Source of the DNA: an uncultured Pseudomonadales bacterium
GTDB taxonomy: Bacteria > Patescibacteriota > Microgenomatia > UBA1400 > PJMF01
NCBI GenBank assembly: GCA_964521215.1
Contig: CAZFRD010000002.1
Span: 10,798-74,797, forward strand
Length of the DNA stretch: 64,000 nt
Direction: 5' to 3'
A model generated the notes under the pieces. That model ran no database searches and was not told where the DNA came from. It worked only from the letters and a program-made list of their open reading frames with translations. Made by a program: the position numbers and the translations under genes. Positions 1 to 64,000 of this stretch are shown in pieces (positions within the stretch are counted from its first letter, which is position 1; every line of letters begins with the position of its first letter).

Positions 1-971
1 ATCACCGGTTCCAAAATAGTCGTAAATTTGGCAAGACTTTTTGTGACTTCGTAGTCCATGTGGTCAGCGACCGATTGCATGGCGGTTTCTAGGGTGCCCG
101 TTTTTTCACCCACTTCCATTAGTTTGATCATCATTTCCGGTACAATCCGCTGTTTGCTCCGCAAGCCTTGAAAAAACGGGTAGCCAGAAACCGCCCGGTT
201 ACGTGCTTGCTTGATCAATGCCCTGACTTCAGACTTTCTCACAACTTCTTCTGCCAGTTCTAATGCCATGACGATCGGAATACCAGAAGACAAAAGTAAA
301 TATAAATTCCTGGTGAAGTGAGTCAAATCTGTTTTTCTGATTAATTGAGACACACCTGGCAAATCGTAAAGAAAATTGAATAACAACTCACGCTTGTAGC
401 GGTAAAACATCATCACTCCCACCACCACAGCCACTGAGACTCCAATGACAATAAACGGATGGTGAATCAAGGCATTGGAGAGCACTATCATCATTCGAGT
501 CGCAAAAGGTAAACTCACTTTCAACCGACTAAAAACTTGAGCAATTTTGGGGATCACCACCAGCAACATCACCACTAGAACAACCACAAATACTACCATG
601 ACTAAAGCTGGATACATCAAAGCAGATTTGACATTGTCTGCGAATTGCATTTCCTTCAACATGTTTTTTTCGATATCTTTGAGCGAAGTTTCCAAAGTAC
701 CTGACTCTTCAGCTGATTTGATGAGGTTGACTGTTACCTTATCAAAGGCACGAGGAAACTTAGAAAATGATTGATGCAAGTGATGACCCGAACTGATATC
801 TTCTTGAACAATTAGCAACACCTGCCTGGTATCTTTCTTCGATTCATCGAGCAGAGATTCTATCGTTTCCGCAATGGGAATACCGGCGGACAACATCGTT
901 GCCATATTGCTAAACAAGGATATTTTGTCGTCTGCAGACAAGCGGAGGTTTGCAGGATTGACCGTCTTCAT
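1..971 (-). CDS. pilC: Type IV pilus/T2SS platform protein PilC/GspF (5' part; C-terminus lies beyond window start)
   Basis: Reverse-strand translation from the ATG at 971-969 (MKTVNPANLRL...) gives a polytopic protein with the GspF/T2SS-F domain architecture. The start overlaps the pilB stop (TAATG). The ORF is absent from the track because it runs off the window. Confidence 0.75.
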   Translation of the reverse strand, partial: MKTVNPANLRLSADDKISLFSNMATMLSAGIPIAETIESLLDESKKDTRQVLLIVQEDISSGHHLHQSFSKFPRAFDKVTVNLIKSAEESGTLETSLKDIEKNMLKEMQFADNVKSALMYPALVMVVFVVVLVVMLLVVIPKIAQVFSRLKVSLPFATRMMIVLSNALIHHPFIVIGVSVAVVVGVMMFYRYKRELLFNFLYDLPGVSQLIRKTDLTHFTRNLYLLLSSGIPIVMALELAEEVVRKSEVRALIKQARNRAVSGYPFFQGLRSKQRIVPEMMIKLMEVGEKTGTLETAMQSVADHMDYEVTKSLAKFTTILEPV

Positions 972-2668
972 TATTTGATCTCTTCCGTGCGAGTCACACG
1001 TAGTATTTCTTCGATGGTGGTCATGCCCTGGATAATCTTCTGCAAGCCATCTTCAAACATGGTGGTCATACCTTCTTTGACAGCCTGAGCATGGATCACG
1101 TCAGAATCGGCTCGTTTGGTAACTAGGTCGCGAATTTCTTTAGAAATAGTCAGCACTTCGTAGATACCAATTCGACCTAGATAGCCAGTTTGGTGGCAAA
1201 ATCGACAACCTTTACCTTTATAAATGGAGATTTTGCCAGTTTTCACTCCCAAATTCTCTGGCAATTTTTCAATAAAAAGACGCTTGGTTAGTTCACTAGT
1301 CTCGATTTTTTCCTCTGCTTGGCAGTGAGCGCAAATTTTTCGCACCAATCTTTGGCCAATGATCACTCGCACTGTAGATGCTACCAAAAATGGTTCAACT
1401 TCCATATCAAATAATCTGGGAAGCGTGGTGGCTGCATTATTTGTGTGCAAGGTGGAGAGCACCAAGTGACCGGTCAGGGCAGCGTTGACAGCAATAGAAG
1501 CGGTTTCATTGTCACGGATTTCACCCACAAAGATCACGTCAGGATCTTGTCTGAGGAGCGAACGCAAACCAGCCGCAAAAGTTAAGTTGGTTTTAGGATT
1601 GACCTGCACCTGATTGGCTCCTGGCAATCGATACTCAATTGGATCTTCAATACTAGTAATGTTCCTCTCACGAGTGTTGACTAACTTCAAAATAGAATAC
1701 ATGGTAGTAGTTTTACCTGACCCAGTTGGACCAGTACTCAAGACCATGCCGTATGACTGGTTGTAGGCATTGGTAATCCGCTTGAGCGCCTCTTCGCTGA
1801 AACCCAAATCTTCGAGAGAGTAAGATCGAGCCTTAGAGGTGAGCAAACGCGCCACTACCTTTTCGCCTTCGGCAACTGGAATGATCGAAATGCGCAAGTC
1901 CAAGCGGTCGTCGTTGAGCATCATCGTCATTTTTCCGTCTTGAGCCGCTAAGTGCTGATCAGTCCGCAGTCGTGATAGGACCTTGATGCGGGTGACGACT
2001 CGGTCTAGTAAATACTTAGGCAAAGTAAAAATGTCATGCAACATACCATCAATCCGAAATCTGACTAAAAAGTCGTCTTCTCTCGGTTCAATATGAATAT
2101 CCGAAGCATTCTGCTCATGAGCGACCTCGATTAGTTGATCAACTAACTTCTTAACCGGCGGATCATGCACCGTGGTCCGAATAACAAAACTGTCATCATC
2201 ACGCAAAAATCGTTCAAAGTACTTTTGAAAATTGACTGTGTAATTTGTGAGTGCTTGATCAATAGAGGCGGAAGTAGTGTAGGCTAATTGAGCCGTTTTG
2301 CCATTTTTCTTTGCCAGCAATTGGACAAACAAGCGATTGGATTGCGGATCATCCGTAGCAATCCATAAACCTTCTTTGGGATCTTGACGATAACAGATGA
2401 CCCTGCGACGCTTGGCCACTTCTGGCGGAATCTGTTCTAGAGCCGACTGGTCTGTTTCTTTGTCGAGCAAATTAACAAATGGCACTTGAAAATACTTCGC
2501 CAAGATCTCGCCCAATGCCTCTGTAGTTAAAAGTTTCTCCTCCACCACTACACTGGCCAAGTCACGTTTGTTGCTTTTGGCTTCATCAACCCATTTGGTA
2601 AGTTCCTCAGCTTTAACCTTTCCTGATTGGACTAAGATCTGTTGGAGGGCGGCAGTGTCTAAACTCAT
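971..2668 (-). CDS. pilB: Type IV pilus assembly ATPase PilB/GspE family
   Basis: 565 aa with an N-terminal T2SSE_N-like domain, Walker A GPTGSGKTT, Asp/His boxes and a tetracysteine motif (CAHC...CRFC) typical of GspE/PilB. Confidence 0.9.
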   Translation of the reverse strand: MSLDTAALQQILVQSGKVKAEELTKWVDEAKSNKRDLASVVVEEKLLTTEALGEILAKYFQVPFVNLLDKETDQSALEQIPPEVAKRRRVICYRQDPKEGLWIATDDPQSNRLFVQLLAKKNGKTAQLAYTTSASIDQALTNYTVNFQKYFERFLRDDDSFVIRTTVHDPPVKKLVDQLIEVAHEQNASDIHIEPREDDFLVRFRIDGMLHDIFTLPKYLLDRVVTRIKVLSRLRTDQHLAAQDGKMTMMLNDDRLDLRISIIPVAEGEKVVARLLTSKARSYSLEDLGFSEEALKRITNAYNQSYGMVLSTGPTGSGKTTTMYSILKLVNTRERNITSIEDPIEYRLPGANQVQVNPKTNLTFAAGLRSLLRQDPDVIFVGEIRDNETASIAVNAALTGHLVLSTLHTNNAATTLPRLFDMEVEPFLVASTVRVIIGQRLVRKICAHCQAEEKIETSELTKRLFIEKLPENLGVKTGKISIYKGKGCRFCHQTGYLGRIGIYEVLTISKEIRDLVTKRADSDVIHAQAVKEGMTTMFEDGLQKIIQGMTTIEEILRVTRTEEIK

Positions 2669-2715
2669 GTTGTTCTATCATAGCCAGTCTGACCGCAGGT
2701 CACAACTGGCTCTTA

Positions 2716-5058
2716 CTACAGGTTGCTCCGTGATTGAATTTCACGCTCCACCTCATCTTTATCTCTTCCATATTTCAATCTGGATAGTTGTTTAATCATT
2801 TCTGCTTGCTTGGGGTTCATCCTGGCTTTGACTTTGTCCATATCTTTGGCCAATGACATGCTAAATGGCGGAACAGGTTCATTGCCAACAATCGTTTTCA
2901 TATAGACATGATATTTTTCAATGTTGGTGAGGTCGATTTCATTGAAAGTGGGAGCAAATTCATGTTGTAAAAAGTTAGCATCTGGCACACCTACCCGGAA
3001 GGAAACCATCGTACCAACGTTACCAAAGACGGCATTTTTTACATCTTCGTCAATCTGAGCCACAAACTGGTTGGCGACGATTAAATTCAGACGGTATTTT
3101 CTAGCTTCGGACAAAATGACGGCAAAATCTTCCGTGGCATAGTTCTGAAACTCATCAACATAAAGGTAAAAGTCATTACGTTTGTCCATCTCCATGTCTT
3201 GTCTACTCATCGCCGCTGTCAGTACTTTTGGTACTAAAATTAGGCCCAAAAATTTAGCGTCCTCTTCTCCCAAAATACCTTTGGACAAATTACATAAGAT
3301 GATTTTATTTTGATCCATCGCTTCACGGAAATTAAAGGCGCTGGTTGGTTGACCAATAATGTTACGCATAGTTTTGTTGGTCACAAATCGACCAAATTTT
3401 GACACAATATAGTCCAACACCTCAGATTTATGAAAGTCCGAAGTCTGAGCAATCTGATCTGTCCAGTACCGACGAACTACTGGATCTTTAACAATTGGTA
3501 ATAGTTCTTGCACGTATTTTTGATCGGTCAGCGCTCGGACTAATTCGATAAAAGTTGAGCCAGGCTTATACATAATCGTTAACATGGCGTTACGGATAGC
3601 ATGTTCAAAACGCGGACCAATGATGCCAGTTCGATGTGGATCATAAAGTTTGTACATCAAACCGATAATTGAACCAACCACAAAGTGACGTTGTTCTTCG
3701 GTGTCTGCTTCCATCATGTTCATGCCCATAGGCCGATCCAGATCGGACGGATTAAAATAGATCACATCATCGGCACGGTCGGGTGGCATGAGTTGCAAAA
3801 TATCTTCAACAAATTCACCGTGGGGATCAATGGCGCAGACTCCTTTGCCTGACTCAATATCCTGCAAGATCATTTCTTTGAGAAACTCAGATTTACCCGT
3901 ACCCGTCTTTCCCACGATGTACATGTGGCGTCGACGATCTTCATGACCGATATGCACTTTGCGAACTTCGCCCCGATAGTGCGATGCTCCCAGATACAAA
4001 CCAGTATTAGGAATTAAGTTGGGAGCTGGCGCATTTTTTGCATTGAGCCATTTAATATGATGTGTTTCCACAGTTTTATTTGGGAGGTGAAAGACAGTCG
4101 CAATTTCCTCAGTATTCAAAATGATTGAGTTGCGTCTGAGTAAAGGCATGTACCGATAAATAAAATCAATCATAAATAAATGTTTCAGAAAGACTCTACC
4201 CCGCTTAAAACTGTTGTAAGCAGATGAAAATTGAGAAAATGCGCCCACAATGTTATTGATATGCGATTCGGCGGTGGTTTCATTAGGCGAACTAACTACC
4301 ACCCGAATCGCCACTCTGAAACCAGGTTTTTCTATTTTGGAATTAATCGCTTCCATTTCTTTGGGATCGTGACCATAAGTGGCTTTTTCGGGATCGGCTT
4401 CGCGCTTTTTTTCTGACTGTACAAAACCTTTACCTTTTTTTTGCCAACCCTTGCCTTCTGGGGTGAGCAATATCTGGATCATTGCACCTTCGCCATCACC
4501 CATCTTTGACAGTGCCGAAGTGATCAGCGACAAACCGTCAGTTGGTAAATCTTTGTAAGTTTTGATCGGAAAATAGTTAGATTTTTCAAAACAAATTGCA
4601 GCGAAATCAACCTTACCTTTTTCACTAAAAATATTGACTTCTTCTACCTCTTTAATATCAGCGTTGGGATAAGCACCGTGGATTTGTTTTTCGACTAAGT
4701 CTCGTAACAAGGCTGGGCAACTGACGTAGATGGCGATATCTTCCTTCAAAGCCACAATTTCAAAAGCAAAAGAATGTTCTGGTTTTAACCAAGATAAAAA
4801 GCCCCGACGTTTGACAGAATATAATCCAGAAAACATTTGCTCTGCTGCGTCGATTTTGATTTCATTATCTTTTGGCAAACGGATCATGAGTGTCACAAAA
4901 TTGAGTGCGTAGGCTTCTCTTTTTCGGTGCTTCAACCATTGAAAAATCATGTAGGCAAAAACGGCCACGATGGCACCCACAAGCAACAACAGTGTCAGTT
5001 GGCTAAAAAATGTGACCAATATGTTGGTCAACTCAGAGATGTTAAATTTGGGATTCAT
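2716..5058 (-). CDS. VirD4/TraG/TrwB-like P-loop ATPase (FtsK/HerA superfamily) with one N-terminal TM helix
   Basis: 780 aa. An N-terminal hydrophobic helix is followed by HMYIVGKTGTGKSEFL...AIDPHGEF (TrwB/TraD-type Walker A) and Walker B YLYVDEFQNY...ANQ. Whether this is a VirD4-type or VirB4-type ATPase cannot be settled without a profile search. Confidence 0.5.
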   Translation of the reverse strand: MNPKFNISELTNILVTFFSQLTLLLLVGAIVAVFAYMIFQWLKHRKREAYALNFVTLMIRLPKDNEIKIDAAEQMFSGLYSVKRRGFLSWLKPEHSFAFEIVALKEDIAIYVSCPALLRDLVEKQIHGAYPNADIKEVEEVNIFSEKGKVDFAAICFEKSNYFPIKTYKDLPTDGLSLITSALSKMGDGEGAMIQILLTPEGKGWQKKGKGFVQSEKKREADPEKATYGHDPKEMEAINSKIEKPGFRVAIRVVVSSPNETTAESHINNIVGAFSQFSSAYNSFKRGRVFLKHLFMIDFIYRYMPLLRRNSIILNTEEIATVFHLPNKTVETHHIKWLNAKNAPAPNLIPNTGLYLGASHYRGEVRKVHIGHEDRRRHMYIVGKTGTGKSEFLKEMILQDIESGKGVCAIDPHGEFVEDILQLMPPDRADDVIYFNPSDLDRPMGMNMMEADTEEQRHFVVGSIIGLMYKLYDPHRTGIIGPRFEHAIRNAMLTIMYKPGSTFIELVRALTDQKYVQELLPIVKDPVVRRYWTDQIAQTSDFHKSEVLDYIVSKFGRFVTNKTMRNIIGQPTSAFNFREAMDQNKIILCNLSKGILGEEDAKFLGLILVPKVLTAAMSRQDMEMDKRNDFYLYVDEFQNYATEDFAVILSEARKYRLNLIVANQFVAQIDEDVKNAVFGNVGTMVSFRVGVPDANFLQHEFAPTFNEIDLTNIEKYHVYMKTIVGNEPVPPFSMSLAKDMDKVKARMNPKQAEMIKQLSRLKYGRDKDEVEREIQSRSNL

Positions 5059-5890
5059 GACGGTAGACTACTTTTCCTACAAATTTTTTAATAATTTTGT
5101 GACTCCATTCTAGCAACCAAGTGAAGCTGAGCTTTACATCTTTGACTGGATGCTGTTCATCTTCGGCAGTAATTGGCAAGACAATCACCGTTTGGGTGGG
5201 ATGCGATTGGGGCAAAGCCTGAACATTACCATCGGCTACGACCAGTTCCTGGGGTAGCTTATCGGCATGATCCTCTACTCGTTCCAAAAATCCTTCCACC
5301 TCAACGGGTAGCTCTGAAGCTGGCTCAAGTTCCACTTGGCCAATCAGCCCAGCTTCTGGTACGGCGCTATTGGAAGCGACCGTTTCCGGTTTGCGTGCGC
5401 CGGAGGGGTTTATCCCCTGAGGATTGAGGGGGTCATTGGCGATGATGGCGGCTGGCATAACCTGGTCAAAAACGCTGGAAGCTTGCTCGGCTTCGGTTAA
5501 CACTTGATCAAAAAGTGCCAGCCGCTCATCTTCAGTTAAATCAAAGTCTTGCGCTTGATCTTCATCAACCGCTAGCATTTGGGTAGCTGGCGTACCTGTT
5601 GCTGGCGTTGGAGTATAGGAATTGGTCGATGTTTGATTTTGACCACCGTCGTCTGATAGTTGAGATGAACTCACTAGATGAGGTTGATCGGTCAATTGGT
5701 CTAGTTGATCCGAAGGGGTTGCATTAATATGATCTGCTGAGTCTACAGAACTTTGATCAATTGTTGGATCATTTGCTGGATTAATAGCTGGATCAATTAC
5801 CGCAGGTTCAGTTACCATCGGCTGAGGAGGCATAGTTGTTGGCGGTGCAAAAGGATCAAATACCGCCTGTCCTGTCGGGGCAGTTATCAT
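5042..5890 (-). CDS. Pro/Gln/Asp-rich low-complexity protein of unknown function, first gene of the pilB operon
   Basis: 282-aa ORF, strongly acidic and Pro/Thr/Gln-rich with no TM segment. It overlaps the downstream ATPase gene by 17 nt, which suggests translational coupling. Confidence 0.4.
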   Translation of the reverse strand: MITAPTGQAVFDPFAPPTTMPPQPMVTEPAVIDPAINPANDPTIDQSSVDSADHINATPSDQLDQLTDQPHLVSSSQLSDDGGQNQTSTNSYTPTPATGTPATQMLAVDEDQAQDFDLTEDERLALFDQVLTEAEQASSVFDQVMPAAIIANDPLNPQGINPSGARKPETVASNSAVPEAGLIGQVELEPASELPVEVEGFLERVEDHADKLPQELVVADGNVQALPQSHPTQTVIVLPITAEDEQHPVKDVKLSFTWLLEWSHKIIKKFVGKVVYRHESQI

Positions 5891-5962
5891 TGTTTCATCA
5901 TAGCATCTTGAGGGTTGGAAAAGAAGATAGCGAATTTTGTGAGGTGTGATAGTCAGAATAAA

Positions 5963-6511
5963 TCAAAGCGTTGTTATCTCCAGTTTGTCTCCAACTTGCA
6001 GGTTGAAGTGCTGGGCTTGACCGGCTGGTATTTCCAGCACCAGAGTAACTGGCTGGGTAGGACTGTAGACTGGCAGGTCGGATAATGGCGTTTTTGGATC
6101 CGGCGCCGGTACATCAGTTGTAATATCAACTATTGTTGAACCGTCGATCCAAACAATATCCAAATCAAACAGCATCTCTTTCATCCAAAAACGCGGCACT
6201 GATCGCTCAGGCATCACAAAAAGCAAGCCGTCTTCTGACATTACCGATCGACCACTTAATCCTTGCTCAATCGCCCAATCGGAAACTACTACTTCGACGG
6301 TCAGTTCCCCCACTGGTTGCGCTTGACCATCCCGATTGACCGCCAACTGAACTAATTGGTAATCCTCTAGCTTCGCAGGTTGAGATGGTTTTCTAGATTG
6401 AAATGGTTTGGACCAAATAAAGATCAGTCCCAAACCAAACACAAACAATAATAGTAAAAACCACTTATTTTTCACTTTCTCATGATATACTGCTTTTTTG
6501 TGGTTGCCCAT
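5963..6511 (-). CDS. DUF192-family protein with N-terminal signal anchor
   Basis: 182 aa with an N-terminal hydrophobic segment. The motifs DIVWIDGSTIVDITTDVPAP and C-terminal VLEIPAG...GDKLEI match the DUF192/COG1430 pattern. Confidence 0.65.
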   Translation of the reverse strand: MGNHKKAVYHEKVKNKWFLLLLFVFGLGLIFIWSKPFQSRKPSQPAKLEDYQLVQLAVNRDGQAQPVGELTVEVVVSDWAIEQGLSGRSVMSEDGLLFVMPERSVPRFWMKEMLFDLDIVWIDGSTIVDITTDVPAPDPKTPLSDLPVYSPTQPVTLVLEIPAGQAQHFNLQVGDKLEITTL

Positions 6512-7475
6512 TTCTGCTATGCGAAAGTTCTCTATTTTTTACTATCTAGGCCTTGTGAGTTTAGTGACAATCTTTGGTGTAACTTTTATTAGCTTCTTTG
6601 GGTCAAGCCACTATTTTTTTGATCTGTTCGCTCACTTTCACCTGCAATATGCGATCGGTTGTCTGGTGTTGATGGGGTTTTTTCTGGTCCAGAAAAAACC
6701 CCTACTCGTCTTCACTGCCACCGTTGGTTTTATGATGCAATTTATCTTTCTACTGCCGTATTATTTTCAACCAACCGCCTCAGCTAACGATCAAGCCAAT
6801 GCTGAAACTATTCGCGTTTACTTTAATAATATCAATTACGGCACCACAGATTTTACTGCTTTAACCAAATCTATTGCTTACAATCATCCTCAAGTGGTTG
6901 GCATTGCCGAACTTTCAAGCGAAAAATTTGAACAGTTAGAAACTCAATTGCCGGATTATCCCTACAGCTTTCACGTTCCAGGCAGAAGTAAACTAGGGTT
7001 AGCAATTTTTTCTCAAATGCCCTTCGTCGACCAACCAAGTGTTCATTTCTTTTCTGACAGTCGCTTCCCCTCAATTGTTGCAGCCATCCAAGACTTTCAA
7101 ACAACCAAAAAACTTACAATTGTCGTTATTCACCCGCCTCCGCCTCTGCTCGCTGAATATACTCAGATCCGCAATGAGCTGTTTAATAATTTAGCTCAGT
7201 TTGCTCAAGACCAAACAGGTCCTCTTCTCGTCATGGGAGATTTTAATAGCACTAGCTGGTCACCAGCCTTTCAAACTTTGCTGGCCAACTCCACGCTGAT
7301 TGACTCTCGTAATAATCAGGGTATCCAACCATCTTGGCCTAGTCAGTTACCCAAGTTTCTAAGAATCCCGATTGATCACATGCTGACGAACGAGCTCTTA
7401 CCAGTCACCTACCGAGAAACGCTACCCTCAGTTGGTTCCGATCATCTGCCAATTTTAGCTGACTTTGCTTGGTAA
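6498..7475 (+). CDS. Membrane-anchored endonuclease/exonuclease/phosphatase (EEP) family protein
   Basis: 325 aa. The N-terminal ~100 aa contain several TM helices. The C-terminal domain has an EEP-like layout ending in GSDHLPILADF, the SDHxP catalytic His motif. Confidence 0.6.
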   Translation: MWLPISAMRKFSIFYYLGLVSLVTIFGVTFISFFGSSHYFFDLFAHFHLQYAIGCLVLMGFFLVQKKPLLVFTATVGFMMQFIFLLPYYFQPTASANDQANAETIRVYFNNINYGTTDFTALTKSIAYNHPQVVGIAELSSEKFEQLETQLPDYPYSFHVPGRSKLGLAIFSQMPFVDQPSVHFFSDSRFPSIVAAIQDFQTTKKLTIVVIHPPPPLLAEYTQIRNELFNNLAQFAQDQTGPLLVMGDFNSTSWSPAFQTLLANSTLIDSRNNQGIQPSWPSQLPKFLRIPIDHMLTNELLPVTYRETLPSVGSDHLPILADFAW

Positions 7476-8224
7476 TGTTTTCTTCCCAGTAGCGCCAGAC
7501 CAATAATTATTAATATGAGTAGCACATATTGGTTGAGACTCAAACCAATCCAGACGTTTTTTCCCCGATCAATGCGTAGAAAATCAAGTAGCAAGCGACC
7601 GAAGCCATAGAGCACTAAATACAATCCAGTTGATCCACCGGTTCCAAGCTGCCATTTGCTTCGCCAAATCCACAGCGTAATGACCAGATTAAGTAGCATT
7701 TCATACAAAAAAAGTGGATGAAAATGACTCTGAGATGCAACATTTCTCAATCGATGTTCAACATCGATGTAGATTCCCCAGGGTAGCTGTGTTGGCAATC
7801 CATACAGTTCTTGATTAACAAAATTACCTAACCGACCAATGATCTGACTAATTGGTAATGCGTGAACCACTAAGTCTGTGAGTAACAAAAAAGATAATTT
7901 GCCTTCGCTAGGCTTGGGTCTGCTTTGGAGCAATCTTAGTCCAATAGCAACCAGGCAGCCACCAATTATTCCACCAATAATACTCATCCCTCCCTGCCAA
8001 ACGTATAACAAGGCGATCGGATTTGGGGCATACAGATACCAGTCTGTCACCCCATGCCATAATCGGGCAAAAATAAACCCACCAACTAAAACTATCACAA
8101 TGTTGTTTTTGATTCTGTCAAAACTAATCTGGTATTTTTTACACGCAAGTCGTAAAAACTCCCACCCAGCTACTAAAGCAACGCCAATTATCAAACCATA
8201 GGGATGAAAAGTCAGACCAAACAT
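7442..8224 (-). CDS. lgt: Prolipoprotein diacylglyceryl transferase
   Basis: 260-aa polytopic protein carrying the Lgt signature GRLGNFVNQELYG. Confidence 0.85.
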   Translation of the reverse strand: MFGLTFHPYGLIIGVALVAGWEFLRLACKKYQISFDRIKNNIVIVLVGGFIFARLWHGVTDWYLYAPNPIALLYVWQGGMSIIGGIIGGCLVAIGLRLLQSRPKPSEGKLSFLLLTDLVVHALPISQIIGRLGNFVNQELYGLPTQLPWGIYIDVEHRLRNVASQSHFHPLFLYEMLLNLVITLWIWRSKWQLGTGGSTGLYLVLYGFGRLLLDFLRIDRGKNVWIGLSLNQYVLLILIIIGLALLGRKHYQAKSAKIGR

Positions 8225-8237
8225 GTCGCTGATTGTA

Positions 8238-8738
8238 TTATATTAGCGCCAGCAACCAAATTGAAACATTCCAAAACAAAACTAGCGCTGAGAGCAGTTG
8301 AATTTCAGTTCCGGTGAGCGATCGCTGGAGTTGGTAAAAATAAGTTTTTTCTAACAAAGCTTTATCAGAGCGCAAGCCAAAAAACGTGGCAGTGATCTCG
8401 GCTAAAAAGCCGACTATTAAACCGCCTCCCAAAATACTGCCGGTTGAAGTGACGACAAAAAACGACAGTGGCACAAAAAGTCCCAGGAAAAGTAAAGACT
8501 GGGTAACCAAGCCATCGGTTTCATTCGATCGATACAAGTGGTGAAGGTATAACCTGTCAACTTTAACCAACATCAGGCCAAAAACAAGCCCGATAATCAA
8601 TAATGGTATTTGGTACCAAAGTGATCCCAGTTTATCGAAAGATAGTATGAGCGACAAGAAAAAGTAAATACCACCGATTGCCAGGGCAATTGGACTCGGT
8701 AGTAAATCTTTAATAAACTTCATTAGATTAGTGTACAC
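8238..8738 (-). CDS. Hypothetical polytopic membrane protein
   Basis: 166 aa with 4-5 predicted TM helices and no recognisable motif. Confidence 0.4.
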   Translation of the reverse strand: MYTNLMKFIKDLLPSPIALAIGGIYFFLSLILSFDKLGSLWYQIPLLIIGLVFGLMLVKVDRLYLHHLYRSNETDGLVTQSLLFLGLFVPLSFFVVTSTGSILGGGLIVGFLAEITATFFGLRSDKALLEKTYFYQLQRSLTGTEIQLLSALVLFWNVSIWLLALI

Positions 8739-8749
8739 TAAAAATCTTT

Positions 8750-9943
8750 TTATTTAAAAATCTGGAACTCTTTGGCATCAAGAACTCGCTCTACAGCCAT
8801 ATCGACTTTTTCAGCAAAAGTGGAATCAGCCATGTACTGAGCCGTAAGAGCCGACTTGACGAGTTGTAACTCCGCCGGAGTGGTTTCGGGACCAAACACT
8901 AGTAATTGGTTGCCAGCATAGACTGCTGAAAGTGCCACCGACTCGAGCGTTCTGGTGTAAGTCTTTGCCTCGCTATCATAAGCAACTGCCTTCATCGTCA
9001 AAGCGTCACTAATCACCAAAGTTTGGGGATTGGTGTTCTTTAATTGATCAATACAATCCGCACTCATGGAGCAAGGTAAACCTGGGATTTGATTGACTAT
9101 TCCCATGTGACCGACCATCACTCCTATCTGGGGAGAAGTTTCCAATATTGATTTAAAAGGCGTTACGTCTTTGGCTAAAACAGTTTGTTGGTCAAAACTT
9201 TTGTGCAGATCCTTAGTAGCTGATCCAATTCCAGGATAGTGTTTCAAGACGGGCAAAATTCCTCGGTTGAAAAAGGCAGTCACAAATTGCTCTCCATACT
9301 GACTAACTAACAATGGATCACCGCTACAAACTCGATTTTTTAGTACCACGCTGCTGCTGGCAACATCGATTGTCGGACCAAAAATCAGATGAATGCCCGC
9401 GAGGGCTAGCTCTTGAGCTGACTGATCAAGTATCGCTACTCTAGTTTCTTCTGTCTGGTTACAGAGCTCGCGGGCACTCGGTAAAACCGAAAAGCCATTT
9501 CCCGCCAATCGTTGGACGTCGCCGCCTTCGTGGTCCACGGCAATTATTATCGGCAACTTGTCAGTTGCCGTCGATTGTTTCACCAAAGTCGTCAACTCTT
9601 TTGCTTCTAGAGCACTAATCTGACTGCCAAAGATAGCAATGCTTCCAGGTTCCAAAGTTAAGAGTTGGTTCAGCTGGGCTTCATCGGAAGCAGAGTTATC
9701 CCCCAGCTGATAAGGTACCATCAACATCTGGCCCACTTTTTGCTCTGGAGTTAGATTGGTCAATTGCCACCGACGAGAAGGTTGAACGGCAGTTAACTCA
9801 CCTGCGGTAGTGGCTTGATCCTCCTGACTCTCAGTGGCGATCATTGATCCAGCAAATGGTCGCCACACATAGTTGTATCCAAGCGCCACACAAAAAAATA
9901 ACAACAGCAGTATCAGCAACAAAGTAGTTTTTGGGAACTTCAT
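8750..9943 (-). CDS. nagZ: Glycoside hydrolase family 3 N-terminal domain protein (NagZ-like beta-N-acetylhexosaminidase), membrane-anchored
   Basis: GH3 catalytic-region motif KHYPGIGSATKDLH (compare KHFPGHG..DSH). The likely start is the ATG at 9943 (MKFPKTTLLL, signal anchor) rather than the track start at 10039. Confidence 0.75.
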   Translation of the reverse strand: MKFPKTTLLLILLLLFFCVALGYNYVWRPFAGSMIATESQEDQATTAGELTAVQPSRRWQLTNLTPEQKVGQMLMVPYQLGDNSASDEAQLNQLLTLEPGSIAIFGSQISALEAKELTTLVKQSTATDKLPIIIAVDHEGGDVQRLAGNGFSVLPSARELCNQTEETRVAILDQSAQELALAGIHLIFGPTIDVASSSVVLKNRVCSGDPLLVSQYGEQFVTAFFNRGILPVLKHYPGIGSATKDLHKSFDQQTVLAKDVTPFKSILETSPQIGVMVGHMGIVNQIPGLPCSMSADCIDQLKNTNPQTLVISDALTMKAVAYDSEAKTYTRTLESVALSAVYAGNQLLVFGPETTPAELQLVKSALTAQYMADSTFAEKVDMAVERVLDAKEFQIFK

Positions 9944-9980
9944 GATTATAGTGTAACAGCAGAACTCTTTGTTTAGCTGA

Positions 9981-11885
9981 TTAAATTGGCAGATCCCAAG
10001 CTGAGTTCCAATTCTCCGATCCACAAGGATTGATTCCACTAAGAGTTTGCCTAGCTAATTCACCGGCTATCACGTCAATGTTGTCCTGAGGGTCGGCCAG
10101 GTTCTTAAGTCGATATTTTTCCTTCTCTGTTAAACCTTGAGCTATTGCCAATGCATAGAATGCCTGCTCCATGTTTAGACTAACACCATTTTCTCTAGCA
10201 ATTTTAATAATTTGTATTGTTTTATGAATGTTTTGACGCATTAACTCTGCAACTTGTTTTTCGACCTCTTCTGTTTGAAAAGTAACCTTCAATATATCTT
10301 GTACCCATTCTAACCATGAAACAAATACCCCACCAGCGTTACTCAAAATTCCTGGAATTCTGAGGACTTCAAGATCATCTAACTTTTCTGCAGCCAATGG
10401 TGTAGTTGCACCATTGGCCAACTCCAATATGACTACTCCTCTTGGTACGAATTCAGCTGTTTTTTCATTGAGCGTCGACTGTGTTGCAGCCTCAACTATA
10501 ATGTCTGGTAGATTGTCTTGCCAATATCGACATACAGAATCCGCAAGCTCGGTTACTCGTTCTTTTTGATCATGAGATTTGGGTTCAGCATACACTCTGA
10601 TGTTTCTTCCTTTAGCTTGTTGGTCTCTTGCCCAATCAGCGATGTTCCCTCGCTGATTGACACTTACCTCGAACATTTCTTGGGCATCAGTCTCGGTAAA
10701 TCCCTCTGGACAATGCAAGATTGAATGAATGTCTGCAATCCCAGTCACTATCATTCCCGCTCTACAAGCTTCTTCTATTGTTCTTTTTGAAGCACTCCCG
10801 CATCCACGAAAGAATACTTTCTTGCCAACTAAAACAAAACTCATTATCATTGCCAATGCCTTGAGACTCTCCCATCCACCCAGCCCCGTTGCATCTTTTC
10901 GTGCTTCCAAACCACCATCTTGTTTTCCCGTCACTGTGGCTCTGGATTTTATGATCTCATCATTAGAAGCCCCACTTTCGCGTAGGGCTCTTTGAATGCC
11001 ATTAACCAAGTATTCAATTACTGGTTTACCATTTAGACTACCAGTGGTGTTTTTATCTCCCGCCATTCTATCCAGCAATGGACCAATCGCGCCTGCCTTC
11101 ATCCATTCATAGCCACATGCTTCTAGTGCCAAAGCTATAAGTTTCATTTCATCAAGTGGATTTAATTGATCAGGTACTCCAATAATAATATCGGCTTTGG
11201 CACCTCCCGCAATTTCAAAACTGTCAAGCTGAGGTAATAAGTCTGGTCGACCCTGATATTTCAATAATTCACCCAGGTGTGCTTTTAGATTAAGACCAAG
11301 ATTTTTTGGTACCATTGCAGCTGCTAAAGCTCTTGCCTCATCAAGTAGGTCAGCTAATATTTTTATCAATAGAATAAATTCTGTACCATTATTCATATTT
11401 GGGGGAATGACATCATCTACGATGAGTTCTCCTCCCCCACCTAGAAAGCCAGATTGAACCATATTTGCAAATGAATTTGCATGTCCCTCGGGAGTGTCTT
11501 GCTCTTCGCGTAAAAACCTTCCCTTCACTAGACTTACCCTTACACCTCCACCAACCAGGTAAGCAACATCTTCACTCACAGCACCTCTTGAAACAACATT
11601 GTCCTGAACTCTTCTACCCAAGACTTTATATCTAATACCGTTTAAGTAAACCTTAGCTTCAACTTCAAATTCTCCTGTGGATTTTATCCAATCTTCTTGA
11701 AAATTAAAGTCTTTAGGTATTGATGATATGCCAAATAATTCAGAAAGTTTCGGGTCATGAAGCTTTAATAATTTCTTTAATATTTCAAAACCCATAAATT
11801 GTCTATACGTTTCTGCAGAAGCAAAACCAAACTCCATCATGCTTAATTTAGTAATTACAAAATTTTCTTGATTTTCCACAAACAT
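9981..11885 (-). CDS. Glu/Leu/Phe/Val dehydrogenase superfamily protein (divergent, 634 aa)
   Basis: The C-terminal region ANGATTPLAAEKL...IPGILSNAGGVFVSWLEWVQ matches the ELFV_dehydrog NAD-binding domain. The N-terminal domain aligns loosely to the GDH dimerisation/catalytic domain, but the GGxKGG lysine motif appears as GGGGEL. Confidence 0.55.
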   Translation of the reverse strand: MFVENQENFVITKLSMMEFGFASAETYRQFMGFEILKKLLKLHDPKLSELFGISSIPKDFNFQEDWIKSTGEFEVEAKVYLNGIRYKVLGRRVQDNVVSRGAVSEDVAYLVGGGVRVSLVKGRFLREEQDTPEGHANSFANMVQSGFLGGGGELIVDDVIPPNMNNGTEFILLIKILADLLDEARALAAAMVPKNLGLNLKAHLGELLKYQGRPDLLPQLDSFEIAGGAKADIIIGVPDQLNPLDEMKLIALALEACGYEWMKAGAIGPLLDRMAGDKNTTGSLNGKPVIEYLVNGIQRALRESGASNDEIIKSRATVTGKQDGGLEARKDATGLGGWESLKALAMIMSFVLVGKKVFFRGCGSASKRTIEEACRAGMIVTGIADIHSILHCPEGFTETDAQEMFEVSVNQRGNIADWARDQQAKGRNIRVYAEPKSHDQKERVTELADSVCRYWQDNLPDIIVEAATQSTLNEKTAEFVPRGVVILELANGATTPLAAEKLDDLEVLRIPGILSNAGGVFVSWLEWVQDILKVTFQTEEVEKQVAELMRQNIHKTIQIIKIARENGVSLNMEQAFYALAIAQGLTEKEKYRLKNLADPQDNIDVIAGELARQTLSGINPCGSENWNSAWDLPI

Positions 11886-11918
11886 AACTATTATTATAGT
11901 ACTATGCTAGATACACAG

Positions 11919-12224
11919 TCAATATGTATTTTTTTTCAGTTGTTTTAACTTCCACATAAATAATTTTGCCTTACTTTTCGCAGTGGTGGCATCGAGCACA
12001 AAGGTGCGTGCTTTTTCTAATAAATGACGGGGTAATGTCTTTGCCATTTTAATATACAAACTTTTATGTTTTTCGTCATTTAACTCACAGGCTAAACGAT
12101 AGCCAAAATCCTGAAATTCCTGAGTAATATATCCGCCCTTATCCTCAACTTGGTAATTATCAAACAACGACCCAACCGTCGCAAATGAAGATTTTTGTTT
12201 GGTTATTTTTCTAGTGTCAGTCAC
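11919..12224 (-). CDS. Hypothetical protein
   Basis: 101-aa basic ORF in an operon position upstream of the dehydrogenase. No recognisable motif. Confidence 0.3.
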   Translation of the reverse strand: MTDTRKITKQKSSFATVGSLFDNYQVEDKGGYITQEFQDFGYRLACELNDEKHKSLYIKMAKTLPRHLLEKARTFVLDATTAKSKAKLFMWKLKQLKKNTY

Positions 12225-13434
12225 TCAGCTTCTCCCTGAGCAATAAAGTTGCCATTGCTCCAATGGCTGCCATGATAAACAGCAATTTCCAACTGCCACT
12301 TGTGAGTAACACAACCAACACCAGAAGCCAAAAAACAGACATGGCCAAAGCTTGAAGTAATTCATGGTAAACAAAAAAGGAGTGAGCTTGCGAGCCTTTA
12401 CCACGTTTGTACCAAATCGTATCAAAAAACAGCCAATGATAATTTCCACTGACTCTGTCGAGCGTATCTGCCAAGGCCACACCCCAAAATGAAAATATTT
12501 GGGTTCGTAATAACCAAGTTAAAGCAATGGTCACACCAGTAATTTTAAAAGGCGTACGACTGGTGAGCGAATCTAGTTTGAAGGTAGAAACCACAGTAAT
12601 GATCAGAGCTAGAAATAAGGCGATAGTAGCGAGAAACCCCACTCTTTCAACTGTACCAAAAAGAGTGAATAAGTAAAATGGCCAGATAAAAAGCATAATG
12701 TCATAAAAGTATCTACCGATGATAGCTAAGCTGAATCGCTCATAGCTTTTTTCGCTCAACCAATTTTTGAATTCTTGAAAGCTGACCGTATCCAAATCAC
12801 AACTATCAGAGATAAGTAGCACGACACAGAGACTTAAAGTCACACCCACTAGTCCCAGAAAAAACACAAACTGAAAACCAACTTGGGTATTCAGCAATCC
12901 TGAGATGGCTGGAGTAATTGCTCCAATCAACAATAGTAAAATTTGCAGAGTACCAAGATTGGACCCCAACTCTTTTTTGGGTGAGTTATTTGCCAACAAT
13001 GTGTGGTAGGCAGGCCAGTAAAGAGTGACCTGCAATGCTTCCATTACGATACTGACAAAGATAGCCATGGGAAATATGACCGACAAAAATAAACTTAAAA
13101 ATGATAACAATCTAAAAATATAGGAGTAAACTAACGAACGCTGGTAGCCAATCTGGCTTGTAATTTTCCCCACTGGTATTACTAAGCAGACAATCAGAAG
13201 TTTACTGAAAATAAAATAACCAGCCAAAGTGAGGATGCCTGCCTGCCATTGGGTGAGCATCAGAGAACTAGGGAGTAATCTGGTTCCCAATTGAAATAAG
13301 TAAATTGGGAAAAAAAAGAATACTAACTTATTGACTAAATCTCGAATGACTCTTTCGTAGTAGAGGAGCTGAAGATCTCTTGAAGAAAAAAAGTACCTTT
13401 TCGGAAGATTTAATAAATGTACCAGACTTCTCAT
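12217..13434 (-). CDS. Polytopic membrane protein (about 10-12 TM), possible transporter
   Basis: 405 aa and highly hydrophobic throughout. No diagnostic motif recognised. Confidence 0.4.
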   Translation of the reverse strand: MRSLVHLLNLPKRYFFSSRDLQLLYYERVIRDLVNKLVFFFFPIYLFQLGTRLLPSSLMLTQWQAGILTLAGYFIFSKLLIVCLVIPVGKITSQIGYQRSLVYSYIFRLLSFLSLFLSVIFPMAIFVSIVMEALQVTLYWPAYHTLLANNSPKKELGSNLGTLQILLLLIGAITPAISGLLNTQVGFQFVFFLGLVGVTLSLCVVLLISDSCDLDTVSFQEFKNWLSEKSYERFSLAIIGRYFYDIMLFIWPFYLFTLFGTVERVGFLATIALFLALIITVVSTFKLDSLTSRTPFKITGVTIALTWLLRTQIFSFWGVALADTLDRVSGNYHWLFFDTIWYKRGKGSQAHSFFVYHELLQALAMSVFWLLVLVVLLTSGSWKLLFIMAAIGAMATLLLREKLSD

Positions 13435-13961
13435 AGCGTATTTAGTTTCAACTTCAGTTGCGGAATTAATGTGAGCAAGACCTGCTCCAGCCTAACCACT
13501 TCATCACCAATAAATGGCTGGAGCACATATTGTTGGCCAGGAATCTCTCTTGCGCCGTTGCGACCATCGATGCCAATTCTGATATGCCAAAATGAAGCGG
13601 AGCCCCAGGTTTGATATAACGAGAGCAAACCATTGTGCTCATGTGGCCCTTTGCCAAACTGAATTTTATATTCTCCAAGCGGAATGTCCAAATCGTCATG
13701 AGCAACAAACAAGTCTTCATTTTGAATTTTGGGATGTTTTTTTTTGATATATGCCAAAGATTCTCCTGAGCGATTCATGTAAGTCGTTGGTAAAACATAT
13801 AAAGTTGATTTGTCTGAGCTTTCTGCCAGTTTGGCTTGAGCGGTTTTGTTGGACTTCCAAACCAGCTTATCAGCCAGTTGAGAGACTAAATTTGCACCAA
13901 CATTATGTCTGGTAAACTGATAAGTTTTTCCTGGGTTACCTAGCCCGATTACGACTTGCAT
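13431..13961 (-). CDS. pth: Peptidyl-tRNA hydrolase
   Basis: N-terminus MQVVIGLGNPGKTYQFTRHNVG is the canonical Pth signature. The 176-aa length fits. Confidence 0.9.
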   Translation of the reverse strand: MQVVIGLGNPGKTYQFTRHNVGANLVSQLADKLVWKSNKTAQAKLAESSDKSTLYVLPTTYMNRSGESLAYIKKKHPKIQNEDLFVAHDDLDIPLGEYKIQFGKGPHEHNGLLSLYQTWGSASFWHIRIGIDGRNGAREIPGQQYVLQPFIGDEVVRLEQVLLTLIPQLKLKLNTL

Positions 13962-14001
13962 ATGGTCAAAATCATAACATGATCAATCACCATATATAAT
14001 A

Positions 14002-14883
14002 GTGTCCGTGAAAACAAAAACTCCTGCTATTGATTTTTCGATTATCATTCCCACTCTCAATGAGGAAAAATATTTACCCCATTTGCTTAAGGACTTGGCT
14101 GAGCAATCTTTTCCCAAAGATCGCTTCGAGGTGATTGTGGTTGATGGTAACTCCAAAGATAACACGATCAATGAGGCACAAAAACTTTCTAGCGCTTTGC
14201 AATTGGTGACGATTTCAGCTAAAACCGCCAACGTCTCAACTCAAAGAAACCTCGGGGTCAAAAAAGCCACTGCCAAGTGGGTGATTTTTATGGATGCAGA
14301 CAACCGCATTCCTCCGGCTTTTCTGGATGGCATTAAATATCAGTTAGCGACAAAACAGCATACCGACTGTTTCACCTGTTGGGTAGAAGAATCGGGTTAC
14401 AAAACTGCAGATAAACCCTTAATTACCATGCTCAATCTATTAACCGAAGTACTTGCTATGTTTAAACCTGGAGCCATGGGCGCATTAATTGGTGCAAAAC
14501 ACACATTGGCAAGCAAATATCCTTTTAACCACAAACTGGCAATCTCTGAAGATTACGAATTTATCGGCAAATTAGTCAGGTCAGGGCATCGATTTACAGT
14601 ATTTCGCTTTCCTCGTTACCACTACAGCTTACGTAGATTTGAACGCGAAGGCGTGCTTAAACTTGCTCGAGTTTACACCAAAGCACAACTCTATGTGCTC
14701 ATGGGTCGTCAGATCAAAAACGGTGAAATTGATTACCAAATGGGTGGTGATGCTCATGTGCCAAAATCAGCGTGGCATCAAACCAACCTCAAACAACTGC
14801 AGAGCAATATCACCGATTTGTTAAAGAATCACAAAAAAACTGCCCAAAAAATTCTCAACTGGCTAAACCAAGACCAAATTTAG
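14002..14883 (+). CDS. Glycosyltransferase family 2
   Basis: FSIIIPTLNEEKYL...EVIVVDGNSKDNT and a DAD/DXD motif (FMDADN) are typical of GT2 enzymes. Confidence 0.8.
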   Translation: MSVKTKTPAIDFSIIIPTLNEEKYLPHLLKDLAEQSFPKDRFEVIVVDGNSKDNTINEAQKLSSALQLVTISAKTANVSTQRNLGVKKATAKWVIFMDADNRIPPAFLDGIKYQLATKQHTDCFTCWVEESGYKTADKPLITMLNLLTEVLAMFKPGAMGALIGAKHTLASKYPFNHKLAISEDYEFIGKLVRSGHRFTVFRFPRYHYSLRRFEREGVLKLARVYTKAQLYVLMGRQIKNGEIDYQMGGDAHVPKSAWHQTNLKQLQSNITDLLKNHKKTAQKILNWLNQDQI

Positions 14884-15192
14884 CTACTTTTTTTCAATCG
14901 TTACATGTAACGAGCGTAACCAATAAAAACTGGCGGCAATAATAATTCCATAGATCACGAGCGAAGCCAGTGACTCCCAAACACTACTTTTCATTTGAGG
15001 AAACAACACTTGTAAATCAAAAACCGCCACGATGCCGATGGGGGTCAGACTGCGGTTAATCACAACCTGAATCAGCAAAGTAATAATGTGTAAAATCGCC
15101 GAAATCTGATACAAAATTGCCACTGCCACTAAGAAATGTTGCCATGGCCGATTTACTACCGTTTTTTTCATCATGCAAAGTATACAATACAA
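14884..15192 (-). CDS. Small hydrophobic membrane protein (hypothetical)
   Basis: 102 aa with 2-3 TM helices. Its stop codon directly abuts the stop of the convergent GT2 gene. Confidence 0.3.
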   Translation of the reverse strand: MYCILCMMKKTVVNRPWQHFLVAVAILYQISAILHIITLLIQVVINRSLTPIGIVAVFDLQVLFPQMKSSVWESLASLVIYGIIIAASFYWLRSLHVTIEKK

Positions 15193-16321
15193 TCACATGC
15201 CAGTAGCTAGATCGACACCTATTTTGCTTGTCTCCTCCAGCGAAGGTCATTTAAGTTTGGCTAATGCCATCAAAGCTGGGCTGAGAGACCGAGGATTCAC
15301 TTCGATTAGTTTATTTGTTGAAAATTCGGCCGTGCTACCTTATCGACTTTACTATCGCTACGCACCGTGGTTGCATAGCTTAGTCAGTCTGATACTTGGT
15401 TCAAAATTTTTTCTAGGTTTACTGAGGCTTTTATTAACGATTAATTACGCCAACTTAACTAAAAAGATTATTAAAAAACATCAACCAAAGATTGTCATTT
15501 CTACCAACTATGCATTTAATCCTACTTTTGAATCGCTCCATCGCAAGAGAATTTTAAAATATTTCTCGGTCATCTGTGACCCACGCAGTTATAACTTAAT
15601 TAATGTGGCTCAAGCTGGTTGTTTTAACTTAGTGTTTGATGATAAACAAAAAACAATCATTGACCATGATTTTCCTCATACTCAAAATTTGGTCACCGGC
15701 TGGTTTGTGCGACCTGAATTTCAACCTCCAACTACGGTGGCTGGAGCTAAAAAAGCAGTGGGAATAGATCCCAATAAATTTTGCGCCTTATTTGTGGCTG
15801 GCTCAGAAGGTATGCAACGCATCCAAAAAACAGTTAAGGCGTTGGCCGAAACCGAAACTGCCATGACAATTTTGGTGGCCTGCGGTAGAAATAAACTGCT
15901 TTATCAGACTATTGAGCGATTGGGTCAGCAACTTGCCCACTCCCCCCTCAGCCTTAAGCCTCTGGGATTTACTTTGGATATAGCACCATATTTTCAAGCT
16001 GCCGATGTGGTAGTGGGCAAGGCTGGTCCCAATATGATTTTTGAAGCCATCGCTTGCCACAAACCATTTATTGCCACCACTTCGTTGGCTGGTCAGGAGG
16101 CAGGTAACTTGGATTTGATCAAGGAGTTGGGAATTGGGTTTGTGGAAACTGATGCCGATAAGGCGGCAGAATTAATTGTTAGTCTAATTAATAGTCCAGA
16201 AAAAATTACCAGACTCCAACCTAATATAAACAAGTTGGCCGAATTTAACCAAAAATCAGTTGATCGGCTGGTAGAAATAATTGATGCTAACCCCCCACAA
16301 GTGACGCCTTCAGTGCGTTAG
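15173..16321 (+). CDS. MurG/UgtP-like glycosyltransferase (GT28/GT-B fold)
   Basis: 382 aa. The N-terminal Gly-His region (SSEGHLSLANAIKAGL) and the C-terminal donor-binding region (VVGKAGPNMIFEAIACHKPFIA...QEAGN) resemble MurG/MGDG-synthase-type GT-B enzymes. Confidence 0.5.
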   Translation: MQSIQYNHMPVARSTPILLVSSSEGHLSLANAIKAGLRDRGFTSISLFVENSAVLPYRLYYRYAPWLHSLVSLILGSKFFLGLLRLLLTINYANLTKKIIKKHQPKIVISTNYAFNPTFESLHRKRILKYFSVICDPRSYNLINVAQAGCFNLVFDDKQKTIIDHDFPHTQNLVTGWFVRPEFQPPTTVAGAKKAVGIDPNKFCALFVAGSEGMQRIQKTVKALAETETAMTILVACGRNKLLYQTIERLGQQLAHSPLSLKPLGFTLDIAPYFQAADVVVGKAGPNMIFEAIACHKPFIATTSLAGQEAGNLDLIKELGIGFVETDADKAAELIVSLINSPEKITRLQPNINKLAEFNQKSVDRLVEIIDANPPQVTPSVR

Positions 16322-17774
16322 TTAATCCCTCGATATTCCACATTGCATCGTAATGATTCCCTCCTTGAATAAGGGTAACGATGGTCTTCAAACCAGGAAA
16401 TAAACTAGCAGCTCTCCTTTCAAAAAATGATTGCGTGCGTTCAGAAATATGTTTAGTCCGAGAATCAGTTGGGTCTACAGTAGTAGCACCCACAACATAG
16501 ACCAAGCTAATTGGAACTTGGAAGTCTGTTAGTTTCTTTCTGACTTCTTTAGTAGTATCTTCTTTCAAAGCTGATGTGTTAGGAATCGCAAGAGACGTAT
16601 CGCCTTCAAGTCCAGACCTCCGCGCTTCGTTGACCATCCAAGCAGGATTTATTTTTAGGTAACCCATTGCCAATTGTGAAGGTAGTTTTAAGCCTGCTGG
16701 TCCCTCTGGTGTATCCCAAGAGTTCAACATTGCTCGAATCATATAGGCAAGAGATTGCGCACGAGAGATTTGCATATTCTCTGGTAATAAATTTCTTGCG
16801 TAGTTGTAAGGATCAGTAATTCCTTTTTGAGCTACTCGAAGATCAATATTAGGATTGCTACCAATTGCCGGTTCTAACAATATTAACTTAGGTTTGAAAC
16901 CCTTATCCAAAAAACGATCAGCCATCATGATTGCCTGATTAGCTCCAGCAGAAAAACCTGTCAAACAAATATTACTGGAGAGTTTCACACCTGCTTGCTC
17001 GAGTGCAGTCATCATAATATCAGCTGCGGGACCTAAGTCATTAGTCATCGCAGGATTGACTGGGTATCCGGTTTTCGTCGTACCTGACAAATGAGGCATC
17101 ACTATTACCCGTCGCACTTTTCCTTTTAATGCTTCGTTTTTGGCGAGAATATCACTGATTTGTGCCGCAAAACCTATATTGCTCAATGCATCGGTGGCGC
17201 CGCCACCAAATAAAATTAAGTCAATTCCTTCTCCAGCTTTTTCTTTCGATTGGTCAACGTCACCGCTATCTTTCAAACATGGAACTTCATGAATATAAAA
17301 TTTAACCACTGATGCTGCCGTTGGAGGTAAAAGATCAACATCTCTGTCCAACTTCTCTGCTAATTTTCCAGGGCGTTGGTTTGCTAACAAATCACTCACC
17401 TTAATAGTCGAAAAAACCACTTCAGTATGCTCTATACAAGAAAAAAACCGATCTTCGAATTTGAATCCCACCGAATCATTCAACTCGTTCCACGCCTTTT
17501 TTTTATTTGCAGCCAGTTGTTTTGATTCTTCCGACCGAAGCCGATCCAGTTTACCTGCTAATAAATTAAGAGGAATTGATAGTAGTCGCCTAATTCCGTT
17601 TTTTCGCTCTGGTGATTTTGAATCTACCTTGGACCTATCGGTCTCATACCTATCTAGGGGAACTTGCAATCCTCTGGGTTGCTGATGAATTGGTTCTGGT
17701 GGATCGGTCTCTTTTTTTAATCGTCTTTGCTCAAGATTACTTGCGTAGTCAATTTGAAGAGCCAATTCATTCAT
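16287..17774 (-). CDS. Alpha/beta-hydrolase fold protein with N-terminal extension
   Basis: GFSAG nucleophile elbow (GxSxG) and a C-terminal GGNHYD His region. The N-terminal ~170 aa are charged with no recognisable motif. Confidence 0.5.
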   Translation of the reverse strand: MNELALQIDYASNLEQRRLKKETDPPEPIHQQPRGLQVPLDRYETDRSKVDSKSPERKNGIRRLLSIPLNLLAGKLDRLRSEESKQLAANKKKAWNELNDSVGFKFEDRFFSCIEHTEVVFSTIKVSDLLANQRPGKLAEKLDRDVDLLPPTAASVVKFYIHEVPCLKDSGDVDQSKEKAGEGIDLILFGGGATDALSNIGFAAQISDILAKNEALKGKVRRVIVMPHLSGTTKTGYPVNPAMTNDLGPAADIMMTALEQAGVKLSSNICLTGFSAGANQAIMMADRFLDKGFKPKLILLEPAIGSNPNIDLRVAQKGITDPYNYARNLLPENMQISRAQSLAYMIRAMLNSWDTPEGPAGLKLPSQLAMGYLKINPAWMVNEARRSGLEGDTSLAIPNTSALKEDTTKEVRKKLTDFQVPISLVYVVGATTVDPTDSRTKHISERTQSFFERRAASLFPGLKTIVTLIQGGNHYDAMWNIEGLTNALKASLVGG

Positions 17775-19615
17775 GTTGTTTTTTTCCTTATTTGTTGGAT
17801 TTCAACCAAAGATGTGGCCTGATCCCAAGTTTTATCATCACGAATTTTGAGCAAGCGAGGAAAGCGCATAGCAAGACCTGCGCTGTGAACAGGAGATTCG
17901 GTCAGTTCGTCGGCGGCGACCTCGATGACTACGGCGGGCTCCAGCCAGACATCTGGCTGGAGCGACTTATCAACTTTGCCATACTCTGCTGGTTGAGTCG
18001 CCGCCTGATGATTATCTCCCAATTGTTTTAGTTCGCTCAGCTGATCTTCGCTCATCCCCGTTCCAATCTTACCAATCGTCACCACTTTGCCTGAGTCATC
18101 CAACACTCCAGTCAAAATCGCACCCAACCCAAATTGAGTCCGCTTACCCTTACCCTTGTAATAACCCATCATCACCACATCCAAAGTATCAGCCAATTTC
18201 CCGCGTGACCCTTCAGTCTCCTTAATCTTGACCCAACGCCAACCTTTGCGCCCTGATTGATACTGACTTTCAGTTTGTTTAATCACCGCTCCTTCAAGCC
18301 CATCCGCCAAAGCAGTTTCGTGAAACTGATGCACCACTGTTGGATCATTAGTTACCACAAACGGTGTGATAAAAAAACTGCCTCTACTATTTAACTGATT
18401 AGTTGGGCCAAAAATTGAAAATAAGTCGCTCAATATTTTTTTTCTTTCGTTGAGCGGTTGTGCAAGTAAGCTTGTTCCGTTCAATTCAATCACGTCAAAA
18501 ACATAAAATCTGATGGGCACAGCTTGGGCTTGATTTTCCACCTCGTGTTTACGTTTGCGGGTGATGGTTTCTTGAAAAACTTTTAATTTGCCAGTTTGCG
18601 GATCAAAACCAATTGCCTCACAATCCAAAATGCAGGATCGACAATTTATCTGCTCGCTTAAAGTCAACAATTCCGGGAACATGTGGGTACAATCTTCCAG
18701 ACTTCTGGTAAAAGCTCTGACTACCTTTGGTTGTGTTTCATTAGTTTGGTAAAGATGGATTTGTAACCTAAGACCATCATATTTTGGTTCAACAATCACC
18801 TCTCCCAACTTCTCAATTATTTCCTGAGCGGAATTTAGACGTTGGCATAAAGCTGGCATCACCGGAGTGCCAACTTTAACCGAATAGGAGTCGAGCACAT
18901 TGTGATAATTCGGCTTTGGTTGGCGACTTTCGGTAATCCAGACTGTGGCCAAATAACCCAAATCAGCACGCTTTTCCCAGGCTTTTTCCAGCTCACTGGT
19001 CCAATTTTTATCACCACTGACCAACCAGCTTAACGAATCTAAGATCGTCATGGTGGCAAAACCGAGGCGAAGTTTACCGATGACGATGCGCGCGATGTAT
19101 CGCGCGCTCAAACCATCATTCGATTTAAATAACTCAGCCAACCGATCAAGTTTTCGCTCCTGCGATCCTTCACCTCCCTCTTGAGCAATCAAGACCAAAG
19201 AGTTAAAAATAGAAATCAACTCAGATTCTGCTAGCGAATTAGCTCGACCTCCATTTTTCATTCGATCTTCAGTCACTTTTTCAGCCACCAAACCAACATC
19301 GCCCAACTCCTGGTACAACTGCTCAACTTTCCCTAACTCGCCAACATCCGACCGTTCGCCAAACAAATTAGTCGTTCCAGTATCTTGAGCATCCTCGTTA
19401 ATCCGACTGAGGGCTCGGAGCACCATTTTGCTACTCAAATTAAACTCCAAAGACTCGTACTGAGGCACTAATCTACCTTGCAACAAATAACAGGCTGGTT
19501 GAATTTCGGCTATTTCTAACTTTTTCAGTATCTCAACCAGTTGCTCGGTCATCGCCAAGCGGGAAGGAGTTGCTTCCAGTACTTTCAGATGCTGTGCAAA
19601 GTCAACAAATTTCAT
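17771..19615 (-). CDS. lig: ATP-dependent DNA ligase
   Basis: Motif I EPKYDGLRLQIH (KxDGxR adenylation lysine). The 614-aa length fits a ligase with its DNA-binding, adenylation and OB domains. Confidence 0.85.
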   Translation of the reverse strand: MKFVDFAQHLKVLEATPSRLAMTEQLVEILKKLEIAEIQPACYLLQGRLVPQYESLEFNLSSKMVLRALSRINEDAQDTGTTNLFGERSDVGELGKVEQLYQELGDVGLVAEKVTEDRMKNGGRANSLAESELISIFNSLVLIAQEGGEGSQERKLDRLAELFKSNDGLSARYIARIVIGKLRLGFATMTILDSLSWLVSGDKNWTSELEKAWEKRADLGYLATVWITESRQPKPNYHNVLDSYSVKVGTPVMPALCQRLNSAQEIIEKLGEVIVEPKYDGLRLQIHLYQTNETQPKVVRAFTRSLEDCTHMFPELLTLSEQINCRSCILDCEAIGFDPQTGKLKVFQETITRKRKHEVENQAQAVPIRFYVFDVIELNGTSLLAQPLNERKKILSDLFSIFGPTNQLNSRGSFFITPFVVTNDPTVVHQFHETALADGLEGAVIKQTESQYQSGRKGWRWVKIKETEGSRGKLADTLDVVMMGYYKGKGKRTQFGLGAILTGVLDDSGKVVTIGKIGTGMSEDQLSELKQLGDNHQAATQPAEYGKVDKSLQPDVWLEPAVVIEVAADELTESPVHSAGLAMRFPRLLKIRDDKTWDQATSLVEIQQIRKKTT

Positions 19616-19636
19616 AATAGTATCTTCTCATCAATA

Positions 19637-20029
19637 TTATTGTAGACTAGCTAATGAAGTTGCTAAAGTATTCAACTTTTTATCAAAGGTAACCAACTTA
19701 GCGTTTCTTCCCAAACTAGTCTTCGCTAAGAGGTAGGAGTCAACAACTGAAATTGGTTTTGCTTCAAATATTGCCAACGTTTCTCTAAGTAGCGGTCGAT
19801 CACAACTAATTGACTCCAAATCAATTAGTAATGCTAACGCTTCCACAAGTTTTTTCTTTTCCATTTGATAGTTGCTGATTAGCACAAAAGCAATTTCGAC
19901 AAATATCACGTCAGTCAATTCCAAACTGCCCGCAACTGATTGACCCAACAAACTCCCAGCTTGACTCGCCAACTTGGGTTCGTCATTGGTGAGAAATCTC
20001 ACTATGATATTAGTATCAATTAAGTGCAT
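19637..20029 (-). CDS. vapC: PIN-domain toxin VapC (pair 1)
   Basis: 130 aa with N-terminus MHLIDTNIIVRFL (the PIN Asp), located immediately downstream of an AbrB-type antitoxin gene. Confidence 0.8.
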   Translation of the reverse strand: MHLIDTNIIVRFLTNDEPKLASQAGSLLGQSVAGSLELTDVIFVEIAFVLISNYQMEKKKLVEALALLIDLESISCDRPLLRETLAIFEAKPISVVDSYLLAKTSLGRNAKLVTFDKKLNTLATSLASLQ

Positions 20030-20046
20030 GCTGCAATCTGGACGAA

Positions 20047-20283
20047 CTAACTCTGTTTTTTATACCAATTTAATATTTGATTATCCCAATCTTGATCAGC
20101 TGATTTTTGTTTTGTTTTAATGCTTCCCTTCAAGTTTATAAATGTTTTTTTTGCAACAACTCGAACTTGATCTCCGACAAATGAAAAGACTACCTTATCC
20201 CCCTTTTCTAAGCCAAGGTAACGACGAATATCGAGAGGAATAGTAGCTTGACCTTTACTAGTGATAGAAGATGAATAAAACAT
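20047..20283 (-). CDS. vapB: AbrB/SpoVT-type antitoxin VapB (pair 1)
   Basis: 78 aa with the SpoVT/AbrB swapped-hairpin motif KGQATIPLDIRRYLGLEKGDKVVF. Confidence 0.75.
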   Translation of the reverse strand: MFYSSSITSKGQATIPLDIRRYLGLEKGDKVVFSFVGDQVRVVAKKTFINLKGSIKTKQKSADQDWDNQILNWYKKQS

Positions 20284-20304
20284 ATTGGAATAATGATATA
20301 CCTA

Positions 20305-20353
20305 AGTAATACCTAATGTCAACAAGTAATGATTTGTATATATAGGTATTACT
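20305..20353 (-). promoter_or_regulatory. Perfect 10-bp inverted repeat (AGTAATACCT / AGGTATTACT) bracketing a TTGACA -35 hexamer upstream of vapB; putative autoregulatory operator
   Basis: The repeat arms are at about 20305-20314 and 20344-20353. A minus-strand TTGACA lies at 20322-20317, and the vapB ATG at 20283 is about 10 nt beyond an AT-rich -10-like element. Confidence 0.35.
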
Positions 20354-21563
20354 CTCTCAGTCGGTAAGTGACACCCTTGGTCACACCTTCTTTTTCGATC
20401 ACCCCTTTTTCGATTAGGTCTTTTAAATCGCGCAAAATAGTATCGACTGAAACATTGGGTAAGGTATTTTGCGCATCGTAGGATGAAATTTGATCCTGTT
20501 GCTGAAAAAGCTCGAGCAAAATAATTTGCCGCTCGGACAACGCCACTTGTTTACCCAGTTGTTTTTTCATCCGCAAATCTTTGGACAGTCGCTCAACTTG
20601 GCGTTGAATTTTGTCAATTTCTAGAGCGACACCGTAACAAAAATACTCTAACCAGTAGGTTAGATCCTGTTTGCCAGTTTGCTGAACGGAAAGTAAGGCA
20701 TTGTAATAGGCTTCCACATCAGTATCAAAATATTGCTCGAGTGAAAAAAAACGTTTGAAGTCATAACCTAGCGAGTAAAGTAGTAGCGTGGCCATGGCGC
20801 GCGCCGTCCTGCCATTACCCTCAATAAAAGGATGGATATACACGATTTGGTAATGAGTGATGGCGGCGCGCAAAACTGCATGTACCTGTTGTGCGGCTTG
20901 GCTCTTGCCCCACACAAAGAAATCATCAATCAGATAGGGCACTTCTACTGCCACTGGTGGACGAAAGATGACCCCACCACTTGTGGCACTTTGAACAATC
21001 ACTTGTTTTTTCCGAAATTGCCCCACTCCTTCGTTGTCTATTAAACCCTGCACTGTCAACCGATGGAGGGTGTTCAGAGTGTCAAGCGAAAAAACTTGAG
21101 TGGTACTTACTTGGGTTTGTCTGTCAGTCCAAGTTAACACATTGCGATAATTAATGACTTCTTGGACATCTCGTTCTCTCGCAGTAATACCAGTTTGGCG
21201 TAGTGCTTCTTTACTATCATTAACAAACTGGAGTTTGAGTAATTGATCCGCCTGCTCTTCCGTTAGTTCATTGCCTTCAATTTTTGTACCGTAATGAACC
21301 GTCCGGTTGAGTGCTTCACTGCGAAAACGAGCTTCCCAGGCTGGGATTAGAGGCGAGTGGTCAATAATAGCTTTGGCAGCCTCAATTCTAGTGATATAGG
21401 TCAACAAGTTGTTGGTAATAGAAAAAACTGGATCGAACACGATGTAAGTATACTGCAATTCATGCAATTTTTGCAGGGAATTTTTGACTTTTTGCTTGCA
21501 AAAGTCGCCAAAATGATTTGGGGACTTCCGCCACCAGATCGCCCGCAGAAAAATTGGGTCCAA
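20349..21563 (-). CDS. Fic/DOC family protein (AMPylase-type) with C-terminal winged-helix
   Basis: Canonical Fic motif HPFIEGNGRTARA. An N-terminal Fic_N-like helix is present (YGTKIEGNELT). The track ORF overlaps the upstream YjeF gene by ~100 nt, so the true start is probably downstream and non-ATG. Confidence 0.8.
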   Translation of the reverse strand: MDPIFLRAIWWRKSPNHFGDFCKQKVKNSLQKLHELQYTYIVFDPVFSITNNLLTYITRIEAAKAIIDHSPLIPAWEARFRSEALNRTVHYGTKIEGNELTEEQADQLLKLQFVNDSKEALRQTGITARERDVQEVINYRNVLTWTDRQTQVSTTQVFSLDTLNTLHRLTVQGLIDNEGVGQFRKKQVIVQSATSGGVIFRPPVAVEVPYLIDDFFVWGKSQAAQQVHAVLRAAITHYQIVYIHPFIEGNGRTARAMATLLLYSLGYDFKRFFSLEQYFDTDVEAYYNALLSVQQTGKQDLTYWLEYFCYGVALEIDKIQRQVERLSKDLRMKKQLGKQVALSERQIILLELFQQQDQISSYDAQNTLPNVSVDTILRDLKDLIEKGVIEKEGVTKGVTYRLRE

Positions 21564-22347
21564 CTGTCTTCCACAATGTATCTGCCGAATGTTTATTCAA
21601 ATAACTGCCAACAATAGCTGCGGTGAGCGCATCATGCTGACAATACAACGCAGCTACTAAACCAGCTAAGACGTCGCCTGTGCCACCCTTGGTCATACCA
21701 GCGTTGCCACCTGGTATTTTGACAGTTGTTGAACCTTGGGTCACTTCGTCGGTGGGACCTTTAGCCAGCAGGGTGACTCCTGTTTCGAGTAGTTTTGACA
21801 TGGCTAAGTTTTTATTTGTTTGATCAATTTTACCCAAGACTAATTCTAGTTCTTTATGGTGTGGCGTAATTATTTGACTGGTAGCAAAATACTGCGGACC
21901 GACCATTTGCAGCGCGCCGCCATCGATCACCCATTTTTTAGTTGGATATTTTGCCAGCAACTGATTGATTATGACTTGGGTTTGTTCTGAACGGTCCATG
22001 CCTGGACCAATTAAGACAGTGTCGTCTTCTTCAAGATAATAGTCAATTTCCGACCAATCAACGACGATGCCAGACCAAAATCCAGCTTTGATTTTTTGCC
22101 GGACCAACTGATTATTTTCATTAGCTGGGCTCGCAAAATGAACCATATCTACAATTTTGCTCGCCACATCCGCCGCCCAAAAAATACTGCTGTGAAATAG
22201 CTCAGAACCACCAATCACCAAAAGTTTGCCATTTTGACCTTTGTGAGATTCAGGCTTCGGTAAATTAATCTGGTCAAGGTATTGTTCAATATCTTGACTT
22301 ACTTGTTTCGACCTAGATTTAATTGTCATTTTTGCATTATCCCACAC
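21460..22347 (-). CDS. nnrD: ADP-dependent NAD(P)H-hydrate dehydratase (YjeF C-terminal / Nnr2 domain)
   Basis: GGTGDVLAGLVAAL motif and the carbohydrate-kinase-like fold pattern of YjeF_C. Confidence 0.8.
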   Translation of the reverse strand: MWDNAKMTIKSRSKQVSQDIEQYLDQINLPKPESHKGQNGKLLVIGGSELFHSSIFWAADVASKIVDMVHFASPANENNQLVRQKIKAGFWSGIVVDWSEIDYYLEEDDTVLIGPGMDRSEQTQVIINQLLAKYPTKKWVIDGGALQMVGPQYFATSQIITPHHKELELVLGKIDQTNKNLAMSKLLETGVTLLAKGPTDEVTQGSTTVKIPGGNAGMTKGGTGDVLAGLVAALYCQHDALTAAIVGSYLNKHSADTLWKTVGPNFSAGDLVAEVPKSFWRLLQAKSQKFPAKIA

Positions 22348-22379
22348 ATCCTATAGTTGACAAAGGAGAATTGATATCA

Positions 22380-22775
22380 TCAGATAGCTTGAATCACCCG
22401 CAATAGTTTCTTATCAAACGTTTTAACTTTTTGCACTGGCCCAGTTTTGTACTGCGCCACAATGTACGAATCAACCAGCGAAATTGTGTGGTTAGCAAAT
22501 ACGTCGAGTGTGGTGCTGAGAAGTGGATAATCCAATACAAACTTGGTTGAGCGGATGAGTAGGCCCAGTATTTTTACTACTTCCACTTTGGGAACTCTAT
22601 AATAACTGAGCAAAACAAAACTGAGTTCCAAAAAAACTGCATCGGGTAGAAAAATACTTCTCTGAGGAGACTGTCGGATGAATCGCTCTGCTTGAGCAAA
22701 CTGTTCAGGCTGATCCTTCAACAAGTACCGGGCCAACACATTGGTGTCAGCGAGAACGAGAGATTTTGGCTGCAT
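22380..22775 (-). CDS. vapC: PIN-domain toxin VapC (pair 2)
   Basis: 131 aa (LVLADTNVLARYLL), paralogous to the VapC at 19637-20029. Confidence 0.8.
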   Translation of the reverse strand: MQPKSLVLADTNVLARYLLKDQPEQFAQAERFIRQSPQRSIFLPDAVFLELSFVLLSYYRVPKVEVVKILGLLIRSTKFVLDYPLLSTTLDVFANHTISLVDSYIVAQYKTGPVQKVKTFDKKLLRVIQAI

Positions 22776-23013
22776 AATTCTTTTTTACATAATCTAATAC
22801 CGCCACATCCATTTCTGAATCGGTAGGTACTGGCTGACTGGCATATTTGTGCAGGCATCCAGATAACTCAGAGATATCTGGGGCTTTTTGTAACAATATC
22901 TGCTGATTTTTGAGTTTTAACTCTAGTCTCTCGCCTGCTTTTGTACCAATTTCATCAAGCAATGCTTTTGGTAGGGTTATCTGACGCTGAGAAGAAATAG
23001 TGGCAATATGCAT
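22747..23013 (-). CDS. vapB: AbrB/SpoVT-type antitoxin VapB (pair 2)
   Basis: 88 aa with MHIATISSQRQITLPKALLDEIG. It overlaps the vapC start, as is typical of TA modules. Confidence 0.75.
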   Translation of the reverse strand: MHIATISSQRQITLPKALLDEIGTKAGERLELKLKNQQILLQKAPDISELSGCLHKYASQPVPTDSEMDVAVLDYVKKNYAAKISRSR

Positions 23014-23111
23014 ATTAGCTGAATAATATCACTTCGCTTTACTTTTGTCTAGCACTTTAATTTTAATATTTACTTTAATACTGACTTTCACTTTATTAAA
23101 AAGTTAAGAGA

Positions 23112-24215
23112 TTATTTACCCAGCTCAATCACGGCTGTATTTTTTGGTAAAAAAGTTACCACTTCTGGGTCGGCTGAGGTGACAATAGCTTGGTGATTAT
23201 TGATAAGTTTCACGACTACTTGCTGGTTTTCTTCGTCTAGTTCAGAAAAAATATCATCCAAGAGCAAAAGTGGTCTTTGACCAGTTTGAGTTTCAATATA
23301 ACTTAATTGGCAAGCTTTGAGCCACAAGATGGCAAGTCGTTGCTGACCACGAGAACCATACAACGCCGCATCGTGAAATTGGCCAAGTTGTCCTCGCCAC
23401 AAATCCTGAACATCACAACTAACGTTAAAATCATCTTTGTGCGGTCCAACCAAGCAATAGCCTGAGGCAATGGCTCGGTCTTGATAGTGATCCATCCGTT
23501 CCTGAGTAATAATCGATGGTAGATAAGTGACAGAAAAACGCACGGCAAAGGGTACTTTGATGGTTGCTTGTAAAAACTGTTCACGTTGACGTTGTAAATA
23601 TTCTCCATGTTTGACCATCGATCGCTGCCAATACTCCAAAATACTAGTTGGTTGACGGTGGTCACGCACCATTTCGAGCAGTTTGTTGTACCGTTTTAAA
23701 CTTTGCTCATAAGTTTTAACAGAACGTAAATATTCGGCGTCAAAACTGCCAATCACTTCGTCCAAAAATCGGCGGCGGCGACTAGGAGAACCTTCAATAA
23801 TCCGCATGTCTTCGGGGCGAAAGACTGCTGTTTGCAGTTGGCCCAACATTTTGTGAAGCTGGCGATTGATACCATTGACGGAAAAATGTTTGTGGTGGGT
23901 TTTTTTGCCTTGAAGCATGCCGCGGGTGAGGAGCACAGATAGCTCTGTCTGTTCTAGTTCTTGTTCGGCTTCAGCTTGTTCGCTCATTGACTGGCTGAGG
24001 TTACCCGTAATTCTCGCCCACTCAGCAAAAAAACCCACCATTTCCTCCACCTTACCAGCGCGAAAACTTTGGCCAGTGGCTAATAAATGAATGGCTTCAA
24101 TAATTGCAGTCTTGCCACTGGCGTTGGGACCAACAATTAACGTAGCACGATCAGAAAAATTAAGCTTCAAATTTTCATGCGAGCGGAAGTGTTGTAAATG
24201 CAACGATTGCAACAT
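23112..24215 (-). CDS. recF: DNA replication/repair protein RecF
   Basis: N-terminus LHLQHFRSHENLKLNFSDRATLIVGPNASGKTAIIEAI (RecF-type Walker A) with a C-terminal SMC-like signature region. 367 aa. Confidence 0.85.
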   Translation of the reverse strand: MLQSLHLQHFRSHENLKLNFSDRATLIVGPNASGKTAIIEAIHLLATGQSFRAGKVEEMVGFFAEWARITGNLSQSMSEQAEAEQELEQTELSVLLTRGMLQGKKTHHKHFSVNGINRQLHKMLGQLQTAVFRPEDMRIIEGSPSRRRRFLDEVIGSFDAEYLRSVKTYEQSLKRYNKLLEMVRDHRQPTSILEYWQRSMVKHGEYLQRQREQFLQATIKVPFAVRFSVTYLPSIITQERMDHYQDRAIASGYCLVGPHKDDFNVSCDVQDLWRGQLGQFHDAALYGSRGQQRLAILWLKACQLSYIETQTGQRPLLLLDDIFSELDEENQQVVVKLINNHQAIVTSADPEVVTFLPKNTAVIELGK

Positions 24216-24240
24216 AATTTACTGCTTGTTTATAACAACT

Positions 24241-25212
24241 CTATTCTTTAATCATTTTTCCATGATCAAAAAAATATTTACGAGTAGCATATAAATCAGG
24301 AAAAATACTCTCTGGCAATATTTTTCTATACGTGCGCATTCTATTTTCTCTTTGATCCGGATTGTCGAGATAGAAACGAATACCAGCCCAATGAACCGGA
24401 GGATAAATTAGCATGATGTCACTAATCTTTCTCATTAATGACAGCTCGGTTAGTTTATGTGCAATTAGTACGTACCGAATATCATCCTCAAGTCTTCCAA
24501 AGGAAAATTCTGCTCCCAATAGTGGAACTTCTAATGCCTCCATTAATGGGAAAAATGTAGCAAGCGTTCCAACAGCAGCGATGGCTCTTGCGCTCGATAA
24601 TAAAAAATCTCTTCGTGAAATTTGTACTGGATGATTAACCGGATTTTCTCGCACTGATTCTTCTCTTGAGGCCTGTAGGCCATTGGTTACAGCAGACAAA
24701 GTATAGTAGCCCCCAACGAGATTCGGACTCGAGAGCAAGGCTGAAGCAGTAACAAACTGGTTGCTCCAAGCTGGATCTAATACTAATACGCTTTTTCCTT
24801 CTCGCTTAACTATGGTAGTGAAATAATCAAACAAACTATTAGAGGATTTAAAAATTTTCGCTATAGCTCTTGTAATTATGTTTCCATTATCATTATATTC
24901 TGGTGGAAAGTATTCTGGCACTAGAATTCCTTTGAAGGGAGTTACGTACTCATCAAGATAAGAATTATTTGCCGAAGACACATTGTGTTCTATTGCTAGA
25001 ACCTGAATCATGCATCCGTTTAACTCATAGTCTGACTTGTGTTCACTGGCCCTCATAGGCACATCTCTGTCTGGACTATCAACGGCCTTGGCCACTCCGA
25101 TTTGAATTCCAACTAGAGCAAGAGTTCCAAAAATAATTTTCTTAAGCGCCTCTCCTCTTGAAACGTTTCTTGTTATTTCACTAAATTCTCCTGAGGCTAG
25201 ATTTTCACTCAT
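24241..25212 (-). CDS. Hypothetical protein with N-terminal signal anchor
   Basis: 323 aa with an internal RRDFLLSSARAIAAVG Tat-like motif mid-protein. No catalytic motif recognised. Confidence 0.3.
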   Translation of the reverse strand: MSENLASGEFSEITRNVSRGEALKKIIFGTLALVGIQIGVAKAVDSPDRDVPMRASEHKSDYELNGCMIQVLAIEHNVSSANNSYLDEYVTPFKGILVPEYFPPEYNDNGNIITRAIAKIFKSSNSLFDYFTTIVKREGKSVLVLDPAWSNQFVTASALLSSPNLVGGYYTLSAVTNGLQASREESVRENPVNHPVQISRRDFLLSSARAIAAVGTLATFFPLMEALEVPLLGAEFSFGRLEDDIRYVLIAHKLTELSLMRKISDIMLIYPPVHWAGIRFYLDNPDQRENRMRTYRKILPESIFPDLYATRKYFFDHGKMIKE

Positions 25213-25220
25213 ATTGATTT

Positions 25221-26981
25221 TTACTGTTTGAACTCAATATTGAAAAAACCAAAACTACTCTGGGGGATTCTTAAATAACCCGGGGCTCTTAGATTAAAAG
25301 TGGACTTAAACTCGCTACCAGGAATATCAAGATTGCCCCGGTTGGTGCTCAGGTGCACCGATGTGGTTTGACCATTATTACTGTGACTGACGCTGACTGC
25401 CGAAATATTAGTCACCGCTCCACCTGAATTATTAGCTCGGTCGCGCAGTTCGCTCATGGAATAGGGATTGCCGCCGCCGCCGATTTGACATTGATTAATA
25501 GTCGGCGGCTGAATTCGACTGGTATCGGCACCGTTAGGATTGTTGCGCACGATCCAAGCGTTGATGATGTCGGCAAATTCTTCCTGCGAAAGCCAGGGAT
25601 GCGAGCGGCCACAGCTGTCGCCGCTCGCAAAGTAACCATTGCGATACCAAGCTTTATAAAACCAGGGGCTACTGGCTTTATTTTCCCACGCTCTGGTGGA
25701 CCAAGATCCATCGGCGGACTTATCAGTTGTATCCCAACCAGATGTATTGCTATATCCCCCATGGGTGGATGCATACTGAGTGGAAACCGGATTCCCACCA
25801 CCATCCACCAACACCCAACCTCGCGTATCATTGACTGCCCGCTCCCAATCACCACCTTTTTTTTGATTTTTAAAAACTTGACAAGCTTCGGTGGTACAAA
25901 TTGATTTGGCACCATTGCCAGTGTATTTAATGGCAAAAGTCCGTGCCGCTATCGCTTGCGCTTTGAGGGCTTCCATATGCCAACTGCCTGGCATTTCATA
26001 AATTCCTTGCAGGTATTGATCTTCAAAAGATATTGTGCCTACTCCTTGGACGCTGATCGAACCCATGGCAGAGAAATCACGTTTGAGCGTAGCATTGGGA
26101 TAATAGGCTTTGAGAATCTCTTCCGCTGACTGACCCGAATCAGCCCTGGCTTTGGCGCCATACTGACTCATACCATTACGATGAGTGTAGCCACCAAAGC
26201 TGAAGACGGCAAAAGAATTACCAGGGGCTTGGGCCTTATAGGCAATGGAGGCATTGAAATCATCTGCTAGTGGCACCTCGCCGACGGAAGTGATGAACGA
26301 CCCAGACCGAGCATTGATAATTGATTGTTGTCGTGCTGAAAGATCGGCAATTTTACTTGACAAGGTTTGTTGGTAATCTTTGGCTTTGGCAATTTCAGTC
26401 TTGAAAAAATCGGCTTGGCTATCTAGTTGTTTTTCTAAATTGGCTAAAACAACTTGGCGCTCTTCGAGCGCCTGACGATCGCTTTCTAACGCAGAGATGT
26501 CTTTGGTGATGCTACTAATTAAGCGTTGGTCTTGAGCTTGCACCGACTCACGGTAAGCTAAATCTTTGGTTAAACTGCCGACAGTGCTTTGTGACAACAT
26601 GATTAGGGGCGAAGAGACCAAACGCAGACGAATGTATTGGTCATGAACTCGTTTGGAAAGAATTTGGTATTGTAAGGCTAAATCGACTTCGCGTTTTTCG
26701 ATATCGTTGCCCACTCGGATCACTTCTTGTTTAGCTTTTTCGATGCCTGATCTGGCTGAGTTGATCCGGGATTGCAAGTTGGCCACTTCTTTTTCTAACG
26801 GCGTGGTGGCCGCGACCGAAAGATTTTTCAGCTTTTCCAACTCGTTGATCTGGTTTTGCAAGTCATCAACTGGGTCAAGGGCTCGAGCCAGATTGTTTGG
26901 CACCAATACTCCGCCTAAGACGAAAAATAACAAAAATCCGATCATTCCCATTTTTTGCAAAAACTGGCTGTATCTTTTCAT
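25221..26981 (-). CDS. SpoIID/LytB-domain protein with N-terminal signal anchor and coiled-coil region
   Basis: 586 aa. A TM segment is followed by a heptad-rich ~200 aa region, then the SpoIID/LytB signature GYTHRNGMSQYGAKARA...ILKAYYP and a C-terminal Trp/Gly-rich domain. Confidence 0.7.
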   Translation of the reverse strand: MKRYSQFLQKMGMIGFLLFFVLGGVLVPNNLARALDPVDDLQNQINELEKLKNLSVAATTPLEKEVANLQSRINSARSGIEKAKQEVIRVGNDIEKREVDLALQYQILSKRVHDQYIRLRLVSSPLIMLSQSTVGSLTKDLAYRESVQAQDQRLISSITKDISALESDRQALEERQVVLANLEKQLDSQADFFKTEIAKAKDYQQTLSSKIADLSARQQSIINARSGSFITSVGEVPLADDFNASIAYKAQAPGNSFAVFSFGGYTHRNGMSQYGAKARADSGQSAEEILKAYYPNATLKRDFSAMGSISVQGVGTISFEDQYLQGIYEMPGSWHMEALKAQAIAARTFAIKYTGNGAKSICTTEACQVFKNQKKGGDWERAVNDTRGWVLVDGGGNPVSTQYASTHGGYSNTSGWDTTDKSADGSWSTRAWENKASSPWFYKAWYRNGYFASGDSCGRSHPWLSQEEFADIINAWIVRNNPNGADTSRIQPPTINQCQIGGGGNPYSMSELRDRANNSGGAVTNISAVSVSHSNNGQTTSVHLSTNRGNLDIPGSEFKSTFNLRAPGYLRIPQSSFGFFNIEFKQ

Positions 26982-27057
26982 ACTGGTTTGATCATGGTTG
27001 AGTTAATAATTACCCCTCTTAAAACTCAGACTGTATTAAGGTACAATAGCATGAGTC

Positions 27058-28290
27058 ATGCTCAAAAGTAAAAAGTGGGTCATCACTTCCCGACTTGTTT
27101 TTATTCTTTTACTTGCTTTGGTAATCTTTTTCAACCCAAAAACAGCTATGGCTTCGAGCTGCAGCAGTTACGCTCTAACCCACTCAAAATCAAGCAACTT
27201 TCCTTATGATGTTAGTTGCGCATCGATACCAACGAATGCAACTGTTACTGTTAATGCGGGTGGACCAAATAAATTTATCCCCAATGAAACCTACACCCTT
27301 TGGAGAGCAAAAAAGGCACAATCGTCTCAAGGTCAAAGTGTTCAGGTAGCATCTTCTCAAGCAACAAATGAAAATTCCATCACTTTTACACTATCTGATC
27401 CCGTTGCGTTTGAACCAGGGACATGGTTTTTGTCCATTTTTGGCCCTTCACTTGGCGATATTGGTGTAGGTTGCGGACTTTCTGGTTTTAGTCCAACTTA
27501 CAAAGTTGGTTTAAGAAGTTGGTCAGCAGAAATTTTTGCCTCCCAAACACGTGGTGGCAAAATGTGTTACGGTTTTCCCACCGGATGTCTAGAAGCCGGT
27601 ACACCAATCACACTGACTGTTGAAAACGTAAAACTCTGTGGCAAACCCTATGCAAATAAAAGAATTGACTTTTCTTCAGAAGGAAACAATGTGTCGAGAA
27701 ACACCGATACAAACGGTAATTTAACTGGTCAACCAATCGTGTTCACTTTTCAAAATGCCGGAAATTATGGATTTGTGGTTGGCCCATTTGAGTATAAATT
27801 CGACACTATACTTAGATCAAAATTTACTATTCGATCGTCTGGTCAGTGTGATACTTGTCTAACCACCAAACCTAAACCAATTGACCCCAACCAGCCTTAT
27901 CAATACAAAATTTGTGACCAGATTAATGGAGATTTGATGAGTCCAGAAGGAGGCAGTGCAAAAGATGCTTGTTTGCAGTGTGTTGGAGGTAATGAGTTGG
28001 GTCGGGAAGGCATTTGGACTGCTATTGGCTGTATCCCTCGTGATCCAGAGAAAATCGTCAAAAGCTTATTGCGACTGGGTTTGGGTATGGGAGGTGGTTT
28101 CGCCCTCATCATCATTTTGGCCTCGGGTTTTGTCCTAAGTGTTTCCCAGGGTGAACCTAATCGCATTAACGAAGCCAAGCAGTGGCTCACTTCTGCTCTA
28201 GTTGGTATGTTGTTTATTATTTTCTCGGTGACCCTACTTCACTTTATTGGCTATACTATTTTTAGAATACCTGGCTTTGGAGGACCTTAA
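27058..28290 (+). CDS. Pilin-like protein 1: about 330-aa Cys-containing secreted ectodomain fused to a C-terminal VirB2/TrbC-like two-helix pilin module
   Basis: The signal peptide is followed by the C-terminal module GFALIIILASGFVLSVSQGEPNRINEAKQWLTSALVGMLFIIF (helix, charged loop, helix), which is shared with the nine downstream paralogs. Confidence 0.55.
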   Translation: MLKSKKWVITSRLVFILLLALVIFFNPKTAMASSCSSYALTHSKSSNFPYDVSCASIPTNATVTVNAGGPNKFIPNETYTLWRAKKAQSSQGQSVQVASSQATNENSITFTLSDPVAFEPGTWFLSIFGPSLGDIGVGCGLSGFSPTYKVGLRSWSAEIFASQTRGGKMCYGFPTGCLEAGTPITLTVENVKLCGKPYANKRIDFSSEGNNVSRNTDTNGNLTGQPIVFTFQNAGNYGFVVGPFEYKFDTILRSKFTIRSSGQCDTCLTTKPKPIDPNQPYQYKICDQINGDLMSPEGGSAKDACLQCVGGNELGREGIWTAIGCIPRDPEKIVKSLLRLGLGMGGGFALIIILASGFVLSVSQGEPNRINEAKQWLTSALVGMLFIIFSVTLLHFIGYTIFRIPGFGGP

Positions 28291-28976
28291 TGATAATTGT
28301 TGGTAGAATTATTACTGCATTACTCGCCTGTTTCTTCTTATTTGTTGTCATTTCTCCCCAAGCTGCTTTCGCATCCTGTGGCAACATAAAAAACGACCCC
28401 CCAAACTGGGGTACAATTAAGTTTTGTGATTTCAATAACAATAATCAGGGAGAGGATCCAGTTGAGTTTTCTTTTGTAAGTTGTACAACTGGACAAGCCA
28501 ATGATGGACCGCTAGGAACCCGTTGTTGCGCTGACACTCCAGAATGTGGAGTCATCCCTAGCGTCACACCTACTCCTAGACCCCCAACACCCACAGGCGC
28601 TCCCACCCCCACCGGGCACGTGATCGATCCCATCAATCCGCCAACCGATGAATTTTTTGACCTGGTTGACCCGCTACAACATGGCGGGGGAAAAACGATT
28701 CTTGACGACGTAGCCTCACCTTTTGCCACTCAACTTAAAACACCAGGTGGCATCATTAGCCGGTTACTCTTCTTTGCTTTTCCCCTAGCTGGCTTGATCT
28801 TATTTGTCATGCTAGTCTGGGCCGGCTTTGAAATACTGATTGGCGCTCCAACCAAGAAATCAATCGATGCCGGCAAGCAAAGAGCCACCGCTGCCTTAGT
28901 GGGATTTTTTCTCTTATTTGCCAGTTACTGGATTTTCCAGATTATAGAAGTAGTATTCGGTGTTAAAATTTTATAA
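28290..28976 (+). CDS. VirB2/TrbC-like pilin paralog 2 (Cys-rich ectodomain, Pro/Thr linker)
   Basis: A signal peptide, a 6-Cys segment and a PTPRPPTPTGAPTPTG linker precede the module LVWAGFEILIGAPTKKSIDAGKQRATAALVGFFLLF. Confidence 0.55.
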   Translation: MIIVGRIITALLACFFLFVVISPQAAFASCGNIKNDPPNWGTIKFCDFNNNNQGEDPVEFSFVSCTTGQANDGPLGTRCCADTPECGVIPSVTPTPRPPTPTGAPTPTGHVIDPINPPTDEFFDLVDPLQHGGGKTILDDVASPFATQLKTPGGIISRLLFFAFPLAGLILFVMLVWAGFEILIGAPTKKSIDAGKQRATAALVGFFLLFASYWIFQIIEVVFGVKIL

Positions 28977-28982
28977 ACAAGT

Positions 28983-29546
28983 GTGCAAAAAATAATTAAG
29001 ATTATCATCAACTCCAGCTTACTCACCCTACTCTGTATTATTACAAGTTTATATTTTGTCAGTTCTGCTCAAGCTGCTTGTTCTGTCATTAGAGACACTG
29101 GAGCCGTATACTACTGTGACTACAACCATAATTTCCAGCCAGATCTAGGAGAAGGCTCTCATGTAGTTTGTACCAACAGCCCACCCAAATGTTGTAGTAC
29201 GCAAACAGAGTGCAACTTGCTCCCCAGTGGTTGTGCTCCCGGCTCTGGTTTCATTTCTCTGGGGGATTGTCTCAAACTATCTGATGATACAAAGATTAGT
29301 GACACCTACACCACTCCTGCTTTTCTGGTCAATCTGATTGTCCGCAACTTATTTGTAGTAGCCGGTGTAGTATTATTTTTCATGATTCTACTGGCTGGCT
29401 TAAAATTTATCACTGGTGGCAAAAAGGGCCTAGATGAAGCCAAGCAAATCATGACGGCTGCTTTAGTTGGCTTTTTACTGATGTTCTCGGCTTACTGGAT
29501 TGTCCAAATTGTTAAAATAGTGACCAAAACCGATCTGATTATATGA
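28983..29546 (+). CDS. VirB2/TrbC-like pilin paralog 3 (Cys-rich ectodomain)
   Basis: Signal peptide and 8 Cys, then the module LLAGLKFITGGKKGLDEAKQIMTAALVGFLLMF. Confidence 0.55.
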   Translation: MQKIIKIIINSSLLTLLCIITSLYFVSSAQAACSVIRDTGAVYYCDYNHNFQPDLGEGSHVVCTNSPPKCCSTQTECNLLPSGCAPGSGFISLGDCLKLSDDTKISDTYTTPAFLVNLIVRNLFVVAGVVLFFMILLAGLKFITGGKKGLDEAKQIMTAALVGFLLMFSAYWIVQIVKIVTKTDLII

Positions 29547-29968
29547 CCAAATTTTTTATTTCTATTGTTTTCGTCCTCGCACTGGCAATTATTTTCACTA
29601 GTAACGTCGGCGCGGTTGATAATCTTGATGCAACCATCGGTAAAATTGGTACCCCGCCTGGAGTAACAGAACAAATTGCAAATTCCGGTGTTGATCCAGA
29701 TGAAGTTGCCATTTTGTTTTTCCTCAGTTCCCTGATCAAGTTTGCCAATGTCATTGCTGGCATTTGGGTCGCTTTTAATGTAGTATTTGCCGCTTTTGAT
29801 TATTTGGGCGGACAAGGATCAGCCGAGGCTCACAAAAAAGTTCGCGAGAGAATCACCATGAGCGTGGTTGGACTATTATTACTAGTAGTGGCCTACGTGG
29901 CGACAGCCATGATCAGCTTACTTTTATTTGGCGATGCTAGTTATGTGCTCCAACCCAAGTTGGAATAA
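29543..29968 (+). CDS. VirB2/TrbC-like pilin paralog 4 (short, Cys-free)
   Basis: 141 aa. Signal peptide, then FAAFDYLGGQGSAEAHKKVRERITMSVVGLLLLVVAY. Confidence 0.55.
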   Translation: MTKFFISIVFVLALAIIFTSNVGAVDNLDATIGKIGTPPGVTEQIANSGVDPDEVAILFFLSSLIKFANVIAGIWVAFNVVFAAFDYLGGQGSAEAHKKVRERITMSVVGLLLLVVAYVATAMISLLLFGDASYVLQPKLE

Positions 29969-29977
29969 GACCAAACT

Positions 29978-30556
29978 ATGAAATTTACACATAAAATAGC
30001 TCTAGCCTTACTATTTACTTCTATGATTCATATCATAACTTTGGCTCAGATTTTTTTTGTACCAACAGCGCAAGCCTGGGATGGATCAAAATGCAGTTAT
30101 GTAGACCAATGTGTGGAGAATTACCGGTGTAAATGCCTCGGCGCTTGTACTGGAACTATAATCTGGACAAAAGGAGATCCGTGTGGCTCTGCTGTCATCG
30201 GAGGCATCAGACCACCTAACGGCGTAAGTGATTACAACCTCATTGCTATGCTTGGTGGGAGTGGTGACAACATTGGCATCTTTGCCTTTATTTCCGTCGG
30301 TTTGCGCTTATTCACAATTCTTTGTGGGCTGTTTATGTTTTTCAACTTTTTGTGGGCGGGCTATTCACTAATCACCAGAGCGGGAGACAGTAAAGCCTAT
30401 GCCGATATTCGAGAACGCTTACAATACGCCATGATTGGTTTAGTAGTGGTAGTGGCTGCCTATATGCTGGCTGCCATGATTGGACTCATCTTCTTTGGTG
30501 ACGCCACCTTTATTTTAAATCCAGACATCACTCAATACGGAGCAATTGCTCCTTAG
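29978..30556 (+). CDS. VirB2/TrbC-like pilin paralog 5 (Cys-rich ectodomain)
   Basis: Signal peptide and a CxC-rich segment, then LWAGYSLITRAGDSKAYADIRERLQYAMIGLVVVVAAY. Confidence 0.55.
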   Translation: MKFTHKIALALLFTSMIHIITLAQIFFVPTAQAWDGSKCSYVDQCVENYRCKCLGACTGTIIWTKGDPCGSAVIGGIRPPNGVSDYNLIAMLGGSGDNIGIFAFISVGLRLFTILCGLFMFFNFLWAGYSLITRAGDSKAYADIRERLQYAMIGLVVVVAAYMLAAMIGLIFFGDATFILNPDITQYGAIAP

Positions 30557-31037
30557 GTTAATCAAGAAAATTATGTATAATAGTCAAAAGAAAATGAAAA
30601 AAAGATTTGCTTTAAGTTTTGTTGTCGGTTTTCTAGTCTTGTCTTTTTTTATCCCCTCAAGCGTTTTGGCCCAATTTGGCGAAGGCATTGTGCCACCATT
30701 TGCTGAAGATAATAAATACATAAAAAGCATTACCAATGATCCGCTCAATGCCGAAGACGCTTTCACCACTTTTGAATTAATTGTGTCCAACGTGCTTGCC
30801 TTACTCACTGTCTTGGGCTCGCTGGTCTTTATCACCTATTTTATGCTCGGCGCAATCACCTGGATTACTTCGGGCGGTGATACCGCCAAGGTGGGTAAAG
30901 CCAGAGACCAAATGCTTCAAGGAGTGCTTGGTCTGATTGTTTTAACATTAATGTATGCCTTAATTGGCCTAGTGGGGAGTATTGTTGGCATTGATATTCT
31001 CAACCCGGCCAAAGTATTAGAAACTTTAGTACCATGA
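30546..31037 (+). CDS. VirB2/TrbC-like pilin paralog 6
   Basis: 163 aa. Signal peptide, then MLGAITWITSGGDTAKVGKARDQMLQGVLGLIVL. Confidence 0.55.
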   Translation: MLLRLIKKIMYNSQKKMKKRFALSFVVGFLVLSFFIPSSVLAQFGEGIVPPFAEDNKYIKSITNDPLNAEDAFTTFELIVSNVLALLTVLGSLVFITYFMLGAITWITSGGDTAKVGKARDQMLQGVLGLIVLTLMYALIGLVGSIVGIDILNPAKVLETLVP

Positions 31038-31393
31038 AAATCATTGAGTCCGCTCAAGCCGCTATTACTAACCCAGCCGTCGGCAATCTAGGTAACGATG
31101 CGGAAAAAGCTGCTGATGGTTCCTTGTTTCTTTCTCAACTTGTGCGCTATTGGAATAACATTATTAGTGTTGGCGCCCTGCTCTTATTACTTTACTTTAT
31201 TTGGGGCGCCCTAGTCTGGATCACCGCCAGTGGCGACAAAACCAAATTGGAAACGGCTCGCAACCGAATGTTGCAAGCCGCCATCGGCATGCTGATCCTC
31301 GTATCGTCATTTGTTATTATTGGCTTTGCGGGCAATTTGCTCTTTGGCGATGAATTTCAACTGCTTAATTTTAAGTTTTATACACCAGAATAA
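31034..31393 (+). CDS. VirB2/TrbC-like pilin paralog 7 (minimal, 119 aa)
   Basis: Core module IWGALVWITASGDKTKLETARNRMLQAAIGMLILV. Confidence 0.55.
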   Translation: MKIIESAQAAITNPAVGNLGNDAEKAADGSLFLSQLVRYWNNIISVGALLLLLYFIWGALVWITASGDKTKLETARNRMLQAAIGMLILVSSFVIIGFAGNLLFGDEFQLLNFKFYTPE

Positions 31394-31400
31394 CTTAATC

Positions 31401-31889
31401 ATGAAAATTTTTAAATTAAATCTAAGTAAGATGCTACAAATTATACTTTTTGTGTTTCTAATGCTTGTTATCAGCAATCAAGTAAGTTTTGCAGCCACAC
31501 CTCAACCCACAAACAGTAGCATCCAATTTAATATTGCGAAAGAAGCATATGATCAACAACTACCCACGGCCAATAGCTTTAATCCCAGCTCCAATGCTTT
31601 TAAGCAATTATTTGCGAATCTAATTGGCTCGATTTTATCTGTTGTGATTACTATCGGTGTCCTGATGTTGTTGCTCTACCTAGTCTGGGGCGCTTTTTCC
31701 TGGATCACGTCCGGAGGTGATAAAGGTAAAGTCGAGGAAGCCCGCAACCGCATGACCACCGCCGTGATTGGCATTATTGTACTCAGTTCCAGTATTGCCA
31801 TCTTTATGCTCGTGCAACAAATACTAGGTATCTGCGTGCTAGACTTTTGGGGCACAGCCTGCAGGACTCCAGCTGTTCCGGGTCCTTAA
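31401..31889 (+). CDS. VirB2/TrbC-like pilin paralog 8
   Basis: The start was moved to the internal ATG at 31401 (MKIFKLNL..., signal peptide) because the track ORF at 31311 overlaps the previous gene. Module VWGAFSWITSGGDKGKVEEARNRMTTAVIGIIVL. Confidence 0.55.
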   Translation: MKIFKLNLSKMLQIILFVFLMLVISNQVSFAATPQPTNSSIQFNIAKEAYDQQLPTANSFNPSSNAFKQLFANLIGSILSVVITIGVLMLLLYLVWGAFSWITSGGDKGKVEEARNRMTTAVIGIIVLSSSIAIFMLVQQILGICVLDFWGTACRTPAVPGP

Positions 31890-31899
31890 AAAGTCATTA

Positions 31900-31912
31900 T
31901 CTGGTATAATAC
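31900..31912 (+). promoter_or_regulatory. Extended -10 promoter element (TGGTATAAT) upstream of pilin paralog 9
   Basis: ctgGTATAATacc lies about 70 nt upstream of the ATG at 31982. An AAGGGA SD-like element lies 8 nt before the start codon. Confidence 0.4.
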
Positions 31913-31981
31913 CACTAGCATCTTTACAAATAAGTAAATATCGCGTTATAGTAGTAAAAGTACTTAACCAAAGGGATATAT

Positions 31982-32389
31982 ATGAAAAACACCTTGACCA
32001 AGATTGTTGCCGGCGCTGGCTCAGCGGGCACCGCTTTATTTTTGATGGCTTCCAATGCTATGGCTGCCGTATCAATTGGCACCGTTAACACTCCAGAAGG
32101 TGGCTATGCTTCAAACCTTGGTGGCGTTATTAATAGCTTGCTCACCATCGTTATGGCATTAGCTGCTCTAGCTGTGTTTATTTATCTCATCTGGGGTGCT
32201 TTTGAATGGATTACTTCCGGAGGTGATAAAGGTAAAACCGAATCAGCTCGCAATAAGATTACGGCAGCTGTAATTGGCTTAATTGTGCTCGCCGCTTCCT
32301 ATGCCATCTTAATGTTGCTCCTGCAGATTTTAGGATTCACTAGTTTAGAGGGTGCTTTTACTCAAATCAAACCTCTTAACTCCAAATAA
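31982..32389 (+). CDS. VirB2/TrbC-like pilin paralog 9
   Basis: 135 aa. Signal peptide, then IWGAFEWITSGGDKGKTESARNKITAAVIGLIVL. Confidence 0.55.
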   Translation: MKNTLTKIVAGAGSAGTALFLMASNAMAAVSIGTVNTPEGGYASNLGGVINSLLTIVMALAALAVFIYLIWGAFEWITSGGDKGKTESARNKITAAVIGLIVLAASYAILMLLLQILGFTSLEGAFTQIKPLNSK

Positions 32390-32412
32390 ATACTATCAAG
32401 ATAGTAATTTTA

Positions 32413-32439
32413 ACAGCCCGGCGGATGCCGGGCTGTTTT
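32413..32439 (+). terminator. Rho-independent terminator after pilin paralog 9
   Basis: A 9-bp GC-rich stem (CAGCCCGGC), GGAT loop and complementary arm (GCCGGGCTG), followed by TTTTG. Confidence 0.7.
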
Positions 32440-32441
32440 GT

Positions 32442-32489
32442 AGTAGTACCAATGTCTGCTTCGACAAGCTCAGCCTGACATTGGTACTA
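32442..32489. repeat. Long hairpin (14-bp perfect stem, 20-nt loop)
   Basis: GTAGTACCAATGTC ... GACATTGGTACTAC, located immediately after the terminator. Confidence 0.6.
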
Positions 32490-32495
32490 CACTAG

Positions 32496-32645
32496 TGTCA
32501 CCCCGAGCCTGTCGAGGGGTGTCATACTGAGCCCGTCGAAGCATGTCACACTGAGCCCGTCGAAGTGTGAGCCCGTCGAAGCATGTCACTCTGAGCCTGA
32601 CGAAGAGTGTCACTCTGAGGGGTGTCACTCTGAGCCTGTCGAAGA
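32496..32645. repeat. Imperfect tandem direct repeats, about 24-nt unit (TGTCACNCTGAGCCYGTCGAAGNN), about 6 copies
   Basis: Visible as gtcaccccgagcctgtcgagggg / tgtcatactgagcccgtcgaagca / tgtcacactgagcccgtcgaagtg / (tgagcccgtcgaagca) / tgtcactctgagcctgacgaagag / (tgtcactctgagggg) / tgtcactctgagcctgtcgaagag. The array sits between pilin paralogs 9 and 10 and runs into the start of paralog 10. Confidence 0.7.
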
Positions 32646-33107
32646 GTGACCCCACCATGTAGTATACTTACCAGTATCATGAATTCGCTCAGGCATCGTT
32701 TCGTCATCCCGCCGTTACTCATCACGTTTTTGATTTTCAGCTTAATTCTTCCCCCTCAGGCCCAAGCCCAAACCGTCGAATGGTCTGGCGTTTGCATGGC
32801 TGGCTCGTCTGGCGGGGTCCCCACTATTCAGGGTCTTGAGTGCTTAATCGCCAATGTCTTTACCGTTATTATTACCCTTATCGGTCTGGGTGGGTTTGTG
32901 ATGTTTATCATCGGTGCATTCTTATGGATGACCGCCGGTTCTAACCCCAAAAACATCGATTCAGCCAAAAAAACTTTCACCTACGCCGTGCTCGGTATGG
33001 TCTTAGCTCTCAGCGCCTTTATTATCATTAACTTGATTGCCGATTTTACCGGCGTGAGTGTAATTAAGACTTTTAGAATTCCAACTTCTTCAACAGACTG
33101 GAATTAA
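32646..33107 (+). CDS. VirB2/TrbC-like pilin paralog 10 (GTG start)
   Basis: Signal peptide ...PPQAQAQ and 2 Cys, then IGAFLWMTAGSNPKNIDSAKKTFTYAVLGMVLAL. Confidence 0.5.
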   Translation: MTPPCSILTSIMNSLRHRFVIPPLLITFLIFSLILPPQAQAQTVEWSGVCMAGSSGGVPTIQGLECLIANVFTVIITLIGLGGFVMFIIGAFLWMTAGSNPKNIDSAKKTFTYAVLGMVLALSAFIIINLIADFTGVSVIKTFRIPTSSTDWN

Positions 33108-33142
33108 TCAGGAAAACCCCAACCAAGCTGAGTAAAAGGCTA

Positions 33143-33148
33143 TATAAT
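33143..33148 (+). promoter_or_regulatory. -10 hexamer TATAAT 7 nt upstream of the ATG at 33156 (predicted leaderless or very short leader)
   Basis: ggcTATATAATagaaccaATG. There is no SD between the -10 element and the start codon. Confidence 0.4.
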
Positions 33149-33155
33149 AGAACCA

Positions 33156-36100
33156 ATGTCTCGCCTACGCTCGATTAGCTTGGTTATGTTGGTGCTGTTA
33201 AATTTTTTCATTTTTTTTCTTAACCCTCAGTCCGCTAAAGCAGCTGAAAATAAATGTGGCGTCAATGTCGGACCATACTACAATCAAGTTTCTCAAGTTA
33301 AGTCGCTGACAAAAAATGGTGGCTGGATCGTAGTACTTGGATCACTAGGTCAGTGTGCAGATTATAGTTCTGTTTTTGGGCAGGGCTTAAACGTGGTACT
33401 TCGTGCCTATAACGAAGGTAAGCTGTTTGATGAACCTCAGGCAGATGCTTGGGTTGCTACCCTCCATCAACTCGATACCAAGGGACAAAAAGTGTATTTT
33501 ATGCCTTGGAATGAACCAAATCATGACAATGAAGGTGGTAACAGCACTGCCGGTGCAACGGTAAAAAGATATACCGATTACTTAACAGCACAACTTCGAG
33601 CAGCAGGTCTGCTTGGGACTAAAGTAGAAATACTTTCACCCATGGTTGATAAATTAAATCCCTCATTTGGTGGTCAATTTTTTACTAACCCCGGAGGTAT
33701 CTCAGGTTTTTATAATGGATTTATTGGCAGTTCAATCAATGAATACGACCATGCAAATGGAGATACTTCATACAGCAGTGCTTGCACTGCCGCACCACCA
33801 GCAAATAACTGTATGTATGATACCTTGGGCATTCCTCCACCATTCTATGCACTAGAAGCAGGTGTTGCTGGAACTGGGGAACCTCCTTTATACAGAGACA
33901 ATCAAATTGCTCTAATGTTAAACACCTCATGGTCACGCAAATGGCAAACCGATACTAATTTTGAAATGTTTGCAGTATTTTCCTACGATCCACATAGATC
34001 AGGTGATTGGGATATATACACTGCCCCTCAAACCAAAACTTTTTATTCTAATTCTTGCACTGTGGGCTCTGTGCAGAGCAGCACTTCGGTTGATGAAAAT
34101 AAGTTTACAAATTGGTATAACCCAAAGCAGAGTCAGTTAGTTGCTTGCGCCAGTGGTTGCGGTTTTGCTCCCAGTTCTCACCCGGAGCTCTGTAATGCAG
34201 CAGGAAAAAATGAGAACAATTTCGAGGGCTATGATACATCTCTTTACGACGACTACGACACTGTGCAAGATCAATTTTATATTCACCCCATCAAAGGACT
34301 CAATCGAGCTCAAGATGGAAGTCAGGGTGCGTTTGACGCCAATCTCAAAACTATCCGTGACGATTTGATCACTCAGGGATATGAGTCACGTTGCGCCACT
34401 CCGGGTTTCAACATAGAACTAACCCAAGATGGTAAAGACTGGATGGCAGATTACGTGGAACAAAACCCTCCGGGCGCTGTCTTTGGTGGACATGAAAATT
34501 ACATAATTCGTACCAGAGTGGCCGGCGATCCACCGGGAATCGGTGATTACGTTCGTTCCTGGTTGGCAGTGGATTATCGTGAGGTACAAACACCAGTTTT
34601 TCGGGATGTTTCGGACAAGCGCTTTTTGATGACTTCGCTGGAAGAATTTTTTGGCTTCAAAGACACAGTCGTCCAAGAACAATCACCAGCCGAACTCAAC
34701 TCCGCCGCAATCAACTCTCTGCTGACTAACCAACAGCGTTGCGAAGCCTCGGTCAGAATTTTGCTCAGACAAGAAGAAATGTGTAATAAGTTGGCCGACC
34801 CCAATGCTTGTGCTCTCTACTCTCGGCCCGTTCCGCAAACCAATTTCACCATCAAAACCATGTTGGAAGCTTATAAAGCTTTGGTAGCTGCGCCTCCCTC
34901 CACCATCAAACCCAATCCTTTGCCCCCCTACACCGATCCTGCCACCATTAAAGCCATTTGCTCTGAACTAGTTGGGTCAGATTGGAACGAAACAGCTAGA
35001 GAAGGCTTGCTTTACACCCCGCTCACTATTGATCGTGCCTACCGACTAGCTTTCTTAGTGACCACCATCGAGGTGTTCCATGCGACTTATAAAAGTATGT
35101 TTAATCTTTACATCCATCCCAATGAGGGACCAGCAGAAGATGGTCCAAGTAAACCAGACGATGCCGTGTTAGTAAATGCTTTTAAAGTTCCTGATATTCT
35201 CACTACCACGCAGTTGGAAAGTGCTGGCTCGGGTGGAAGTGGCAACACAGCCTGGACGGATTCGAGTAAGCTGACGCGTAACTCGCTGCTAACCAAGAAA
35301 AACCAGGATGTGCTGACAAAGACTGTTAATGCAAAAGTTGCCGAACTAAAAAAAGCAGCCGAACATTATGATACGAACAAGCAAGAGTCTGGAGCAGACG
35401 AAATTTACTGTTTGGAGGGTGTTTCTAATCGAGGCATTGGCCCCCCCGAATGCAAGGATGAATTAGGCAAAGCTGTAATTGACATTATCAATGCTCAAGC
35501 AAGCAATCGCGTTACCACCAAGTATGATAATCAAATCGATGCTGAGTGTCCTGAACTAATCAAGGAGCCAGCCAGTAGTATTCTGGATTTCGGTTCATTC
35601 GGGACGGTTGAGACAATCAAAAACCCACCAGCCGAACTACTTTATACTCAAGAATTTGGTGCCAAACTTTTGCATAATATCTTCGAGGTTCCCGAAAAAA
35701 ATCAGGATCCTGCGGGATTACTTGACAGCTCTCATCAAATAGAGCCCAAGGGCGACAGTCACCCTTCTTTTGCCGAAACCTGGAAACCGGGAGATCCGCG
35801 TGCAGAGACTAATGATATAGCCCCAGGTGAACCAAATAGCGAGTGGGGACTCAAATCGCTGTTCCATGTCACAGATAGAACATATCCCAAATTTCCCTAC
35901 AACGCCTGTTGTGACGTGAGCGAAGTGAAACACTTTTTGGTCTATCCCATGGGCTATGACATGCAAAAAGTTCAGGAGGTTTTGGCTGGTACATTTTTTA
36001 CTACCGAACAAATCGCCAGTTTAACCACAGCAGCAGAAGAGTTTGACCGGATTCAACTAAGTGGGGATCAAATAGATTTCACTGGGGGAACTAGAGAGCA

Positions 36101-36980
36101 CACTTTTGCCGATATCGTGAAAGGTGAACCAATTAGTGGCAATAAACTCAACTGGCCTGATGGTGTTGATTTTATCTCGGTCAATGATCCAGTCAAAGAT
36201 TCGGTATTTGAAATTGATCGTTGTCAAAAAGTCTATGAAACTATTTGTGATGACATCGACCCTATCACTGGAGTGAGAACAAATTGTCATATCGAACACG
36301 TGGGGTGGGAACTACCCTGTGACAGAACTTTTGGTTGGGCTATCAAACAAAAAGGCTCGGCTCTGACAGCCGGATTACTTGGGGGACGATTTGGCTTTTG
36401 GTTACGCGAAATTCAAAAGGGGCTCAATACCAAAGCTGGCACCGCTCGCGAATATCTTGATACCTGCAAAACAGTGGAACAATTCCTCACTGGCCATTGT
36501 GGGCAACCAGTTGACCCCGTCCCCACGCCCGACCCACCCGATCCCAACTGTACAGAACTGAGTTGTACCCCACCCACGCCAGTGCCACCCACAGCTACGC
36601 CAATCCCTCCAATGCCGACTGGTAGTGGAGGTTGCACCGATCCGACTCAAGATGCACTTATTTTTGAAACATATGTAAATGAAAACCGAGAATGGAAAGT
36701 AAAATTAACTTGCCCAAGTTGTACTGGAGGTTGGGGAGATATTGCAACTAATATCACTCTACCAACTGGAGAATCTTGGAATTGGGCGGGAAATTATCTT
36801 CCAGTAGGTGGCTATCTAGAGCTACCATGCGGAGGTGACCCCCCCTGTGTTGGACACGGTAGCAAAGTACCAGATGACTTTCATGGCCAATGGTGTGTTA
36901 GTGCAGTTGTTACCAGCAGACCAGCGGGCAATCAGTGTCAAGGCACCCTTTACTTCTATGCATGCACAACAGTGCCGTAG
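33156..36980 (+). CDS. Large secreted Cys-rich protein (1274 aa) with possible GH-A-clan-like N-terminal domain and C-terminal Pro/Thr-rich region; candidate adhesin or enzyme
   Basis: N-terminal signal peptide (LNPQSAKA|AE). YFMPWNEPNHDNEGG resembles the GH5/GH-A 'NEP' acid/base motif, which is weak evidence. The protein has more than 40 Cys. The linker PVDPVPTPDPPDPNC..PPTPVPPTATPIPPMP lies near the C-terminus. There is no LPXTG motif and no TM segment after the signal peptide. Confidence 0.45.
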   Translation: MSRLRSISLVMLVLLNFFIFFLNPQSAKAAENKCGVNVGPYYNQVSQVKSLTKNGGWIVVLGSLGQCADYSSVFGQGLNVVLRAYNEGKLFDEPQADAWVATLHQLDTKGQKVYFMPWNEPNHDNEGGNSTAGATVKRYTDYLTAQLRAAGLLGTKVEILSPMVDKLNPSFGGQFFTNPGGISGFYNGFIGSSINEYDHANGDTSYSSACTAAPPANNCMYDTLGIPPPFYALEAGVAGTGEPPLYRDNQIALMLNTSWSRKWQTDTNFEMFAVFSYDPHRSGDWDIYTAPQTKTFYSNSCTVGSVQSSTSVDENKFTNWYNPKQSQLVACASGCGFAPSSHPELCNAAGKNENNFEGYDTSLYDDYDTVQDQFYIHPIKGLNRAQDGSQGAFDANLKTIRDDLITQGYESRCATPGFNIELTQDGKDWMADYVEQNPPGAVFGGHENYIIRTRVAGDPPGIGDYVRSWLAVDYREVQTPVFRDVSDKRFLMTSLEEFFGFKDTVVQEQSPAELNSAAINSLLTNQQRCEASVRILLRQEEMCNKLADPNACALYSRPVPQTNFTIKTMLEAYKALVAAPPSTIKPNPLPPYTDPATIKAICSELVGSDWNETAREGLLYTPLTIDRAYRLAFLVTTIEVFHATYKSMFNLYIHPNEGPAEDGPSKPDDAVLVNAFKVPDILTTTQLESAGSGGSGNTAWTDSSKLTRNSLLTKKNQDVLTKTVNAKVAELKKAAEHYDTNKQESGADEIYCLEGVSNRGIGPPECKDELGKAVIDIINAQASNRVTTKYDNQIDAECPELIKEPASSILDFGSFGTVETIKNPPAELLYTQEFGAKLLHNIFEVPEKNQDPAGLLDSSHQIEPKGDSHPSFAETWKPGDPRAETNDIAPGEPNSEWGLKSLFHVTDRTYPKFPYNACCDVSEVKHFLVYPMGYDMQKVQEVLAGTFFTTEQIASLTTAAEEFDRIQLSGDQIDFTGGTREHTFADIVKGEPISGNKLNWPDGVDFISVNDPVKDSVFEIDRCQKVYETICDDIDPITGVRTNCHIEHVGWELPCDRTFGWAIKQKGSALTAGLLGGRFGFWLREIQKGLNTKAGTAREYLDTCKTVEQFLTGHCGQPVDPVPTPDPPDPNCTELSCTPPTPVPPTATPIPPMPTGSGGCTDPTQDALIFETYVNENREWKVKLTCPSCTGGWGDIATNITLPTGESWNWAGNYLPVGGYLELPCGGDPPCVGHGSKVPDDFHGQWCVSAVVTSRPAGNQCQGTLYFYACTTVP

Positions 36981-37013
36981 TTGACTTTGGCATCTCAACC
37001 TTTTTAAAAATCG

Positions 37014-37874
37014 CTATTTCCTCGAAACCGACACCGTCATTTCCTCCGGTCTTTTTGCTTTTTTGGGTTTCTCCGCTTCAACTTCTTTGATTTTGGCAAT
37101 CTTTCTCACCTCAGTCTTGACCGGATTGGACATAACTTCGCGCACTGGCACCCAAGTACGCTCGCCTCCGGCTCGCATCAGCTCTGCCACCACGCCAAAA
37201 GTCTCCGCCGTCAAGGTGCCATAATGCAAGCCTCTAGTTTTATCCTCAAGACCCAACAACAGATTGGTGGCCACTGGGGCAGAAACCGCCAGTTGCGCTT
37301 GCTTCAGCAATTCTGCCACCAGTTCGGACAAAGAACTCAGCCCCATGCTCGTCAACTGCAAAGTGCCAAAACTAGTTTCATACTCGTGCAAACTAATTAC
37401 TGAACTATTGGTATAAATATCCTCATAGCCCAAATAGATACTGCCCAAGCTTTCCAGATCTGATACTCCCACGGTGATAATCAAGTCGGGCTCTGCCCCA
37501 CTGTAGGAAAACTCAACTAACTTAGAATCTAATGGTTCGGCCCCTTTTTTGGGTTTAATCGTTAAATAAAACTTCCCCGTTTCCTCTCCAATGTGGTAAC
37601 TAATTTTATCCACTTTTTCTTCGCTGTAATCAAAACTGACCAACAAATTTTGGTGACCAAAAGTAGTGGCAACTTGATCTATCCCAACAAGATGAGGGTT
37701 AGACTTAGGCAGTTCGGGAGAAAACAAACGCACCGATTTGCCCGCTTCTTGGAGGGCCACAAACAAACTAGTGGCTGCAGCCACAATATCCAGGTCTGTT
37801 GAATTTTCAAAAACCACCGCTATGTCCTGAGCTTGCTGAACTATCTCGGAAAATTTTGTGGCGTTTTCCACCAT
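37014..37874 (-). CDS. Hypothetical cytoplasmic protein (possibly degenerate DHH/DHHA1-like fold)
   Basis: 286 aa, the only reverse-strand gene between the secreted giant and the VirB6-like gene. It shows loose resemblance to NrnA-type phosphoesterases, but the DHH motif is absent. Confidence 0.3.
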   Translation of the reverse strand: MVENATKFSEIVQQAQDIAVVFENSTDLDIVAAATSLFVALQEAGKSVRLFSPELPKSNPHLVGIDQVATTFGHQNLLVSFDYSEEKVDKISYHIGEETGKFYLTIKPKKGAEPLDSKLVEFSYSGAEPDLIITVGVSDLESLGSIYLGYEDIYTNSSVISLHEYETSFGTLQLTSMGLSSLSELVAELLKQAQLAVSAPVATNLLLGLEDKTRGLHYGTLTAETFGVVAELMRAGGERTWVPVREVMSNPVKTEVRKIAKIKEVEAEKPKKAKRPEEMTVSVSRK

Positions 37875-37995
37875 ATCACTCCTTTTTCAAATGAACATTA
37901 ATATGCTAGGGCAGGGAAACAACCTCATCATATCACCATCTCTGACTATCAAACAAGCACAAATTCACTCGATTGCTCATCCGAAGATTAATCTA

Positions 37996-38001
37996 TATAA
38001 T
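37996..38001 (+). promoter_or_regulatory. -10 hexamer TATAAT 10 nt upstream of the ATG at 38012
   Basis: atcTATATAATagacaccgctATG. Confidence 0.4.
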
Positions 38002-38011
38002 AGACACCGCT

Positions 38012-39760
38012 ATGAAATTAACCGCTCAGGTGGTCAAGTTGTGTTTGGTTGTTTTAGTGAGCGGTTTGCTTTTTACTTCTACCCTTGCTTTTGCCGGAGT
38101 AATTAGCGCACAAGATTCCAGTTCCAGTACCCCCAGTGAAGTCGACATCACTGCAGATGAATTAGCCGACTACCGTCTAGCCACAGCCGATTGTTCCACG
38201 CCATCGCTAGAATGTTTGGTCCGTAACGTTTCACGTTTTACTGCTATTGAGTGGGTGCAGGATATTATTGGCAAAGATAATAAGATCTGTATCGAGGAAG
38301 AAGGATGCACGGATCTAAGCAGTAATAATTCCGGCACCAATGTGGCAGATACTGGAGCCATCGGCAGTTTGTCTAACTTAATTACTGCCATGTATACCCA
38401 CCCCGTGGCAGACACCCAGACGTATGTGGCGTACGTGCTCAAATCTGCTCATATTACCGCTCCCGCCTACGCCCAGGGACTTGGGTTCTCTTCGCTTGAT
38501 CCAGTGCTCAATTTATGGACCACCTTTCGCAATATTGCCTACATGTTTTTTGTGCTGATTTTTGTAGTGGTGGGCTTCCTAATTATGTTCCGCCAAAAAG
38601 TCGGCCAGACGGCCATTACTGCCCAACAAGCGATTCCGCAAATCATTATTTCTCTAATTCTGGTTACTTTTTCCTACGCCATTGCTGGTTTGTTGATTGA
38701 TTTGATGTATGTGTTGATGGCACTAATCATTGGTGTTTTCTCTTCATTTTTTAGCGATGATGTTTTTGGCTATAACATTTTTCAGTTGGGAGGCAAGTTG
38801 TTCGAGGGTGCTGCAGATTTTTATCGCAACAAGGATTTTATTTCTGGCTTTTTAACAGGTCTTGATATCAATGGGGCTGCCAACCAAGTAGTCAGTTTAA
38901 TAAGCAGTTTGACGCTGATGATTATTCTAACGATAGCGATGTTGATTGGAATTGTGAGGTTGTTTTTCGAGCTACTAAAGTCATATGCCACTATTGTCAT
39001 CTCCGTAGTAGTAGCACCACTATTGCTGATGATGGGAGCTATTCCTGGTAGAAGCAATGCTTTTGGTTCATGGATCAAAACCCTAGTTGGCCACCTCTCA
39101 CCGTTCCCCGTAATCTTGATGGTGTTGGTGATGTTTTATGCTTTTACAGAAGGCGCAGTTAATGCTAGTAGTGGCGGTTTTATGCCACCATTTTTGCTCA
39201 ATGCCGGTAATGGTATTGGTGAAAGTATTATTGCGCTCATGAGTTTGGCCATTATTTTGGCTCTACCAGATATTGTGATAAAAATCAGAGATGGCATAGC
39301 GCCAAAGGATGCTTTTGGAGAACTGATAACTAACAAGGGCTGGAGTAACTTCAAAGATGGTTGGACGGGCAAGACCCCTTGGGGTAAAATGCCATTGGGA
39401 ATGAGTGGAAGGAATATTTCTAAGTTGGGTGTGGGTGCCACTACGGCTGGGGTAGGCGCAATTGGTGGTGCAGGAATTGGATTTGTTAAAGGAGGGGGAA
39501 CCATGAAAGAACGTCTCGGAAGAGCTGGTCAGTATGCTGGAGCTGGTGCGATTGGTGGCGCCATAGCACCTATCGCAATTCCCAAAGTGCCGAGATTGGT
39601 AAAAGGAATTGTAAAAGAAACTATGGGTAGTGCAGTTAGCTACACCGTTGGAGATGTTGTTGAAGAAAAGTTAGATCAGTTCAAAGCATACAGAGAAGAC
39701 AAAAAAGCTCAAAAGGGTGGAAATCGGAAGAGCGACGCTGCAGGTCTAGACAGAAACTAA
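38012..39760 (+). CDS. VirB6/TrbL-like polytopic membrane protein (T4SS channel component candidate)
   Basis: The start was moved to the ATG at 38012 (MKLTAQVV..., signal peptide). A ~170-aa Cys-containing extracytoplasmic domain is followed by at least 6 TM helices and a Gly-rich charged C-terminal tail. The topology and size are typical of VirB6/TrbL/PrgH-like proteins, but there is no sequence-motif proof. Confidence 0.45.
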   Translation: MKLTAQVVKLCLVVLVSGLLFTSTLAFAGVISAQDSSSSTPSEVDITADELADYRLATADCSTPSLECLVRNVSRFTAIEWVQDIIGKDNKICIEEEGCTDLSSNNSGTNVADTGAIGSLSNLITAMYTHPVADTQTYVAYVLKSAHITAPAYAQGLGFSSLDPVLNLWTTFRNIAYMFFVLIFVVVGFLIMFRQKVGQTAITAQQAIPQIIISLILVTFSYAIAGLLIDLMYVLMALIIGVFSSFFSDDVFGYNIFQLGGKLFEGAADFYRNKDFISGFLTGLDINGAANQVVSLISSLTLMIILTIAMLIGIVRLFFELLKSYATIVISVVVAPLLLMMGAIPGRSNAFGSWIKTLVGHLSPFPVILMVLVMFYAFTEGAVNASSGGFMPPFLLNAGNGIGESIIALMSLAIILALPDIVIKIRDGIAPKDAFGELITNKGWSNFKDGWTGKTPWGKMPLGMSGRNISKLGVGATTAGVGAIGGAGIGFVKGGGTMKERLGRAGQYAGAGAIGGAIAPIAIPKVPRLVKGIVKETMGSAVSYTVGDVVEEKLDQFKAYREDKKAQKGGNRKSDAAGLDRN

Positions 39761-39880
39761 TACTATAATTCTTGCACAATCCGCACAAGTTTTCTATTTT
39801 CTAATAACTTAACTACCAAGTAAGAAATTAACGCTTTCCAATCGTTCGAACCATCAACGTGAGTAATCTCAAATTTACTC

Positions 39881-42800
39881 TTATATATCAAACAGCTCTT
39901 TTCTTGATCTTTCAGACGCATTTAGAAGCGACTCTTCGATGAGTCTCTGCATCTTATCAATTTCCTTATTGATCTTCTTAGAATGTTCGCCTGTAATGAA
40001 TCCCGCTTTCACTGCAACTCGTAAAATATCCCTTACCTGACTTCTTTTCAATGCAACAGAAAGCTCTGCTACCTGAAAGTTGTGATGAATTAAGCCAAGA
40101 AGGTACATATATTGAAAATCAAACTGTATTTCTTTGGCCTTTAAGTTTGCCTCTTTCGCTAATTTACTTAAGTCGTCTGCCAACTTAGCGTTCCCACTCG
40201 CCCTAGCACTCTTTGCGCGTTCTCCCAATACAACCGCTTCATTCATTTGGTCCCTCAAACCATAAATAAACGGGTGCAAATAGGTAAGTGTATTGGTCAA
40301 TCTTTGATATGTCGACACCTGACTATATTCGCTTGAATTGAGTCCCGTTTTGATTAGTTCTCCCTTGATAAAATGAGCGGTGTTTTTCATTTGCCTGTAC
40401 CACGTTGCCAACGCATCTTCTTCAATATTGTCCCATGGCATATTCTCTACCATAAGCTCTCCCTGCGCATTCCTATATGACATAAAGTCAATAATGTTGC
40501 CTTTTGCATCCAAGTTAGTCGTCATCTTTCTTTTGTACTCAACCCCATCTTTGTTGACGGTGTATACCGTACCTTCATAACAATGATGAAAGAATCCAGG
40601 AAACAAATCCCACCTCGTATCTAATCGATCTCTTTTGCCAGGAGGTAAAACATAAATTACCGGCTTCGCGTGACCAGCAACTCCCCGCTGATCATTGTAA
40701 TCAAAATATCCTGTCAGAGTAATTTGTGGACCTGATTCAGCATCTTTGCCTTTGTATTTCCTTCTAAATTCAGAAAAGTGGATCACCTCTCGAACCTGAT
40801 CCTTAATTACCGCTGCATTTAAGATATCTAACTCACTTGCGCGAAAAAGCGATCTATACAGCCTATAGGCAATCATTGCGGAGGCGGGGTCGGTTTGACT
40901 TGTAACAAACTTTATCACCCTGTCTCTATCTGCTGTAAGCGTAGAACTATCAACATCTGGCAGCGCTGGTTCTTGACCGGTCATAATTCTATCCATAATT
41001 CTCCACGCTGCACCAACTTTCTTGTGACGAAATAAGTGACCGAGTTGCGAACTTCTAAGATCAACCTCGTTTTGCCGAATTGTTTCAATCATTATGTCCT
41101 GGGTACTTTCAACCATTCTATAAACATCATTAAGTTCTTTTCGGGCGCTGATCATCGTTGAAATATAGTCAACTTCTGCCTGAGCAATTTTGCCTTGAGC
41201 AACCAAACTAGATAACTTGTCCCTCATTGCAATCATTGCGTTGTATTCACCTACGTTAATTGTGTCTTTAAAGCCGGCATAAGTTTCCTCTATCTTTAGA
41301 ATTTTTGCTTCAAACCACTCTCTGCTCACAACCTCTGGCTGCTCTTTACTTCTTCTAATGCACTGATCCAAGTGGCGAGTGGCCTCACCATAGTTGGTGT
41401 TTAGACCTGAAATAGCTGATCCAACTGATTTACTTTGTGGAAATTTTTTTGAATTATCCAATAAATTCTGACTTATTACAAGATTGTGTGCATCTGTTAG
41501 TCTTAATTTAAACCCAGGATTTGCTAGGGTGCCACTTTCTAACATTGCGGTGTCATAACAGGTAGCCCCAGTTGTTCCACAGTGTGGTGCAATATTTTTC
41601 GCTATATCGATTGCCCTTACTTCCCTAATTATTTTTGTTAAAGCAATTATTTCTGGCTGCTTTTCCCACTCTTCTTTACCAGCGGTATCAATTCTTTCCT
41701 TTAATAATGCGTCAGCTTTTTGTTTTCGCTTTAGCAATTCTAATCTCGCCTTCTCAATCTGAGGATTTGGCGATGGATTTTCAATCAAATGTGCAATAGA
41801 ACTACTTCGAGCTTCTAAGCCCTGTGATAGAATTACGGCATTGGCATAAGATTTCGTTGTCACCAATGAGTTACCACCCGTATCTATAATACTATCAATG
41901 AACACAGCTAGTTGATTCACATCAGTTTTCCACTTGGTAAATTCAAGTACTTGACCGGTCTCCAACTTTATTTGTTTCAGCTCATCAAGACACTTTTGTG
42001 CTGGAATCCAATACTTCTGAGACAAATAGTCCTCGTAAATTTTTCCAGAAACTTTACTTGCCAATAGTGTTTTATTACTATCAAGCTGTGTCTCAATTTG
42101 CGAGATATGTAAGAAATTAGGAGAACCTAAGGAAATTGCCTGTCTGGCTTGCTCGGTGATTACTCTAAGCATTTGAAGGCTTGGGGTTGTTTTTTCCAAA
42201 TTTGACTTCCACTGCTCGAAAACTCTAGTTACTAAACCAAGCTCTAACTTATCTAGTCGACTACCGACATGATCTTTAAGTTCTTCGGCACTCAATCTTT
42301 CTTCATTTATGGTACTTCCAGATAATACGCGAATGGCTCTCTCAAATGAAACTCTTGTATTACGAATAACTTCGAGAGCATTGTTACCAGTATATTCAGG
42401 CAGCGGTATGGTTGGATCAAAATTGGTGTCTACTAGTTTTTTTTCTAGATCATCGATTGATCGCTGGACCCCAGAAATAATCGTATCTAACCCATTCTCT
42501 TTCGCACTGGGAATAACTAGTTCTTGTAATCGACCTATGGCCTTTTGAATTCGCTTAAGTCTAGATCCAGCAATATCTGACCAAGAGTTCTTGAGTCGAG
42601 TAGCCTCAAGATGCGCGTCTTTGTCTGAAAATGCTTGGGCTACCAACAACTCTAATGCTGATTCGATTTGTTCAGCTTCTTCAACTAGGATTTCTAGTTC
42701 ATTTTGTGTACTCGGCAAAGTCATCGAATCCTGGATCCACTTTCTTACTAACATGTCTGCTGCTATTATTTTCTCTTCAATTAGATTGGGGGCTAATTCC

Positions 42801-43093
42801 AGCGCAACCCGGTCATTAACTTGAACGACTTCTTCAGGTTCAATTTCATCTTGAGTTGCGTGACTTTTTTGGTAATCAGATTGAGTAATACCAAATTTTT
42901 CAAGCAGCACTATTTTAAAAGATTCTGGAATATTTTTCGATTTATCGAGCCCACGAAGCATCTCGATAAGTTCATTTCTGAGCTTTTCCACTGGCTCAGT
43001 ATCTAATGATTTTGTTGCACGCACTAAGGCTTGCGAAAATTCTGCCAGCGAATACACACTACCACCTGATATCTCTCCTCTTGGTTCAGTCAT
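39881..43093 (-). CDS. Large soluble protein of unknown function (1070 aa)
   Basis: Long alpha-helical, charged sequence with no TM segment, Walker motif or HUH/relaxase motif recognised. It is transcribed opposite to the surrounding T4SS genes. Confidence 0.4.
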   Translation of the reverse strand: MTEPRGEISGGSVYSLAEFSQALVRATKSLDTEPVEKLRNELIEMLRGLDKSKNIPESFKIVLLEKFGITQSDYQKSHATQDEIEPEEVVQVNDRVALELAPNLIEEKIIAADMLVRKWIQDSMTLPSTQNELEILVEEAEQIESALELLVAQAFSDKDAHLEATRLKNSWSDIAGSRLKRIQKAIGRLQELVIPSAKENGLDTIISGVQRSIDDLEKKLVDTNFDPTIPLPEYTGNNALEVIRNTRVSFERAIRVLSGSTINEERLSAEELKDHVGSRLDKLELGLVTRVFEQWKSNLEKTTPSLQMLRVITEQARQAISLGSPNFLHISQIETQLDSNKTLLASKVSGKIYEDYLSQKYWIPAQKCLDELKQIKLETGQVLEFTKWKTDVNQLAVFIDSIIDTGGNSLVTTKSYANAVILSQGLEARSSSIAHLIENPSPNPQIEKARLELLKRKQKADALLKERIDTAGKEEWEKQPEIIALTKIIREVRAIDIAKNIAPHCGTTGATCYDTAMLESGTLANPGFKLRLTDAHNLVISQNLLDNSKKFPQSKSVGSAISGLNTNYGEATRHLDQCIRRSKEQPEVVSREWFEAKILKIEETYAGFKDTINVGEYNAMIAMRDKLSSLVAQGKIAQAEVDYISTMISARKELNDVYRMVESTQDIMIETIRQNEVDLRSSQLGHLFRHKKVGAAWRIMDRIMTGQEPALPDVDSSTLTADRDRVIKFVTSQTDPASAMIAYRLYRSLFRASELDILNAAVIKDQVREVIHFSEFRRKYKGKDAESGPQITLTGYFDYNDQRGVAGHAKPVIYVLPPGKRDRLDTRWDLFPGFFHHCYEGTVYTVNKDGVEYKRKMTTNLDAKGNIIDFMSYRNAQGELMVENMPWDNIEEDALATWYRQMKNTAHFIKGELIKTGLNSSEYSQVSTYQRLTNTLTYLHPFIYGLRDQMNEAVVLGERAKSARASGNAKLADDLSKLAKEANLKAKEIQFDFQYMYLLGLIHHNFQVAELSVALKRSQVRDILRVAVKAGFITGEHSKKINKEIDKMQRLIEESLLNASERSRKELFDI

Positions 43094-43172
43094 TTACAAT
43101 ATTATATCAAGAAATGGCAAGAGCTAACAGACCTCACTTGTTGAATTGATTGTTATGATGTAGTCTGAATAC

Positions 43173-44228
43173 ATGAGTGAAAATGAGTACAACCCCGAAA
43201 ACGATGCTAGTGCTGGTTTCACCTCAGCGATGGAGGCTGGCAATGGAGCTGCAACAAAAACGGTGCCCGAAGTTGGTGATGGTCAAGCACAATTGAACGC
43301 AACGAACTCAGGCACGATTCAAGAAGATTCGACCCAAGAGTCAATAAGCATTAACGCCACACTTACAGAACAAATGCCAGCTTACCTCAATGCCCTAGAG
43401 GAACAGCTCGAAATTGGCGAAGATGTCTGGAACTATGAAAAAGCAGATGAATTAATTAAGCACATTGCCCCTAATAACGAAGTTCGTGAAGAAATACGAC
43501 GAAACCACCCCTCACTAGAAGAGAAATTGCTTGTTCTAGAGGAACAAAACGAAAAGGCTAGGCTTAAGAGACAAAATACATTACTATCCGAGCTAGCTAT
43601 GGAGGAGGAATTATCCCAAGCGGTTCAAGGCATAGACCTTGAAAGCAGTGGAGTAGATCAAGTACTGGTTGATGATTTGAAACCTGTTGAAAACGAAAAA
43701 ATATTTATCGATCTGGATGAAGATGGGAACGAAGGGGATGCGACCGGTACAATTAGGACGGAGCGAGAGGAGCATTCAATTGGTTCAAAAGCATTATTTG
43801 TGTTGTTGGTTCTGTATGATATTACCCAAGGTGGTCAGAGCTTGCGTGTAGCAGCAAGAACGGGTCAAGAACCTTTATTAGAGTTGATAGGGATCAATCC
43901 AGATAGGGCTAAAAGAATTATAGAAAAATCAAGAGCTCAAGAAAAACTCTTGTTCTCGCTATCTCCTGTTCGGCTTAAGGATTTCTTTGAAACAAAAATA
44001 AAAAGAGGTTACCGACAAGAAATCGTAACCTTTTTAGCTGGAATTTCTAGGGAGACTCGCGTCGATTTACTTAGTGGACGAGAGGTTCTTCCGAGAGGAC
44101 TAGGGCGATACTCTCATCTTCTTGATCAGGCTCAAATTCAACAGATCCTTGGTGCTTTAAAACCAGAAGATATTGACAGACTAGATCTGAATGACGTAGT
44201 CGCCCAACGACAACCAAATACAACATAG
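43173..44228 (+). CDS. Acidic hypothetical protein (351 aa)
   Basis: Glu/Asp-rich ORF transcribed divergently from the 1070-aa gene. No recognisable motif. Confidence 0.35.
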   Translation: MSENEYNPENDASAGFTSAMEAGNGAATKTVPEVGDGQAQLNATNSGTIQEDSTQESISINATLTEQMPAYLNALEEQLEIGEDVWNYEKADELIKHIAPNNEVREEIRRNHPSLEEKLLVLEEQNEKARLKRQNTLLSELAMEEELSQAVQGIDLESSGVDQVLVDDLKPVENEKIFIDLDEDGNEGDATGTIRTEREEHSIGSKALFVLLVLYDITQGGQSLRVAARTGQEPLLELIGINPDRAKRIIEKSRAQEKLLFSLSPVRLKDFFETKIKRGYRQEIVTFLAGISRETRVDLLSGREVLPRGLGRYSHLLDQAQIQQILGALKPEDIDRLDLNDVVAQRQPNTT

Positions 44229-44329
44229 TTTTTGTAGAAATTGCTCGTCCCAATTTAATATTGAATAGTGCAATTATTATCTGACTCGCTATACTAGAAA
44301 CTAGTATTAATCCAAATTAGGTTCTGTCT

Positions 44330-44824
44330 ATGGGAGATATCTTAACACCAACGCCAGATGATGTACTCAGAGAGGGACCCAAGTTCAGAAACGACAGAGT
44401 TACTTCTGTAGCCTATAAGCTAAATCGAGGTGCTGAAGTCACACTAAGTGAGCTCACCACCTTTTTAGAATCTCTTGCGCCTCCAAGCAACGAAGGTTTG
44501 CCATATTATGTCAAGAAAGTTGCAGATGGTGTTGCGAAAGAGAGAAAGATTAAGTTATTCCCCATATTATGGGGTGACTCATCAAAAATCATGGTTGGCT
44601 ATATACCAAATTCAGAACAACCCAACCAAGACAGCTTCTTTGACTTAAATAGCGTTAAGTTGGTTTGTGAGTTCGAACTTGGGAATGCTGGAGACTTCAA
44701 CCAAAAATCGCCATCTACTGAAGAGATTAGGCAAAAAATTGAGGCGTTTTTTGAAAAGCAAGATATGCATCGATCAATTAGAGACACCATTGATGCAATT
44801 CAAAAACAATTTACTGGTTTGTAG
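44330..44824 (+). CDS. Hypothetical protein (164 aa)
   Basis: ORF with an AGGT-type spacing before the ATG. No motif recognised. Confidence 0.35.
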   Translation: MGDILTPTPDDVLREGPKFRNDRVTSVAYKLNRGAEVTLSELTTFLESLAPPSNEGLPYYVKKVADGVAKERKIKLFPILWGDSSKIMVGYIPNSEQPNQDSFFDLNSVKLVCEFELGNAGDFNQKSPSTEEIRQKIEAFFEKQDMHRSIRDTIDAIQKQFTGL

Positions 44825-44915
44825 CTTTTTTCCTGAGTAATAAAAACCACCTCGAATTTATTCCTTCGTTTTCTCCCTCCCGCAGCAACAACAGAACCCG
44901 CTATAATTACAAGGT

Positions 44916-47900
44916 ATGGCGGATGATTCCTCTGAAAAAACTATTAGCCAACCAAAGAGGTTGGTCTCCGGCTTTGCCCTTAATAACCTTGCTCACAGAC
45001 AGTGGCTGGCGGTTTTTTTGGCTGGACTGCAAGAGGCGCTATTTAAAGAAAACAAACTAGTAGAAAACCTCAAAATACCAGTTTGGTTTGGTTCTAAACC
45101 CTCGTGGGTCATCTTAACCACCACCGACGCAAAGAGAGATCTCGACGATCCCGCTCGAGACGAGAAGTCTTTATTTCCCACCGACATCGTTTACCTAATA
45201 GTCGATCTGGCCATAAGACTTGATGTTCCCCGCAAAGAGATTGAATATTATCTATCGAACGCCACTAGAGATGGGGACCTGTTCATAGAATCCACTGTTT
45301 TAGACACTCAAACTATCACTGAACTGAAAACACTTGTTGACGAAATCGGTAAGAAATTAGAGTTGGTAACAAAACAAGAGGACAAACAGAAAGAAGAGGA
45401 GGCTCCACCGACATTGGAAAAAGGTCCAGCTGAAGCTGTCAAACCTGTTGCCCCACCCCAAAAGGGGGTTACAACCGCAGGGGTTAAACCCACCCCAACC
45501 GAAGGTGGAGATCAAGCTGAAACACAAGTTGAACTACCCGGAGCAGTCGCGGCCTCGACAGTCATAAGCGCTCAAGCCGCCGCCCGAACCAAGAGATATG
45601 AGTTTGCCTGGATCTACAACCATTTTTTGTTCGACCTGACAGGCAAATATGGCATTGAGCCAAGTGATGAGTTGAGGGCACAACTCCAAGGAATTGTTTC
45701 AGAGCATCTGGGCACTATTTCTCCAGATGAAATGGCTAGTTTTTTTGCCAATCCCACTGCGCGTTTAAGAGCGATTCAAGCTATTTACCAAAAACTTAAC
45801 CTTCAAGATGACTTTAAGCAAAAGCTCAGTAATCAATATGACACTTACCTGCTAACTGCCACTGATTCACAAAAACAACAATTCCTACAAAGCAACAACT
45901 TCGCAAATGGCGGGTTGAAGATAATCGAAAACTTACAGAATTTTCAATTAGAAAATAATCAGTCGGGAGTGATCAAACAAGCCGAGACAACGCTGGCTGG
46001 TCTCACTGGTACGGCCATTGACGGCCCAACGGCTTTAAACTTTGAACGAGCCATCGAGGCATTAGCTCTCACTATGGGTTCCAAAACCGTGGCAACAGAC
46101 TTGGGACTGAGTTACCCAGAAAATAAGGCAGACCTGGAGACCTTCATTAAGAAGCTCAGCGCCAAACAGATAGCCCAGATCTTTTTCCCCAACCCCAATA
46201 AGCCAGATGAAGTAGATGACAAGATACTGTTAGCTATTGAGCAAAATCTTAGCTCAATTCAAAATCTACTTACCGCTACTCTGCTGGCAACTTCGCTGGA
46301 AAAACTAGCCACCGCACCGAATGAGTTAAAAAAACTTGTCGGCATAGCAGTCTTTACTGACGATGATCTTAAAGGCGACCAGACCGCAATCGAATCTGCA
46401 ATCGTCAGTGTGCGAACGCTTACCGGCGCGATGCCGGTTACTGGCAAAGACGACGACGTAACTCCTGCAATTACCACCAGCCACACCCAGCAGCTAATGG
46501 AACAATACCAAAAGCGGGTGCAAAAAATTTGGGCGTCTTTGGAAGAAGAGTCTCAACTGCGGGCTTACTACGCCCTATTTGGACTAACTGAGGATCCTGC
46601 CAACCACCAAGTTTTGTTGGATAAAGTCCAGCACCTTAGAATACCGGGTAGCAACAAATTACCCTGGAATCCTAATTTGATCAACTTGATCAATTGGGAA
46701 GATTTCTTAAGAAAAGATTACAAAGAAAACCAAAGGGTCGCGGCTCTTCGCGCCAAAGCCGCCGAGGGCTTTACCAAAAACCTCAGTCAGCTCCAACTTG
46801 AACAACTGCAAATCAGCCACTTACTTAACGAACTAGAAAACGGCGTGGTCTATGCCGAGGGCGTTGCTCACAAAATCAACCAAAACGAAGATATTGTTGA
46901 TCTTGAATTCCGCTCGGTACTAAACACACTAGACTTAGTCACCACTCGTTTGGACTTACTTAAAAGTCGAAAATTGGCTGAAGATGATGAAAAATTCAAT
47001 GTTGCATTAAACGAAAGAGTTGACAACCTTTCCGGTCGCTGTACGACAGTTTTATCCACCCTAGCTGGCTATAACCGCTTGGCGGGCCTACTGCAGAATT
47101 ATCAAAATCTCACCTTGGTTGAAACCTATCAACTATCGCTTGAGTACGAAATTCCCGAAATTTTACTCTACCAAGTTGGGGATATTACTCAACCGGGTTT
47201 TAATCAGCAAGCTGAGTTGTCCGACAGAGTCACAGCCGATAACTTACTTGATGACCCTTCCTCAATGTCGCTCGGCCAACTCAATGCTGCTGCGAGAAAG
47301 AGCAACGAGCTACATCCTAGTCGACTCGATCAAATTAACCTTGCCAACCAAAACAATCAGGCGCTTAATGATCTAAAAAACATAGTTGGTGGAGTGGGAG
47401 AAATAGCTGCTCAGTCAAAAGGCAACTGGGTAGCTGCGGCCGGTCTGGGTATTAAGAAATACCTCACCGACAAGGAATTTCGCCAAAGCATCAACCGGAC
47501 AGCTAAAAGATACGCAAAAAAAATAGCCTTGTTAGGTGGAATTGTTGTTGGAGGTGGAGTAGCAATCGGATTGCTTCTTAGACATTTGCTAGGAATGGCT
47601 GGACAGTGGGGCGGGATGCTTGGAGGAGCGTTGGCTGGCGGCACCGTTGGAGCGGCACTTGGACCACTTGGAGTAATATTGGGAGCGGGAATTGGGGGAT
47701 ATTTAGGATATAACGTTGGAGCCAAAGCCGCCGCCCTCAATGCTTCATCTGGGGCGGAATTGCTATCACCCAGTAGTTCAGCCGCCCAACCGATTTTCCA
47801 AGAAGAAGTCCTTTCGTCCTCACCCGCCACTTTTCAATCTGCCACTAGTGGCACTGGCATGGAAGCTACCACCCCAGCTGCCGCCACAGCTTCCCCCGTT

Positions 47901-49046
47901 GCTTCTTCTGCCGCCACCTCCGTTGCCACCCAAGCTCCTTTTCTTGGCAGTCTGGCTGGCATCCCAGTCTTAGCCTTAATCCCCGCCCTATCAATGCTGT
48001 CGCTGGCTGGGATCACGCTTTACACTTTGTTTGTAATTTTTTCCGCTTTCCTCGCCCCTCTACCCGTGGGCAACCTCGGTGGTGTCAACACCACTAAATC
48101 TGAATATGCGGTGCTGACAAAACTGGCATCACCGGGGTCACTATCAAACAACACGACCGCCAACGTCAACTACAAAATTATCTTGCAACCTAGAAGGAAT
48201 TATTCGCTCAAAGTAACCGCTGTGACCGATAGCGCCAACACTGGCTTCAACTTTCAATCTAATCGCTCAGGCAAAATTAATCCCCAAGTTTCACCACCCG
48301 CCAGCTTGCTCAATCCTCGTATTTCTTTGGCAGACTTTTCTCCCGATTTTTTTGGTCAGACCCAACTAAAAGAATATAGTGTCACCTTCTCTGGGGGCAA
48401 GGACGTGCTGGTTAGTAACGTGATAAAAATTACCTACGATGTCCAGGATGCTCAAGGCAATTCCATTGCCACTAACCAAACGATTGACGCCATCGCCAAT
48501 GTGTCCATTGGCGACCATGGCGTATTTTGCTGGCCCACAACGGGAGAAATAATCCAGTTGCCAGGGGGCAGTTTTTCACACAATAACTCTGACGCATTTG
48601 ATATTTCAGCTCCAAAAACCAACAAGGTCTACACCCCATTTGCTGGCTGGGCTCAAAAGGGCGATATGGGTAATAGTGATTATGGCAAATACGTAGTAGT
48701 TGACTCATATGTGCAAGGAAGGTGGATCAGAATTATTTACGCTCACTTAAGTAGCGCTGCGGTGGGTACTCCCACAGCCCACACGTGGCTTAATATAGCC
48801 TACAACCATGACGACAACCAAGCGAACAACATTGGTCAACAAGTTGGCGCTGGTCAACTAATTGGCGCAGTCGGCTCCACTGGCAACTCTACAGGACCAC
48901 ACCTTCATTATGAGCTCATATATATTAACGGCAGAAGACATACTTTCGGAAGTGGATTCAGCCTTATTAACTTAGTGCCTCCAAGACCTGCGGGGGGCAA
49001 ATACAGAGTAGGAGATTATGTTAAAACCTGTTATCCATTTAATTAA
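44916..49046 (+). CDS. Giant bitopic protein with C-terminal peptidase M23 (LytM) domain; PrgK/VirB1-like peptidoglycan hydrolase candidate
   Basis: 1376 aa. The first ~870 aa are helical and soluble. Two Gly-rich hydrophobic segments follow (IALLGGIVVGGGVAIGLLL...GALAGGTVGAALGPLGVILGAGIGGYLGY), then an Ala/Ser/Thr-rich linker. The C-terminus carries the M23 motifs (GDHGVF..., AVGSTGNSTGPHLHYELI). A TATAAT lies 7 nt before the ATG. Confidence 0.75.
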   Translation: MADDSSEKTISQPKRLVSGFALNNLAHRQWLAVFLAGLQEALFKENKLVENLKIPVWFGSKPSWVILTTTDAKRDLDDPARDEKSLFPTDIVYLIVDLAIRLDVPRKEIEYYLSNATRDGDLFIESTVLDTQTITELKTLVDEIGKKLELVTKQEDKQKEEEAPPTLEKGPAEAVKPVAPPQKGVTTAGVKPTPTEGGDQAETQVELPGAVAASTVISAQAAARTKRYEFAWIYNHFLFDLTGKYGIEPSDELRAQLQGIVSEHLGTISPDEMASFFANPTARLRAIQAIYQKLNLQDDFKQKLSNQYDTYLLTATDSQKQQFLQSNNFANGGLKIIENLQNFQLENNQSGVIKQAETTLAGLTGTAIDGPTALNFERAIEALALTMGSKTVATDLGLSYPENKADLETFIKKLSAKQIAQIFFPNPNKPDEVDDKILLAIEQNLSSIQNLLTATLLATSLEKLATAPNELKKLVGIAVFTDDDLKGDQTAIESAIVSVRTLTGAMPVTGKDDDVTPAITTSHTQQLMEQYQKRVQKIWASLEEESQLRAYYALFGLTEDPANHQVLLDKVQHLRIPGSNKLPWNPNLINLINWEDFLRKDYKENQRVAALRAKAAEGFTKNLSQLQLEQLQISHLLNELENGVVYAEGVAHKINQNEDIVDLEFRSVLNTLDLVTTRLDLLKSRKLAEDDEKFNVALNERVDNLSGRCTTVLSTLAGYNRLAGLLQNYQNLTLVETYQLSLEYEIPEILLYQVGDITQPGFNQQAELSDRVTADNLLDDPSSMSLGQLNAAARKSNELHPSRLDQINLANQNNQALNDLKNIVGGVGEIAAQSKGNWVAAAGLGIKKYLTDKEFRQSINRTAKRYAKKIALLGGIVVGGGVAIGLLLRHLLGMAGQWGGMLGGALAGGTVGAALGPLGVILGAGIGGYLGYNVGAKAAALNASSGAELLSPSSSAAQPIFQEEVLSSSPATFQSATSGTGMEATTPAAATASPVASSAATSVATQAPFLGSLAGIPVLALIPALSMLSLAGITLYTLFVIFSAFLAPLPVGNLGGVNTTKSEYAVLTKLASPGSLSNNTTANVNYKIILQPRRNYSLKVTAVTDSANTGFNFQSNRSGKINPQVSPPASLLNPRISLADFSPDFFGQTQLKEYSVTFSGGKDVLVSNVIKITYDVQDAQGNSIATNQTIDAIANVSIGDHGVFCWPTTGEIIQLPGGSFSHNNSDAFDISAPKTNKVYTPFAGWAQKGDMGNSDYGKYVVVDSYVQGRWIRIIYAHLSSAAVGTPTAHTWLNIAYNHDDNQANNIGQQVGAGQLIGAVGSTGNSTGPHLHYELIYINGRRHTFGSGFSLINLVPPRPAGGKYRVGDYVKTCYPFN

Positions 49047-49998
49047 CCAGCGCTCAAAAAAATCTTGGGTATTCTCTATCCTGCTTTTACTCGTGATGAT
49101 GGGCGTGGTGTTTACCCTCCTCACACCCAGCCAACAACCAACATCTGACCAAAATAAAAATTACGATGACACCTACTCAAGCTTTTCCAATGTCGGCTAC
49201 GTTGGGGGCACTTTGGTCATACCCGAAAATCTACCAGTGTACCAACAAGCAACTTGGGAAGATCCATTGCTACTCAAAAACCAATTTGTTGCCCAGTTCA
49301 ACCTGGCGGGTGATCCCGAAGATCCCACGCTTTGGCAAAACGAAAATTTGACGATCACGCAAATAGATGAGCCAACTCGCTATGTTTTGGAATATCTGCC
49401 AGACGAAGAGGAAGCAAGCAACCCAGCTCAAGTTCAACCCGCTAGTTACCCCGATCCCACCCAAATTGCCAACAGTTGGATTAATCAACATTTCACCACT
49501 TATTCACTCACGGCCGTAAGTTCGGAAGTTGAGTATCTAACCGGCGAGTATGAACTGGTAAAAACATCTAAATCGCTCACCACTTTGGTCAAAATTCCCT
49601 ACGCCCAAACTGCGGGCAACTACCCAGTCCAAACCGAATTAACCGATAGTTACCCGCTAATTCTTTGGGTCGACACACAGAAAAACTTGGTTAAAAAAGT
49701 AGTTTTTTACCCCACCTTGGTAACTTTCAAATCAGGAGAGGAACTGCCCACTATTAGTGTGGATGAGGCGGTAAAAAACATTAACTCGGAAAAGGAAGCG
49801 CGCATCATCAAATCTGATTTTACGCCCATTGAACCATATTCACTCGAACAAATTAAAAGTGGCAACCTAACCAGTGGCAAAATCGTTTACCGAGTGGCTT
49901 CCAACCAGTTGTTAAAACCCTTTTACTTCTTTAAAGGCAATTTAACCGACAGCAACAACATCGGATTTGAAGCTGAGATTGTGGTTCCCGCTATCTAA
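49018..49998 (+). CDS. Bitopic membrane protein (N-terminal signal anchor plus about 280-aa extracytoplasmic domain); VirB8/TcpC-like candidate by position
   Basis: RSKKSWVFSILLLLVMMGVVFTLLT anchor followed by a soluble domain. It sits between the hydrolase and the PrgI-like gene, as ConB/TcpC-type genes do in monoderm T4SS loci. This is a positional inference only. Confidence 0.35.
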   Translation: MLKPVIHLINQRSKKSWVFSILLLLVMMGVVFTLLTPSQQPTSDQNKNYDDTYSSFSNVGYVGGTLVIPENLPVYQQATWEDPLLLKNQFVAQFNLAGDPEDPTLWQNENLTITQIDEPTRYVLEYLPDEEEASNPAQVQPASYPDPTQIANSWINQHFTTYSLTAVSSEVEYLTGEYELVKTSKSLTTLVKIPYAQTAGNYPVQTELTDSYPLILWVDTQKNLVKKVVFYPTLVTFKSGEELPTISVDEAVKNINSEKEARIIKSDFTPIEPYSLEQIKSGNLTSGKIVYRVASNQLLKPFYFFKGNLTDSNNIGFEAEIVVPAI

Positions 49999-50052
49999 GC
50001 CTTCTCTGCTTGGGGTGTCTGCTGTTACAATCACATAGACCCACTGCCCACT

Positions 50053-51255
50053 ATGAAAGAACATCCGATTCCCCAAGATATTACTAACTACCGATTTCAC
50101 ATCGTGGGCAGTATGACCCTAAAGCAGTTTTTGGAAATTGGGGCGGGCATTGTGTTCGCCGCCATCTTGTACAAAACTGGTCTCCCCGTTTTCATTAAGT
50201 GGCCCGCCATCGTCATTTCGGCTCTCACGGGTGCGGCCGCCGCTTTCTTACCCATCGAGGAGCGGCCGCTAGACCACTGGATCACCACCTACATCCGAGT
50301 TTTGTACAAACCCACCCAATTTTTCTGGAAACGGGAACCAAAGATACCCGCGCTCTTTACCTTCACCGCCAACACCGCCAACAACAACGCCGAATCGGAA
50401 TTTGACCTCTCTCCAATTAAACGTGAAAGAATCAAAGAATATATGGCTTCGCTTCACCAACCAAGCTCTAAGGACAACCAATATGACACCGCCCAACAAG
50501 TAAAAATTGGCGAAATCATCGCCTCTTTTGCCGAAGTTGAACCCACTCACAAACCTACCATCAAAATCAATGTAGAAAAACCCGACCTCCAACCAAGGGT
50601 GAGGGCGCTAAGAAAGCCAGAAGATCACCCTGCGCCCAAACCCACTAGCGTTGCCCCAGAAGTGATTGTGCCGTTTTTATATCCCGAACCAGAAGCTCAG
50701 CCCGCCCCAATAACTCAAGAGATTTTACCCCAATCCGAATCTCGAGTTGGGGTGGCTACTCAACTTAAACCAGATCAGGTGGCCTACTCTATTCGCGTTC
50801 AAGACACACCCCTGGTTCAATTTGCGGAAGAAAAGGAAGAAGAGGAAATGCGAGAGAAATCACCCATCAAACTCCTCACTAACGAAGAACTCCAACAACA
50901 ACTCCAACCCACCCCCTCAACTAAAAAAGACGTTGTGGCCGCTAGTAGCTCCGCTACTTTCAACACCAACCTACCATTTCCCAATGTCCCCAGCGAACCG
51001 AACAAACTGGTTGGTATGGTGCTAACCCAAAATGGAGAATTAATTCCCGGCGCAGTTGTGGAGGTGCATAATGCTCATGGATCAATTGAACGAGCGGTCA
51101 AGTCCAATGCTTTGGGTCAATTTTTTATTACTACCCCACTAACCGCTGGTAAATACGTAATAAAAGTCGAGGCAGATGGCTATCAATTCCCCACCGCCGA
51201 ACTAGTGGTCAACAACTCGGTTTTGCAACCTCTCGAGTTGAGAGCCACCACCTAA
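50053..51255 (+). CDS. PrgI/TcpE-family (VirB3-like) membrane protein with long C-terminal extension ending in a carboxypeptidase-regulatory-like beta-sandwich domain
   Basis: The N-terminus IPQDITNYRFHIVGSMTLKQFLEIGAGIVFAAILY...FLPIEERPLDHWI matches the PrgI-family pattern, with two TM helices. A Pro/Glu-rich linker follows. The C-terminal segment GMVLTQNGELIPGAVVEVHN...LGQFFITTPLTAGKYVIKVEADGYQ resembles a CarboxypepD_reg domain. Confidence 0.55.
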   Translation: MKEHPIPQDITNYRFHIVGSMTLKQFLEIGAGIVFAAILYKTGLPVFIKWPAIVISALTGAAAAFLPIEERPLDHWITTYIRVLYKPTQFFWKREPKIPALFTFTANTANNNAESEFDLSPIKRERIKEYMASLHQPSSKDNQYDTAQQVKIGEIIASFAEVEPTHKPTIKINVEKPDLQPRVRALRKPEDHPAPKPTSVAPEVIVPFLYPEPEAQPAPITQEILPQSESRVGVATQLKPDQVAYSIRVQDTPLVQFAEEKEEEEMREKSPIKLLTNEELQQQLQPTPSTKKDVVAASSSATFNTNLPFPNVPSEPNKLVGMVLTQNGELIPGAVVEVHNAHGSIERAVKSNALGQFFITTPLTAGKYVIKVEADGYQFPTAELVVNNSVLQPLELRATT

Positions 51256-51306
51256 ACTCTACCCATTTTCTAAGTACCCTTGGTTATAGTATGCTAGCAT
51301 AGCCAA

Positions 51307-52179
51307 ATGCCCACCACCCAATCTACGACTACCACCCAACAATTTTTGGATATTTTCGACATTACCAACGATGTGTTAATTCTAAAAAATGGCACCTCAG
51401 CCATCATTCTCACAGTCGATGCCATGAACTTTGGTTTGCTGGCGGAAGAAGAACAAGACGCCATTATGTATGCCTATGCAGGGTTGCTCAATTCCCTCAA
51501 CTATCCCATTCAAATCGTGGTGCAGTCAAAAACCAAAGATGTCACTGGTTACCTCCGAAAGCTTTCGGAACAAGAAGAGAAAACCCAAGATGAAACCATG
51601 CGCAAACGCATTGCTCAATACCGCCTGTTTGTGACCAACCTCATTCATGAGCGCAACGTTTTAGACAAAAGATTTTACGTAGTCATTCCCGCCACCTCAA
51701 TAGAGATGGGTTTTTTGGGCGCCCAAACTTTTATTCCCGGCAAAGATGATTTTAATATTAGCGACGTCGAGCGCAGCGTGATTATCGAAAAAGCCACCAA
51801 CCTGCTCGAGCCCAAGCGCGACCACCTAATTAGTCAATTTGCGAGAATTGGGCTTTTTTCTCGACAACTCAACACCCAAGAAATTATTCAGTTGTTCTAC
51901 GTGAACTACAACCCCGAATCGACCGAGGGTCAAGAAATAGCCGAAAGCTCATCCTATACTAGCGGTCTCGTCCACGCAGACATGGGCACTGCTTACGGTG
52001 GTTCCGAGCCCATTCAAACTGAAACTACCGCGCCCCCAGTCCCAGACAGCTTACCAAACACAACTACTCAAGTTCCTTCACCTCAGCTAAACATACTCAA
52101 CCAACCAGTGGTTAAAACAGCCGGCGTCACCGCAGAACAAACCGTCTGGCCCCAACCAACTAACGAAAGTTATCAATAA
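51307..52179 (+). CDS. VirB4 N-terminal-domain-like protein (possible 5' fragment of a split virB4)
   Basis: ILKNGTSAIILTVDAMNFGLLAEEEQDAIMYAYAGLLNSLNYPIQIVVQSK resembles the extreme N-terminal region of monoderm VirB4/TrsE/ConE ATPases. The ORF stops 1 nt before the virB4 ATG in a different frame. Confidence 0.45.
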   Translation: MPTTQSTTTTQQFLDIFDITNDVLILKNGTSAIILTVDAMNFGLLAEEEQDAIMYAYAGLLNSLNYPIQIVVQSKTKDVTGYLRKLSEQEEKTQDETMRKRIAQYRLFVTNLIHERNVLDKRFYVVIPATSIEMGFLGAQTFIPGKDDFNISDVERSVIIEKATNLLEPKRDHLISQFARIGLFSRQLNTQEIIQLFYVNYNPESTEGQEIAESSSYTSGLVHADMGTAYGGSEPIQTETTAPPVPDSLPNTTTQVPSPQLNILNQPVVKTAGVTAEQTVWPQPTNESYQ

Positions 52180-52180
52180 T

Positions 52181-54079
52181 ATGCCCAAGCTTTCATCCCT
52201 CCTACCATTTGGCAAGAAAAAAACTCCCTCCGAGCAACCGCTGACCAAAGAACAACAGGAGTTAGAAAAAATCAAAAATTTTAGCCGAGGCTTAGTCACT
52301 ATCCAAGACATTATTGCCCCAGAAGCAATAGAAATCGATTTTACTTTTCAAAAAATCAACTCAACCTATACCCGCACGCTGTTTGTCGCTGGCTATCCCC
52401 GAAGCGTCCCCGCTAATTGGCTATCACCCCTGATTAACTACCCCCATCGCATCAGTACATCAATGTTTATCTACCCCGTAGATTCTTCAGAAATTCTCGA
52501 TAACTTAAAACGAAAAATTACAGAAATGGAAGCGGAAATTCAATCAGACTTAAGAGCGGGAAAAATCAGCAACATTAATACCGAGGTGAAGCTGGAAGAC
52601 GCCCGCTACCTAAGAGAGGATTTGGCCAAAGGCTCAGAACGCTTTTTCCAATTTGGTTTATATGTCACCATTACCGCAATTTCCAAAGAGGAATTAGACA
52701 GAGTCACCAAGGCAATCCAGTCATCGCTTGGGTCACTACTTATTGTGTCCAAAAAAGCCACCCTCCAGATGGATGAAGGCTTTAAAACCACCCTCCCCAT
52801 GGGCGTAGACAAACTATTGGTGACGAGAAACATGGACACCACTTCTCTGGCCACCACCTTTCCCTTCACCTCCAGCGAGTTGACTCAAGAAAACGGCATT
52901 ATGTATGGTATCAACGAACACAATGATTCATTAGTCATTTTTGACCGATTTTCAATGGAAAATGCCAATATGTTAATTTTCGCTAAATCTGGTGCTGGTA
53001 AATCATTTACCGTCAAACTTGAGGTGTTACGCCAACTGATGTTTGGCACCGAGGCTATTATTCTTGATCCCGAACATGAATATGAGGAAATGTGTCGGGC
53101 AGTCAATGGCGAATACATCAACTTCACCTTCGGTTCTCAGGCTAAAATTAATCCGTTTGACCTATCCTCTCTCTATGAAGAGGGTGAAAACGAGTTGGGC
53201 CAAAAAATTATTTCGCTCCACGGCCTGCTCAAAGTGATGTTGGGCGCCATGACCCCCCAACAAGATGCGTTGTTGGACAGAGCCTTGGTAGCCGCTTATA
53301 AAGCCAAAGGCATTACTCCAGATCCTTCAACCCAGACCAATGAACCACCACTAATGGAGGACTTATATAAAGCCCTCATTGGTATGGAAAACAAAGAGGC
53401 AGACGATATTAGCGCTCGCCTGGAGAAATTTATCACTGGTTCATTTAGAGGCATTTTTGACCAAGGCTCAAACATTGATATCACTAACCCTCTCACAGTT
53501 TTTTCGGTCAAGGAAATGGAGGAAGGACTTCGTCCGATAGCGATGTATATTATCCTCGACTTTATTTGGACGAGAGTGAAAAAAAATCTCAAAAAAAGGA
53601 TCCTAATAATTGATGAGGCCTGGTACTTCATGAAGCACCCGGACTCCGCTTCTTTTATTCATTCAATGGTCAAAAGAGCTCGTAAGTACTTCTTGGGCAT
53701 TACCACTATTACTCAAGACGTTGAGGATTTTTTACACAACGACTTTGGCAAAGCCATTGTGTCTAATGCTTCAATTCAATTTTTGATGAAACAATCAACC
53801 GCCTCTATTCCCGTTTTGGCGGAAACATTCTACTTATCCCAAGGCGAGCGCCAGCTCTTAGTGACCGCCGATATTGGAGAGGGCATCTTCTTTGCTGGCC
53901 AAAACCACGTAGCTCTGAGGGTGGTGGCTAGCCCAGAGGAACACTCCCTAATTACCACCAACCCGGAGGAGCTATTACAAAAACGAGAGCAGCAAGTCGC
54001 CAGCGTGGTCAACAACGCTGTGTTTACGGGCTCTACCATTGCTGATTACGCTCCTCCCCCTCAAAATACTCAGGGATGA
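52181..54079 (+). CDS. virB4: VirB4/TrsE/PrgJ-family T4SS ATPase
   Basis: The N-terminal region IAPEAIEIDFTFQKINSTYTRTLFVAGYPRSVPANWLSPL is a monoderm VirB4 hallmark. Walker A FAKSGAGKSF, Walker B ILIIDEAWYFM, and C-terminal motifs. 632 aa. Confidence 0.8.
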   Translation: MPKLSSLLPFGKKKTPSEQPLTKEQQELEKIKNFSRGLVTIQDIIAPEAIEIDFTFQKINSTYTRTLFVAGYPRSVPANWLSPLINYPHRISTSMFIYPVDSSEILDNLKRKITEMEAEIQSDLRAGKISNINTEVKLEDARYLREDLAKGSERFFQFGLYVTITAISKEELDRVTKAIQSSLGSLLIVSKKATLQMDEGFKTTLPMGVDKLLVTRNMDTTSLATTFPFTSSELTQENGIMYGINEHNDSLVIFDRFSMENANMLIFAKSGAGKSFTVKLEVLRQLMFGTEAIILDPEHEYEEMCRAVNGEYINFTFGSQAKINPFDLSSLYEEGENELGQKIISLHGLLKVMLGAMTPQQDALLDRALVAAYKAKGITPDPSTQTNEPPLMEDLYKALIGMENKEADDISARLEKFITGSFRGIFDQGSNIDITNPLTVFSVKEMEEGLRPIAMYIILDFIWTRVKKNLKKRILIIDEAWYFMKHPDSASFIHSMVKRARKYFLGITTITQDVEDFLHNDFGKAIVSNASIQFLMKQSTASIPVLAETFYLSQGERQLLVTADIGEGIFFAGQNHVALRVVASPEEHSLITTNPEELLQKREQQVASVVNNAVFTGSTIADYAPPPQNTQG

Positions 54080-54160
54080 GGCTATTTATCAGTGTATTTT
54101 TCCCCTTGCAGAGTGTGGGAAACTTTGTGTATAACTTCCAAGTATATTTGGGGTGGAAAT

Positions 54161-55627
54161 ATGTCCTTACAATCTTTTTCCAAAGACGAGGTGTCTTTAG
54201 TTTGGAACAAAACCTGTTCCAAACTTGAGGGGCAACTCTCGCCGGCGGTGTATAACACCTGGATTTTAGCCAATCCCCTCACCCAAGTGGTGGATCAAAA
54301 TTCCACCCTCATTGCTACCATCACTAGTCCGACCGCTTTTCACGCCACCAACTTAAAAAGAAATCTCAACCAACAACTCACTACCGCTCTTTCCCAAGTC
54401 GTTGGCAAAGAAGTGATTGTCCAGTACGAGGTGGGTAGCGCTCAAGAAAGCCAGGGGGCTGAGCGCAACTCTTGGTCGACAATAAAAACCAACGTGGGAG
54501 GTAACTCATTCAACCCGGGGGACACCAAGTCTCCGTTGGTGGCCGATTTGTTCTCTGATACCACCATTAAACAGTCGGAGGTAGATCGATCGCAGTTTAG
54601 AGCCAAACAAATCGGCCTCAACCCCGACTTTATTTTTGCTTCATTCGCCGTTTCTTCGAGTAACGAAATGGCTCATGCGGCCGCCATCGCTGTCTCCAAA
54701 AACCCCGGCGGCTCATATAACCCACTTTTCCTCTATGGGTCGGTGGGTGTGGGCAAAACCCACCTCATGCACGCCATCGGCAACAATCTCGTGGCCCAAA
54801 ATCCCAACGTCAATTTGCTTTACTGTACGGGCGAAGAGTTTACCAATGAAATCGTCCACGCTATTCAAACCAAGCAGGCGGCTAATTTTAAAAAACGTTT
54901 TCGCACCGCCCAAGTTTTACTCATCGACGACATTCAGTTTATTGCGGGCAAAAACACGGTTCAAGAAGAGTTTTTTCACACTTTTAACGCTCTAATTCAA
55001 CAACGTAGTCAAGTGATTCTCGCCTCCGATAGACCACCACAGAATATTTCTCTCCTCGAAGACAGATTGCGCTCTCGCTTTGAAGCCGGACTAATGATAG
55101 ACATTGGTCAACCCACCTTCGAACTAAGAACTGCCATCTTACTGCTCAAGGCAGAACAAGCTCACCTCAACTTTCCCATCGAGTTAGCCAAACAAGTTGC
55201 TGAAGTGATTACTAGCGCCCGAAAAATTGAGGGTTTCATCACCAATATTCGCTCAGAGATCGAGTTAAAACACAGAGAATTAAATGAGGAATTAATTCTC
55301 TCCCTCATTAATCAAGGTGGTGGTGACAAAACCCCCAAATTACTCATCAATCCGTCCGACGTAATCAAGGAGGTAGCTCATTTTTATCAACTCAAACAGT
55401 CTGAGATAAAGGGCAAGCAAAGAATTAAACATCTGGTGGATGCCCGCCATTTAGCCATGTACATTATGAAGGAGGACCTTCAACTTTCTTTGGTGGAAAT
55501 TGGTCGCTGGTTCGCTGGTAGAGATCATACAAGTGTGATCCATGCGGTGCGCAAGGTGACTAAAGACTTGGCGTTTAATTCCAGGCTTCAGCAAGAATTG
55601 CAACAGATAAAAAGTAGGTTGATTTAA
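54161..55627 (+). CDS. dnaA: Chromosomal replication initiator protein DnaA
   Basis: Walker A GSVGVGKTHLMHAIGN, Walker B LLIDDIQFIAGK, sensor and box VII regions, and the C-terminal DNA-binding signature DHTSVIHAVRKV. Start chosen at the ATG at 54161 (GGTGGAAAT-ATG) rather than the GTG at 54092. Confidence 0.9.
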   Translation: MSLQSFSKDEVSLVWNKTCSKLEGQLSPAVYNTWILANPLTQVVDQNSTLIATITSPTAFHATNLKRNLNQQLTTALSQVVGKEVIVQYEVGSAQESQGAERNSWSTIKTNVGGNSFNPGDTKSPLVADLFSDTTIKQSEVDRSQFRAKQIGLNPDFIFASFAVSSSNEMAHAAAIAVSKNPGGSYNPLFLYGSVGVGKTHLMHAIGNNLVAQNPNVNLLYCTGEEFTNEIVHAIQTKQAANFKKRFRTAQVLLIDDIQFIAGKNTVQEEFFHTFNALIQQRSQVILASDRPPQNISLLEDRLRSRFEAGLMIDIGQPTFELRTAILLLKAEQAHLNFPIELAKQVAEVITSARKIEGFITNIRSEIELKHRELNEELILSLINQGGGDKTPKLLINPSDVIKEVAHFYQLKQSEIKGKQRIKHLVDARHLAMYIMKEDLQLSLVEIGRWFAGRDHTSVIHAVRKVTKDLAFNSRLQQELQQIKSRLI

Positions 55628-55849
55628 GTTGTGAAAAAGTGGTTGAAAAATCCGACAGTCGCTCTGAATAAATTTAACGCTTTGTGAACTGGTGGTAAAT
55701 TAAAGAAAAAATGTTAGTATGTGAGATAAGTTATTCACAAAGCTTACAAGAGAAAATACTCACTTATTATCCACATGCTCCCACATGATGAAAAATAACC
55801 AGTTTTACACAATTATCACCCTGCCTACTAGAACAACTATTATTTCTCT
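55628..55849. other. Putative oriC: AT-rich dnaA-dnaN intergenic region with DnaA boxes
   Basis: A perfect TTATCCACA lies at about 55767-55775 and a 1-mismatch TTATTCACA at about 55731-55739. The spacer between dnaA and dnaN is AT-rich. Confidence 0.6.
55767..55775 (+). promoter_or_regulatory. Consensus DnaA box TTATCCACA
   Basis: Exact 9-mer match in the dnaA-dnaN spacer. Confidence 0.65.
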
Positions 55850-56956
55850 ATGAAACTATCAGTTAAACAGACTTCGCTTCAAAAAGTTTTAAGAGTTGTG
55901 CAAAAAAGTGTTTCCACTAAACCACAACTCCCCATCCTTTCCAGCATTTTACTCAAAGCGGAAGGCAAATCACTCTTTCTTTATTCCACCGATCTTTACA
56001 CTGGAGTTGCGGTGGAAGTAGAGGCTGAGGTAGAACGGGAAGGCATTTTTGCCGTACCCGGTAAGTATTTCACTCAGGTGGTTAACTCACTTTCCGCACC
56101 AACCATTAGTCTTGAAGTTAAAGACAACAACTTACTAGTGCAAGCAAAAGATTCCCTTACTAAGCTTGTTGGTCTCAATGCGGAAGATTTTCCAGCCTTT
56201 CCAGTAATTGATGCGACCAAAAAAGTCATCCCCGTCAAGGAGCTTCAAGAGTCATTAATGAGCGTCGCTTTTAGTGCCTCATCAGACCAGACTAGGCCAA
56301 CTTTAACCGGCATTTTATTTTCATTTGAAACCTCCAAGACTCATCTCATCGCCACCGACGGATTTAGGCTTTCTGTTCGCACTATTGACGTTCCCATCGA
56401 AAAAGAAGGCTCAATTTTAGTCCCCGCCAAAGCCCTGGTGGACATTTTTAAAACCTCGGAAGAGGAAAAAGTTACTTCGGTCTCATTTGCTTTATCTACC
56501 GAATTAAAACAGGTGAAATTCGAAGTTGGGTCGTTTGCGTTTTATATTAGGCTTCTTGATGGAGAGTATCCTCCATATAAAAAAATTATCCCCTCGCAAA
56601 TTACAACGACCGTCAGTTGTAACAAAAATGATTTGGAAGAAAAACTGCATCAAGCGCTAATTTTTAATCAGGACAATTCTTTTATCACTCAGTTTAGAAT
56701 TAAAACCGCCGGCGTGACTCTCTTTTCTACCTCTCCCAGCGCCGGCGAAAACACCTCGGAACTAGCCGGAGCTACCGTGAAAGGAGAGGAAGTTACTATT
56801 GCATTTAATACCCGCTATTTACTAGATTTCATTAAGGTGGTGGAGGATGATTGGATTGAGATTGAGATCGCCGAAAGCCTCAAGCCGGCGAGACTAAAAG
56901 TTCAGTCATTACCAGACTTCCAATATGTAGTGATGCCCTTCAGGGTAACCTCATAA
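55850..56956 (+). CDS. dnaN: DNA polymerase III beta subunit (sliding clamp)
   Basis: 368-aa three-domain beta-clamp-like sequence located directly after dnaA and the oriC spacer. Confidence 0.85.
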   Translation: MKLSVKQTSLQKVLRVVQKSVSTKPQLPILSSILLKAEGKSLFLYSTDLYTGVAVEVEAEVEREGIFAVPGKYFTQVVNSLSAPTISLEVKDNNLLVQAKDSLTKLVGLNAEDFPAFPVIDATKKVIPVKELQESLMSVAFSASSDQTRPTLTGILFSFETSKTHLIATDGFRLSVRTIDVPIEKEGSILVPAKALVDIFKTSEEEKVTSVSFALSTELKQVKFEVGSFAFYIRLLDGEYPPYKKIIPSQITTTVSCNKNDLEEKLHQALIFNQDNSFITQFRIKTAGVTLFSTSPSAGENTSELAGATVKGEEVTIAFNTRYLLDFIKVVEDDWIEIEIAESLKPARLKVQSLPDFQYVVMPFRVTS

Positions 56957-56964
56957 TTTATAGT

Positions 56965-56970
56965 GTATAA
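56965..56970 (+). promoter_or_regulatory. -10 hexamer TATAAT 9 nt upstream of the rpmH ATG
   Basis: agtgTATAATgcccccttATG. Confidence 0.4.
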
Positions 56971-56979
56971 TGCCCCCTT

Positions 56980-57117
56980 ATGGCAAAACGAACTTGGCAA
57001 CCAAAAAAGAAAAAAAGACAAAAAAAACACGGGTTTTTATCTAGGATGAGAACTCTAACGGGTAGAAGTCTGCTCAAGCGCAGACGATCCAAGGGGAGAA
57101 AATCCTTAACCGTGTAA
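56980..57117 (+). CDS. rpmH: 50S ribosomal protein L34
   Basis: 45-aa translation [45 protein letters not shown], the classic L34 sequence. It is below the 60-aa track cut-off. Confidence 0.85.
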
Positions 57118-57135
57118 TTGGCTTTTTTGACGTTC

Positions 57136-57333
57136 ATGAAAAACAAAATCCTGCTACATTTACAAGTTTTTACTAAAACACTAAGAGTTAGTCTTTTACA
57201 AAACACATTTGGTTTTACTTCTCAGTGCAAACACTCCCCCACTTGTGGCGATTATTGTTTCGAGATGATGCGAAAACACGGTGTATATAAGGGGCTACTA
57301 TTAGGATTTGGGCGTCTAAAATCCTGTCGGTAG
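57136..57333 (+). CDS. yidD: Membrane protein insertion efficiency factor YidD
   Basis: CKHSPTCGDYCFEMMRKHGVYKGLLLGFGRLKSC matches the YidD motif (C.f.PTCS.Y...G...G..L...Ri.rC). The ATG at 57136 was preferred over the TTG at 57118. Confidence 0.7.
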   Translation: MKNKILLHLQVFTKTLRVSLLQNTFGFTSQCKHSPTCGDYCFEMMRKHGVYKGLLLGFGRLKSCR

Positions 57334-57348
57334 TAAAGAAAGAAGAGT

Positions 57349-58110
57349 ATGGAAAACCTAAGTCTATTTATGGCAACATTTAATTACTACTTTTCTTTAC
57401 TACTGGCTTTTTTAAGCCAACTAACTGGCAACCTGGGCTTGGGAATTACCTTGTTTACCATTGTTTTACGTATGGTTTTATTCCCCCTCACTCTTAGCTC
57501 GCTCAAGGCAGCGAGGAAAATGAGGTTGCTCCAACCAGAACTAACCAAACTCCAAAAACTTCACAAAGGAGATGCGTCTGGGTTGCAAAAGGCCCAACTC
57601 AAGCTCTATCAAGACAATAAAATTAATCCTCTCGCCGGCTGTCTACCTCAAATTTTACAACTAGTTTTATTAATTGTGTTGTACCAAGGTTTAATCCACT
57701 TTTTCTCACTCGAACAAGTGGGTGGGTATGTCATCAATCCGTCTTTTTTGTGGATGAATTTGGGTAAGCCGGATCAGTTTTATATTTTGCCAATTTTGGC
57801 TGGAGTCTCGCAATTTGGATTATCACTCCTAATGATGGGGCCCATTGGTAAGGCAGAAAAAAATAAGAAGGCAGAAAACAGTAAGAAAGTAGAGAAAAAT
57901 AAGAAAGATGAGGCAGAAGGGCCAGATATGGCCTCCATGATGCAAAAACAAATGCTCTACGTAATGCCTATTTTTAGCGCCTTTATTGCCCTAAAATTAC
58001 CAGCTGGTCTGGTGTTGTATTGGGTGGTTTCTACGGTTGTTAGCACCATTCAACAACTGTATGCCAATCGGGCAGCCGATAAAGACTCAGGCGCACTGAT
58101 TAAGAGATAA
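57349..58110 (+). CDS. yidC: Membrane protein insertase YidC/Oxa1 (short form)
   Basis: 253 aa with about 5 TM helices, in the conserved position after rpmH and yidD and before jag. It has the YidC core motifs (LFPLTLSS...QPEL..LQKLHKGD...NPLAGCLPQILQ). Confidence 0.8.
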   Translation: MENLSLFMATFNYYFSLLLAFLSQLTGNLGLGITLFTIVLRMVLFPLTLSSLKAARKMRLLQPELTKLQKLHKGDASGLQKAQLKLYQDNKINPLAGCLPQILQLVLLIVLYQGLIHFFSLEQVGGYVINPSFLWMNLGKPDQFYILPILAGVSQFGLSLLMMGPIGKAEKNKKAENSKKVEKNKKDEAEGPDMASMMQKQMLYVMPIFSAFIALKLPAGLVLYWVVSTVVSTIQQLYANRAADKDSGALIKR

Positions 58111-58130
58111 AAATAATTAGAGGAGAGTTT

Positions 58131-58595
58131 ATGGACATTCAACAATTCATTGAAAAAATACTAGAACACGCTGGCGTAGCTCAGGCCGAAGTCGCTGTGA
58201 CTGATTTGGAAAAAGAAATAGTTGTCAGCATTAAAGTTTCTGAGGAAGAGGCTGGACTACTCGTTGGTAGACATGGGGAAACACTCACGGCGCTCCAAAG
58301 ACTCGCAAGAGTTTTGTACGGACAAAACAACGCCGAAAAACGGCTTGTGGTTGACATTAACGACTACCGTGCGAAACGACTAGACAACATCCGTTCTTTG
58401 CTTATCACAGCGGCCGACAAAGTATTAGAAACTGGACAACCAACCACCCTAAACACTTACCTTTCGCCGTCAGAAAGATATTTTGTTCACTCAACCCTGG
58501 GCGAAGACCCCAAATATACGGGACTCGAAAGTTTCTCGATTGGAGAAGATCGGGGTAGAAGAATAATTATTCAACCAAAGGAAAATCACGCATGA
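58131..58595 (+). CDS. jag: Jag/KhpB-like RNA-binding protein (KH plus R3H domains)
   Basis: 154 aa in the conserved position downstream of yidC. R3H-like C-terminal segment (YLSPSERYFVHSTLGEDPKYTG). Confidence 0.65.
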   Translation: MDIQQFIEKILEHAGVAQAEVAVTDLEKEIVVSIKVSEEEAGLLVGRHGETLTALQRLARVLYGQNNAEKRLVVDINDYRAKRLDNIRSLLITAADKVLETGQPTTLNTYLSPSERYFVHSTLGEDPKYTGLESFSIGEDRGRRIIIQPKENHA

Positions 58596-59029
58596 TGAGT
58601 GCGGGTGCTTCTCAGTCGGTGCTTTCAATTTATACCGACGGAGGATCTAGGGGCAACCCAGGTGCGGCTGCCACGGGCGTCGTTTTTTATATCGATGGGG
58701 CTGAGGTGCTAAGACAGGGAAAATACCTGGGCAGCCAAACAAACAATTTTGCAGAATACCAAGCCTTTTTAGATTCGCTTTTGGAATATCTGGCTCAAAA
58801 AGAAACGTGGAGAGTTACTGAAATTCGCTGGTTTCTTGATTCAAAACTTGTGGTTGAACAACTCAATGGTGCTTGGAGGGTAAAAGAATTGGCGCTCAGA
58901 GGGTTGTGGCAAGAATGTAATAACTTACTCGCTAAGTTGAAAATTCCCTACTCCATTTCCCATATTCCTCGAGAAAACAACGTGGTTGCAGACTCAATCG
59001 TCAATCAAACACTTGATGAAGTGGCTTAG
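58592..59029 (+). CDS. rnhA: Ribonuclease HI
   Basis: SIYTDGGSRGNPGAAATGVV carries the RNase H DEDD first Asp, with downstream E/D residues. 145 aa. Confidence 0.85.
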   Translation: MMSAGASQSVLSIYTDGGSRGNPGAAATGVVFYIDGAEVLRQGKYLGSQTNNFAEYQAFLDSLLEYLAQKETWRVTEIRWFLDSKLVVEQLNGAWRVKELALRGLWQECNNLLAKLKIPYSISHIPRENNVVADSIVNQTLDEVA

Positions 59030-59050
59030 AAGACGATAGGATGCAAGTAC

Positions 59051-61990
59051 ATGAAAACTGCCCTTATTCAAGAAGAGCCAGTGGTGGCGGTGTTTTGTCA
59101 GAATCAAATCCTGACGAATTATTTTGTGAGTTTTTTAACCAGCGGAGGATTTGCTAGCTGGGTCTTTTCACCAAGTAATCCCATTCTAAAAGAGATAAAA
59201 GTCTACAAATGTTTAGTATTACTCACGGGCTTGGAAACCAAGGTTGAAGCCGAAAAACTATTGCTTGCGGCGTCACAACTGGGTGTTAATACCTTGGTTT
59301 GTCTCCCCACTCTGCCCCAACTAAGTGGGGCGGTGCCAGAACTCCAAGCGTTTTGGCAGACCTGGTTTTCACACACCAATGAGTTATTAACTCAATCGGT
59401 GGCCCAACTTACTACGGCTCAATTCATTTTGGTTGACGGCTGGGTAGATGAGCTTGGGGCGGAGCTTGTTTCTCCACTTAGCCTGCTTTTATCTAGTGTT
59501 TCTGAGGGCTTTTATTGGCAGTGCCGGTCGCCACTCTCCCTAGTTACCACCAAGCAACTGACTCAGGTAGTGTTGGGCAACTTAGGGCGACCGGCGGTGA
59601 TGCCCTCAATTTTACTTCGGGGTGAAAGCTGTGATTACTTTGCTGTATCAAACCAAATTGTGAGTTTGTATGAGACATATTTTCACACTCAAGTCCGACC
59701 AGTTGCTACTCAGGTTGCGCTTGAACTAAAACCGCTGTTTTTGGTTCAAGCGCAACAAACACCTTCACCTCAACAAAATATTGTCACAGCAATCGCCCAG
59801 CATCTACCGCCCCCAGGCAAAAAGAGTTGGGTGCTAGTGCCACCAGCAACATCGGCGCCACTGTCAATTTTAACGCCATCAAAGCCTGTTCAAACTACCC
59901 AGATCACCGAGGTTAGAAATCGGGTTAATTTGATTGCTAATCCTCAATTAGTCAGTCAGCCCACAAGTCAATCCACCACTAAGTCAAGCATCCAGATCAC
60001 TAATGTTGATACTCCAGTTGAGGTGACCACAAGTTTGTCTGCTCCCCCAGTTAAACCCTTAATTTTGGGTGATCAGCTAGAAAAAATTTTCTCTCAAACT
60101 CGGGTTAAAGAGAAAGAAAAACATCTTTTAAAGTTACAAAAGACCGAAAAAAAAGCACAAAAAAAACTCAAGCACAACAAGCTACTGTTTATTCTAGGCT
60201 CAATTAGCTCGGGTATTTCTCTGGCAATCCTATTATTGGTTGTGGCGTTTGTCACCACAACCACTTTGGCAAGAAAACAGTTATTTGCCGCTACTCCACA
60301 GTCGTTAGCCACCTTTTCTGAGTCTGGTGATCCTTCTCCTTCGCTAGGTATCACCATGGGTGTGTTGCAACCACAACTCCGCCTTATTGGTCAATTTGTG
60401 GATCACCCCTTAGTTGATGAGTCTCAGTCGTTGGTTGACGCTTTTCAACGACTAAGCACCATTCAGACACTAGAGAAAGAGCGACAAACCCTTGAATTAG
60501 CCATCGCTGGCCATATTATGGGTCAGCAAACCACTTCTCTAGAGGGGGTACTTGAAGATTTTACTCGCCTCACCCAGACTTCATACACCAATATGGCCCA
60601 ACTCCAATCGCTGTTCATCCCCACAGATTTGAGCGAAGACATTAATAAAGAATGGTTTGGTAGTTTGAACAATCTTATTAGCCAGAAAAAAAACATGGCG
60701 GGATATTTACAAACTCTGTCTCCCCTACTTCCGTCGCTTCTGGGTTTGGAGGATAAACCGAGGATTTATGCAATTTTGTTTTTAAACTCATCAGAGCTTC
60801 GACCAACTGGTGGATTTGTGCAAGCTGTGGCGCTCATCACTGTCGAAAAGGGACAAATTACCGCCACCCAAACCCTGAGTAGTTACGAAATCGATCGGCG
60901 TATTGGCGGGGTAATTGAGCCACCTCAAGACCTAGAAGACATCTTGAAGGAAAAGTCGTGGTACTTTAGAGACAGCAATTGGGATCCGCACCATCCAGAA
61001 AGCGCTAAGCGAGCGGCTTGGTTTATCGAAAAAGCTATGGGCGTTAGTGTCGACGGCGTGGTCTCGATGCCCACCACCGCTTTTGCCAAGCTACTAGATA
61101 CCACTGGGCCCCTCACGCTCCCCCAATATAACGAAAGTTTGACGAGTAAAAATATTCAAGAACGCCTAAATTTTCACGCCGAAGTCGAGTTGAGTGATCA
61201 GTTAAAAAACTACCCCAGCGCGGTGTTGGATGTTTTTTTTCAACACATTTTAAAAAAATCCAGTCAAGAATTTTTAGCGATTGTTTCAACCCTGCCCGAG
61301 CTATTTACGTCTGGAGATTTGCAGGTTAGCTTGTTGGAAGAAGCCGAACAAGAAATAATGCAACCCCTGCGTTGGTCTGGATCGTTGGTGTTGCCCATCT
61401 GCCCCAGTCAGTTTTCTCAGGTTCCCTGCGTTGTAGATTCGGTGTATCAGGTGGAAACTAATGTGGGTGTCAACCGAGTCAACTCTAGCATTAAGCGAAA
61501 AATTGAGGAGAATATTCAATTACTACCCGATTCAGTTAAACATCAGCGGAAGACTCAGCTTTCCAATACTGCTACCACCACGGCTTGGCCTAGTGGTCAG
61601 TACTCAGTTTATATTCGTTGGTTTTTGCCGCTGAAAAACGTTCTAGACGAAGTGGTGATCAATGGAATAAAAATTGACCAAAACAAACTAAGAATATCTC
61701 AAGAACACGGGATGTTAGTGGTGGGCGTGTTAGCCGAAGTCCCAATCCAGACGTCGGTGAATATTGAGTTGAATTATCACCAACCAACCACCCAGGCTCT
61801 CCCCTACTCTTACTTTTTCTTTGATCAAAAACAACCAGGAACCGAACTGGAAACCTACCAAGTCATTGTTGAACAGCCGACTGGTTCTTCAGTAGTGCGC
61901 TTGGCCCCCAACGCTTTAATTGAGTCCCCCACTCTCACTTTTGAGCCAGATAAAACTGGTCACCGGTTGACCGCAGTTCAGTTTAAATAA
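59051..61990 (+). CDS. Large bitopic membrane protein of unknown function (979 aa)
   Basis: About 370 aa of cytoplasmic N-terminal region, a single TM helix (LLFILGSISSGISLAILLLVVAFV) and a ~580-aa extracytoplasmic domain. No motif recognised. Confidence 0.4.
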   Translation: MKTALIQEEPVVAVFCQNQILTNYFVSFLTSGGFASWVFSPSNPILKEIKVYKCLVLLTGLETKVEAEKLLLAASQLGVNTLVCLPTLPQLSGAVPELQAFWQTWFSHTNELLTQSVAQLTTAQFILVDGWVDELGAELVSPLSLLLSSVSEGFYWQCRSPLSLVTTKQLTQVVLGNLGRPAVMPSILLRGESCDYFAVSNQIVSLYETYFHTQVRPVATQVALELKPLFLVQAQQTPSPQQNIVTAIAQHLPPPGKKSWVLVPPATSAPLSILTPSKPVQTTQITEVRNRVNLIANPQLVSQPTSQSTTKSSIQITNVDTPVEVTTSLSAPPVKPLILGDQLEKIFSQTRVKEKEKHLLKLQKTEKKAQKKLKHNKLLFILGSISSGISLAILLLVVAFVTTTTLARKQLFAATPQSLATFSESGDPSPSLGITMGVLQPQLRLIGQFVDHPLVDESQSLVDAFQRLSTIQTLEKERQTLELAIAGHIMGQQTTSLEGVLEDFTRLTQTSYTNMAQLQSLFIPTDLSEDINKEWFGSLNNLISQKKNMAGYLQTLSPLLPSLLGLEDKPRIYAILFLNSSELRPTGGFVQAVALITVEKGQITATQTLSSYEIDRRIGGVIEPPQDLEDILKEKSWYFRDSNWDPHHPESAKRAAWFIEKAMGVSVDGVVSMPTTAFAKLLDTTGPLTLPQYNESLTSKNIQERLNFHAEVELSDQLKNYPSAVLDVFFQHILKKSSQEFLAIVSTLPELFTSGDLQVSLLEEAEQEIMQPLRWSGSLVLPICPSQFSQVPCVVDSVYQVETNVGVNRVNSSIKRKIEENIQLLPDSVKHQRKTQLSNTATTTAWPSGQYSVYIRWFLPLKNVLDEVVINGIKIDQNKLRISQEHGMLVVGVLAEVPIQTSVNIELNYHQPTTQALPYSYFFFDQKQPGTELETYQVIVEQPTGSSVVRLAPNALIESPTLTFEPDKTGHRLTAVQFK

Positions 61991-62026
61991 GTTGATTAAT
62001 TTTGCCACCGTCAGATGAAAATAATT

Positions 62027-62035
62027 TGATATAAT
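62027..62035 (+). promoter_or_regulatory. Extended -10 element TGATATAAT upstream of rplY/ctc
   Basis: tttGATATAATac, with the SD AAAGGAG 5 nt before the ATG at 62059. Confidence 0.45.
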
Positions 62036-62058
62036 ACTTGCCTAATTAAAGGAGTGTT

Positions 62059-62760
62059 ATGACCGATAATAAAATTACTTTTCACGTGCTCGAGAGAAAG
62101 TTGTTTGGCAAGGCTGTAAAAAAGCTAAAACGAGAGGGATATGTTCCCGCCAACGTCTATGGTTTAAATCAAGAATCACTTTCACTGGTACTAGAAAAAA
62201 AAGCGGTTGAAAAACAACTCAAACATTCCGAATCTGGTTTGGTTTACTTAGATTTAAGTGACCAGAATAAAACCATCCCTGCTCTGATTGATGTGGTTGA
62301 TCGTCATGTGATGACTAACGAATTACAGCATGTTTCGTTCAAAAGAGTCAACTTGACCGATAAAGTCGTGACCGATATCGAGTTGATTTTGGAGGGTGAA
62401 AACACGGTGCCCAACACCACAATCCTTCAGGTGCTCAACTCGGTTGAAGTTGAGTCTCTACCCACCGCTATTCCCGACCCAATCGTCATTGATGTCACTA
62501 AGTTGACTGAGGTGGGACAGGTAATTACAATAAAAGATCTGATTGATCAAACAAGACTTGCGATTGTTTGTGACGAAGATCAATTAGAAAATCCCGTCGT
62601 ATTACTCCAAGAAGTCAAAGAAGAGGTGGAGGAGGAAACCACCGAACCTCAAGAAACAATCATTACGGGCAAGGGTGGAGCGGCAGTCGACGAGGAGGCT
62701 GAGGACGCTGGCGCCCAGGGTGGAGAGAAAAAAGAGACTGTGGTTGACGAAGCCGAGTAG
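62059..62760 (+). CDS. rplY: 50S ribosomal protein L25 / general stress protein Ctc with acidic C-terminal extension
   Basis: The N-terminus LERKLFGKAVKKLKREGYVPANVYG is the L25/Ctc signature. The C-terminal 60 aa are Glu/Asp-rich. Confidence 0.85.
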   Translation: MTDNKITFHVLERKLFGKAVKKLKREGYVPANVYGLNQESLSLVLEKKAVEKQLKHSESGLVYLDLSDQNKTIPALIDVVDRHVMTNELQHVSFKRVNLTDKVVTDIELILEGENTVPNTTILQVLNSVEVESLPTAIPDPIVIDVTKLTEVGQVITIKDLIDQTRLAIVCDEDQLENPVVLLQEVKEEVEEETTEPQETIITGKGGAAVDEEAEDAGAQGGEKKETVVDEAE

Positions 62761-62763
62761 ACC

Positions 62764-63099
62764 TTACTTCTTATTATTTAGCGCCTCTTCAAGAATTTTT
62801 ACTTGTTGTTGTACCAGTACGGATCGTGGCTGGATTTCCTCGAGTGTTTTCCATTGATGATAAAGTTGTTGGATTTGTGATTGAGAATAGTAGCCAGAAG
62901 TTGGCTCGTCGTATGTTTGGGGTAGGGGAGAGGAATTTAAAAGCGGCAAAAGTGACTCGAGTAGTAGGGAAAAAACCACGATTAAGAAGATTGAAAGACT
63001 GAGAAAAAAAGGCTGATATCTTTTAGTAAATGCCAACAACAGTTGAGTGAGTGTTTCAACCAAAAGATAGGCGAGTCGTAGAGAAAATATTAGTCCCAC
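62764..63099 (-). CDS. Small hydrophobic protein (hypothetical)
   Basis: 111-aa ORF with 2 predicted TM helices. Confidence 0.3.
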   Translation of the reverse strand: MGLIFSLRLAYLLVETLTQLLLAFTKRYQPFFLSLSIFLIVVFSLLLESLLPLLNSSPLPQTYDEPTSGYYSQSQIQQLYHQWKTLEEIQPRSVLVQQQVKILEEALNNKK

Positions 63100-63129
63100 T
63101 CCCTTAGTATATCGCTTTTTCTCAGAAAA

Positions 63130-64000
63130 TCAGTTGGGGAGTGGTTCACTAGCGCTTGGCCAAGAGCTAGTGGCAAGTAGATCACCGGTGACAAGCTTGG
63201 CCTGAACCAACTCATGCCAAATTACCTCGGTGACGAAGGGTATAAAAGGGTGAAGTTGCTTAACAAAAACTAGTAATCCAGCTATCAAATCATCGGTTTT
63301 CAACAAACCATGTTTGTGTCGTTCAATTTCTATATCACAATACCAATGCCAAAACTCGTTATAAAGCGTGTCGGCGGCTAAACCGGGTTTCAGCGAGCTG
63401 AGTTGTTGAGTGACGTCATGACTTACCTGAATAAGTTTTTGGTTAAAATCAGTGTTGTCAGCTGGGGCTGAATCAGCCATGGACTCATTTTTTACGGTTA
63501 ATACGTAGCGGGCCGCATTCCATAATTTATTGGTAAAATTGCGGGCGGCCCGAAAATCGGCATCGGCCACTACCTTGTCTTGCCCAGGTGTAGACCGAAT
63601 AATGAGGGCGAGGCGCAGAGCGTCGGCGCCGTATTTTTCCACGATCTCTAGAGGATTAATGACGTTGCCCTTGCTTTTACTCATTTTTTGACCCCTGGTG
63701 TCACGAATTAGTCCGTGCAAATACACGTGAGCAAAGGGCGTTTCTCCGGTGAGATAGGTGCAGAGTAACAGCATGCGCATCACCCAGAACAGTAAAATAT
63801 CGTAGGCTGTTTCCATAACTGTGGTGGGGTAGTAGTGATCAAAATCCGTGGGGTTGGCTTGCGTTTTGAGTGTCACTACGGGCCATTGTCCAGACGAAAA
63901 CCAAGTATCAAAAGTATCAGTTTCAGGTAAATACTGATGTTCGTCATTTGGTTGTTGGGCGCCAACTTGGTAGGGCACGGCGGTGGAGGCACTGAGAGTT
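63130..64000 (-). CDS. valS: Class I aminoacyl-tRNA synthetase, ValRS-like (3' part; N-terminus beyond window end)
   Basis: KMSKSKGNVINP motif and DTWFSSGQWP, typical of the Val/Ile/Leu-RS editing-class enzymes, followed by an anticodon-binding-like region. The gene continues past position 64000. Confidence 0.75.
   Translation of the reverse strand, partial: TLSASTAVPYQVGAQQPNDEHQYLPETDTFDTWFSSGQWPVVTLKTQANPTDFDHYYPTTVMETAYDILLFWVMRMLLLCTYLTGETPFAHVYLHGLIRDTRGQKMSKSKGNVINPLEIVEKYGADALRLALIIRSTPGQDKVVADADFRAARNFTNKLWNAARYVLTVKNESMADSAPADNTDFNQKLIQVSHDVTQQLSSLKPGLAADTLYNEFWHWYCDIEIERHKHGLLKTDDLIAGLLVFVKQLHPFIPFVTEVIWHELVQAKLVTGDLLATSSWPSASEPLPN

What the first reader, a model, noticed from the sequence alone, without database searches (positions are those of the whole stretch)
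33156..36980. 1274-aa secreted Cys-rich giant with possible glycoside-hydrolase-like N-terminal domain
A cleavable signal peptide precedes a Cys-rich sequence with no further TM segments. It has a WNEPN motif reminiscent of the GH5/clan GH-A acid/base site and a Pro/Thr-rich low-complexity linker near the C-terminus. The gene sits directly after the pilin array. It could be a tip adhesin or an enzyme that remodels the host envelope during epibiotic attachment.
Basis: partly seen in the sequence, partly recalled or inferred. Interest (0 to 1): 0.6.

Follow-up and report, generated by a model that had tools for sequence, protein, structure and literature searches.

The report
Secreted glycosidase giant beside T4SS pilins
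This is a real 1274-residue exported protein of an ultra-small (Patescibacteria/Microgenomatia) bacterium, and it joins a sugar-cutting enzyme head, a large conserved body of unknown fold and a swappable tail; it always follows the pilin genes of the type IV secretion system these bacteria are thought to use on their hosts.

Summary
The ORF 33156-36980 (+) encodes 1274 aa with a Sec-type signal peptide, no other hydrophobic segment, 34 Cys, an invariant PWNEPN motif and a Pro/Thr linker.

- **Head.** The GH idea passes its own refutation test. Residues 25-360 model as a (β/α)8 barrel (pLDDT 93.8). N119-E120 follows β4 and invariant E234 lies in β7. The best solved-structure match is GH128, clan GH-A (Foldseek E 2.4e-5).
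- **Body.** Residues 356-1137 form a conserved Cys-rich core with no known fold.
- **Tail.** It is a small β-sandwich. A 97%-identical strain carries a different tail, with breakpoints in the Pro/Thr linker and just past the stop codon.
- **Relatives.** Only 236 representatives were found in 1.84 billion proteins. Named source records are mostly Microgenomatia-type Patescibacteria. Relatives mix at least four GH-A-like heads and several tails, including SLT lysozyme-like domains, on the same core.
- **Context.** The "pilins" are VirB2-like T4SS pilins. The order array-then-giant recurs in 12 of 16 informative loci, inside a monoderm-type T4SS locus next to dnaA.

Best reading: a T4SS-associated glycan-cutting surface enzyme with a specificity tail. 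Substrate, location and any tip-adhesin role are untested.

The parts
33156..36980 (+). Whole gene: 1274-aa exported modular protein (stop codon included)
   Evidence: ORF list and translation. It has 70 homologues, and the best is 98% identical.
33156..33242 (+). Sec-type signal peptide, residues 1-29, with predicted AKA|A cleavage
   Evidence: This is the only hydrophobic segment of the protein. Homologue alignments begin at about residue 24-30. Cleavage is inferred, not predicted by a dedicated tool.
33243..34220 (+). Head 'N_A', residues 30-355: (β/α)8 barrel, GH clan-A-like glycosidase domain with a small Cys-containing C-terminal extension
   Evidence: AF2 model with pLDDT 93.8 and pTM 0.92, eight β/α units. 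Best Foldseek PDB match is GH128 6uaq at E 2.4e-5, followed by weaker GH10, GH53, GH164 and GH158 matches. Invariant residues cluster at the C-terminal ends of β3-β8. hhalign to the alternative head N_B gives probability 96% and E 2.8e-9.
33504..33521 (+). PWNEPN motif, residues 117-122; N119-E120 is the predicted acid/base pair after β4
   Evidence: P117, N119, E120 and P121 are invariant. β4 is model residues 89-92, i.e. protein residues 113-116. The motif aligns with PNEPD of head N_B.
33855..33857 (+). E234, predicted catalytic nucleophile in β7 (YALEAGVAG)
   Evidence: It is invariant. It lies in model strand 206-214. It aligns with ITETG of head N_B.
34221..36566 (+). Conserved Cys-rich core, residues 356-1137; mixed α/β with no recognisable fold or family
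   Evidence: 111 of 193 collected relatives carry it over nearly its full length. AF2 gives pLDDT 80-95 in many blocks and 73 overall. No PDB or BFVD fold match reaches E 1e-3. No Pfam or PDB profile hit was found.
36567..36641 (+). Pro/Thr-rich disordered linker, residues about 1138-1162; 5' recombination breakpoint of the tail cassette
   Evidence: Composition. pLDDT 31-45. Identity to L024 ends at about 36610-36618.
36642..36977 (+). C-terminal Cys-rich β-sandwich tail, residues about 1163-1274; swappable module
   Evidence: Seven β-strands are modelled. The only fold matches are Ig/FN3/PKD-like sandwiches of about 115 residues. At least four tail types combine freely with the heads.
36619..37006 (+). 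Cassette replaced in a 97%-identical strain (L024)
   Evidence: blastn shows 97% identity over 32583-36618 and 37007-39372 and no match between them. The alignment shows both breakpoints.
27058..33107 (+). Array of ten VirB2-like T4SS pilin genes directly upstream, same strand
   Evidence: PF18895 hits. A local pilin HMM finds equivalent arrays ending just before the giant in 12 of 16 informative loci.
25221..26981 (-). SpoIID-domain protein, divergent from the pilin array, conserved neighbour
   Evidence: PF08486 at E 4.7e-17. The same position is seen in L001, L003 and L004.
37973..39760 (+). 595-aa protein with about 8 predicted TM segments, a VirB6-like candidate
   Evidence: Hydrophobicity scan. 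No family hit. The VirB6 assignment is inferred from topology only.
44916..49046 (+). 1376-aa membrane protein ending in a Peptidase_M23 domain, the candidate VirB1/PrgK-type wall hydrolase of the locus
   Evidence: PF01551 at E 5e-15. TM segments at residues 868-1026. It is conserved in L001, L003 and L024.
50053..54079 (+). PrgI/VirB3-like, TrsD-like and VirB4 ATPase genes, followed by dnaA (54092-55627)
   Evidence: PF12666, PF19044 and PF03135. NF041427 TrsD. dnaA and dnaN.

Best explanation
The gene encodes a Sec-exported, soluble, disulfide-rich modular protein belonging to the chromosomal monoderm-type T4SS locus of a Microgenomatia (Woesebacteria-like) patescibacterium.

It has three modules:
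1. An N-terminal (β/α)8 glycoside-hydrolase head of the clan GH-A type. It probably works by retaining double displacement, with E120 as acid/base and E234 as nucleophile. It represents a sequence family not yet filed, structurally nearest GH128.
2. A conserved core of about 780 residues with no known fold. I infer that it is the scaffold tying the protein to the pilus or T4SS surface apparatus.
3. A Pro/Thr linker carrying a small Cys-rich β-sandwich tail. The tail is exchanged as a cassette between near-identical strains, and I infer that it is a ligand- or glycan-binding specificity module.

Proposed mechanism: the protein is co-expressed with the VirB2-like pilins. At the cell surface it binds and locally cleaves a non-peptidoglycan glycan layer, most likely of the partner or host cell and less likely of the bacterium itself. 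This lets the pilus or T4SS reach its target.

Shown computationally: the fold, the invariant catalytic-type residues, the modular shuffling and the conserved synteny.
Inferred: catalysis, substrate, surface or pilus association, and action on the host.
For: - **Fold.** The head model has pLDDT 93.8 with eight β/α units. Its best PDB matches are GH128 (E 2.4e-5 and 1.2e-4), followed by other clan GH-A families.
- **Catalytic-type residues.** R83, W99, P117, N119, E120, P121, S161, P162, Y197, D198, E234, G236, Y277 and W285 are invariant. They lie at or just beyond the C-terminal ends of β3-β8 of the model, except W99 in the helix after β3.
- **Related heads.** hhalign of N_A against the alternative head N_B gives probability 96% and E 2.8e-9, aligning both putative catalytic Glu residues.
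- **Enzymes on the same core.** Other core-bearing relatives carry heads or tails that match Pfam families. These are Glyco_hydro_cc/GH128 (P0109, 27.7 bits against a gathering score of 21), Cellulase/GH5 (2 proteins), SLT_3 and SLT lysozyme-like tails, and an Exo_endo_phos domain.
- **Cassette swap.** Window and L024 are 97% identical on both sides of 36619-37006, and the tails there are unrelated.
- **Free combination.** Heads N_A and N_B combine freely with tail types q, P0001, P0002 and SLT.
- **Synteny.** A pilin array ends immediately upstream of the giant in L001/L002, L003, L004, L005, L006, L008, L009, L010, L011, L017, L019, L020 and L021, down to about 30% head identity.
- **Locus content.** SpoIID, a VirB6-like protein, an M23 giant, PrgI, TrsD, VirB4 and dnaA are present. 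This matches the published Patescibacteria T4SS. [quoted passage not shown] PMC10633639 reports that the T4SS and pilin array are essential in Southlakia.
Against: - No sequence match to any GH family (Pfam, NCBIfam, PDB). dbCAN could not be run.
DSSP places E234 in the middle of a long β7 strand rather than at its end.
- TM-scores to GH128 are moderate (0.50 normalised to the query, 0.67 to the target).
- Clan GH-A has no known peptidoglycan hydrolases, and the substrate is unknown.
- The protein has no anchor: no TM segment, and no sortase or S-layer motif was recognised. Surface retention is therefore pure inference.
- Four distant head-bearing loci (L014, L015, L018, L022) lack the pilin array.
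- Promoter and terminator scans were uninformative, so co-transcription rests only on the 48-bp gap and shared strand.
Confidence: 0.55

Rival explanations
1. It is the locus's own-envelope 'hole puncher', a functional VirB1 analogue. The head would cut a glycan of the patescibacterium's own wall or surface layer so that the pilus or T4SS channel can assemble.
For: - Some homologues end in SLT_3 or SLT lytic-transglycosylase-like domains.
- PMC12102498 finds few VirB1 homologues near virB4 and suggests other glycosidases may substitute.
- The gene lies inside the T4SS locus.
Against: - Peptidoglycan-directed functions are already encoded in the locus by SpoIID and the M23 giant.
- This protein itself has no SLT domain.
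- GH-A enzymes are not known muramidases (CAZy knowledge, from memory).
- Rapid exchange of heads and tails between close strains fits a variable external target better than the cell's own conserved wall.
Confidence: 0.2
2. It is a pilus-tip or pilus-associated adhesin (VirB5-like in role). The barrel would act mainly as a lectin, and the tail and head would bind host glycans without needing catalysis.
For: - The gene sits last after the pilin genes.
- The tail is a variable β-sandwich cassette.
- No adhesin has been identified for the Patescibacteria T4SS (PMC12102498).
Against: - Both catalytic-type Glu residues and the surrounding active-face residues are invariant across 28-69% identity. 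This argues for retained chemistry.
- There is no sequence or fold similarity to VirB5, TraC or PrgB.
- There is no evidence of any interaction with pilins.
Confidence: 0.12
3. It is a free secreted nutritional glycosidase that degrades environmental polysaccharide for fermentation, and it is only coincidentally next to the T4SS genes.
For: - Patescibacteria encode many secreted glycoside hydrolases (PMC11665869).
- It has a Sec signal and no anchor.
- Four distant head homologues lie outside pilin arrays.
Against: - The array-then-giant order is kept in 12 of 16 informative loci down to about 30% identity.
- The 780-residue core and the cassette tail are unnecessary for a simple scavenging enzyme.
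- Lysozyme-like and nuclease/phosphatase-type domains are fused to the same core in relatives.
Confidence: 0.08
4. It is a polymorphic toxin: a conserved delivery body with a variable C-terminal toxin domain.
For: - The C-terminal domain after the linker is replaced between 97%-identical strains.
- One relative carries an Exo_endo_phos domain.
Against: - The swapped segment ends about 26 nt after the stop codon.
- The downstream gene is conserved at 97%, so no cognate immunity gene travels with the tail.
- The tails are roughly 95-115-residue Cys-rich β-sandwiches with Ig/FN3-like fold matches, not known toxin folds.
Confidence: 0.05

Closest known systems
GH128 endo-β-1,3-glucanases (clan GH-A; e.g. 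Amycolatopsis AmGH128_I, PDB 6uaq; Pfam PF11790 Glyco_hydro_cc)
   Same: - Both have a (β/α)8 barrel, and GH128 is the best structural match.
- Both have an Asn-Glu after β4 and a Glu in β7.
- A relative built on the same core (P0109) has a head that passes the PF11790 threshold.
   Different: - There is no detectable sequence match of this head to PF11790 or to any PDB chain.
- Identity in the structural alignment is 17% and TM-scores are 0.50/0.67.
- The head is about 90 residues longer and carries conserved Cys residues.
- It is fused to a 900-residue non-catalytic body.
- The substrate is unknown.
VirB1/PrgK/TcpG-type cell-wall hydrolases of type IV secretion systems
   Same: - Both are envelope-glycan-cutting enzymes encoded within a T4SS locus.
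- Some family members carry SLT or SLT_3 domains.
   Different: - This protein has no SLT, CHAP or M23 domain and no membrane anchor.
- Its catalytic fold is a GH-A barrel, not lysozyme-like.
- It follows a VirB2-like pilin array, which monoderm T4SSs normally lack (PMC12102498, PMC12857230).
Phage tailspike / receptor-binding depolymerases (functional analogy only)
   Same: Both combine a modular enzyme with a conserved body and exchangeable specificity modules. Cassette exchange between close strains is seen here.
   Different: - No fold or sequence similarity was found (BFVD search).
- There is no β-helix.
- The gene lies on a chromosomal T4SS locus next to dnaA, not in a phage.
VirB5/TraC pilus-tip proteins of Gram-negative T4SSs
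   Same: Both are encoded with the VirB2 pilins and exported by Sec. A role at the pilus is possible.
   Different: - This protein is about six times larger and carries an enzyme head.
- No similarity was detected.

Membership tests
Glycoside hydrolase clan GH-A | (β/α)8 TIM-barrel catalytic domain | tested here: met
   The AF2 model has pLDDT 93.8 and eight alternating β/α units. Top fold matches are GH-A enzymes.
Glycoside hydrolase clan GH-A | Acid/base Glu preceded by Asn at the C-terminal end of β4 | tested here: met
   N119-E120 is invariant. It lies 3-4 residues after β4, which is residues 113-116.
Glycoside hydrolase clan GH-A | Nucleophile Glu at the C-terminal end of β7, about 5.5 Å from the acid/base | tested here: inconclusive
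   E234 is invariant and lies in β7. It aligns with the ETG Glu of head N_B.
Glycoside hydrolase clan GH-A | Retaining glycosidase activity | not testable with these tools
   This needs biochemistry.
GH128 (Pfam PF11790 Glyco_hydro_cc) | Sequence match to the family model above its gathering score | tested here: not met
   There is no Pfam hit at E up to 1. hhalign of N_A against the PF11790-positive head group is not significant (E 0.33). N_B heads give only sub-threshold hits (E 0.011 and 0.069).
GH5 (Pfam PF00150 Cellulase) | Sequence match to the family model | tested here: not met
   There is no hit for this protein. Two distant core-bearing relatives do match.
T4SS VirB1-type peptidoglycan hydrolase | SLT, CHAP or M23 catalytic domain | tested here: not met
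   None is present in this protein. SLT_3 or SLT is present in some homologues.
T4SS VirB1-type peptidoglycan hydrolase | [quoted passage not shown] | tested here: met
   The gene lies between the pilin array and the VirB6-like, M23, PrgI, TrsD and VirB4 genes.
VirB5-type pilus-tip protein / PrgB-type adhesin | Sequence or fold similarity to VirB5/TraC or PrgB; LPXTG anchor for PrgB | tested here: not met
   No Pfam or PDB hits were found. The C-terminus ...YACTTVP has no sorting motif.
Polymorphic toxin | Variable C-terminal domain exchanged together with a downstream immunity gene | tested here: not met
   The swap ends about 26 nt after the stop codon. The downstream convergent gene is 97% conserved.
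Patescibacteria monoderm-type (MPF-FATA-like) T4SS locus with VirB2 arrays (PMC12102498) | VirB4 with PrgI/TrsD, a VirB2-like pilin array, and proximity to dnaA | tested here: met
   The same layout is seen in L001, L003 and L004, and partly in L005.

The most novel reading that the evidence does not exclude
The conserved novel-fold core is a docking module that mounts exchangeable enzyme heads and exchangeable binding tails on the VirB2-like pilus of the Patescibacteria T4SS. The heads include GH-A barrels of at least four types, sometimes joined by lysozyme-like or EEP domains. The result would be a depolymerase-tipped conjugative-type pilus that drills through the host's glycan coat, with head and tail cassettes setting host range. 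This would be a new class of T4SS accessory and a direct handle on how Microgenomatia choose and breach hosts.
Probability: 0.2. Interest if true: 0.8.

Novelty: new variant of a known kind. Interest (0 to 1): 0.55.

Why it matters
The Patescibacteria T4SS and its pilin array are essential for epibiotic growth in the one species tested. Their role is called 'completely unknown' (PMC11665869), and no adhesin or clear VirB1 has been found for them (PMC12102498).

This family offers a concrete, testable candidate for the host-contact step in Microgenomatia. It is a secreted enzyme whose catalytic head and binding tail are shuffled between close strains, while a large unknown-fold body and the position after the pilins stay fixed.

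Tail and head type could serve as markers for host range in uncultured lineages.

Tried and rejected
**Searches that found nothing**
- Pfam, NCBIfam and PDB sequence searches of the whole protein.
- Profile searches of three family alignments against PDB. These gave only noise: Kelch-like designed repeats, a coiled coil and lysostaphin at E 1.3.
- Foldseek of the 919-residue C-terminal model against PDB and BFVD. Nothing reached E 1e-3; only generic Ig/FN3/PKD sandwiches of about 115 residues appeared.

**Unavailable resources**

**Weak or uninformative results**
- hhalign of the untrimmed alignment A1 against the P0005 head was weak (probability 13%). Trimmed alignments were needed.
- hhalign of N_A, and of N_B, against the PF11790-positive head group was not significant.
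- Ten N_B heads gave only sub-threshold PF11790 hints and no Cellulase hit.
- Promoter and terminator scans were at chance level.

**Ideas rejected**
- Silent tail or head cassettes elsewhere in the window: none found by tblastn.
- Polymorphic toxin: no immunity gene swaps with the tail.
- Type IV pilus (T4P) context: the pilins are VirB2-like.


Full report
**1. The observation**

- The ORF 33156-36980 (+) exists and encodes 1274 aa.
- The N-terminus is a typical Sec signal (MSRLRS-hydrophobic-AKA|AENK). A hydrophobicity scan finds no other membrane-like segment.
- There are 34 cysteines (2.7%), a WNEPN motif at residues 118-122, and a Pro/Thr linker at about residues 1138-1162.
- The gene starts 48 bp after the last of ten same-strand small genes. 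These are VirB2-like type IV secretion pilins (PF18895), not type IV pilins.

**2. Genomic setting**

The window is a patescibacterial chromosome around oriC. The order of genes is:
- recF, then a SpoIID-domain gene (divergent from the array);
- the pilin array, then the target;
- a 286-aa DHH-like gene (convergent with the target);
- a protein of about 8 TM segments, a VirB6-like candidate;
- a 1070-aa protein with no predicted signal peptide or TM segment;
- a 1376-aa membrane protein ending in Peptidase_M23;
- PrgI (VirB3-like), a TrsD-like protein and VirB4;
- dnaA, dnaN and yidC.

This is the monoderm-type (MPF-FATA-like) T4SS described for Patescibacteria. That system has VirB2 arrays of 2-11 genes, is especially common in Microgenomatia, and often lies near dnaA (PMC12102498). 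In Southlakia epibionticum the T4SS and its pilin array are essential (PMC10633639). The role of the system is unknown (PMC11665869, PMC12857230).

**3. The head**

- Whole-protein searches of Pfam, NCBIfam and PDB sequences return nothing.
- An AlphaFold2 model of residues 25-360, built on 54 aligned sequences (the query segment plus 53 homologues), is highly confident (pLDDT 93.8, pTM 0.92). It shows eight β/α units.
- Foldseek against the PDB puts GH128 endo-β-1,3-glucanases first (6uaq at E 2.4e-5; 6ufl at 1.2e-4). Weaker matches follow to GH10, GH53, GH164 and GH158, all clan GH-A by my knowledge of CAZy. Some non-GH-A barrels also appear.
- The invariant residues are R83, W99, P117, N119, E120, P121, S161, P162, Y197, D198, E234, G236, Y277 and W285. 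They sit at or just beyond the C-terminal ends of β3-β8, except W99, which lies in the helix after β3. This is the canonical active face.
- N119-E120 follows β4 and E234 lies in β7. This is the clan GH-A signature.
- Caveat: I could not access coordinates, so the Glu-Glu distance and disulfides are untested.
- By sequence the head belongs to no filed family, so I call it GH-A-like and nearest to GH128, not a GH128 member.

**4. The rest of the protein**

- Residues 356-1274 model at moderate confidence (pLDDT 73, pTM 0.71). Many blocks reach 80-95, and the linker is disordered.
- No solved or viral predicted structure matches at E below 1e-3. The only recurrent matches are Ig/FN3/PKD-like sandwiches of about 115 residues. 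These fit the seven-strand C-terminal domain; I did not see which query residues Foldseek aligned.
- Profile searches against PDB sequences are empty.
- The 780-residue core is therefore a conserved domain of unknown fold and function.

**5. Family and modularity**

- An exhaustive HMMER search of 1.84 billion representatives finds only 236 relatives at E up to 1e-3.
- Of the source records that carry a name, most are Woesebacteria, Pacebacteria, Shapirobacteria, Beckwithbacteria, WWE3 or Microgenomates. Four genome records are labelled Pseudomonadales or Gammaproteobacteria. One of these has the isolate name HK-STAS-PATE-17, and I take these labels to be mis-assignments.
- Among 193 collected proteins:

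| Architecture | Proteins |
|---|---|
| Head N_A without the core | 82 |
| Head N_A + core | 19 |
| Second head N_B + core | 36 |
| Core with another head or none | 56 |

- The 'other' heads have their own NE...E motifs, for example 'VANEI...YIGE' and 'GHNEPN...VTESG'.
- N_A and N_B are distant homologues. hhalign gives probability 96% and E 2.8e-9, with NEP and the nucleophile Glu aligned.
- Pfam recognises domains in some relatives. These are Glyco_hydro_cc/GH128 in the head of P0109 (above threshold), Cellulase/GH5 in two proteins, SLT_3 or SLT lysozyme-like domains at the C-terminus of several, and an Exo_endo_phos domain in one.
- The constant element is therefore the core. Enzymes and tails are plugged onto it.

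**6. Cassette exchange**

- At least four tail types exist: the query type, the P0001 type, the P0002 type and the SLT type. They combine freely with N_A and N_B.
- A contig from another sample (L024) gives the clearest case. It is 97% identical in DNA over 32583-36618 and again over 37007-39372.
- The 388 bp between those stretches do not align. That segment covers the last ~120 codons of the gene and about 26 nt of spacer.
- Breakpoints lie in the shared Pro/Thr-linker sequence and just past the stop codon.
- The downstream gene does not change, which argues against a toxin-immunity cassette.
- No silent copies of other tails or heads occur in the window.

**7. Synteny**

- I built a pilin HMM from the window's array and searched the fetched loci.
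- A same-strand array of 2-11 pilin genes ends within a few hundred bases upstream of the head-bearing giant in L001/L002, L003 (=L016), L004 (=L007), L005, L006, L008, L009, L011, L017, L019, L020 and L021. These are 12 of 16 distinct loci with at least 1 kb of upstream sequence.
- L010 has only about 970 bp of upstream sequence, so it is outside the 16. It also shows a pilin gene ending about 150 bp upstream.
- The association extends to relatives with only about 30% head identity.
- Four distant loci (L014, L015, L018, L022) lack the array.

**8. Mechanism**

- Most likely (about 0.55): a T4SS-associated, exported glycan-cutting enzyme. I infer that its core ties it to the pilus or surface apparatus and that its tail supplies target specificity. 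It would clear a non-peptidoglycan glycan layer, probably on the partner cell.
- Rivals are an own-envelope VirB1 analogue (0.2), a non-catalytic tip adhesin (0.12), a free nutritional glycosidase (0.08) and a polymorphic toxin (0.05).
- Peptidoglycan-directed activities are already present in the locus (SpoIID, M23). The fast exchange of head and tail also favours a variable external target. None of this was tested directly.

**9. Novelty and score**

- The locus type and the pilin arrays are published.
- I found no description of this giant family in the searchable literature.
- I rate it a new variant of a known kind, namely a T4SS-linked envelope hydrolase with a GH-A enzyme head. Interest is 0.55.
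- If the core proves to dock enzymes on the pilus, the interest would be much higher.

Noticed in passing
window 39373-44185: This is a second hypervariable block in the T4SS locus. Between the window and the 97%-identical contig L024 there is no blastn match across the 3' part of the ~8-TM VirB6-like gene, the 1070-aa minus-strand protein (no predicted signal peptide or TM segment) and the 351-aa protein. L024 nevertheless has genes of similar length and order (1065, 344 and 160 aa).
   Followed up: partly
window 27058-30556: Four of the first five pilin-like genes (410, 228, 187 and 192 aa) carry Cys-rich N-terminal ectodomains (12, 7, 9 and 7 Cys). These are fused to the VirB2-like C-terminal two-TM hairpin. 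They are candidate partners for the Cys-rich giant.
   Followed up: no
window 25221-26981 (-): A SpoIID-domain protein with an N-terminal membrane or signal segment lies divergently next to the pilin array. It keeps that position in L001, L003 and L004. It may be a peptidoglycan-processing partner of the T4SS.
   Followed up: partly
window 44916-49046: This is a 1376-aa protein with about four TM segments (residues 868-1026) and a C-terminal Peptidase_M23 domain. Equivalent giants in other loci carry CHAP instead (L004, L005). It is probably the PrgK/VirB1-type hydrolase of the system.
   Followed up: partly
window 51307-52179: A 290-aa ORF just upstream of virB4 matches TrsD and the N-terminal part of VirB4 (NCBIfam NF041427 and NF045975, both below their cut-offs). 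This agrees with the TrsD homologues reported as the commonest T4SS component near virB4 in Patescibacteria (PMC12102498).
   Followed up: no
P0085 (relative, not in window): Its N-terminal ~490 residues precede the N_B head and core. By eye they look like an endonuclease/exonuclease/phosphatase domain, but this was not scanned against Pfam. P0083 has a Pfam-confirmed Exo_endo_phos domain C-terminal to the core. The core therefore also carries non-glycosidase enzymes.
   Followed up: no
L014, L015, L018, L022: Distant N_A-like head proteins (26-31% identity), in WWE3 and other Patescibacteria, sit without an upstream pilin array. The head family therefore also exists outside the T4SS context.
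   Followed up: partly
L004 10001-14001: In the 82 'head N_A without core' proteins, the head is followed by unrelated sequence. In L004 an overlapping 511-aa same-strand ORF also follows. These proteins still come after a pilin array, so a different body may replace the core.
   Followed up: no

Follow-up and report, generated by a model that had tools for sequence, protein, structure and literature searches.

Which part is played in a T4SS by a large protein of no recognisable family that is transcribed against its own locus? The question is raised by three adjacent genes, referred to here as A, B and C, in a stretch of 64,000 nucleotides (the window) from an ultrasmall bacterium. In the original prediction A was regarded as a candidate effector or novel component of the secretion system and the acidic product of B as a possible chaperone or immunity factor. 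The current analysis ties A to the T4SS as a modular and variable protein, but has revealed neither a toxin or enzyme fold nor a partnership of A with B or C.

The T4SS locus and genes A, B and C

The T4SS cluster is chromosomal, of the monoderm type (Patescibacteria), and belongs to a narrow Woesebacteria-like lineage. It includes seven T4SS_pilin paralogues (positions 27058-33107), a PrgI/VirB3-like gene (50053-51255) and a split VirB4 with a TrsD-like N part (51307-52179) and a P-loop part (52181-54079), and is directly followed by dnaA and dnaN. The T4SS of Patescibacteria is essential in Southlakia, has neither a relaxase nor a coupling protein encoded in the cluster, and is suspected of moving proteins, the substrate being not known (PMC10633639, PMC12102498, PMC12857230).

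The three genes are flanked on one side by a VirB6-like gene (37973..39760, plus strand) encoding a polytopic membrane protein of 595 aa, and on the other by a fusion gene (44916..49046, plus strand; 1376 aa) whose product has a soluble N-region of ~860 aa, TM segments at aa 868-1057 and a C-terminal Peptidase_M23 domain (Pfam PF01551, E 5e-15). Gene A (39881..43093, minus strand) encodes a soluble protein of 1070 aa, pI 6.1, without a Walker A motif. A and the VirB6-like gene are transcribed towards each other, A and gene B (43173..44228, plus strand; 351 aa, pI 4.59, 18.5% D+E) away from each other; B is followed by gene C (44330..44824, plus strand; 164 aa, pI 5.1). Coordinates, strands and flanks are as first described. 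Homologues of all three are present in syntenic loci, so that they are genes and not chance ORFs. No significant match to A, B or C was obtained in Pfam, NCBIfam, PHROGs, PADLOC or the PDB sequences, and neither a hydrophobic segment nor a signal peptide was seen in them.

The family of A is tiny, with 17 clusters among 1.84 billion representatives. In each of the 14 loci recovered, a small sample from one narrow lineage, A is single-copy and occupies the same slot in the same orientation, adjoining the VirB6-like and/or the M23 gene, convergent with the former and divergent from the slot and the M23 gene, within a cluster spanning the pilin array to VirB4. The assignment of the block to the T4SS locus is thereby upheld, all 14 loci lying in a T4SS context. 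No relative was found in viral contigs, none was seen away from a T4SS of this kind, and phmmer did not find the family in other Patescibacteria T4SS.

The AF2 model of A has 66% helix, in agreement with the helical, soluble protein expected. In the N-module (41405..43093, minus strand; aa 1-563), a small domain near the N-terminus (aa ~12-78) is followed by a linker of low confidence (79-102) and then by long helical bundles; the conserved motifs of the module include FDP, FEQWK and GKEEW, and it carries a Cys/His cluster (H504, C505, C512). The pLDDT is 80-92 for aa ~100-590. A hinge helix (41291..41404, minus strand; aa 564-601), which holds HLDQCIRRSKE (aa 574-584), leads to a C-module of the type referred to as Ca (39884..41290, minus strand; aa 602-1070). 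The invariant motifs of Ca include AYRL, RxSExD, GPxxT, WD[LM][FY]PGF[FL]H, IxDF, PW[DE] and RD[IV].

Searches with Pfam, the PDB and Foldseek revealed neither a toxin or enzyme fold nor a known domain in A or its variants. Foldseek of A against the PDB returned generic helical repeats only (E above 0.07), and a Pfam scan of eight variants gave no toxin domain. The C-module has no PDB or Pfam match, a negative result that is weakened as regards the fold by the poor confidence of its model (pLDDT 55), which extends to the most conserved part of the module. No known secretion-signal domain was found in A.

A recombining cassette and its variable slot

The helical N-module and the C-module of A are joined at a conserved hinge, HLDxCIxxSKE, and the shuffling of the two halves involves at least seven C-types. 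The N-half shares 47% identity over aa 1-601 with P0002, P0003 and P0009, 27-30% with P0015-19 and 22-33% with P0020-24. With P0010-P0013, which cannot be aligned to A in their N-halves, the C-half has 29-39% identity, and the C-module is 73% identical to that of P0008. The proteins P0016-19 have N-halves that are 41-59% identical, yet four different C-halves. N-half alignments to other family members stop at aa 570-601, and three of the four Ca C-half alignments begin at aa 564-568, the fourth (P0010) at 635; all the module junctions lie at the hinge, where N-type and C-type similarity overlap. C-half length is 470-710 aa. By hhalign, Ca is distantly related to Cf and Cg, and these three have no detectable relation to Cb, Cc, Cd and Ce, although profiles of 1-6 sequences have little power and such a result is not proof of unrelatedness.

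No other gene of the locus varies as much as A. Where relatives are compared, identity is 77-99% for the neighbouring genes but only 25-35% for A and B, whose synonymous sites are saturated; core subunits are 92-99% identical in loci where A is ~25% identical or unalignable. Between the window and locus L004, dN is 0.012 for VirB4, 0.040 for PrgI, 0.046 for TrsD, 0.117 for a 326-aa protein, 0.158 for M23, 0.178 for C and 0.69 for B. For A it is 0.93 against locus L006, with dS saturated (the A proteins of L006 and L004 are 87% identical). Purifying selection on A and B is clear (dN/dS 0.13-0.26 and 0.21 respectively), and C, with dN/dS of 0.55-0.76 over 150-160 codons, is below 1 and weakly constrained. 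Within a type, A is also under purifying selection, dN/dS along its length being 0.03-0.57 and lowest in the C-module. The leap of dS along A from 0.00 to 1.8 points to intragenic recombination.

The variable region has definite borders. The blastn match of the window to L006 (97.75% nt over 37014-39372) breaks off at 39372, within the VirB6-like gene. Between L014 and L001/L002 the flanks are 75-91% identical in nucleotides as far as the junction of VirB6 core and tail on one side and the M23 start on the other; the enclosed 5.9 kb and 4.1 kb have nothing in common, and similarity picks up again at the start of the M23 gene. The region is a hypervariable, recombining, swappable cassette at a fixed T4SS site, and the whole locus is a recombination mosaic. 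The cassette consists of the last ~130 codons of the VirB6-like gene, gene A as its constant member, and a variable slot that holds B and C here. Its left anchor is the VirB6-like core (37973..39371, plus strand), its left edge the tail at the 3' end of the gene (39372..39760, plus strand; ~aa 467-595), and its right anchor the start of the M23 gene.

The contents of the slot come and go. B begins with an acidic, poorly conserved stretch of ~60 residues followed by a conserved body, and its homologues are P0004 (93%) and proteins of L003-6 (33-35% by alignment, 35-36% by tblastn), L007 (30%), L014 and L015. It is absent from L001, L002 and L009-L013, and is missing from at least six of the loci. 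The small accessory gene C has homologues in P0006 (70%), P0007 (62%) and a 177-aa protein of L014 (36%), is absent from more loci than B, and precedes B in the inverted gene order of L014. An AAA_14/DUF4143 ATPase occupies the slot in L010 and L011, and a transposase lies beside A in L003.

Of the trio, A keeps to its T4SS slot in all 14 loci recovered with a relative of it, whereas B and C are not its constant companions. B similarity tracks neither half of A, remaining flat (0.22-0.34) whether the C-modules score 0.75 or 0.02, although B accompanies only the related types Ca, Cf and Cg, not Cb or Cc. The acidity of B noted at first is borne out by its composition, but many proteins of the locus have a pI of 4.6-5.5. 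B and C are dispensable genes of the slot, probably for accessory cytoplasmic proteins, and a role as cognate chaperone or immunity partners of A is not supported.

The VirB6-like tail and the possible role of A

The part of the locus that does co-vary with A was not considered in the original prediction: it is the C-terminal tail of the VirB6-like protein. This protein has no profile match, and the VirB6 label is putative, given on topology and position. Its core has an N-terminal anchor, a 146-aa outside domain and 7 TM segments, and is followed by a basic, Gly/Ala-rich tail (26 K+R) that is predicted to be cytoplasmic, like A, from the topology and the positive-inside rule. The core of the window shares 99.6% aa identity with that of L006 (dS 0.028) and 75-82% with those of L001/L002, whereas the tail has a dS of 1.6 against L006.

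The C-module type matches the tail type. In the five independent Ca loci (window, L007, L009, L012, L017) the tails are mutually similar (E 4e-8 to 8e-44), with cores merely 37-73% identical. The tails also match in the Cg pair (E 9e-45), in the Cb pair (E 1e-63; the third Cb locus, L013, stops short of the VirB6-like gene and its tail is not readable) and weakly in the Cf pair (E 0.007). Conversely, the near-identical cores of the window and L006 (99.8%) and of L001 and L014 (94.9%) are followed by unalignable tails, and the A types differ. The match was forecast beforehand for L012 and L015 and was found in both; the later Ca locus L017 fits too. When loci of one type are compared, the tail does not outpace the core in divergence (61 vs 73%, 60 vs 72% and 36 vs 39% identity), which argues for a constrained region and not a drifting linker. 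From the match of types we infer that the C-module docks on the tail in a type-specific, lock-and-key manner. The 3' ends of the two genes are 120 bp apart, and part of the co-inheritance could be plain linkage.

The modularity and extreme variability of A fit a substrate or a specificity factor. We tentatively favour, at somewhat below even chances, the view that A is a polymorphic cargo or effector of the T4SS, or a cargo-presenting adaptor, recruited by the VirB6-like tail. A is a large cytoplasmic, mostly helical protein, and each of its modules exists among the strains in widely differing versions of old origin. Homologous recombination reshuffles these versions, with the conserved VirB6 core, the hinge and the start of the M23 gene as its anchors. 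The C-module would dock on the cytoplasmic tail of matching type, and A would be recruited as cargo straight by the channel protein, since the cluster itself encodes no coupling ATPase. A T4CP-like gene lies 35 kb from the cassette within the window (2716-5058), and the system may have a coupling protein after all. The diversity of types might be upheld by balancing selection from the interaction with host bacteria; both translocation and host-driven selection are guesses. The cassette gives a testable lead to what this T4SS handles or recognises.

Some properties of A speak against cargo. One would sooner expect a machine part than an effector to be encoded by a constant, single-copy gene whose place never changes. 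Effectors commonly carry a shared signal that a conserved receptor reads, whereas the presumed receptor here varies with the cargo, and A has shown neither a toxin or enzyme fold nor a known secretion-signal domain. A somewhat less likely alternative places A in the cytoplasm as a subunit of the machine that is not secreted but serves beneath the channel as a scaffold, gate or plug, with the C-module binding the VirB6 tail, the N-module binding other cytoplasmic parts (VirB4/TrsD, the M23 N-region), and the types representing co-evolving interfaces reshuffled by recombination. Its presence at one position and orientation in all 14 loci, its co-variation with a machine component, the purifying selection throughout, the failure to find an enzyme or toxin fold, and its long helical-bundle build, common among scaffolds, would suit such a subunit. 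It is hard to fit at least four C-halves of no detectable relation to one structural role, particularly beside the well conserved core subunits; the family is limited to its 17 clusters, and the upkeep of ancient discrete alleles for a cytoplasmic scaffold is left unexplained. Mere hitch-hiking, with the slot a recombination hot spot and A a fast-evolving passenger unrelated to secretion, would reduce the match of tail and C-module to adjacency. The two are contiguous in DNA, the slot takes unrelated genes such as the ATPase and the transposase, and the locus is a mosaic; but A stays in place in all 14 loci while the remaining genes of the slot vary, within a type the tail is held as tightly as the core down to a core identity of 37%, and no family member is seen away from such a T4SS, all of which makes this reading quite improbable.

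Discrete groups of a gene that abuts a VirB6-like gene and co-varies with one region of it are the published signature of entry exclusion, and ancient alleles side by side fit recognition loci. The tail and the C-module could on this ground form a self/non-self specificity pair that spares siblings or sets strain compatibility groups. This is improbable, as the known exclusion factors are small membrane or lipoproteins (~70-150 aa) acting in the recipient of a conjugative element, whereas A is soluble with no TM segment; the locus, chromosomal, beside dnaA and without a relaxase, is not a conjugative element needing a block to re-entry, and the cytoplasmic tail of a donor would have to reach A inside another cell. 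Least probable is that A is a polymorphic toxin whose C-terminal toxin domain can be swapped, with B and/or C as immunity protein or secretion chaperone. No toxin domain was found in the eight variants scanned, the known polymorphic toxin tips are smaller than the C-halves of A, and the place just downstream of the variable C-end, where an immunity gene would be expected, is taken by the convergent VirB6-like gene. B and C adjoin the N-end of A, in changing order and with frequent absence, and B similarity is indifferent to the C-module; they are nevertheless small-to-medium, acidic, soluble proteins of the same cassette, B keeps to related C-types, and a conserved N-half, variable C-half and conserved junction motif do recall CdiA, Rhs and LXG toxins.

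Comparison with known systems

Like CdiA-CT/CdiI, Rhs and LXG systems, A combines a constant part with swappable C-parts exchanged at a conserved junction motif, and has ancient alleles reshuffled by recombination among related strains. Unlike them, it has no recognisable toxin domain or downstream immunity gene, its C-parts are much larger, its N-part is itself polymorphic, and the neighbour that co-varies with it is part of the secretion channel and not an immunity protein.

Helicobacter CagA/CagF and Agrobacterium VirE2/VirE1 are T4SS substrates embedded in their loci with an adjacent chaperone. A is likewise a large, family-less helical protein inside a T4SS locus, strain-polymorphic and with small acidic proteins beside it; it has no sequence or fold similarity to them, B and C are not constant partners, and its translocation is putative. 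The variation of CagA is concentrated in repeat motifs, whereas A varies by replacement of whole modules.

The 'extended' VirB6 proteins possess an extra hydrophilic C-terminal region whose role is not known (PMC12857230). The polytopic protein described here, assigned to VirB6 by topology only, also has an additional hydrophilic C-terminal region, but a short (~130-160 aa), basic one that falls into discrete types, every one of them tied to a partner gene.

The VirB6 homologue TraG is the target of TraS in F and of Eex in SXT/R391; the determinants there are cytoplasmic and the genes adjacent (PMC11493245). In the monoderm ICEBs1, YddJ, spanning ~100 numbered residues, targets the VirB6 homologue ConG, whose specificity region is an extracellular loop (bioRxiv 10.1101/2021.01.25.428195). 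The pair of A and the tail has no sequence similarity to these, A is a two-module protein of 1070 aa in a relaxase-less chromosomal T4SS, and the variation lies in a C-terminal tail and not, as in ConG, in an extracellular loop. What is shared with TraS/TraG, Eex/TraG and YddJ/ConG is a VirB6-adjacent gene that co-varies in discrete groups with a short variable region, and ICEBs1, being monoderm, belongs to the class closest to the T4SS of Patescibacteria.

Gene A and the T4SS cluster

Three reading frames that match no known family lie, as had been described in the original prediction, between the gene of a polytopic, VirB6-like membrane protein (37973..39760, + strand, 595 aa) and that of an M23 hydrolase (44916..49046, + strand, 1376 aa, with the Peptidase_M23 domain at its end). 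They are referred to as A (39881..43093, - strand, 1070 aa), B (43173..44228, + strand, 351 aa) and C (44330..44824, + strand, 164 aa). Searches of Pfam, NCBIfam, PHROGs, PADLOC and the PDB sequences gave nothing significant for any of them, and against the PDB sequences no match below E 0.02 was obtained with profiles of the N-module of A, the C-module of A, B or C. A match of A to PADLOC typeIV_DinG (E 4e-4, 17 bits, coiled stretch at residues 135-220) has been judged spurious. No transmembrane (TM) segment or signal peptide is found in A, B or C, and A is also devoid of a lipobox. A scan for promoters and terminators gave counts at or below chance.

The cluster has the components of the monoderm (MPF-FATA-like) T4SS of Patescibacteria, as assigned by Pfam and NCBIfam: a VirB2-like array of seven T4SS_pilin paralogues (27058-33107), PrgI/VirB3, a cell-wall hydrolase and VirB4 with a TrsD-like partner. 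VirB4 is split into a TrsD/TraC-like 290-aa protein and a P-loop 632-aa protein (51307-54079, + strand), with 1 nt between the reading frames. The downstream order is a 326-aa protein, PrgI/VirB3, the TrsD-like and VirB4 pair, dnaA, dnaN and yidC, the dnaA start being 12 nt past VirB4. By the gene content of the window the cluster is chromosomal, near dnaA and free of a relaxase. This agrees with the published layout of the Patescibacteria T4SS, which is MPF-FATA-related, has pilin arrays and a TrsD partner, lacks a relaxase and lies beside dnaA (PMC12102498).

The 595-aa neighbour of A has no VirB6, TrbL or PrgH profile match in Pfam, NCBIfam or the PDB sequences, and is predicted to be VirB6-like from its position and topology alone. 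VirB6 is seldom detectable in Microgenomatia (PMC12102498). The topology comprises an N-terminal anchor, an outside domain and 7 TM segments, and the C-terminal part, referred to here as the tail, has 26 K+R residues and is predicted to be cytoplasmic, as is A.

Other genes of the region have also been noted. Directly after the pilin array, a secreted, Cys-rich protein of 1274 aa (34 Cys) that belongs to no known family is encoded (33156-36980, + strand). It is 72% identical to its counterpart in locus L001 over residues 356-1274 and its first 355 residues are unalignable, so that the N-terminal part is variable. A 286-aa gene with a weak DHH-domain match (37014-37874, - strand; E 0.003) is also on the opposite strand within the cluster. 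Its position is kept in most loci (280-327 aa), it is 98.6% identical to the counterpart in L006, and it may code for an unrecognised conserved cytoplasmic protein associated with the T4SS. The M23 protein is a fusion of a soluble N-region of about 860 aa, presumably cytoplasmic, with TM segments at residues 868-1057 and then the M23 domain; its homologues are between 1022 and 1706 aa long and differ between loci in the first 150 residues or so. Some 35 kb away from the T4SS cluster, a 780-aa protein (2716-5058, - strand) with weak coupling-protein signatures (TrwB_AAD_bind E 8e-8, DUF87 E 7e-8) adjoins a PilB-like T2SSE ATPase (971-2668, - strand), and the T4SS may have a distant coupling protein after all. 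Upstream of the T4SS region are an ATP-dependent DNA ligase (17771-19615, - strand) and a Fic/DOC family protein (20349-21563, - strand; E 3e-18). In some bacteria, proteins of the Fic family act as T4SS effectors.

Conservation, variability and modular organisation of A

A word-based search identified 3 relatives of A, and phmmer, run exhaustively on 1.84 billion representatives, only 17. They are 1040-1250 aa long, except for a 970-aa sequence and a fragment of 135 aa, and the nearest named relative belongs to a Candidatus Woesebacteria MAG. Genomic context has been recovered for 13 further loci (listed as L001-L007, L009-L015 and L017), 14 with the window. In all 14 the A homologue lies on the strand opposite to the rest of the cluster and is transcribed convergently to the VirB6-like gene and divergently from the M23 gene, and no relatives were found in viral contigs. 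The suggested association with the T4SS is thereby upheld, and A is a constant and dedicated member of the T4SS locus. A scan of species-representative genome contigs matched one short contig, L008 (CAYNWG010000087.1, 3.2 kb), of a MAG labelled 'uncultured Pseudomonadales'; the contig probably stems from a Patescibacteria genome and contaminates this bin. A metagenome scan gave two loci, one of which duplicates L012. No description of the A family, or of covariation between the tail and its partner, in Patescibacteria was found in the literature searched.

Protein identity of the window genes to those of loci L004/L006 falls from 99.6% in the VirB6-like core (the protein without its tail), 98.6% in the DHH-like gene and 98% in VirB4 to 92% in PrgI and TrsD, 79% in the 326-aa protein, 75% in M23, 62-70% in C, 35% in B and about 25% in A, where only a part of the N-half is alignable. 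By this comparison no gene of the locus varies more than A. In A and B the synonymous sites are saturated, against a dS of 0.03 in the VirB6 core, which points to old alleles arriving by recombination and not to recent fast evolution. Within a type, dN/dS of A is 0.13-0.26 over the whole gene and 0.03-0.57 in stretches of 100 codons, with the lowest values in the C-module, and none of these stretches exceeds 1 as positive selection would require. dS along A ranges from 0.00 to 1.8, and these swings are the pattern of a recombination mosaic.

All-against-all comparison divides A into two modules. The N-half (residues ~1-600) is common to relatives P0008, P0002/3/9 and P0015-19, and more weakly to P0020-24. 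The C-half (residues ~565-1070) is common to P0008 and P0010-13, and the N-halves of P0010-13 are unalignable with A. P0016-19 have N-halves of 41-59% identity and four different C-halves. Every junction falls at one hinge helix with the motif HLDxCIxxSKE (residues 574-584 of A). The types of C-module are named Ca to Cg; by hhalign, Ca, Cf and Cg are distant relatives (probabilities 93, 95 and 61%), and the profiles, which are shallow, reveal no relation of these to Cb, Cc, Cd or Ce. C368, H504, C505, C512, H574 and C578 of A (window about 41360-41992, - strand) are conserved near the hinge in most relatives with the same N-type, N1; P0017 lacks equivalents of both C505 and C578, and P0010 has no Cys at all. 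They may be a Cys pair or a metal site that only one N-type has.

The AlphaFold2 model of A, from an alignment of 19 sequences, has a pLDDT of 71, with confident long helical bundles at residues ~100-590 and a poor region at 750-945. Foldseek with this model against the PDB returned generic helical repeats only. A separate model of the C-module has a pLDDT of 55 and leaves the conserved core (residues ~750-870 of A) unmodelled, too poor for a fold search. A has also been considered as a type IV coupling protein of the VirD4 or TcpA kind and rejected, having no N-terminal TM anchor and no P-loop NTPase domain; a Walker A motif is missing from A and from 17 of 18 relatives, and AAA and TraG matches were not obtained.

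The VirB6-like tail and the exchanged cassette

B, the acidic protein, had been proposed as a chaperone or immunity factor of A. The space between A and the M23 gene, referred to as the slot, is variable in content. B relatives occur in the window, P0004, L003-6, L007, L014 and L015 and are absent from L001, L002 and L009-L013; C relatives occur in the window, L003-6 and L014, where C precedes B, and are absent from more loci than B. The slot is empty in L001, L002 and L013, holds unrelated genes in L012, and contains a third small family (97-99 aa) in L014 and L015. In L010 (8204-9391) and L011 (8737-9867) an AAA_14/DUF4143 ATPase, in differing orientation, replaces B and C. Of the trio, only A is present in every locus recovered. 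Similarity between B proteins is flat at 0.22-0.34 whether the A C-modules score 0.75 or 0.02 (range of the C-modules 0.02 to 0.97), and B was rejected as a co-varying partner of A. Since B and C are often absent, do not co-vary with A and lie at its N-end, not past the C-end that varies, they are not supported as its cognate chaperone or immunity factor. B is found only with the related types Ca, Cf and Cg, which leaves room for a looser association. Two further ideas were discarded. One was that B or C had split off from the N-terminus of the M23 protein; neither resembles the longer M23 proteins found in L002, L010 and L011. The other was a helix-hairpin-helix in B, for which the motif 'LLELIGINPDRAKRIIE' looked right by eye and HHH_9 gave E 1.7 in one member. 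No covariation of the N-end of A with the N-region of M23 was seen.

At the level of sequence, the real co-varying partner of A is the tail of the VirB6-like protein. The last ~110 residues of this protein fall into types that track the C-module type of A. In five independent Ca loci (window, L007, L009, L012 and L017) the tails match each other at E 4e-8 to 8e-44 and have the motif [KR]x[VI][VI]xE..G.A.....G[DEN].V[DEN]...D[RQ][FYL], and the cores are only 37-73% identical. Tails of the Cg pair (L006/L015) match at E 9e-45, those of the Cb pair (L001/L002) at E 1e-63 and those of the Cf pair weakly (E 0.007). Conversely, tails are unalignable despite near-identical cores in window/L006 (99.8%) and L001/L014 (94.9%), and cross-type matches are at E 5e-7 or weaker, within the Gly/Ala-rich part. 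The agreement in L012 and L015 was predicted before it was looked up and then found, and it held again for L017, which was recovered later. Divergence of tail and core is similar within a type, which argues that the tail is constrained. Tail and C-module are adjacent in DNA, so that linkage contributes to the matching; it alone does not explain the conservation of the tail within types. We infer that the C-module of A binds the tail in a type-specific manner.

The borders of the exchanged unit can be located. Window 37014-39372 is 97.75% identical in nucleotides to L006 428-2786, a tract of 2.36 kb (DHH-like gene and VirB6 core, dS 0.03-0.21) that ends at 39372 within the VirB6-like gene, about codon 467, and is bordered by the end of the 1274-aa protein (46% protein identity) and by the variable cassette. 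The segment looks recently exchanged, and as the identity is limited to 2.36 kb with divergence on both sides, the window and L006 are not claimed to be near-identical strains. L014 against L001/L002 is a cleaner case with two flanks: the M23 N-part aligns at 75-77% nucleotide identity up to its start, the VirB6 core and DHH-like gene align at 89-91% from the border of core and tail, and the intervening 5.9 kb and 4.1 kb are without similarity. The exchanged unit is accordingly the VirB6 tail, A and the slot genes, and the whole locus is, in these alignments, a mosaic. A search for flanking repeats suggestive of site-specific recombination found only short chance matches; the exchange is thus likely to proceed by homologous recombination, with the conserved flanks and the hinge as anchors. 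In L003 a Transposase_mut (MULE) gene (129-1058) lies by the 3' end of the A homologue, in the expected place of the VirB6-like gene, and may mark the insertion of an IS at the edge of the cassette in one population.

Possible roles of A and comparison with known systems

The comparisons describe a fixed, T4SS-bound, two-module polymorphic gene and a matching channel tail, and more than one role could be assigned to it. Our tentative preference, held at less than even confidence, is that the channel protein directly recruits A as cargo, with A being either an effector or an adaptor that presents cargo. The C-module of A would dock on the VirB6 tail according to type, and host-driven balancing selection would maintain the types. 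Such a role would fit the T4SS of Patescibacteria, which is without the usual relaxase and a cluster-encoded coupling protein and is thought to move proteins (PMC12102498; PMC12857230). That A is instead a non-secreted scaffold or gate is possible, if doubtful. The C-terminal secretion signal sought in A was not recognised: Pfam found no domain, BID, XVIPCD or other, in A or eight variants, no E-block was recognised, and the C-ends of the family are not conserved across types nor, by eye, notably basic. Very unlikely, in our opinion, is a mere hitch-hiker in a recombination hot spot; the mosaic of the locus would suit it, and the constancy of A in 14 loci and the constrained tail stand on the other side.

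In a bolder reading, which we regard as somewhat doubtful, tail and C-module would fit each other by type like lock and key and so determine what the relaxase-less T4SS of these ultrasmall epibionts exports or on whom it acts. If true, the Patescibacteria T4SS would have in A its first candidate for a substrate or a specificity determinant, and the channel protein, not a coupling ATPase, would be the polymorphic substrate receptor. This T4SS is essential for epibiotic growth in Southlakia, the one species tested (PMC10633639). In the VirB6 tail and the C-module of A, a polymorphic cytoplasmic protein, the cassette offers a concrete, testable pair; binding of the two would show how a T4SS picks its cargo or targets, with a cytoplasmic channel tail as variable receptor. 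The cassette could also mark host-range or compatibility types in uncultured lineages. It is a lead from a small sample of a narrow uncultured lineage, in which every functional step is deduced from comparing sequences.

Two known kinds of system come near to this arrangement. With its constant N-region and a variable C-region exchanged at a conserved junction, A has the architecture of polymorphic toxins of the CdiA, Rhs and LXG type. The toxin or enzyme fold that was sought did not emerge: A and eight variants have no Pfam domains, and the C-terminal region has no Pfam or PDB profile match to a known toxin or enzyme domain. The sole gene downstream of A is the convergent VirB6-like gene, B and C being upstream, and the original prediction of a toxin with an immunity factor is highly improbable. 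An exclusion-like self/non-self pair of VirB6 tail and A is unlikely. It would share with TraG/Eex and ConG/YddJ (PMC11493245; bioRxiv 10.1101/2021.01.25.428195) a common sequence signature, namely a gene beside a VirB6 homologue with matched variable regions that define specificity groups. Known entry-exclusion factors, however, are small, membrane-anchored and encoded by conjugative elements, and A is a soluble protein of 1070 aa in a chromosomal, relaxase-less locus. Since A fails the defining features of each known kind, it is not a member of any of these families; what it resembles are polymorphic effector/toxin modules and VirB6-targeted specificity pairs.

Follow-up and report, generated by a model that had tools for sequence, protein, structure and literature searches.

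Genetic organization of the locus

The window, a 64,000-nucleotide stretch of DNA from an uncultured ultra-small bacterium (Patescibacteria), includes a chromosomal Patescibacteria-type type IV secretion system (T4SS) adjoining dnaA. The gene order is seven VirB2-like pilins ... giant M23 protein - 326 aa - PrgI - TrsD - VirB4 - dnaA (Table 1), and the genes coding for a 351-aa protein, a 164-aa protein, the giant M23 protein, the 326-aa protein, PrgI, TrsD, and VirB4 form a run on the + strand with gaps of -29 to 101 nt. Of the seven pilin ORFs, five passed the gathering score of PF18895 and two fell just short of it, and the VirB4 ATPase scored 389.5 bits with the NCBIfam CD1110 model (cutoff, 325). 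TrsD is a known component of Patescibacteria T4SSs (PMC12102498); the counterpart of the TrsD-like protein in relatives is TraC-like. The 326-aa gene, whose first 29 nt overlap the 3' end of the giant gene, keeps its place in all relatives; neither PrgL nor any PDB entry proved homologous to its product. The 595-aa protein has several hydrophobic segments, roughly 7-8, and no match in Pfam or PHROG. A SpoIID-domain protein is encoded at the edge of the T4SS locus. No relaxase domain was found in the scanned ORFs of the locus. The monoderm-type T4SS setting proposed in the original prediction is supported by the MPF-FATA-like gene content, namely PrgI, the TrsD-like protein, the CD1110-family VirB4, and the VirB2-like pilin array.

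Table 1. Location of the features discussed in the text and basis of their assignment.
Feature	Position	Strand	Basis
Seven VirB2-like T4SS pilin genes (array)	28290..33107	+	PF18895 matches in seven ORFs
595-aa polytopic membrane protein, VirB6-like candidate	37973..39760	+	position and topology only
Giant membrane M23 protein gene, 1376 aa	44916..49046	+	ORF list and translation, full-length homologues
Alpha/beta domain, aa 11-162, no known family	44946..45401	+	AF2 pLDDT 80-93
Disordered Ala/Pro/Thr-rich linker, aa 163-215	45402..45560	+	AF2 pLDDT <50, composition
All-helical region, aa 216-866, presumed cytoplasmic	45561..47513	+	AF2 helices, pLDDT mostly 70-88
Hydrophobic block 1, aa 867-934: TM1 (870-888) and glycine-zipper segment (897-932)	47514..47717	+	Kyte-Doolittle and Hessa-scale scans
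Ser/Ala/Thr linker, nearly uncharged, aa 935-1006	47718..47933	+	composition, AF2 pLDDT <50
Hydrophobic block 2, aa 1007-1050: Pro-rich hydrophobic lead (1007-1027) and TM helix (1028-1046)	47934..48065	+	hydrophobicity scans, AF2
Ig-like beta-sandwich spacer domain, aa 1051-1200	48066..48515	+	AF2 all-beta, pLDDT ~90
M23/LytM peptidase domain, aa 1201-1376	48516..49043	+	Pfam, PDB sequence matches, Foldseek, residue conservation
326-aa protein, one N-terminal membrane segment	49018..49998	+	ORF list, hydrophobicity, synteny
PrgI (VirB3-like) fused to CarboxypepD_reg domain, 400 aa	50053..51255	+	Pfam PrgI 29.5 bits, CarboxypepD_reg 39.7 bits
TrsD-like protein, resembling VirB4 N-terminus, 290 aa	51307..52179	+	NCBIfam TrsD, VirB4_plasma N-part
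VirB4 ATPase, CD1110 family, 632 aa	52181..54079	+	NCBIfam, Pfam P-loop_TraG, AAA_10

The giant gene is a single ATG-to-stop ORF, and the start of its product, MAD..., is kept in relatives. Homologues with the whole architecture had 1372-1532 aa in one search and 1287-1752 aa in a second one, a profile search that found just 20 proteins among 1.84 billion representatives. Since these full-length homologues carry the entire architecture, the ORF is not an assembly fusion, and together with the conserved synteny they establish that it is real.

Architecture of the giant protein

The N-terminal part had been described as a cytoplasmic helical region of ~870 aa. The AF2 helices do run from aa 211 to ~850, but they do not make up a single helical region as they are preceded by an alpha/beta domain and a disordered linker. 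The alpha/beta domain had no match in Pfam, NCBIfam, or PHROG, a Foldseek search with the whole aa 1-1060 model returned no match, and no recognizable fold was found in the N-terminal ~870 aa with the AF2 model and Foldseek. Within the disordered linker the motif VTTAGVKP is invariant across six close homologues. The helical region has a conserved core at aa ~225-560 (YExAWxYNH, LFANPxxRL, KIWxxLxxExQ) and ends in a Lys/Arg-rich juxtamembrane stretch, with 8 K/R in the 29 aa preceding the first membrane segment. Compared with the positional equivalent in locus L011, aa 216-866 gave an hhalign probability of 96% at 16% identity. In comparisons of genomes with ~80% identity in VirB4, the N-terminal part reached 16-26% identity or was unrecognizable. 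The original prediction had suggested a scaffold or ATPase-docking role for this part, and the fast divergence would argue, weakly, against a tight docking to the ATPase.

The two glycine-zipper-rich hydrophobic segments of the original prediction were located at aa ~868-890 and ~897-932. The block that they form, with 32% Gly and 11 overlapping GxxxG motifs, is probably a helical hairpin. Comparable blocks are found throughout the family, with a total length of 20-68 aa, mostly 55-68. One relative matched the Pfam models Gly-zipper_Omp and Gly-zipper_YMGG, and there was a weak SlyB match. The Ser/Ala/Thr linker was also found as expected (A 26%, S 20%, T 11%); its length across the family varies from 40 to 137 aa. 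On the other hand, the protein is not bitopic: a third hydrophobic block of 44 aa, overlooked earlier, follows the linker and makes it polytopic. The TM helix of this block closes with IFSAFLxPLP, conserved in the family, and the AF2 C-terminal model includes a single helix at aa 1018-1045 with pLDDT >80.

The third block matters for the location of the M23 domain because the two earlier-listed segments alone, with the N-terminus inside, would leave this domain in the cytoplasm. The same would follow if the glycine-zipper segment were not membrane-spanning, and by the Hessa scale clear insertion competence is limited to aa 870-888 and 1028-1046. AF2 confidence is low in the membrane region, and simple hydrophobicity does not fix the side of the M23 domain. 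An outside location is favored by the absence of a signal peptide, the strongly Lys/Arg-rich segment ahead of TM1, and the cysteines. Only three of the latter are present in the giant protein; C1205 and C1372, both invariant, flank the M23 domain, many relatives carry exactly these two, and in related T4SS proteins Cys is found almost only beyond the membrane blocks. The invariant pair and the confinement of Cys to the C-terminal parts of relatives point to an extracytoplasmic, oxidizing site, and we infer from these sequence features that the M23 domain probably lies outside the membrane.

A beta-sandwich of ~140 aa (aa ~1059-1198), absent from the earlier description, stands ahead of the M23 domain. 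It had no Pfam match, and Foldseek gave weak matches to CARDB and Ig-like domains. The C-terminal domain scored 55.9 bits with Pfam Peptidase_M23 (cutoff, 28.7) and is a true M23/LytM domain by score and fold. It is the sole hydrolase domain, as originally proposed, with no glycosidase or CHAP/NlpC domain in the giant protein. Matches to it in a PDB sequence search were M23 enzymes, and the AF2 model of the C-terminal part (pLDDT 86, pTM 0.74) matched DipM, EnpA, LytM, and lysostaphin in Foldseek (E down to 4e-6, TM 0.60-0.74), the closest being DipM, a non-catalytic LytM factor. NCBIfam gave weak partial matches to ShyA, ShyC, MepM, and DipM, far under the cutoffs and in the HxH region only.

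The key residues of the domain are H1222, D1229, H1277, H1329, and H1331, each retained in 17-18 of 18 family members, together with the conserved pair C1205/C1372; the GSTGNSTGPHLHYE string sits at aa 1320-1333. D1229, H1277, H1329, and H1331 match catalytic residues of ordinary M23 enzymes and are invariant even in an alignment with 22 such proteins, so that the designation "canonical LytM/M23" holds for these four positions and for the HxH motif. It does not hold for the first zinc-binding His, which is out of the HxxxD register: the canonical position (Asp minus 4) is S1225, and the conserved His of the family, H1222, precedes the Asp by 7 residues, a distance that reaches ~20 in relatives. 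The sequence HNNSD is a coincidental HxxxD, as its Asp, D1226, is retained in just 13 of the 18 relatives. The catalytic motifs are thus only partly in the expected form. Judging from its conserved residues, the predicted M23 peptidase is probably catalytically active.

Conservation of the locus

The order of the genes is repeated in L001, L007, and L008, where the giant protein has 75%, ~37%, and ~33% identity, respectively, and in L005; it is retained in relatives even at 23-37% giant-protein identity. A survey included 20 metagenomic loci that had sufficient DNA upstream and a VirB4 with 77% identity or more. In 19 of them the equivalent place is taken by an ORF of 1100 aa or more on the + strand, and 11 of these 19 proteins have a C-terminal M23 domain. 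The equivalent protein in a more distant locus, L070, carries a C-terminal Amidase_2 domain, and other distant loci code for M23 membrane proteins of 758-950 aa directly downstream of virB4. An exchange of wall-hydrolase domains while the place in the cluster stays the same fits a role in opening the wall. Counting against this role, some positional equivalents have no recognizable hydrolase domain. Within the conserved five-gene module the M23 domain is the only recognizable hydrolase.

Proposed function

A C-terminal M23 peptidase encoded inside a T4SS operon most likely opens the wall for the T4SS, and on balance we favor the view that the giant protein is a cell-wall hydrolase dedicated to a type IV secretion/pilus system that is chromosomal and of the Patescibacteria (MPF-FATA-like) type. 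The N-terminal ~866 aa would be kept in the cytoplasm, and the glycine-zipper helical hairpin (aa ~870-932) and the third TM helix (aa ~1028-1046) would anchor the protein, with the Ser/Ala/Thr loop on the inner side of the membrane. The Ig-like beta-sandwich would present the M23 zinc endopeptidase, stapled by a disulfide, on the outer side of the membrane, where this enzyme would cleave peptide cross-links of the peptidoglycan locally and open a passage for the T4SS channel and the VirB2-type pilus, a job that may be equivalent to that of VirB1, PrgK, TraG, and CwlT in other systems. The target is probably the cell's own wall. A cytoplasmic part of ~870 aa is more than a simple hydrolase needs, and this counts against a plain hydrolase reading.

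The M23 domain could instead be catalytically inactive and have a regulatory or wall-binding function, as does PrgK's LytM domain or as do DipM, EnvC, and NlpD, activating or positioning another hydrolase, e.g. the neighboring SpoIID-domain protein, or tethering the machine to the wall. The non-catalytic LytM domain of DipM as top fold match, the Ser in place of the canonical HxxxD His, the regulatory LytM domain of PrgK itself (PMC12857230), and the SpoIID-domain protein at the locus edge agree with this possibility. It is nevertheless unlikely, since of the five canonical catalytic/metal residues four show strict conservation, with a fifth His conserved nearby, and the conserved five-gene module has no other recognizable hydrolase. 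The catalytic M23 residues are normally lost from degenerate LytM factors, and M23A enzymes such as LasA are active despite a long His-Asp spacing. An inverted topology or an even number of crossings, which would place the M23 domain in the cytoplasm and make the wall-hydrolase annotation misleading, appears very improbable. The simple biological hydrophobicity sum does give two strongly insertion-competent segments only, and a clear positive-inside signal is absent after TM1; however, the substrates of M23 peptidases are extracellular, an invariant Cys pair in a nearly Cys-free protein, with Cys confined to the C-terminal parts of relatives, fits an outside location, and the 47-aa stretch following R888/H889 (aa 890-936) is uncharged and long enough for a second membrane pass. 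There is even less reason to see a housekeeping endopeptidase of growth and division (MepM/ShyA-like) that merely neighbors the T4SS genes near the replication origin. The chromosomal location adjoining dnaA and the ShyA, ShyC, MepM, and DipM matches would suit such an enzyme, but these weak matches fall far under the cutoffs and are restricted to the HxH region, the place in the T4SS module is kept at 23-37% protein identity and in 19 of 20 related loci, and a comparable M23 membrane protein directly follows virB4 in other lineages.

The protein could also be directed at a host bacterium, the whole of it or its C-terminal part being delivered by or displayed at the T4SS/pilus as an envelope-breaching factor, so that the glycine-zipper segments enter the host membrane and the M23 domain digests the host wall. 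The order of its parts parallels that of the phage T5 tape-measure protein pb2 (PMC10038345), tape-measure PHROG families match the M23 part, and Patescibacteria T4SSs, which lack relaxases, are thought to serve an epibiotic lifestyle (PMC12102498, PMC10633639). Glycine zippers are known from membrane-inserting proteins, in line with the Gly-zipper matches of one relative and the weak SlyB match, and the very fast divergence of the N-terminal part next to a ~80% identical VirB4 is typical of host-interface or length-constrained proteins. On the other hand, sequence or fold similarity to tape measures is absent beyond the M23 domain: tblastn matches to phages were confined to aa ~1163-1369, and the best viral Foldseek match had E 0.058 and TM <0.1. 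The three hydrophobic blocks behind a Lys/Arg-rich stretch resemble an ordinary resident membrane anchor, the gene order is like that of structural T4SS operons, and we know of no secretion signal for Patescibacteria-type T4SSs. A host-directed role is in our view rather improbable, and a hydrolase acting on the cell's own wall is preferred.

Comparison with known systems

Membrane-anchored VirB1 analogues of Gram-positive systems combine membrane segments with a peptidoglycan-hydrolase domain (PMC12857230). The original prediction compared the giant protein with PrgK, TraG, and CwlT, and the comparison stands as to this logic, membrane segments plus a C-terminal peptidoglycan hydrolase in a T4SS cluster, but not as to homology. 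Like PrgK (Enterococcus faecalis pCF10; DELTA-class VirB1-like hydrolase), TraG of pIP501, and CwlT of ICEBs1, the giant protein would have an N-terminal cytoplasmic part, a membrane anchor, and extracellular wall-hydrolase domains; like PrgK, it is encoded in a T4SS operon beside PrgI/VirB4 and carries a LytM-type domain (PMC12857230). PrgK, whose domain content was checked directly in this analysis, differs by a Lys-rich cytoplasmic part of 245 aa with one TM, as compared to ~866 aa and at least three membrane segments, and by an active muramidase and an additional CHAP domain with a regulatory LytM, whereas the giant protein has M23 only, with catalytic-type residues kept. Besides, prgK is directly downstream of virB4 in pCF10 while the giant M23 gene is upstream. 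Membership in the PrgK/TraG/CwlT family is not supported, given an hhalign probability of 0.25% to PrgK and the absence of the defining glycosidase, CHAP, and NlpC domains, and no homology of the giant protein to any characterized T4SS hydrolase was found. It is best read as a functional analogue, not a homologue, of VirB1/PrgK.

The top plasmid match to the M23 domain, with 36% identity over aa 1202-1341, was a lysozyme-M23 hydrolase of the Peribacillus sp. R9-11 plasmid pC (WP_309559687.1), a "lysozyme family protein" with M23 at its C-terminus encoded in a Tcp-type conjugation locus behind a VirB4-like ATPase and a large membrane protein; it is only 357 aa long, has a lysozyme domain, and lacks the giant N-terminal part. 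With the M23B peptidases LytM, lysostaphin, EnpA, and ShyA the giant protein has in common its fold, an HxH motif, a central His for catalysis, and an Asp as zinc ligand. It differs from them in a first His ligand displaced by at least 3 residues on a variable loop, in an extra C-terminal extension whose Cys is paired with that of the domain start (CWP...TC), and in the fusion to a giant membrane protein. Phage T5 pb2 likewise has a long helical region, then ~46 hydrophobic residues that would accommodate two TM helices, and a C-terminal muralytic metallopeptidase (PMC10038345), but there is no sequence or fold similarity beyond the M23 domain. Moreover, pb2 belongs to the virion and is expelled from it into the envelope of the host; no result of this analysis demonstrates translocation of the giant protein.

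The T4SSs described in Patescibacteria (Quinonero-Coronel et al. 2025, PMC12102498; Wang et al. 2023, PMC10633639) resemble this locus in their MPF-FATA-related VirB4, TrsD, PrgI, and VirB2 pilin array, in the lack of a relaxase domain (for this locus, among the scanned ORFs), and in adjoining dnaA/dnaN. The peptidase and the lysozyme homologue encoded beside virB4 in Southlakia epibionticum are essential. Outside Paceibacteria, a linkage of VirB1 homologues to virB4 is reported to be rare, which led to the suggestion that pilus biogenesis may not need VirB1 (PMC12102498; PMC10633639). As most Patescibacteria T4SS loci have no recognizable VirB1, other hydrolases were proposed as substitutes (PMC12102498); the giant M23 protein, of a kind not described in those papers, would fill this gap in a Microgenomatia-like lineage. 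A wall hydrolase serving a T4SS is known; what is new is an M23 membrane protein of giant size whose inner domain is large.

The giant gene and its homologues

The giant M23 protein is the product of one unbroken ORF, as seen in the ORF list and in the translation. A homologue search with the whole protein found six proteins of 1372-1532 amino acids that align with it from end to end, with identities of 45-100%. Word-indexed searches returned only 6 matches with the full protein and only 1 with a 15-sequence N-terminal profile, probably because the candidate list was saturated by low-complexity words. When a profile of amino acids 185-866 was compared with 1.84 billion representative proteins, 20 proteins were recovered, 18 of them between 1287 and 1752 amino acids long, and Pfam detected Peptidase_M23 in 17 of the 19 family proteins scanned. 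The full-length homologues and the profile-found relatives of similar size indicate that the gene is genuine, being neither a chance ORF nor an assembly fusion.

The T4SS locus

The giant gene is part of a single run on the + strand that encodes, in this order, a 351-amino acid protein, a 164-amino acid protein, the giant protein, a 326-amino acid protein, PrgI-CarboxypepD_reg, a TrsD-like protein and VirB4 (see the table). A scan of 57 window ORFs detected no relaxase domain. The published T4SS of Patescibacteria is MPF-FATA-like, includes TrsD, PrgI and pilin arrays, is relaxase-free and adjoins dnaA (PMC12102498). By its gene content, with an MPF-FATA-like VirB4, TrsD, PrgI, a pilin array, no relaxase and a location near dnaA, the locus matches this type. 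Relatives of the locus carry the label Candidatus Woesebacteria.

The possibility that virB4 is split was discarded, as the ORF that ends one base before it is a distinct TrsD-like gene; this arrangement is kept in all relatives, and TrsD has been described as part of the Patescibacteria system (PMC12102498). The fusion of the VirB3-like PrgI to a C-terminal beta-sandwich domain also recurs in relatives. The 326-amino acid protein was considered as a VirB8/PrgL relative, a candidate rejected when no signal was obtained against PrgL or PDB. Family matches were likewise not found for the 1274-, 1070-, 595-, 351- and 164-amino acid proteins of the T4SS locus. In three related metagenome-contig loci (L001, L007 and L008) the giant gene has flanking genes of matching size.

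A gap of 12 nt separates the virB4 stop codon from the start of dnaA, which is followed by dnaN, yidC and jag. This gap leaves no room for the usual dnaA promoter or DnaA-box region, and dnaA may share a transcript with the T4SS operon. Since larger non-coding gaps are found between dnaA and dnaN (222 nt) and between dnaN and yidC (392 nt), the replication origin is probably located there. A promoter and terminator scan between 39.5 and 57.5 kb was uninformative because its counts did not exceed those expected from shuffled sequence, and tRNA and Rfam scans of the window found nothing. The T4CP-like gene, which adjoins a gene for a PilB-like ATPase, is located ~40 kb from the T4SS module, in agreement with the reported separation of t4cp and virB4 in Patescibacteria. 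A gene coding for a SpoIID-domain protein (lytic transglycosylase family) lies ~1.3 kb upstream of the pilin array; its product could supply glycan cleavage alongside the M23 peptidase.

Features of the window and parts of the giant protein (nucleotide positions in the window; amino acid positions preceded by aa)
Feature	Position	Strand	Remarks
PilB-like T2SSE ATPase	971-2668	-	
TrwB/VirD4-type coupling-protein domain	2716-5058	-	780 aa
DNA ligase (ATP-dependent, archaeal/eukaryotic type), two PIN-domain proteins and Fic protein	17771-19615, 19637-22775	-	
SpoIID-domain protein	25221-26981	-	586 aa
Unannotated ORF between SpoIID-domain gene and pilin array	27058-28290		410 aa
Seven consecutive VirB2-like T4SS_pilin ORFs (PF18895)	28290-33107		five above gathering score, two just below
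Two ORFs without matches inside pilin array	28983-29968		
1274-aa protein	33156-36980	+	N-terminal hydrophobic segment, likely signal peptide
595-aa polytopic membrane protein	37973-39760	+	VirB6-like by topology only
1070-aa protein	39881-43093	-	
351-aa and 164-aa proteins	43173-44824	+	
Giant M23 protein	44916-49046	+	1376 aa
326-aa protein		+	gene overlaps giant gene by 29 nt
PrgI with C-terminal CarboxypepD_reg domain	50053-51255	+	400 aa
TrsD-like protein	51307-52179	+	290 aa
VirB4	52181-54079	+	CD1110 family, 389.5 bits
virB4-dnaA gap	54080-54092		
DUF4012 protein, 3' of origin genes	59051-61990	+	979 aa; syntenic in many related loci
Alpha/beta domain	aa 11-162		AF2 pLDDT 80-93
Disordered Ala/Pro/Thr-rich linker	aa 163-215		pLDDT below 50; invariant VTTAGVKP
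All-helical region	aa 216-866		pLDDT mostly 70-88; Lys/Arg-rich at its end
Hydrophobic block 1	aa 867-934		strong TM 870-888, glycine-zipper segment 897-932; 32% Gly, 11 GxxxG
Ser/Ala/Thr linker	aa 935-1006		almost no charge (composition)
Hydrophobic block 2	aa 1007-1050		single AF2 helix 1018-1045, pLDDT above 80
Ig-like beta-sandwich	aa ~1059-1198		pLDDT ~90
M23 domain	aa 1201-1376		Pfam, AF2 C-terminal model, residue alignment

Conservation in related loci

The gene order giant M23, ~320-amino acid protein, PrgI, TrsD, VirB4 and dnaA is shared by L001, L007 and L008. It is also found up to VirB4 in a fourth metagenome-contig locus, L005, where the contig ends in an unannotated 469-amino acid ORF. 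The giant gene of L005 (745-4363) includes a frameshift that results in ORFs of 816 and 399 amino acids. Its interpretation as a split homologue was rejected in favor of a frameshift within one gene: the +1 frame runs on through the glycine-zipper segment, and the locus is therefore not evidence for two separate proteins. The frameshift may be an assembly error or reflect a pseudogene.

Comparison of the window with L005, L007 and L008 showed identities of 79-82% for VirB4, 64-68% for TrsD, 54-56% for DnaA, 37-44% for PrgI, 34-39% for DnaN and 20-27% for the 326-amino acid protein, while those of the giant protein were 33-43% in the M23 part and ~26% in the helical part. The T4SS ATPase VirB4 is thus much better conserved than its neighbours in replication. 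The contrast between VirB4 and DnaA or DnaN implies either an extreme constraint or a recent exchange of virB4 and trsD alone.

Searching metagenome contigs with a VirB4 profile identified 80 loci. In 20 of them the VirB4 identity was 77% or higher and the sequence upstream extended for 9.3 kb or more; 19 of these 20 loci have, in the same place and on the + strand, an ORF of 1100 amino acids or more, and the gene is absent in the remaining one. The C-terminus of these positional giants is M23 in 11/19; four others (L012, L028, L032 and L038) keep the beta-sandwich and share an unrecognised end domain with …N[VI][FY]G… tails, and four (L024, L026, L037 and L040) have no detectable C-terminal domain. 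Within the group with VirB4 identities of 59-68%, nine loci (L048, L049, L050, L053, L064, L068, L071, L078 and L084; VirB4 identities of 62-67%) code for an M23 membrane protein of 758-950 amino acids directly downstream of virB4 (~11800-14700 or equivalent position), and L070 includes an upstream gene (3144-6308) for a 1054-amino acid protein ending in Amidase_2.

Domain organization and membrane topology

The order of parts of the giant protein was drawn from hydropathy, composition and two AF2 models. The original prediction, a bitopic protein with a ~870-amino acid helical region, two glycine-zipper-rich hydrophobic segments, a Ser/Ala/Thr linker and an M23 domain, was largely right but incomplete in an important respect, as it lacked hydrophobic block 2 and the beta-sandwich. 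Similarly, the AF2 models place helices in most of the ~870-amino acid region but an alpha/beta domain and a disordered linker before them. Because block 2 and the beta-sandwich had been overlooked the term bitopic cannot be kept, and the two membrane segments originally recognized would by themselves leave the M23 domain on the wrong side of the membrane.

The giant protein has no signal peptide at its N-terminus, and with 8 Lys/Arg in the 29 residues preceding the first TM segment (TM1) the N-terminal part is most likely cytoplasmic. A constant pattern is found in the family: after a Lys/Arg-rich stretch come a hydrophobic block of 20-68 amino acids (mostly 55-68), an uncharged linker of 40-137 amino acids, a second hydrophobic block of ~33-60 amino acids, and then the beta-sandwich and M23. 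The positive-inside analysis was informative for the segment before TM1 only, the remaining loops being nearly uncharged. As a simple Hessa-scale sum found only 870-888 and 1028-1046 to be clearly insertion-competent, the parity of crossings hinges on the glycine zipper spanning the membrane. We read block 1 as a helical hairpin and block 2 as a single crossing, so that the protein would have three TM segments with the N-terminus inside and the C-terminus outside. This reading is supported independently by the cysteines. There are three Cys in the whole protein (709, 1205 and 1372), of which C1205 and C1372, flanking the M23 domain, are invariant; many relatives have exactly these two, and in the related T4SS-linked giants nearly all Cys are located after the membrane blocks. 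This pattern would fit a disulfide-stapled ectodomain with M23 outside.

The N-terminal part had no match in Pfam, NCBIfam, PHROG or PDB sequences, no fold match by Foldseek, and no homologue in phage or plasmid collections, and HMMER found no N-terminal homology in any of the 80 VirB4 loci. Profile-profile comparison detected homology to L011 over 274 columns (16% identity, probability 96%); the hint for L005 was weak, and L048 and L070 gave nothing. That this part diverges very fast beside a hyper-conserved VirB4 speaks weakly against tight docking to the ATPase and would be compatible with a role at the host interface or in setting a length.

The M23 domain

As predicted originally, a Pfam search detected Peptidase_M23 (PF01551) at the C-terminus, with 55.9 bits against a curated cutoff of 28.7. 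The AF2 C-terminal model (pLDDT 86, pTM 0.74) has a LytM-type beta fold that Foldseek matched to DipM, EnpA, LytM and lysostaphin (E 4e-6 to 7e-4, TM 0.60-0.74 on target), with DipM as the top match. The residues D1229, H1277, H1329 and H1331 are invariant in an alignment of 45 sequences that includes 22 ordinary M23 proteins, and are kept in 17-18 of the 18 family members (17/17 and 18/18 for the three His). Of the catalytic residues expected, the HxH motif (H1329/H1331, catalytic His and zinc ligand), the central catalytic His (H1277) and the Asp are present, but the canonical first His of HxxxD, at Asp minus four, is replaced by Ser (S1225). A family-specific His, H1222, conserved in 17/18 members, is located on a variable loop 7 residues before D1229, and the His-to-Asp distance reaches ~20 in relatives with loop insertions. 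The HNNSD string does not appear to be the canonical HxxxD, since Ser occupies the canonical His position, the conserved His is displaced, and D1226, the Asp of the string, is found in only 13/18 family members. Long His-Asp spacing is known in active M23A enzymes such as LasA, and zinc-dependent peptidoglycan cleavage by the M23 domain is predicted as likely.

Alternative interpretations

The displaced first His, together with DipM as the closest fold, could point to a non-catalytic LytM regulator. A role as a housekeeping endopeptidase is disfavoured by the conserved synteny, and a cytoplasmic location of M23 by the cysteine pattern.

The protein could also be a host-directed, tape-measure-like breaching factor, since the order of its parts parallels that of phage T5 pb2 (PMC10038345), a protein to which it has no homology. 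Tape-measure homology was rejected because the matches in PHROG, phage (tblastn) and plasmid searches cover the M23 part only; Foldseek against BFVD gave no significant match, and the genes around the giant gene are T4SS and replication genes rather than those of a phage tail. In the one species tested, epibiotic growth requires the Patescibacteria T4SS (PMC10633639), which seems not to be a conjugation machine. We consider it improbable that beyond opening its own wall the giant protein is the fast-evolving, tape-measure-like business end of an epibiont T4SS, whose glycine-zipper segments and M23 domain would be pushed into the host envelope to build a feeding or attachment conduit, with the hypervariable ~870-amino acid part setting reach or host specificity.

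Comparison with VirB1-type hydrolases

Recognisable VirB1 is seldom found near virB4 in the Patescibacteria T4SS, and in published surveys its wall hydrolase mostly went undetected (PMC12102498). The giant protein is a concrete candidate for this missing function in a Microgenomatia-like lineage. Moreover, virB4 is almost constantly accompanied by a gene for a large membrane protein whose wall-hydrolase domain is swappable (M23, amidase or unknown). The ~870-amino acid N-terminal part of the giant protein has no recognisable fold and diverges to the detection limit against a VirB4 identity of ~80%; it may be relevant to the way these machines interact with the host.

The original assignment to PrgK/TraG/CwlT was wrong as to family. 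Only M23 was detected in the giant protein, with neither a glycan-cleaving domain (SLT or muramidase) nor CHAP or NlpC/P60, whereas PrgK showed Phage_lysozyme2 and CHAP under the same scan. An hhalign comparison of the family profile with PrgK gave a probability of 0.25%, a weak test in that the template was a single sequence and PrgK the one member compared. Since it shows no PrgK homology, lacks glycosidase and CHAP domains, and has a cytoplasmic part ~3.5 times longer than the 245 amino acids of PrgK, the protein appears not to be a member of the VirB1-like family (classes ALPHA, BETA and DELTA). The idea of a T4SS wall hydrolase was nevertheless right in spirit: the gene lies among T4SS genes, as a VirB1-like hydrolase would, in a conserved synteny. 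A peptidoglycan hydrolase dedicated to the T4SS, which would be a functional analogue of VirB1/PrgK, is favoured by the fixed place in the cluster, by the swappable wall-hydrolase domain and by a Gram-positive conjugation locus in which a hydrolase with M23 is already known. The second arrangement, with the M23 membrane protein just after virB4, resembles that of prgJ-prgK in pCF10.
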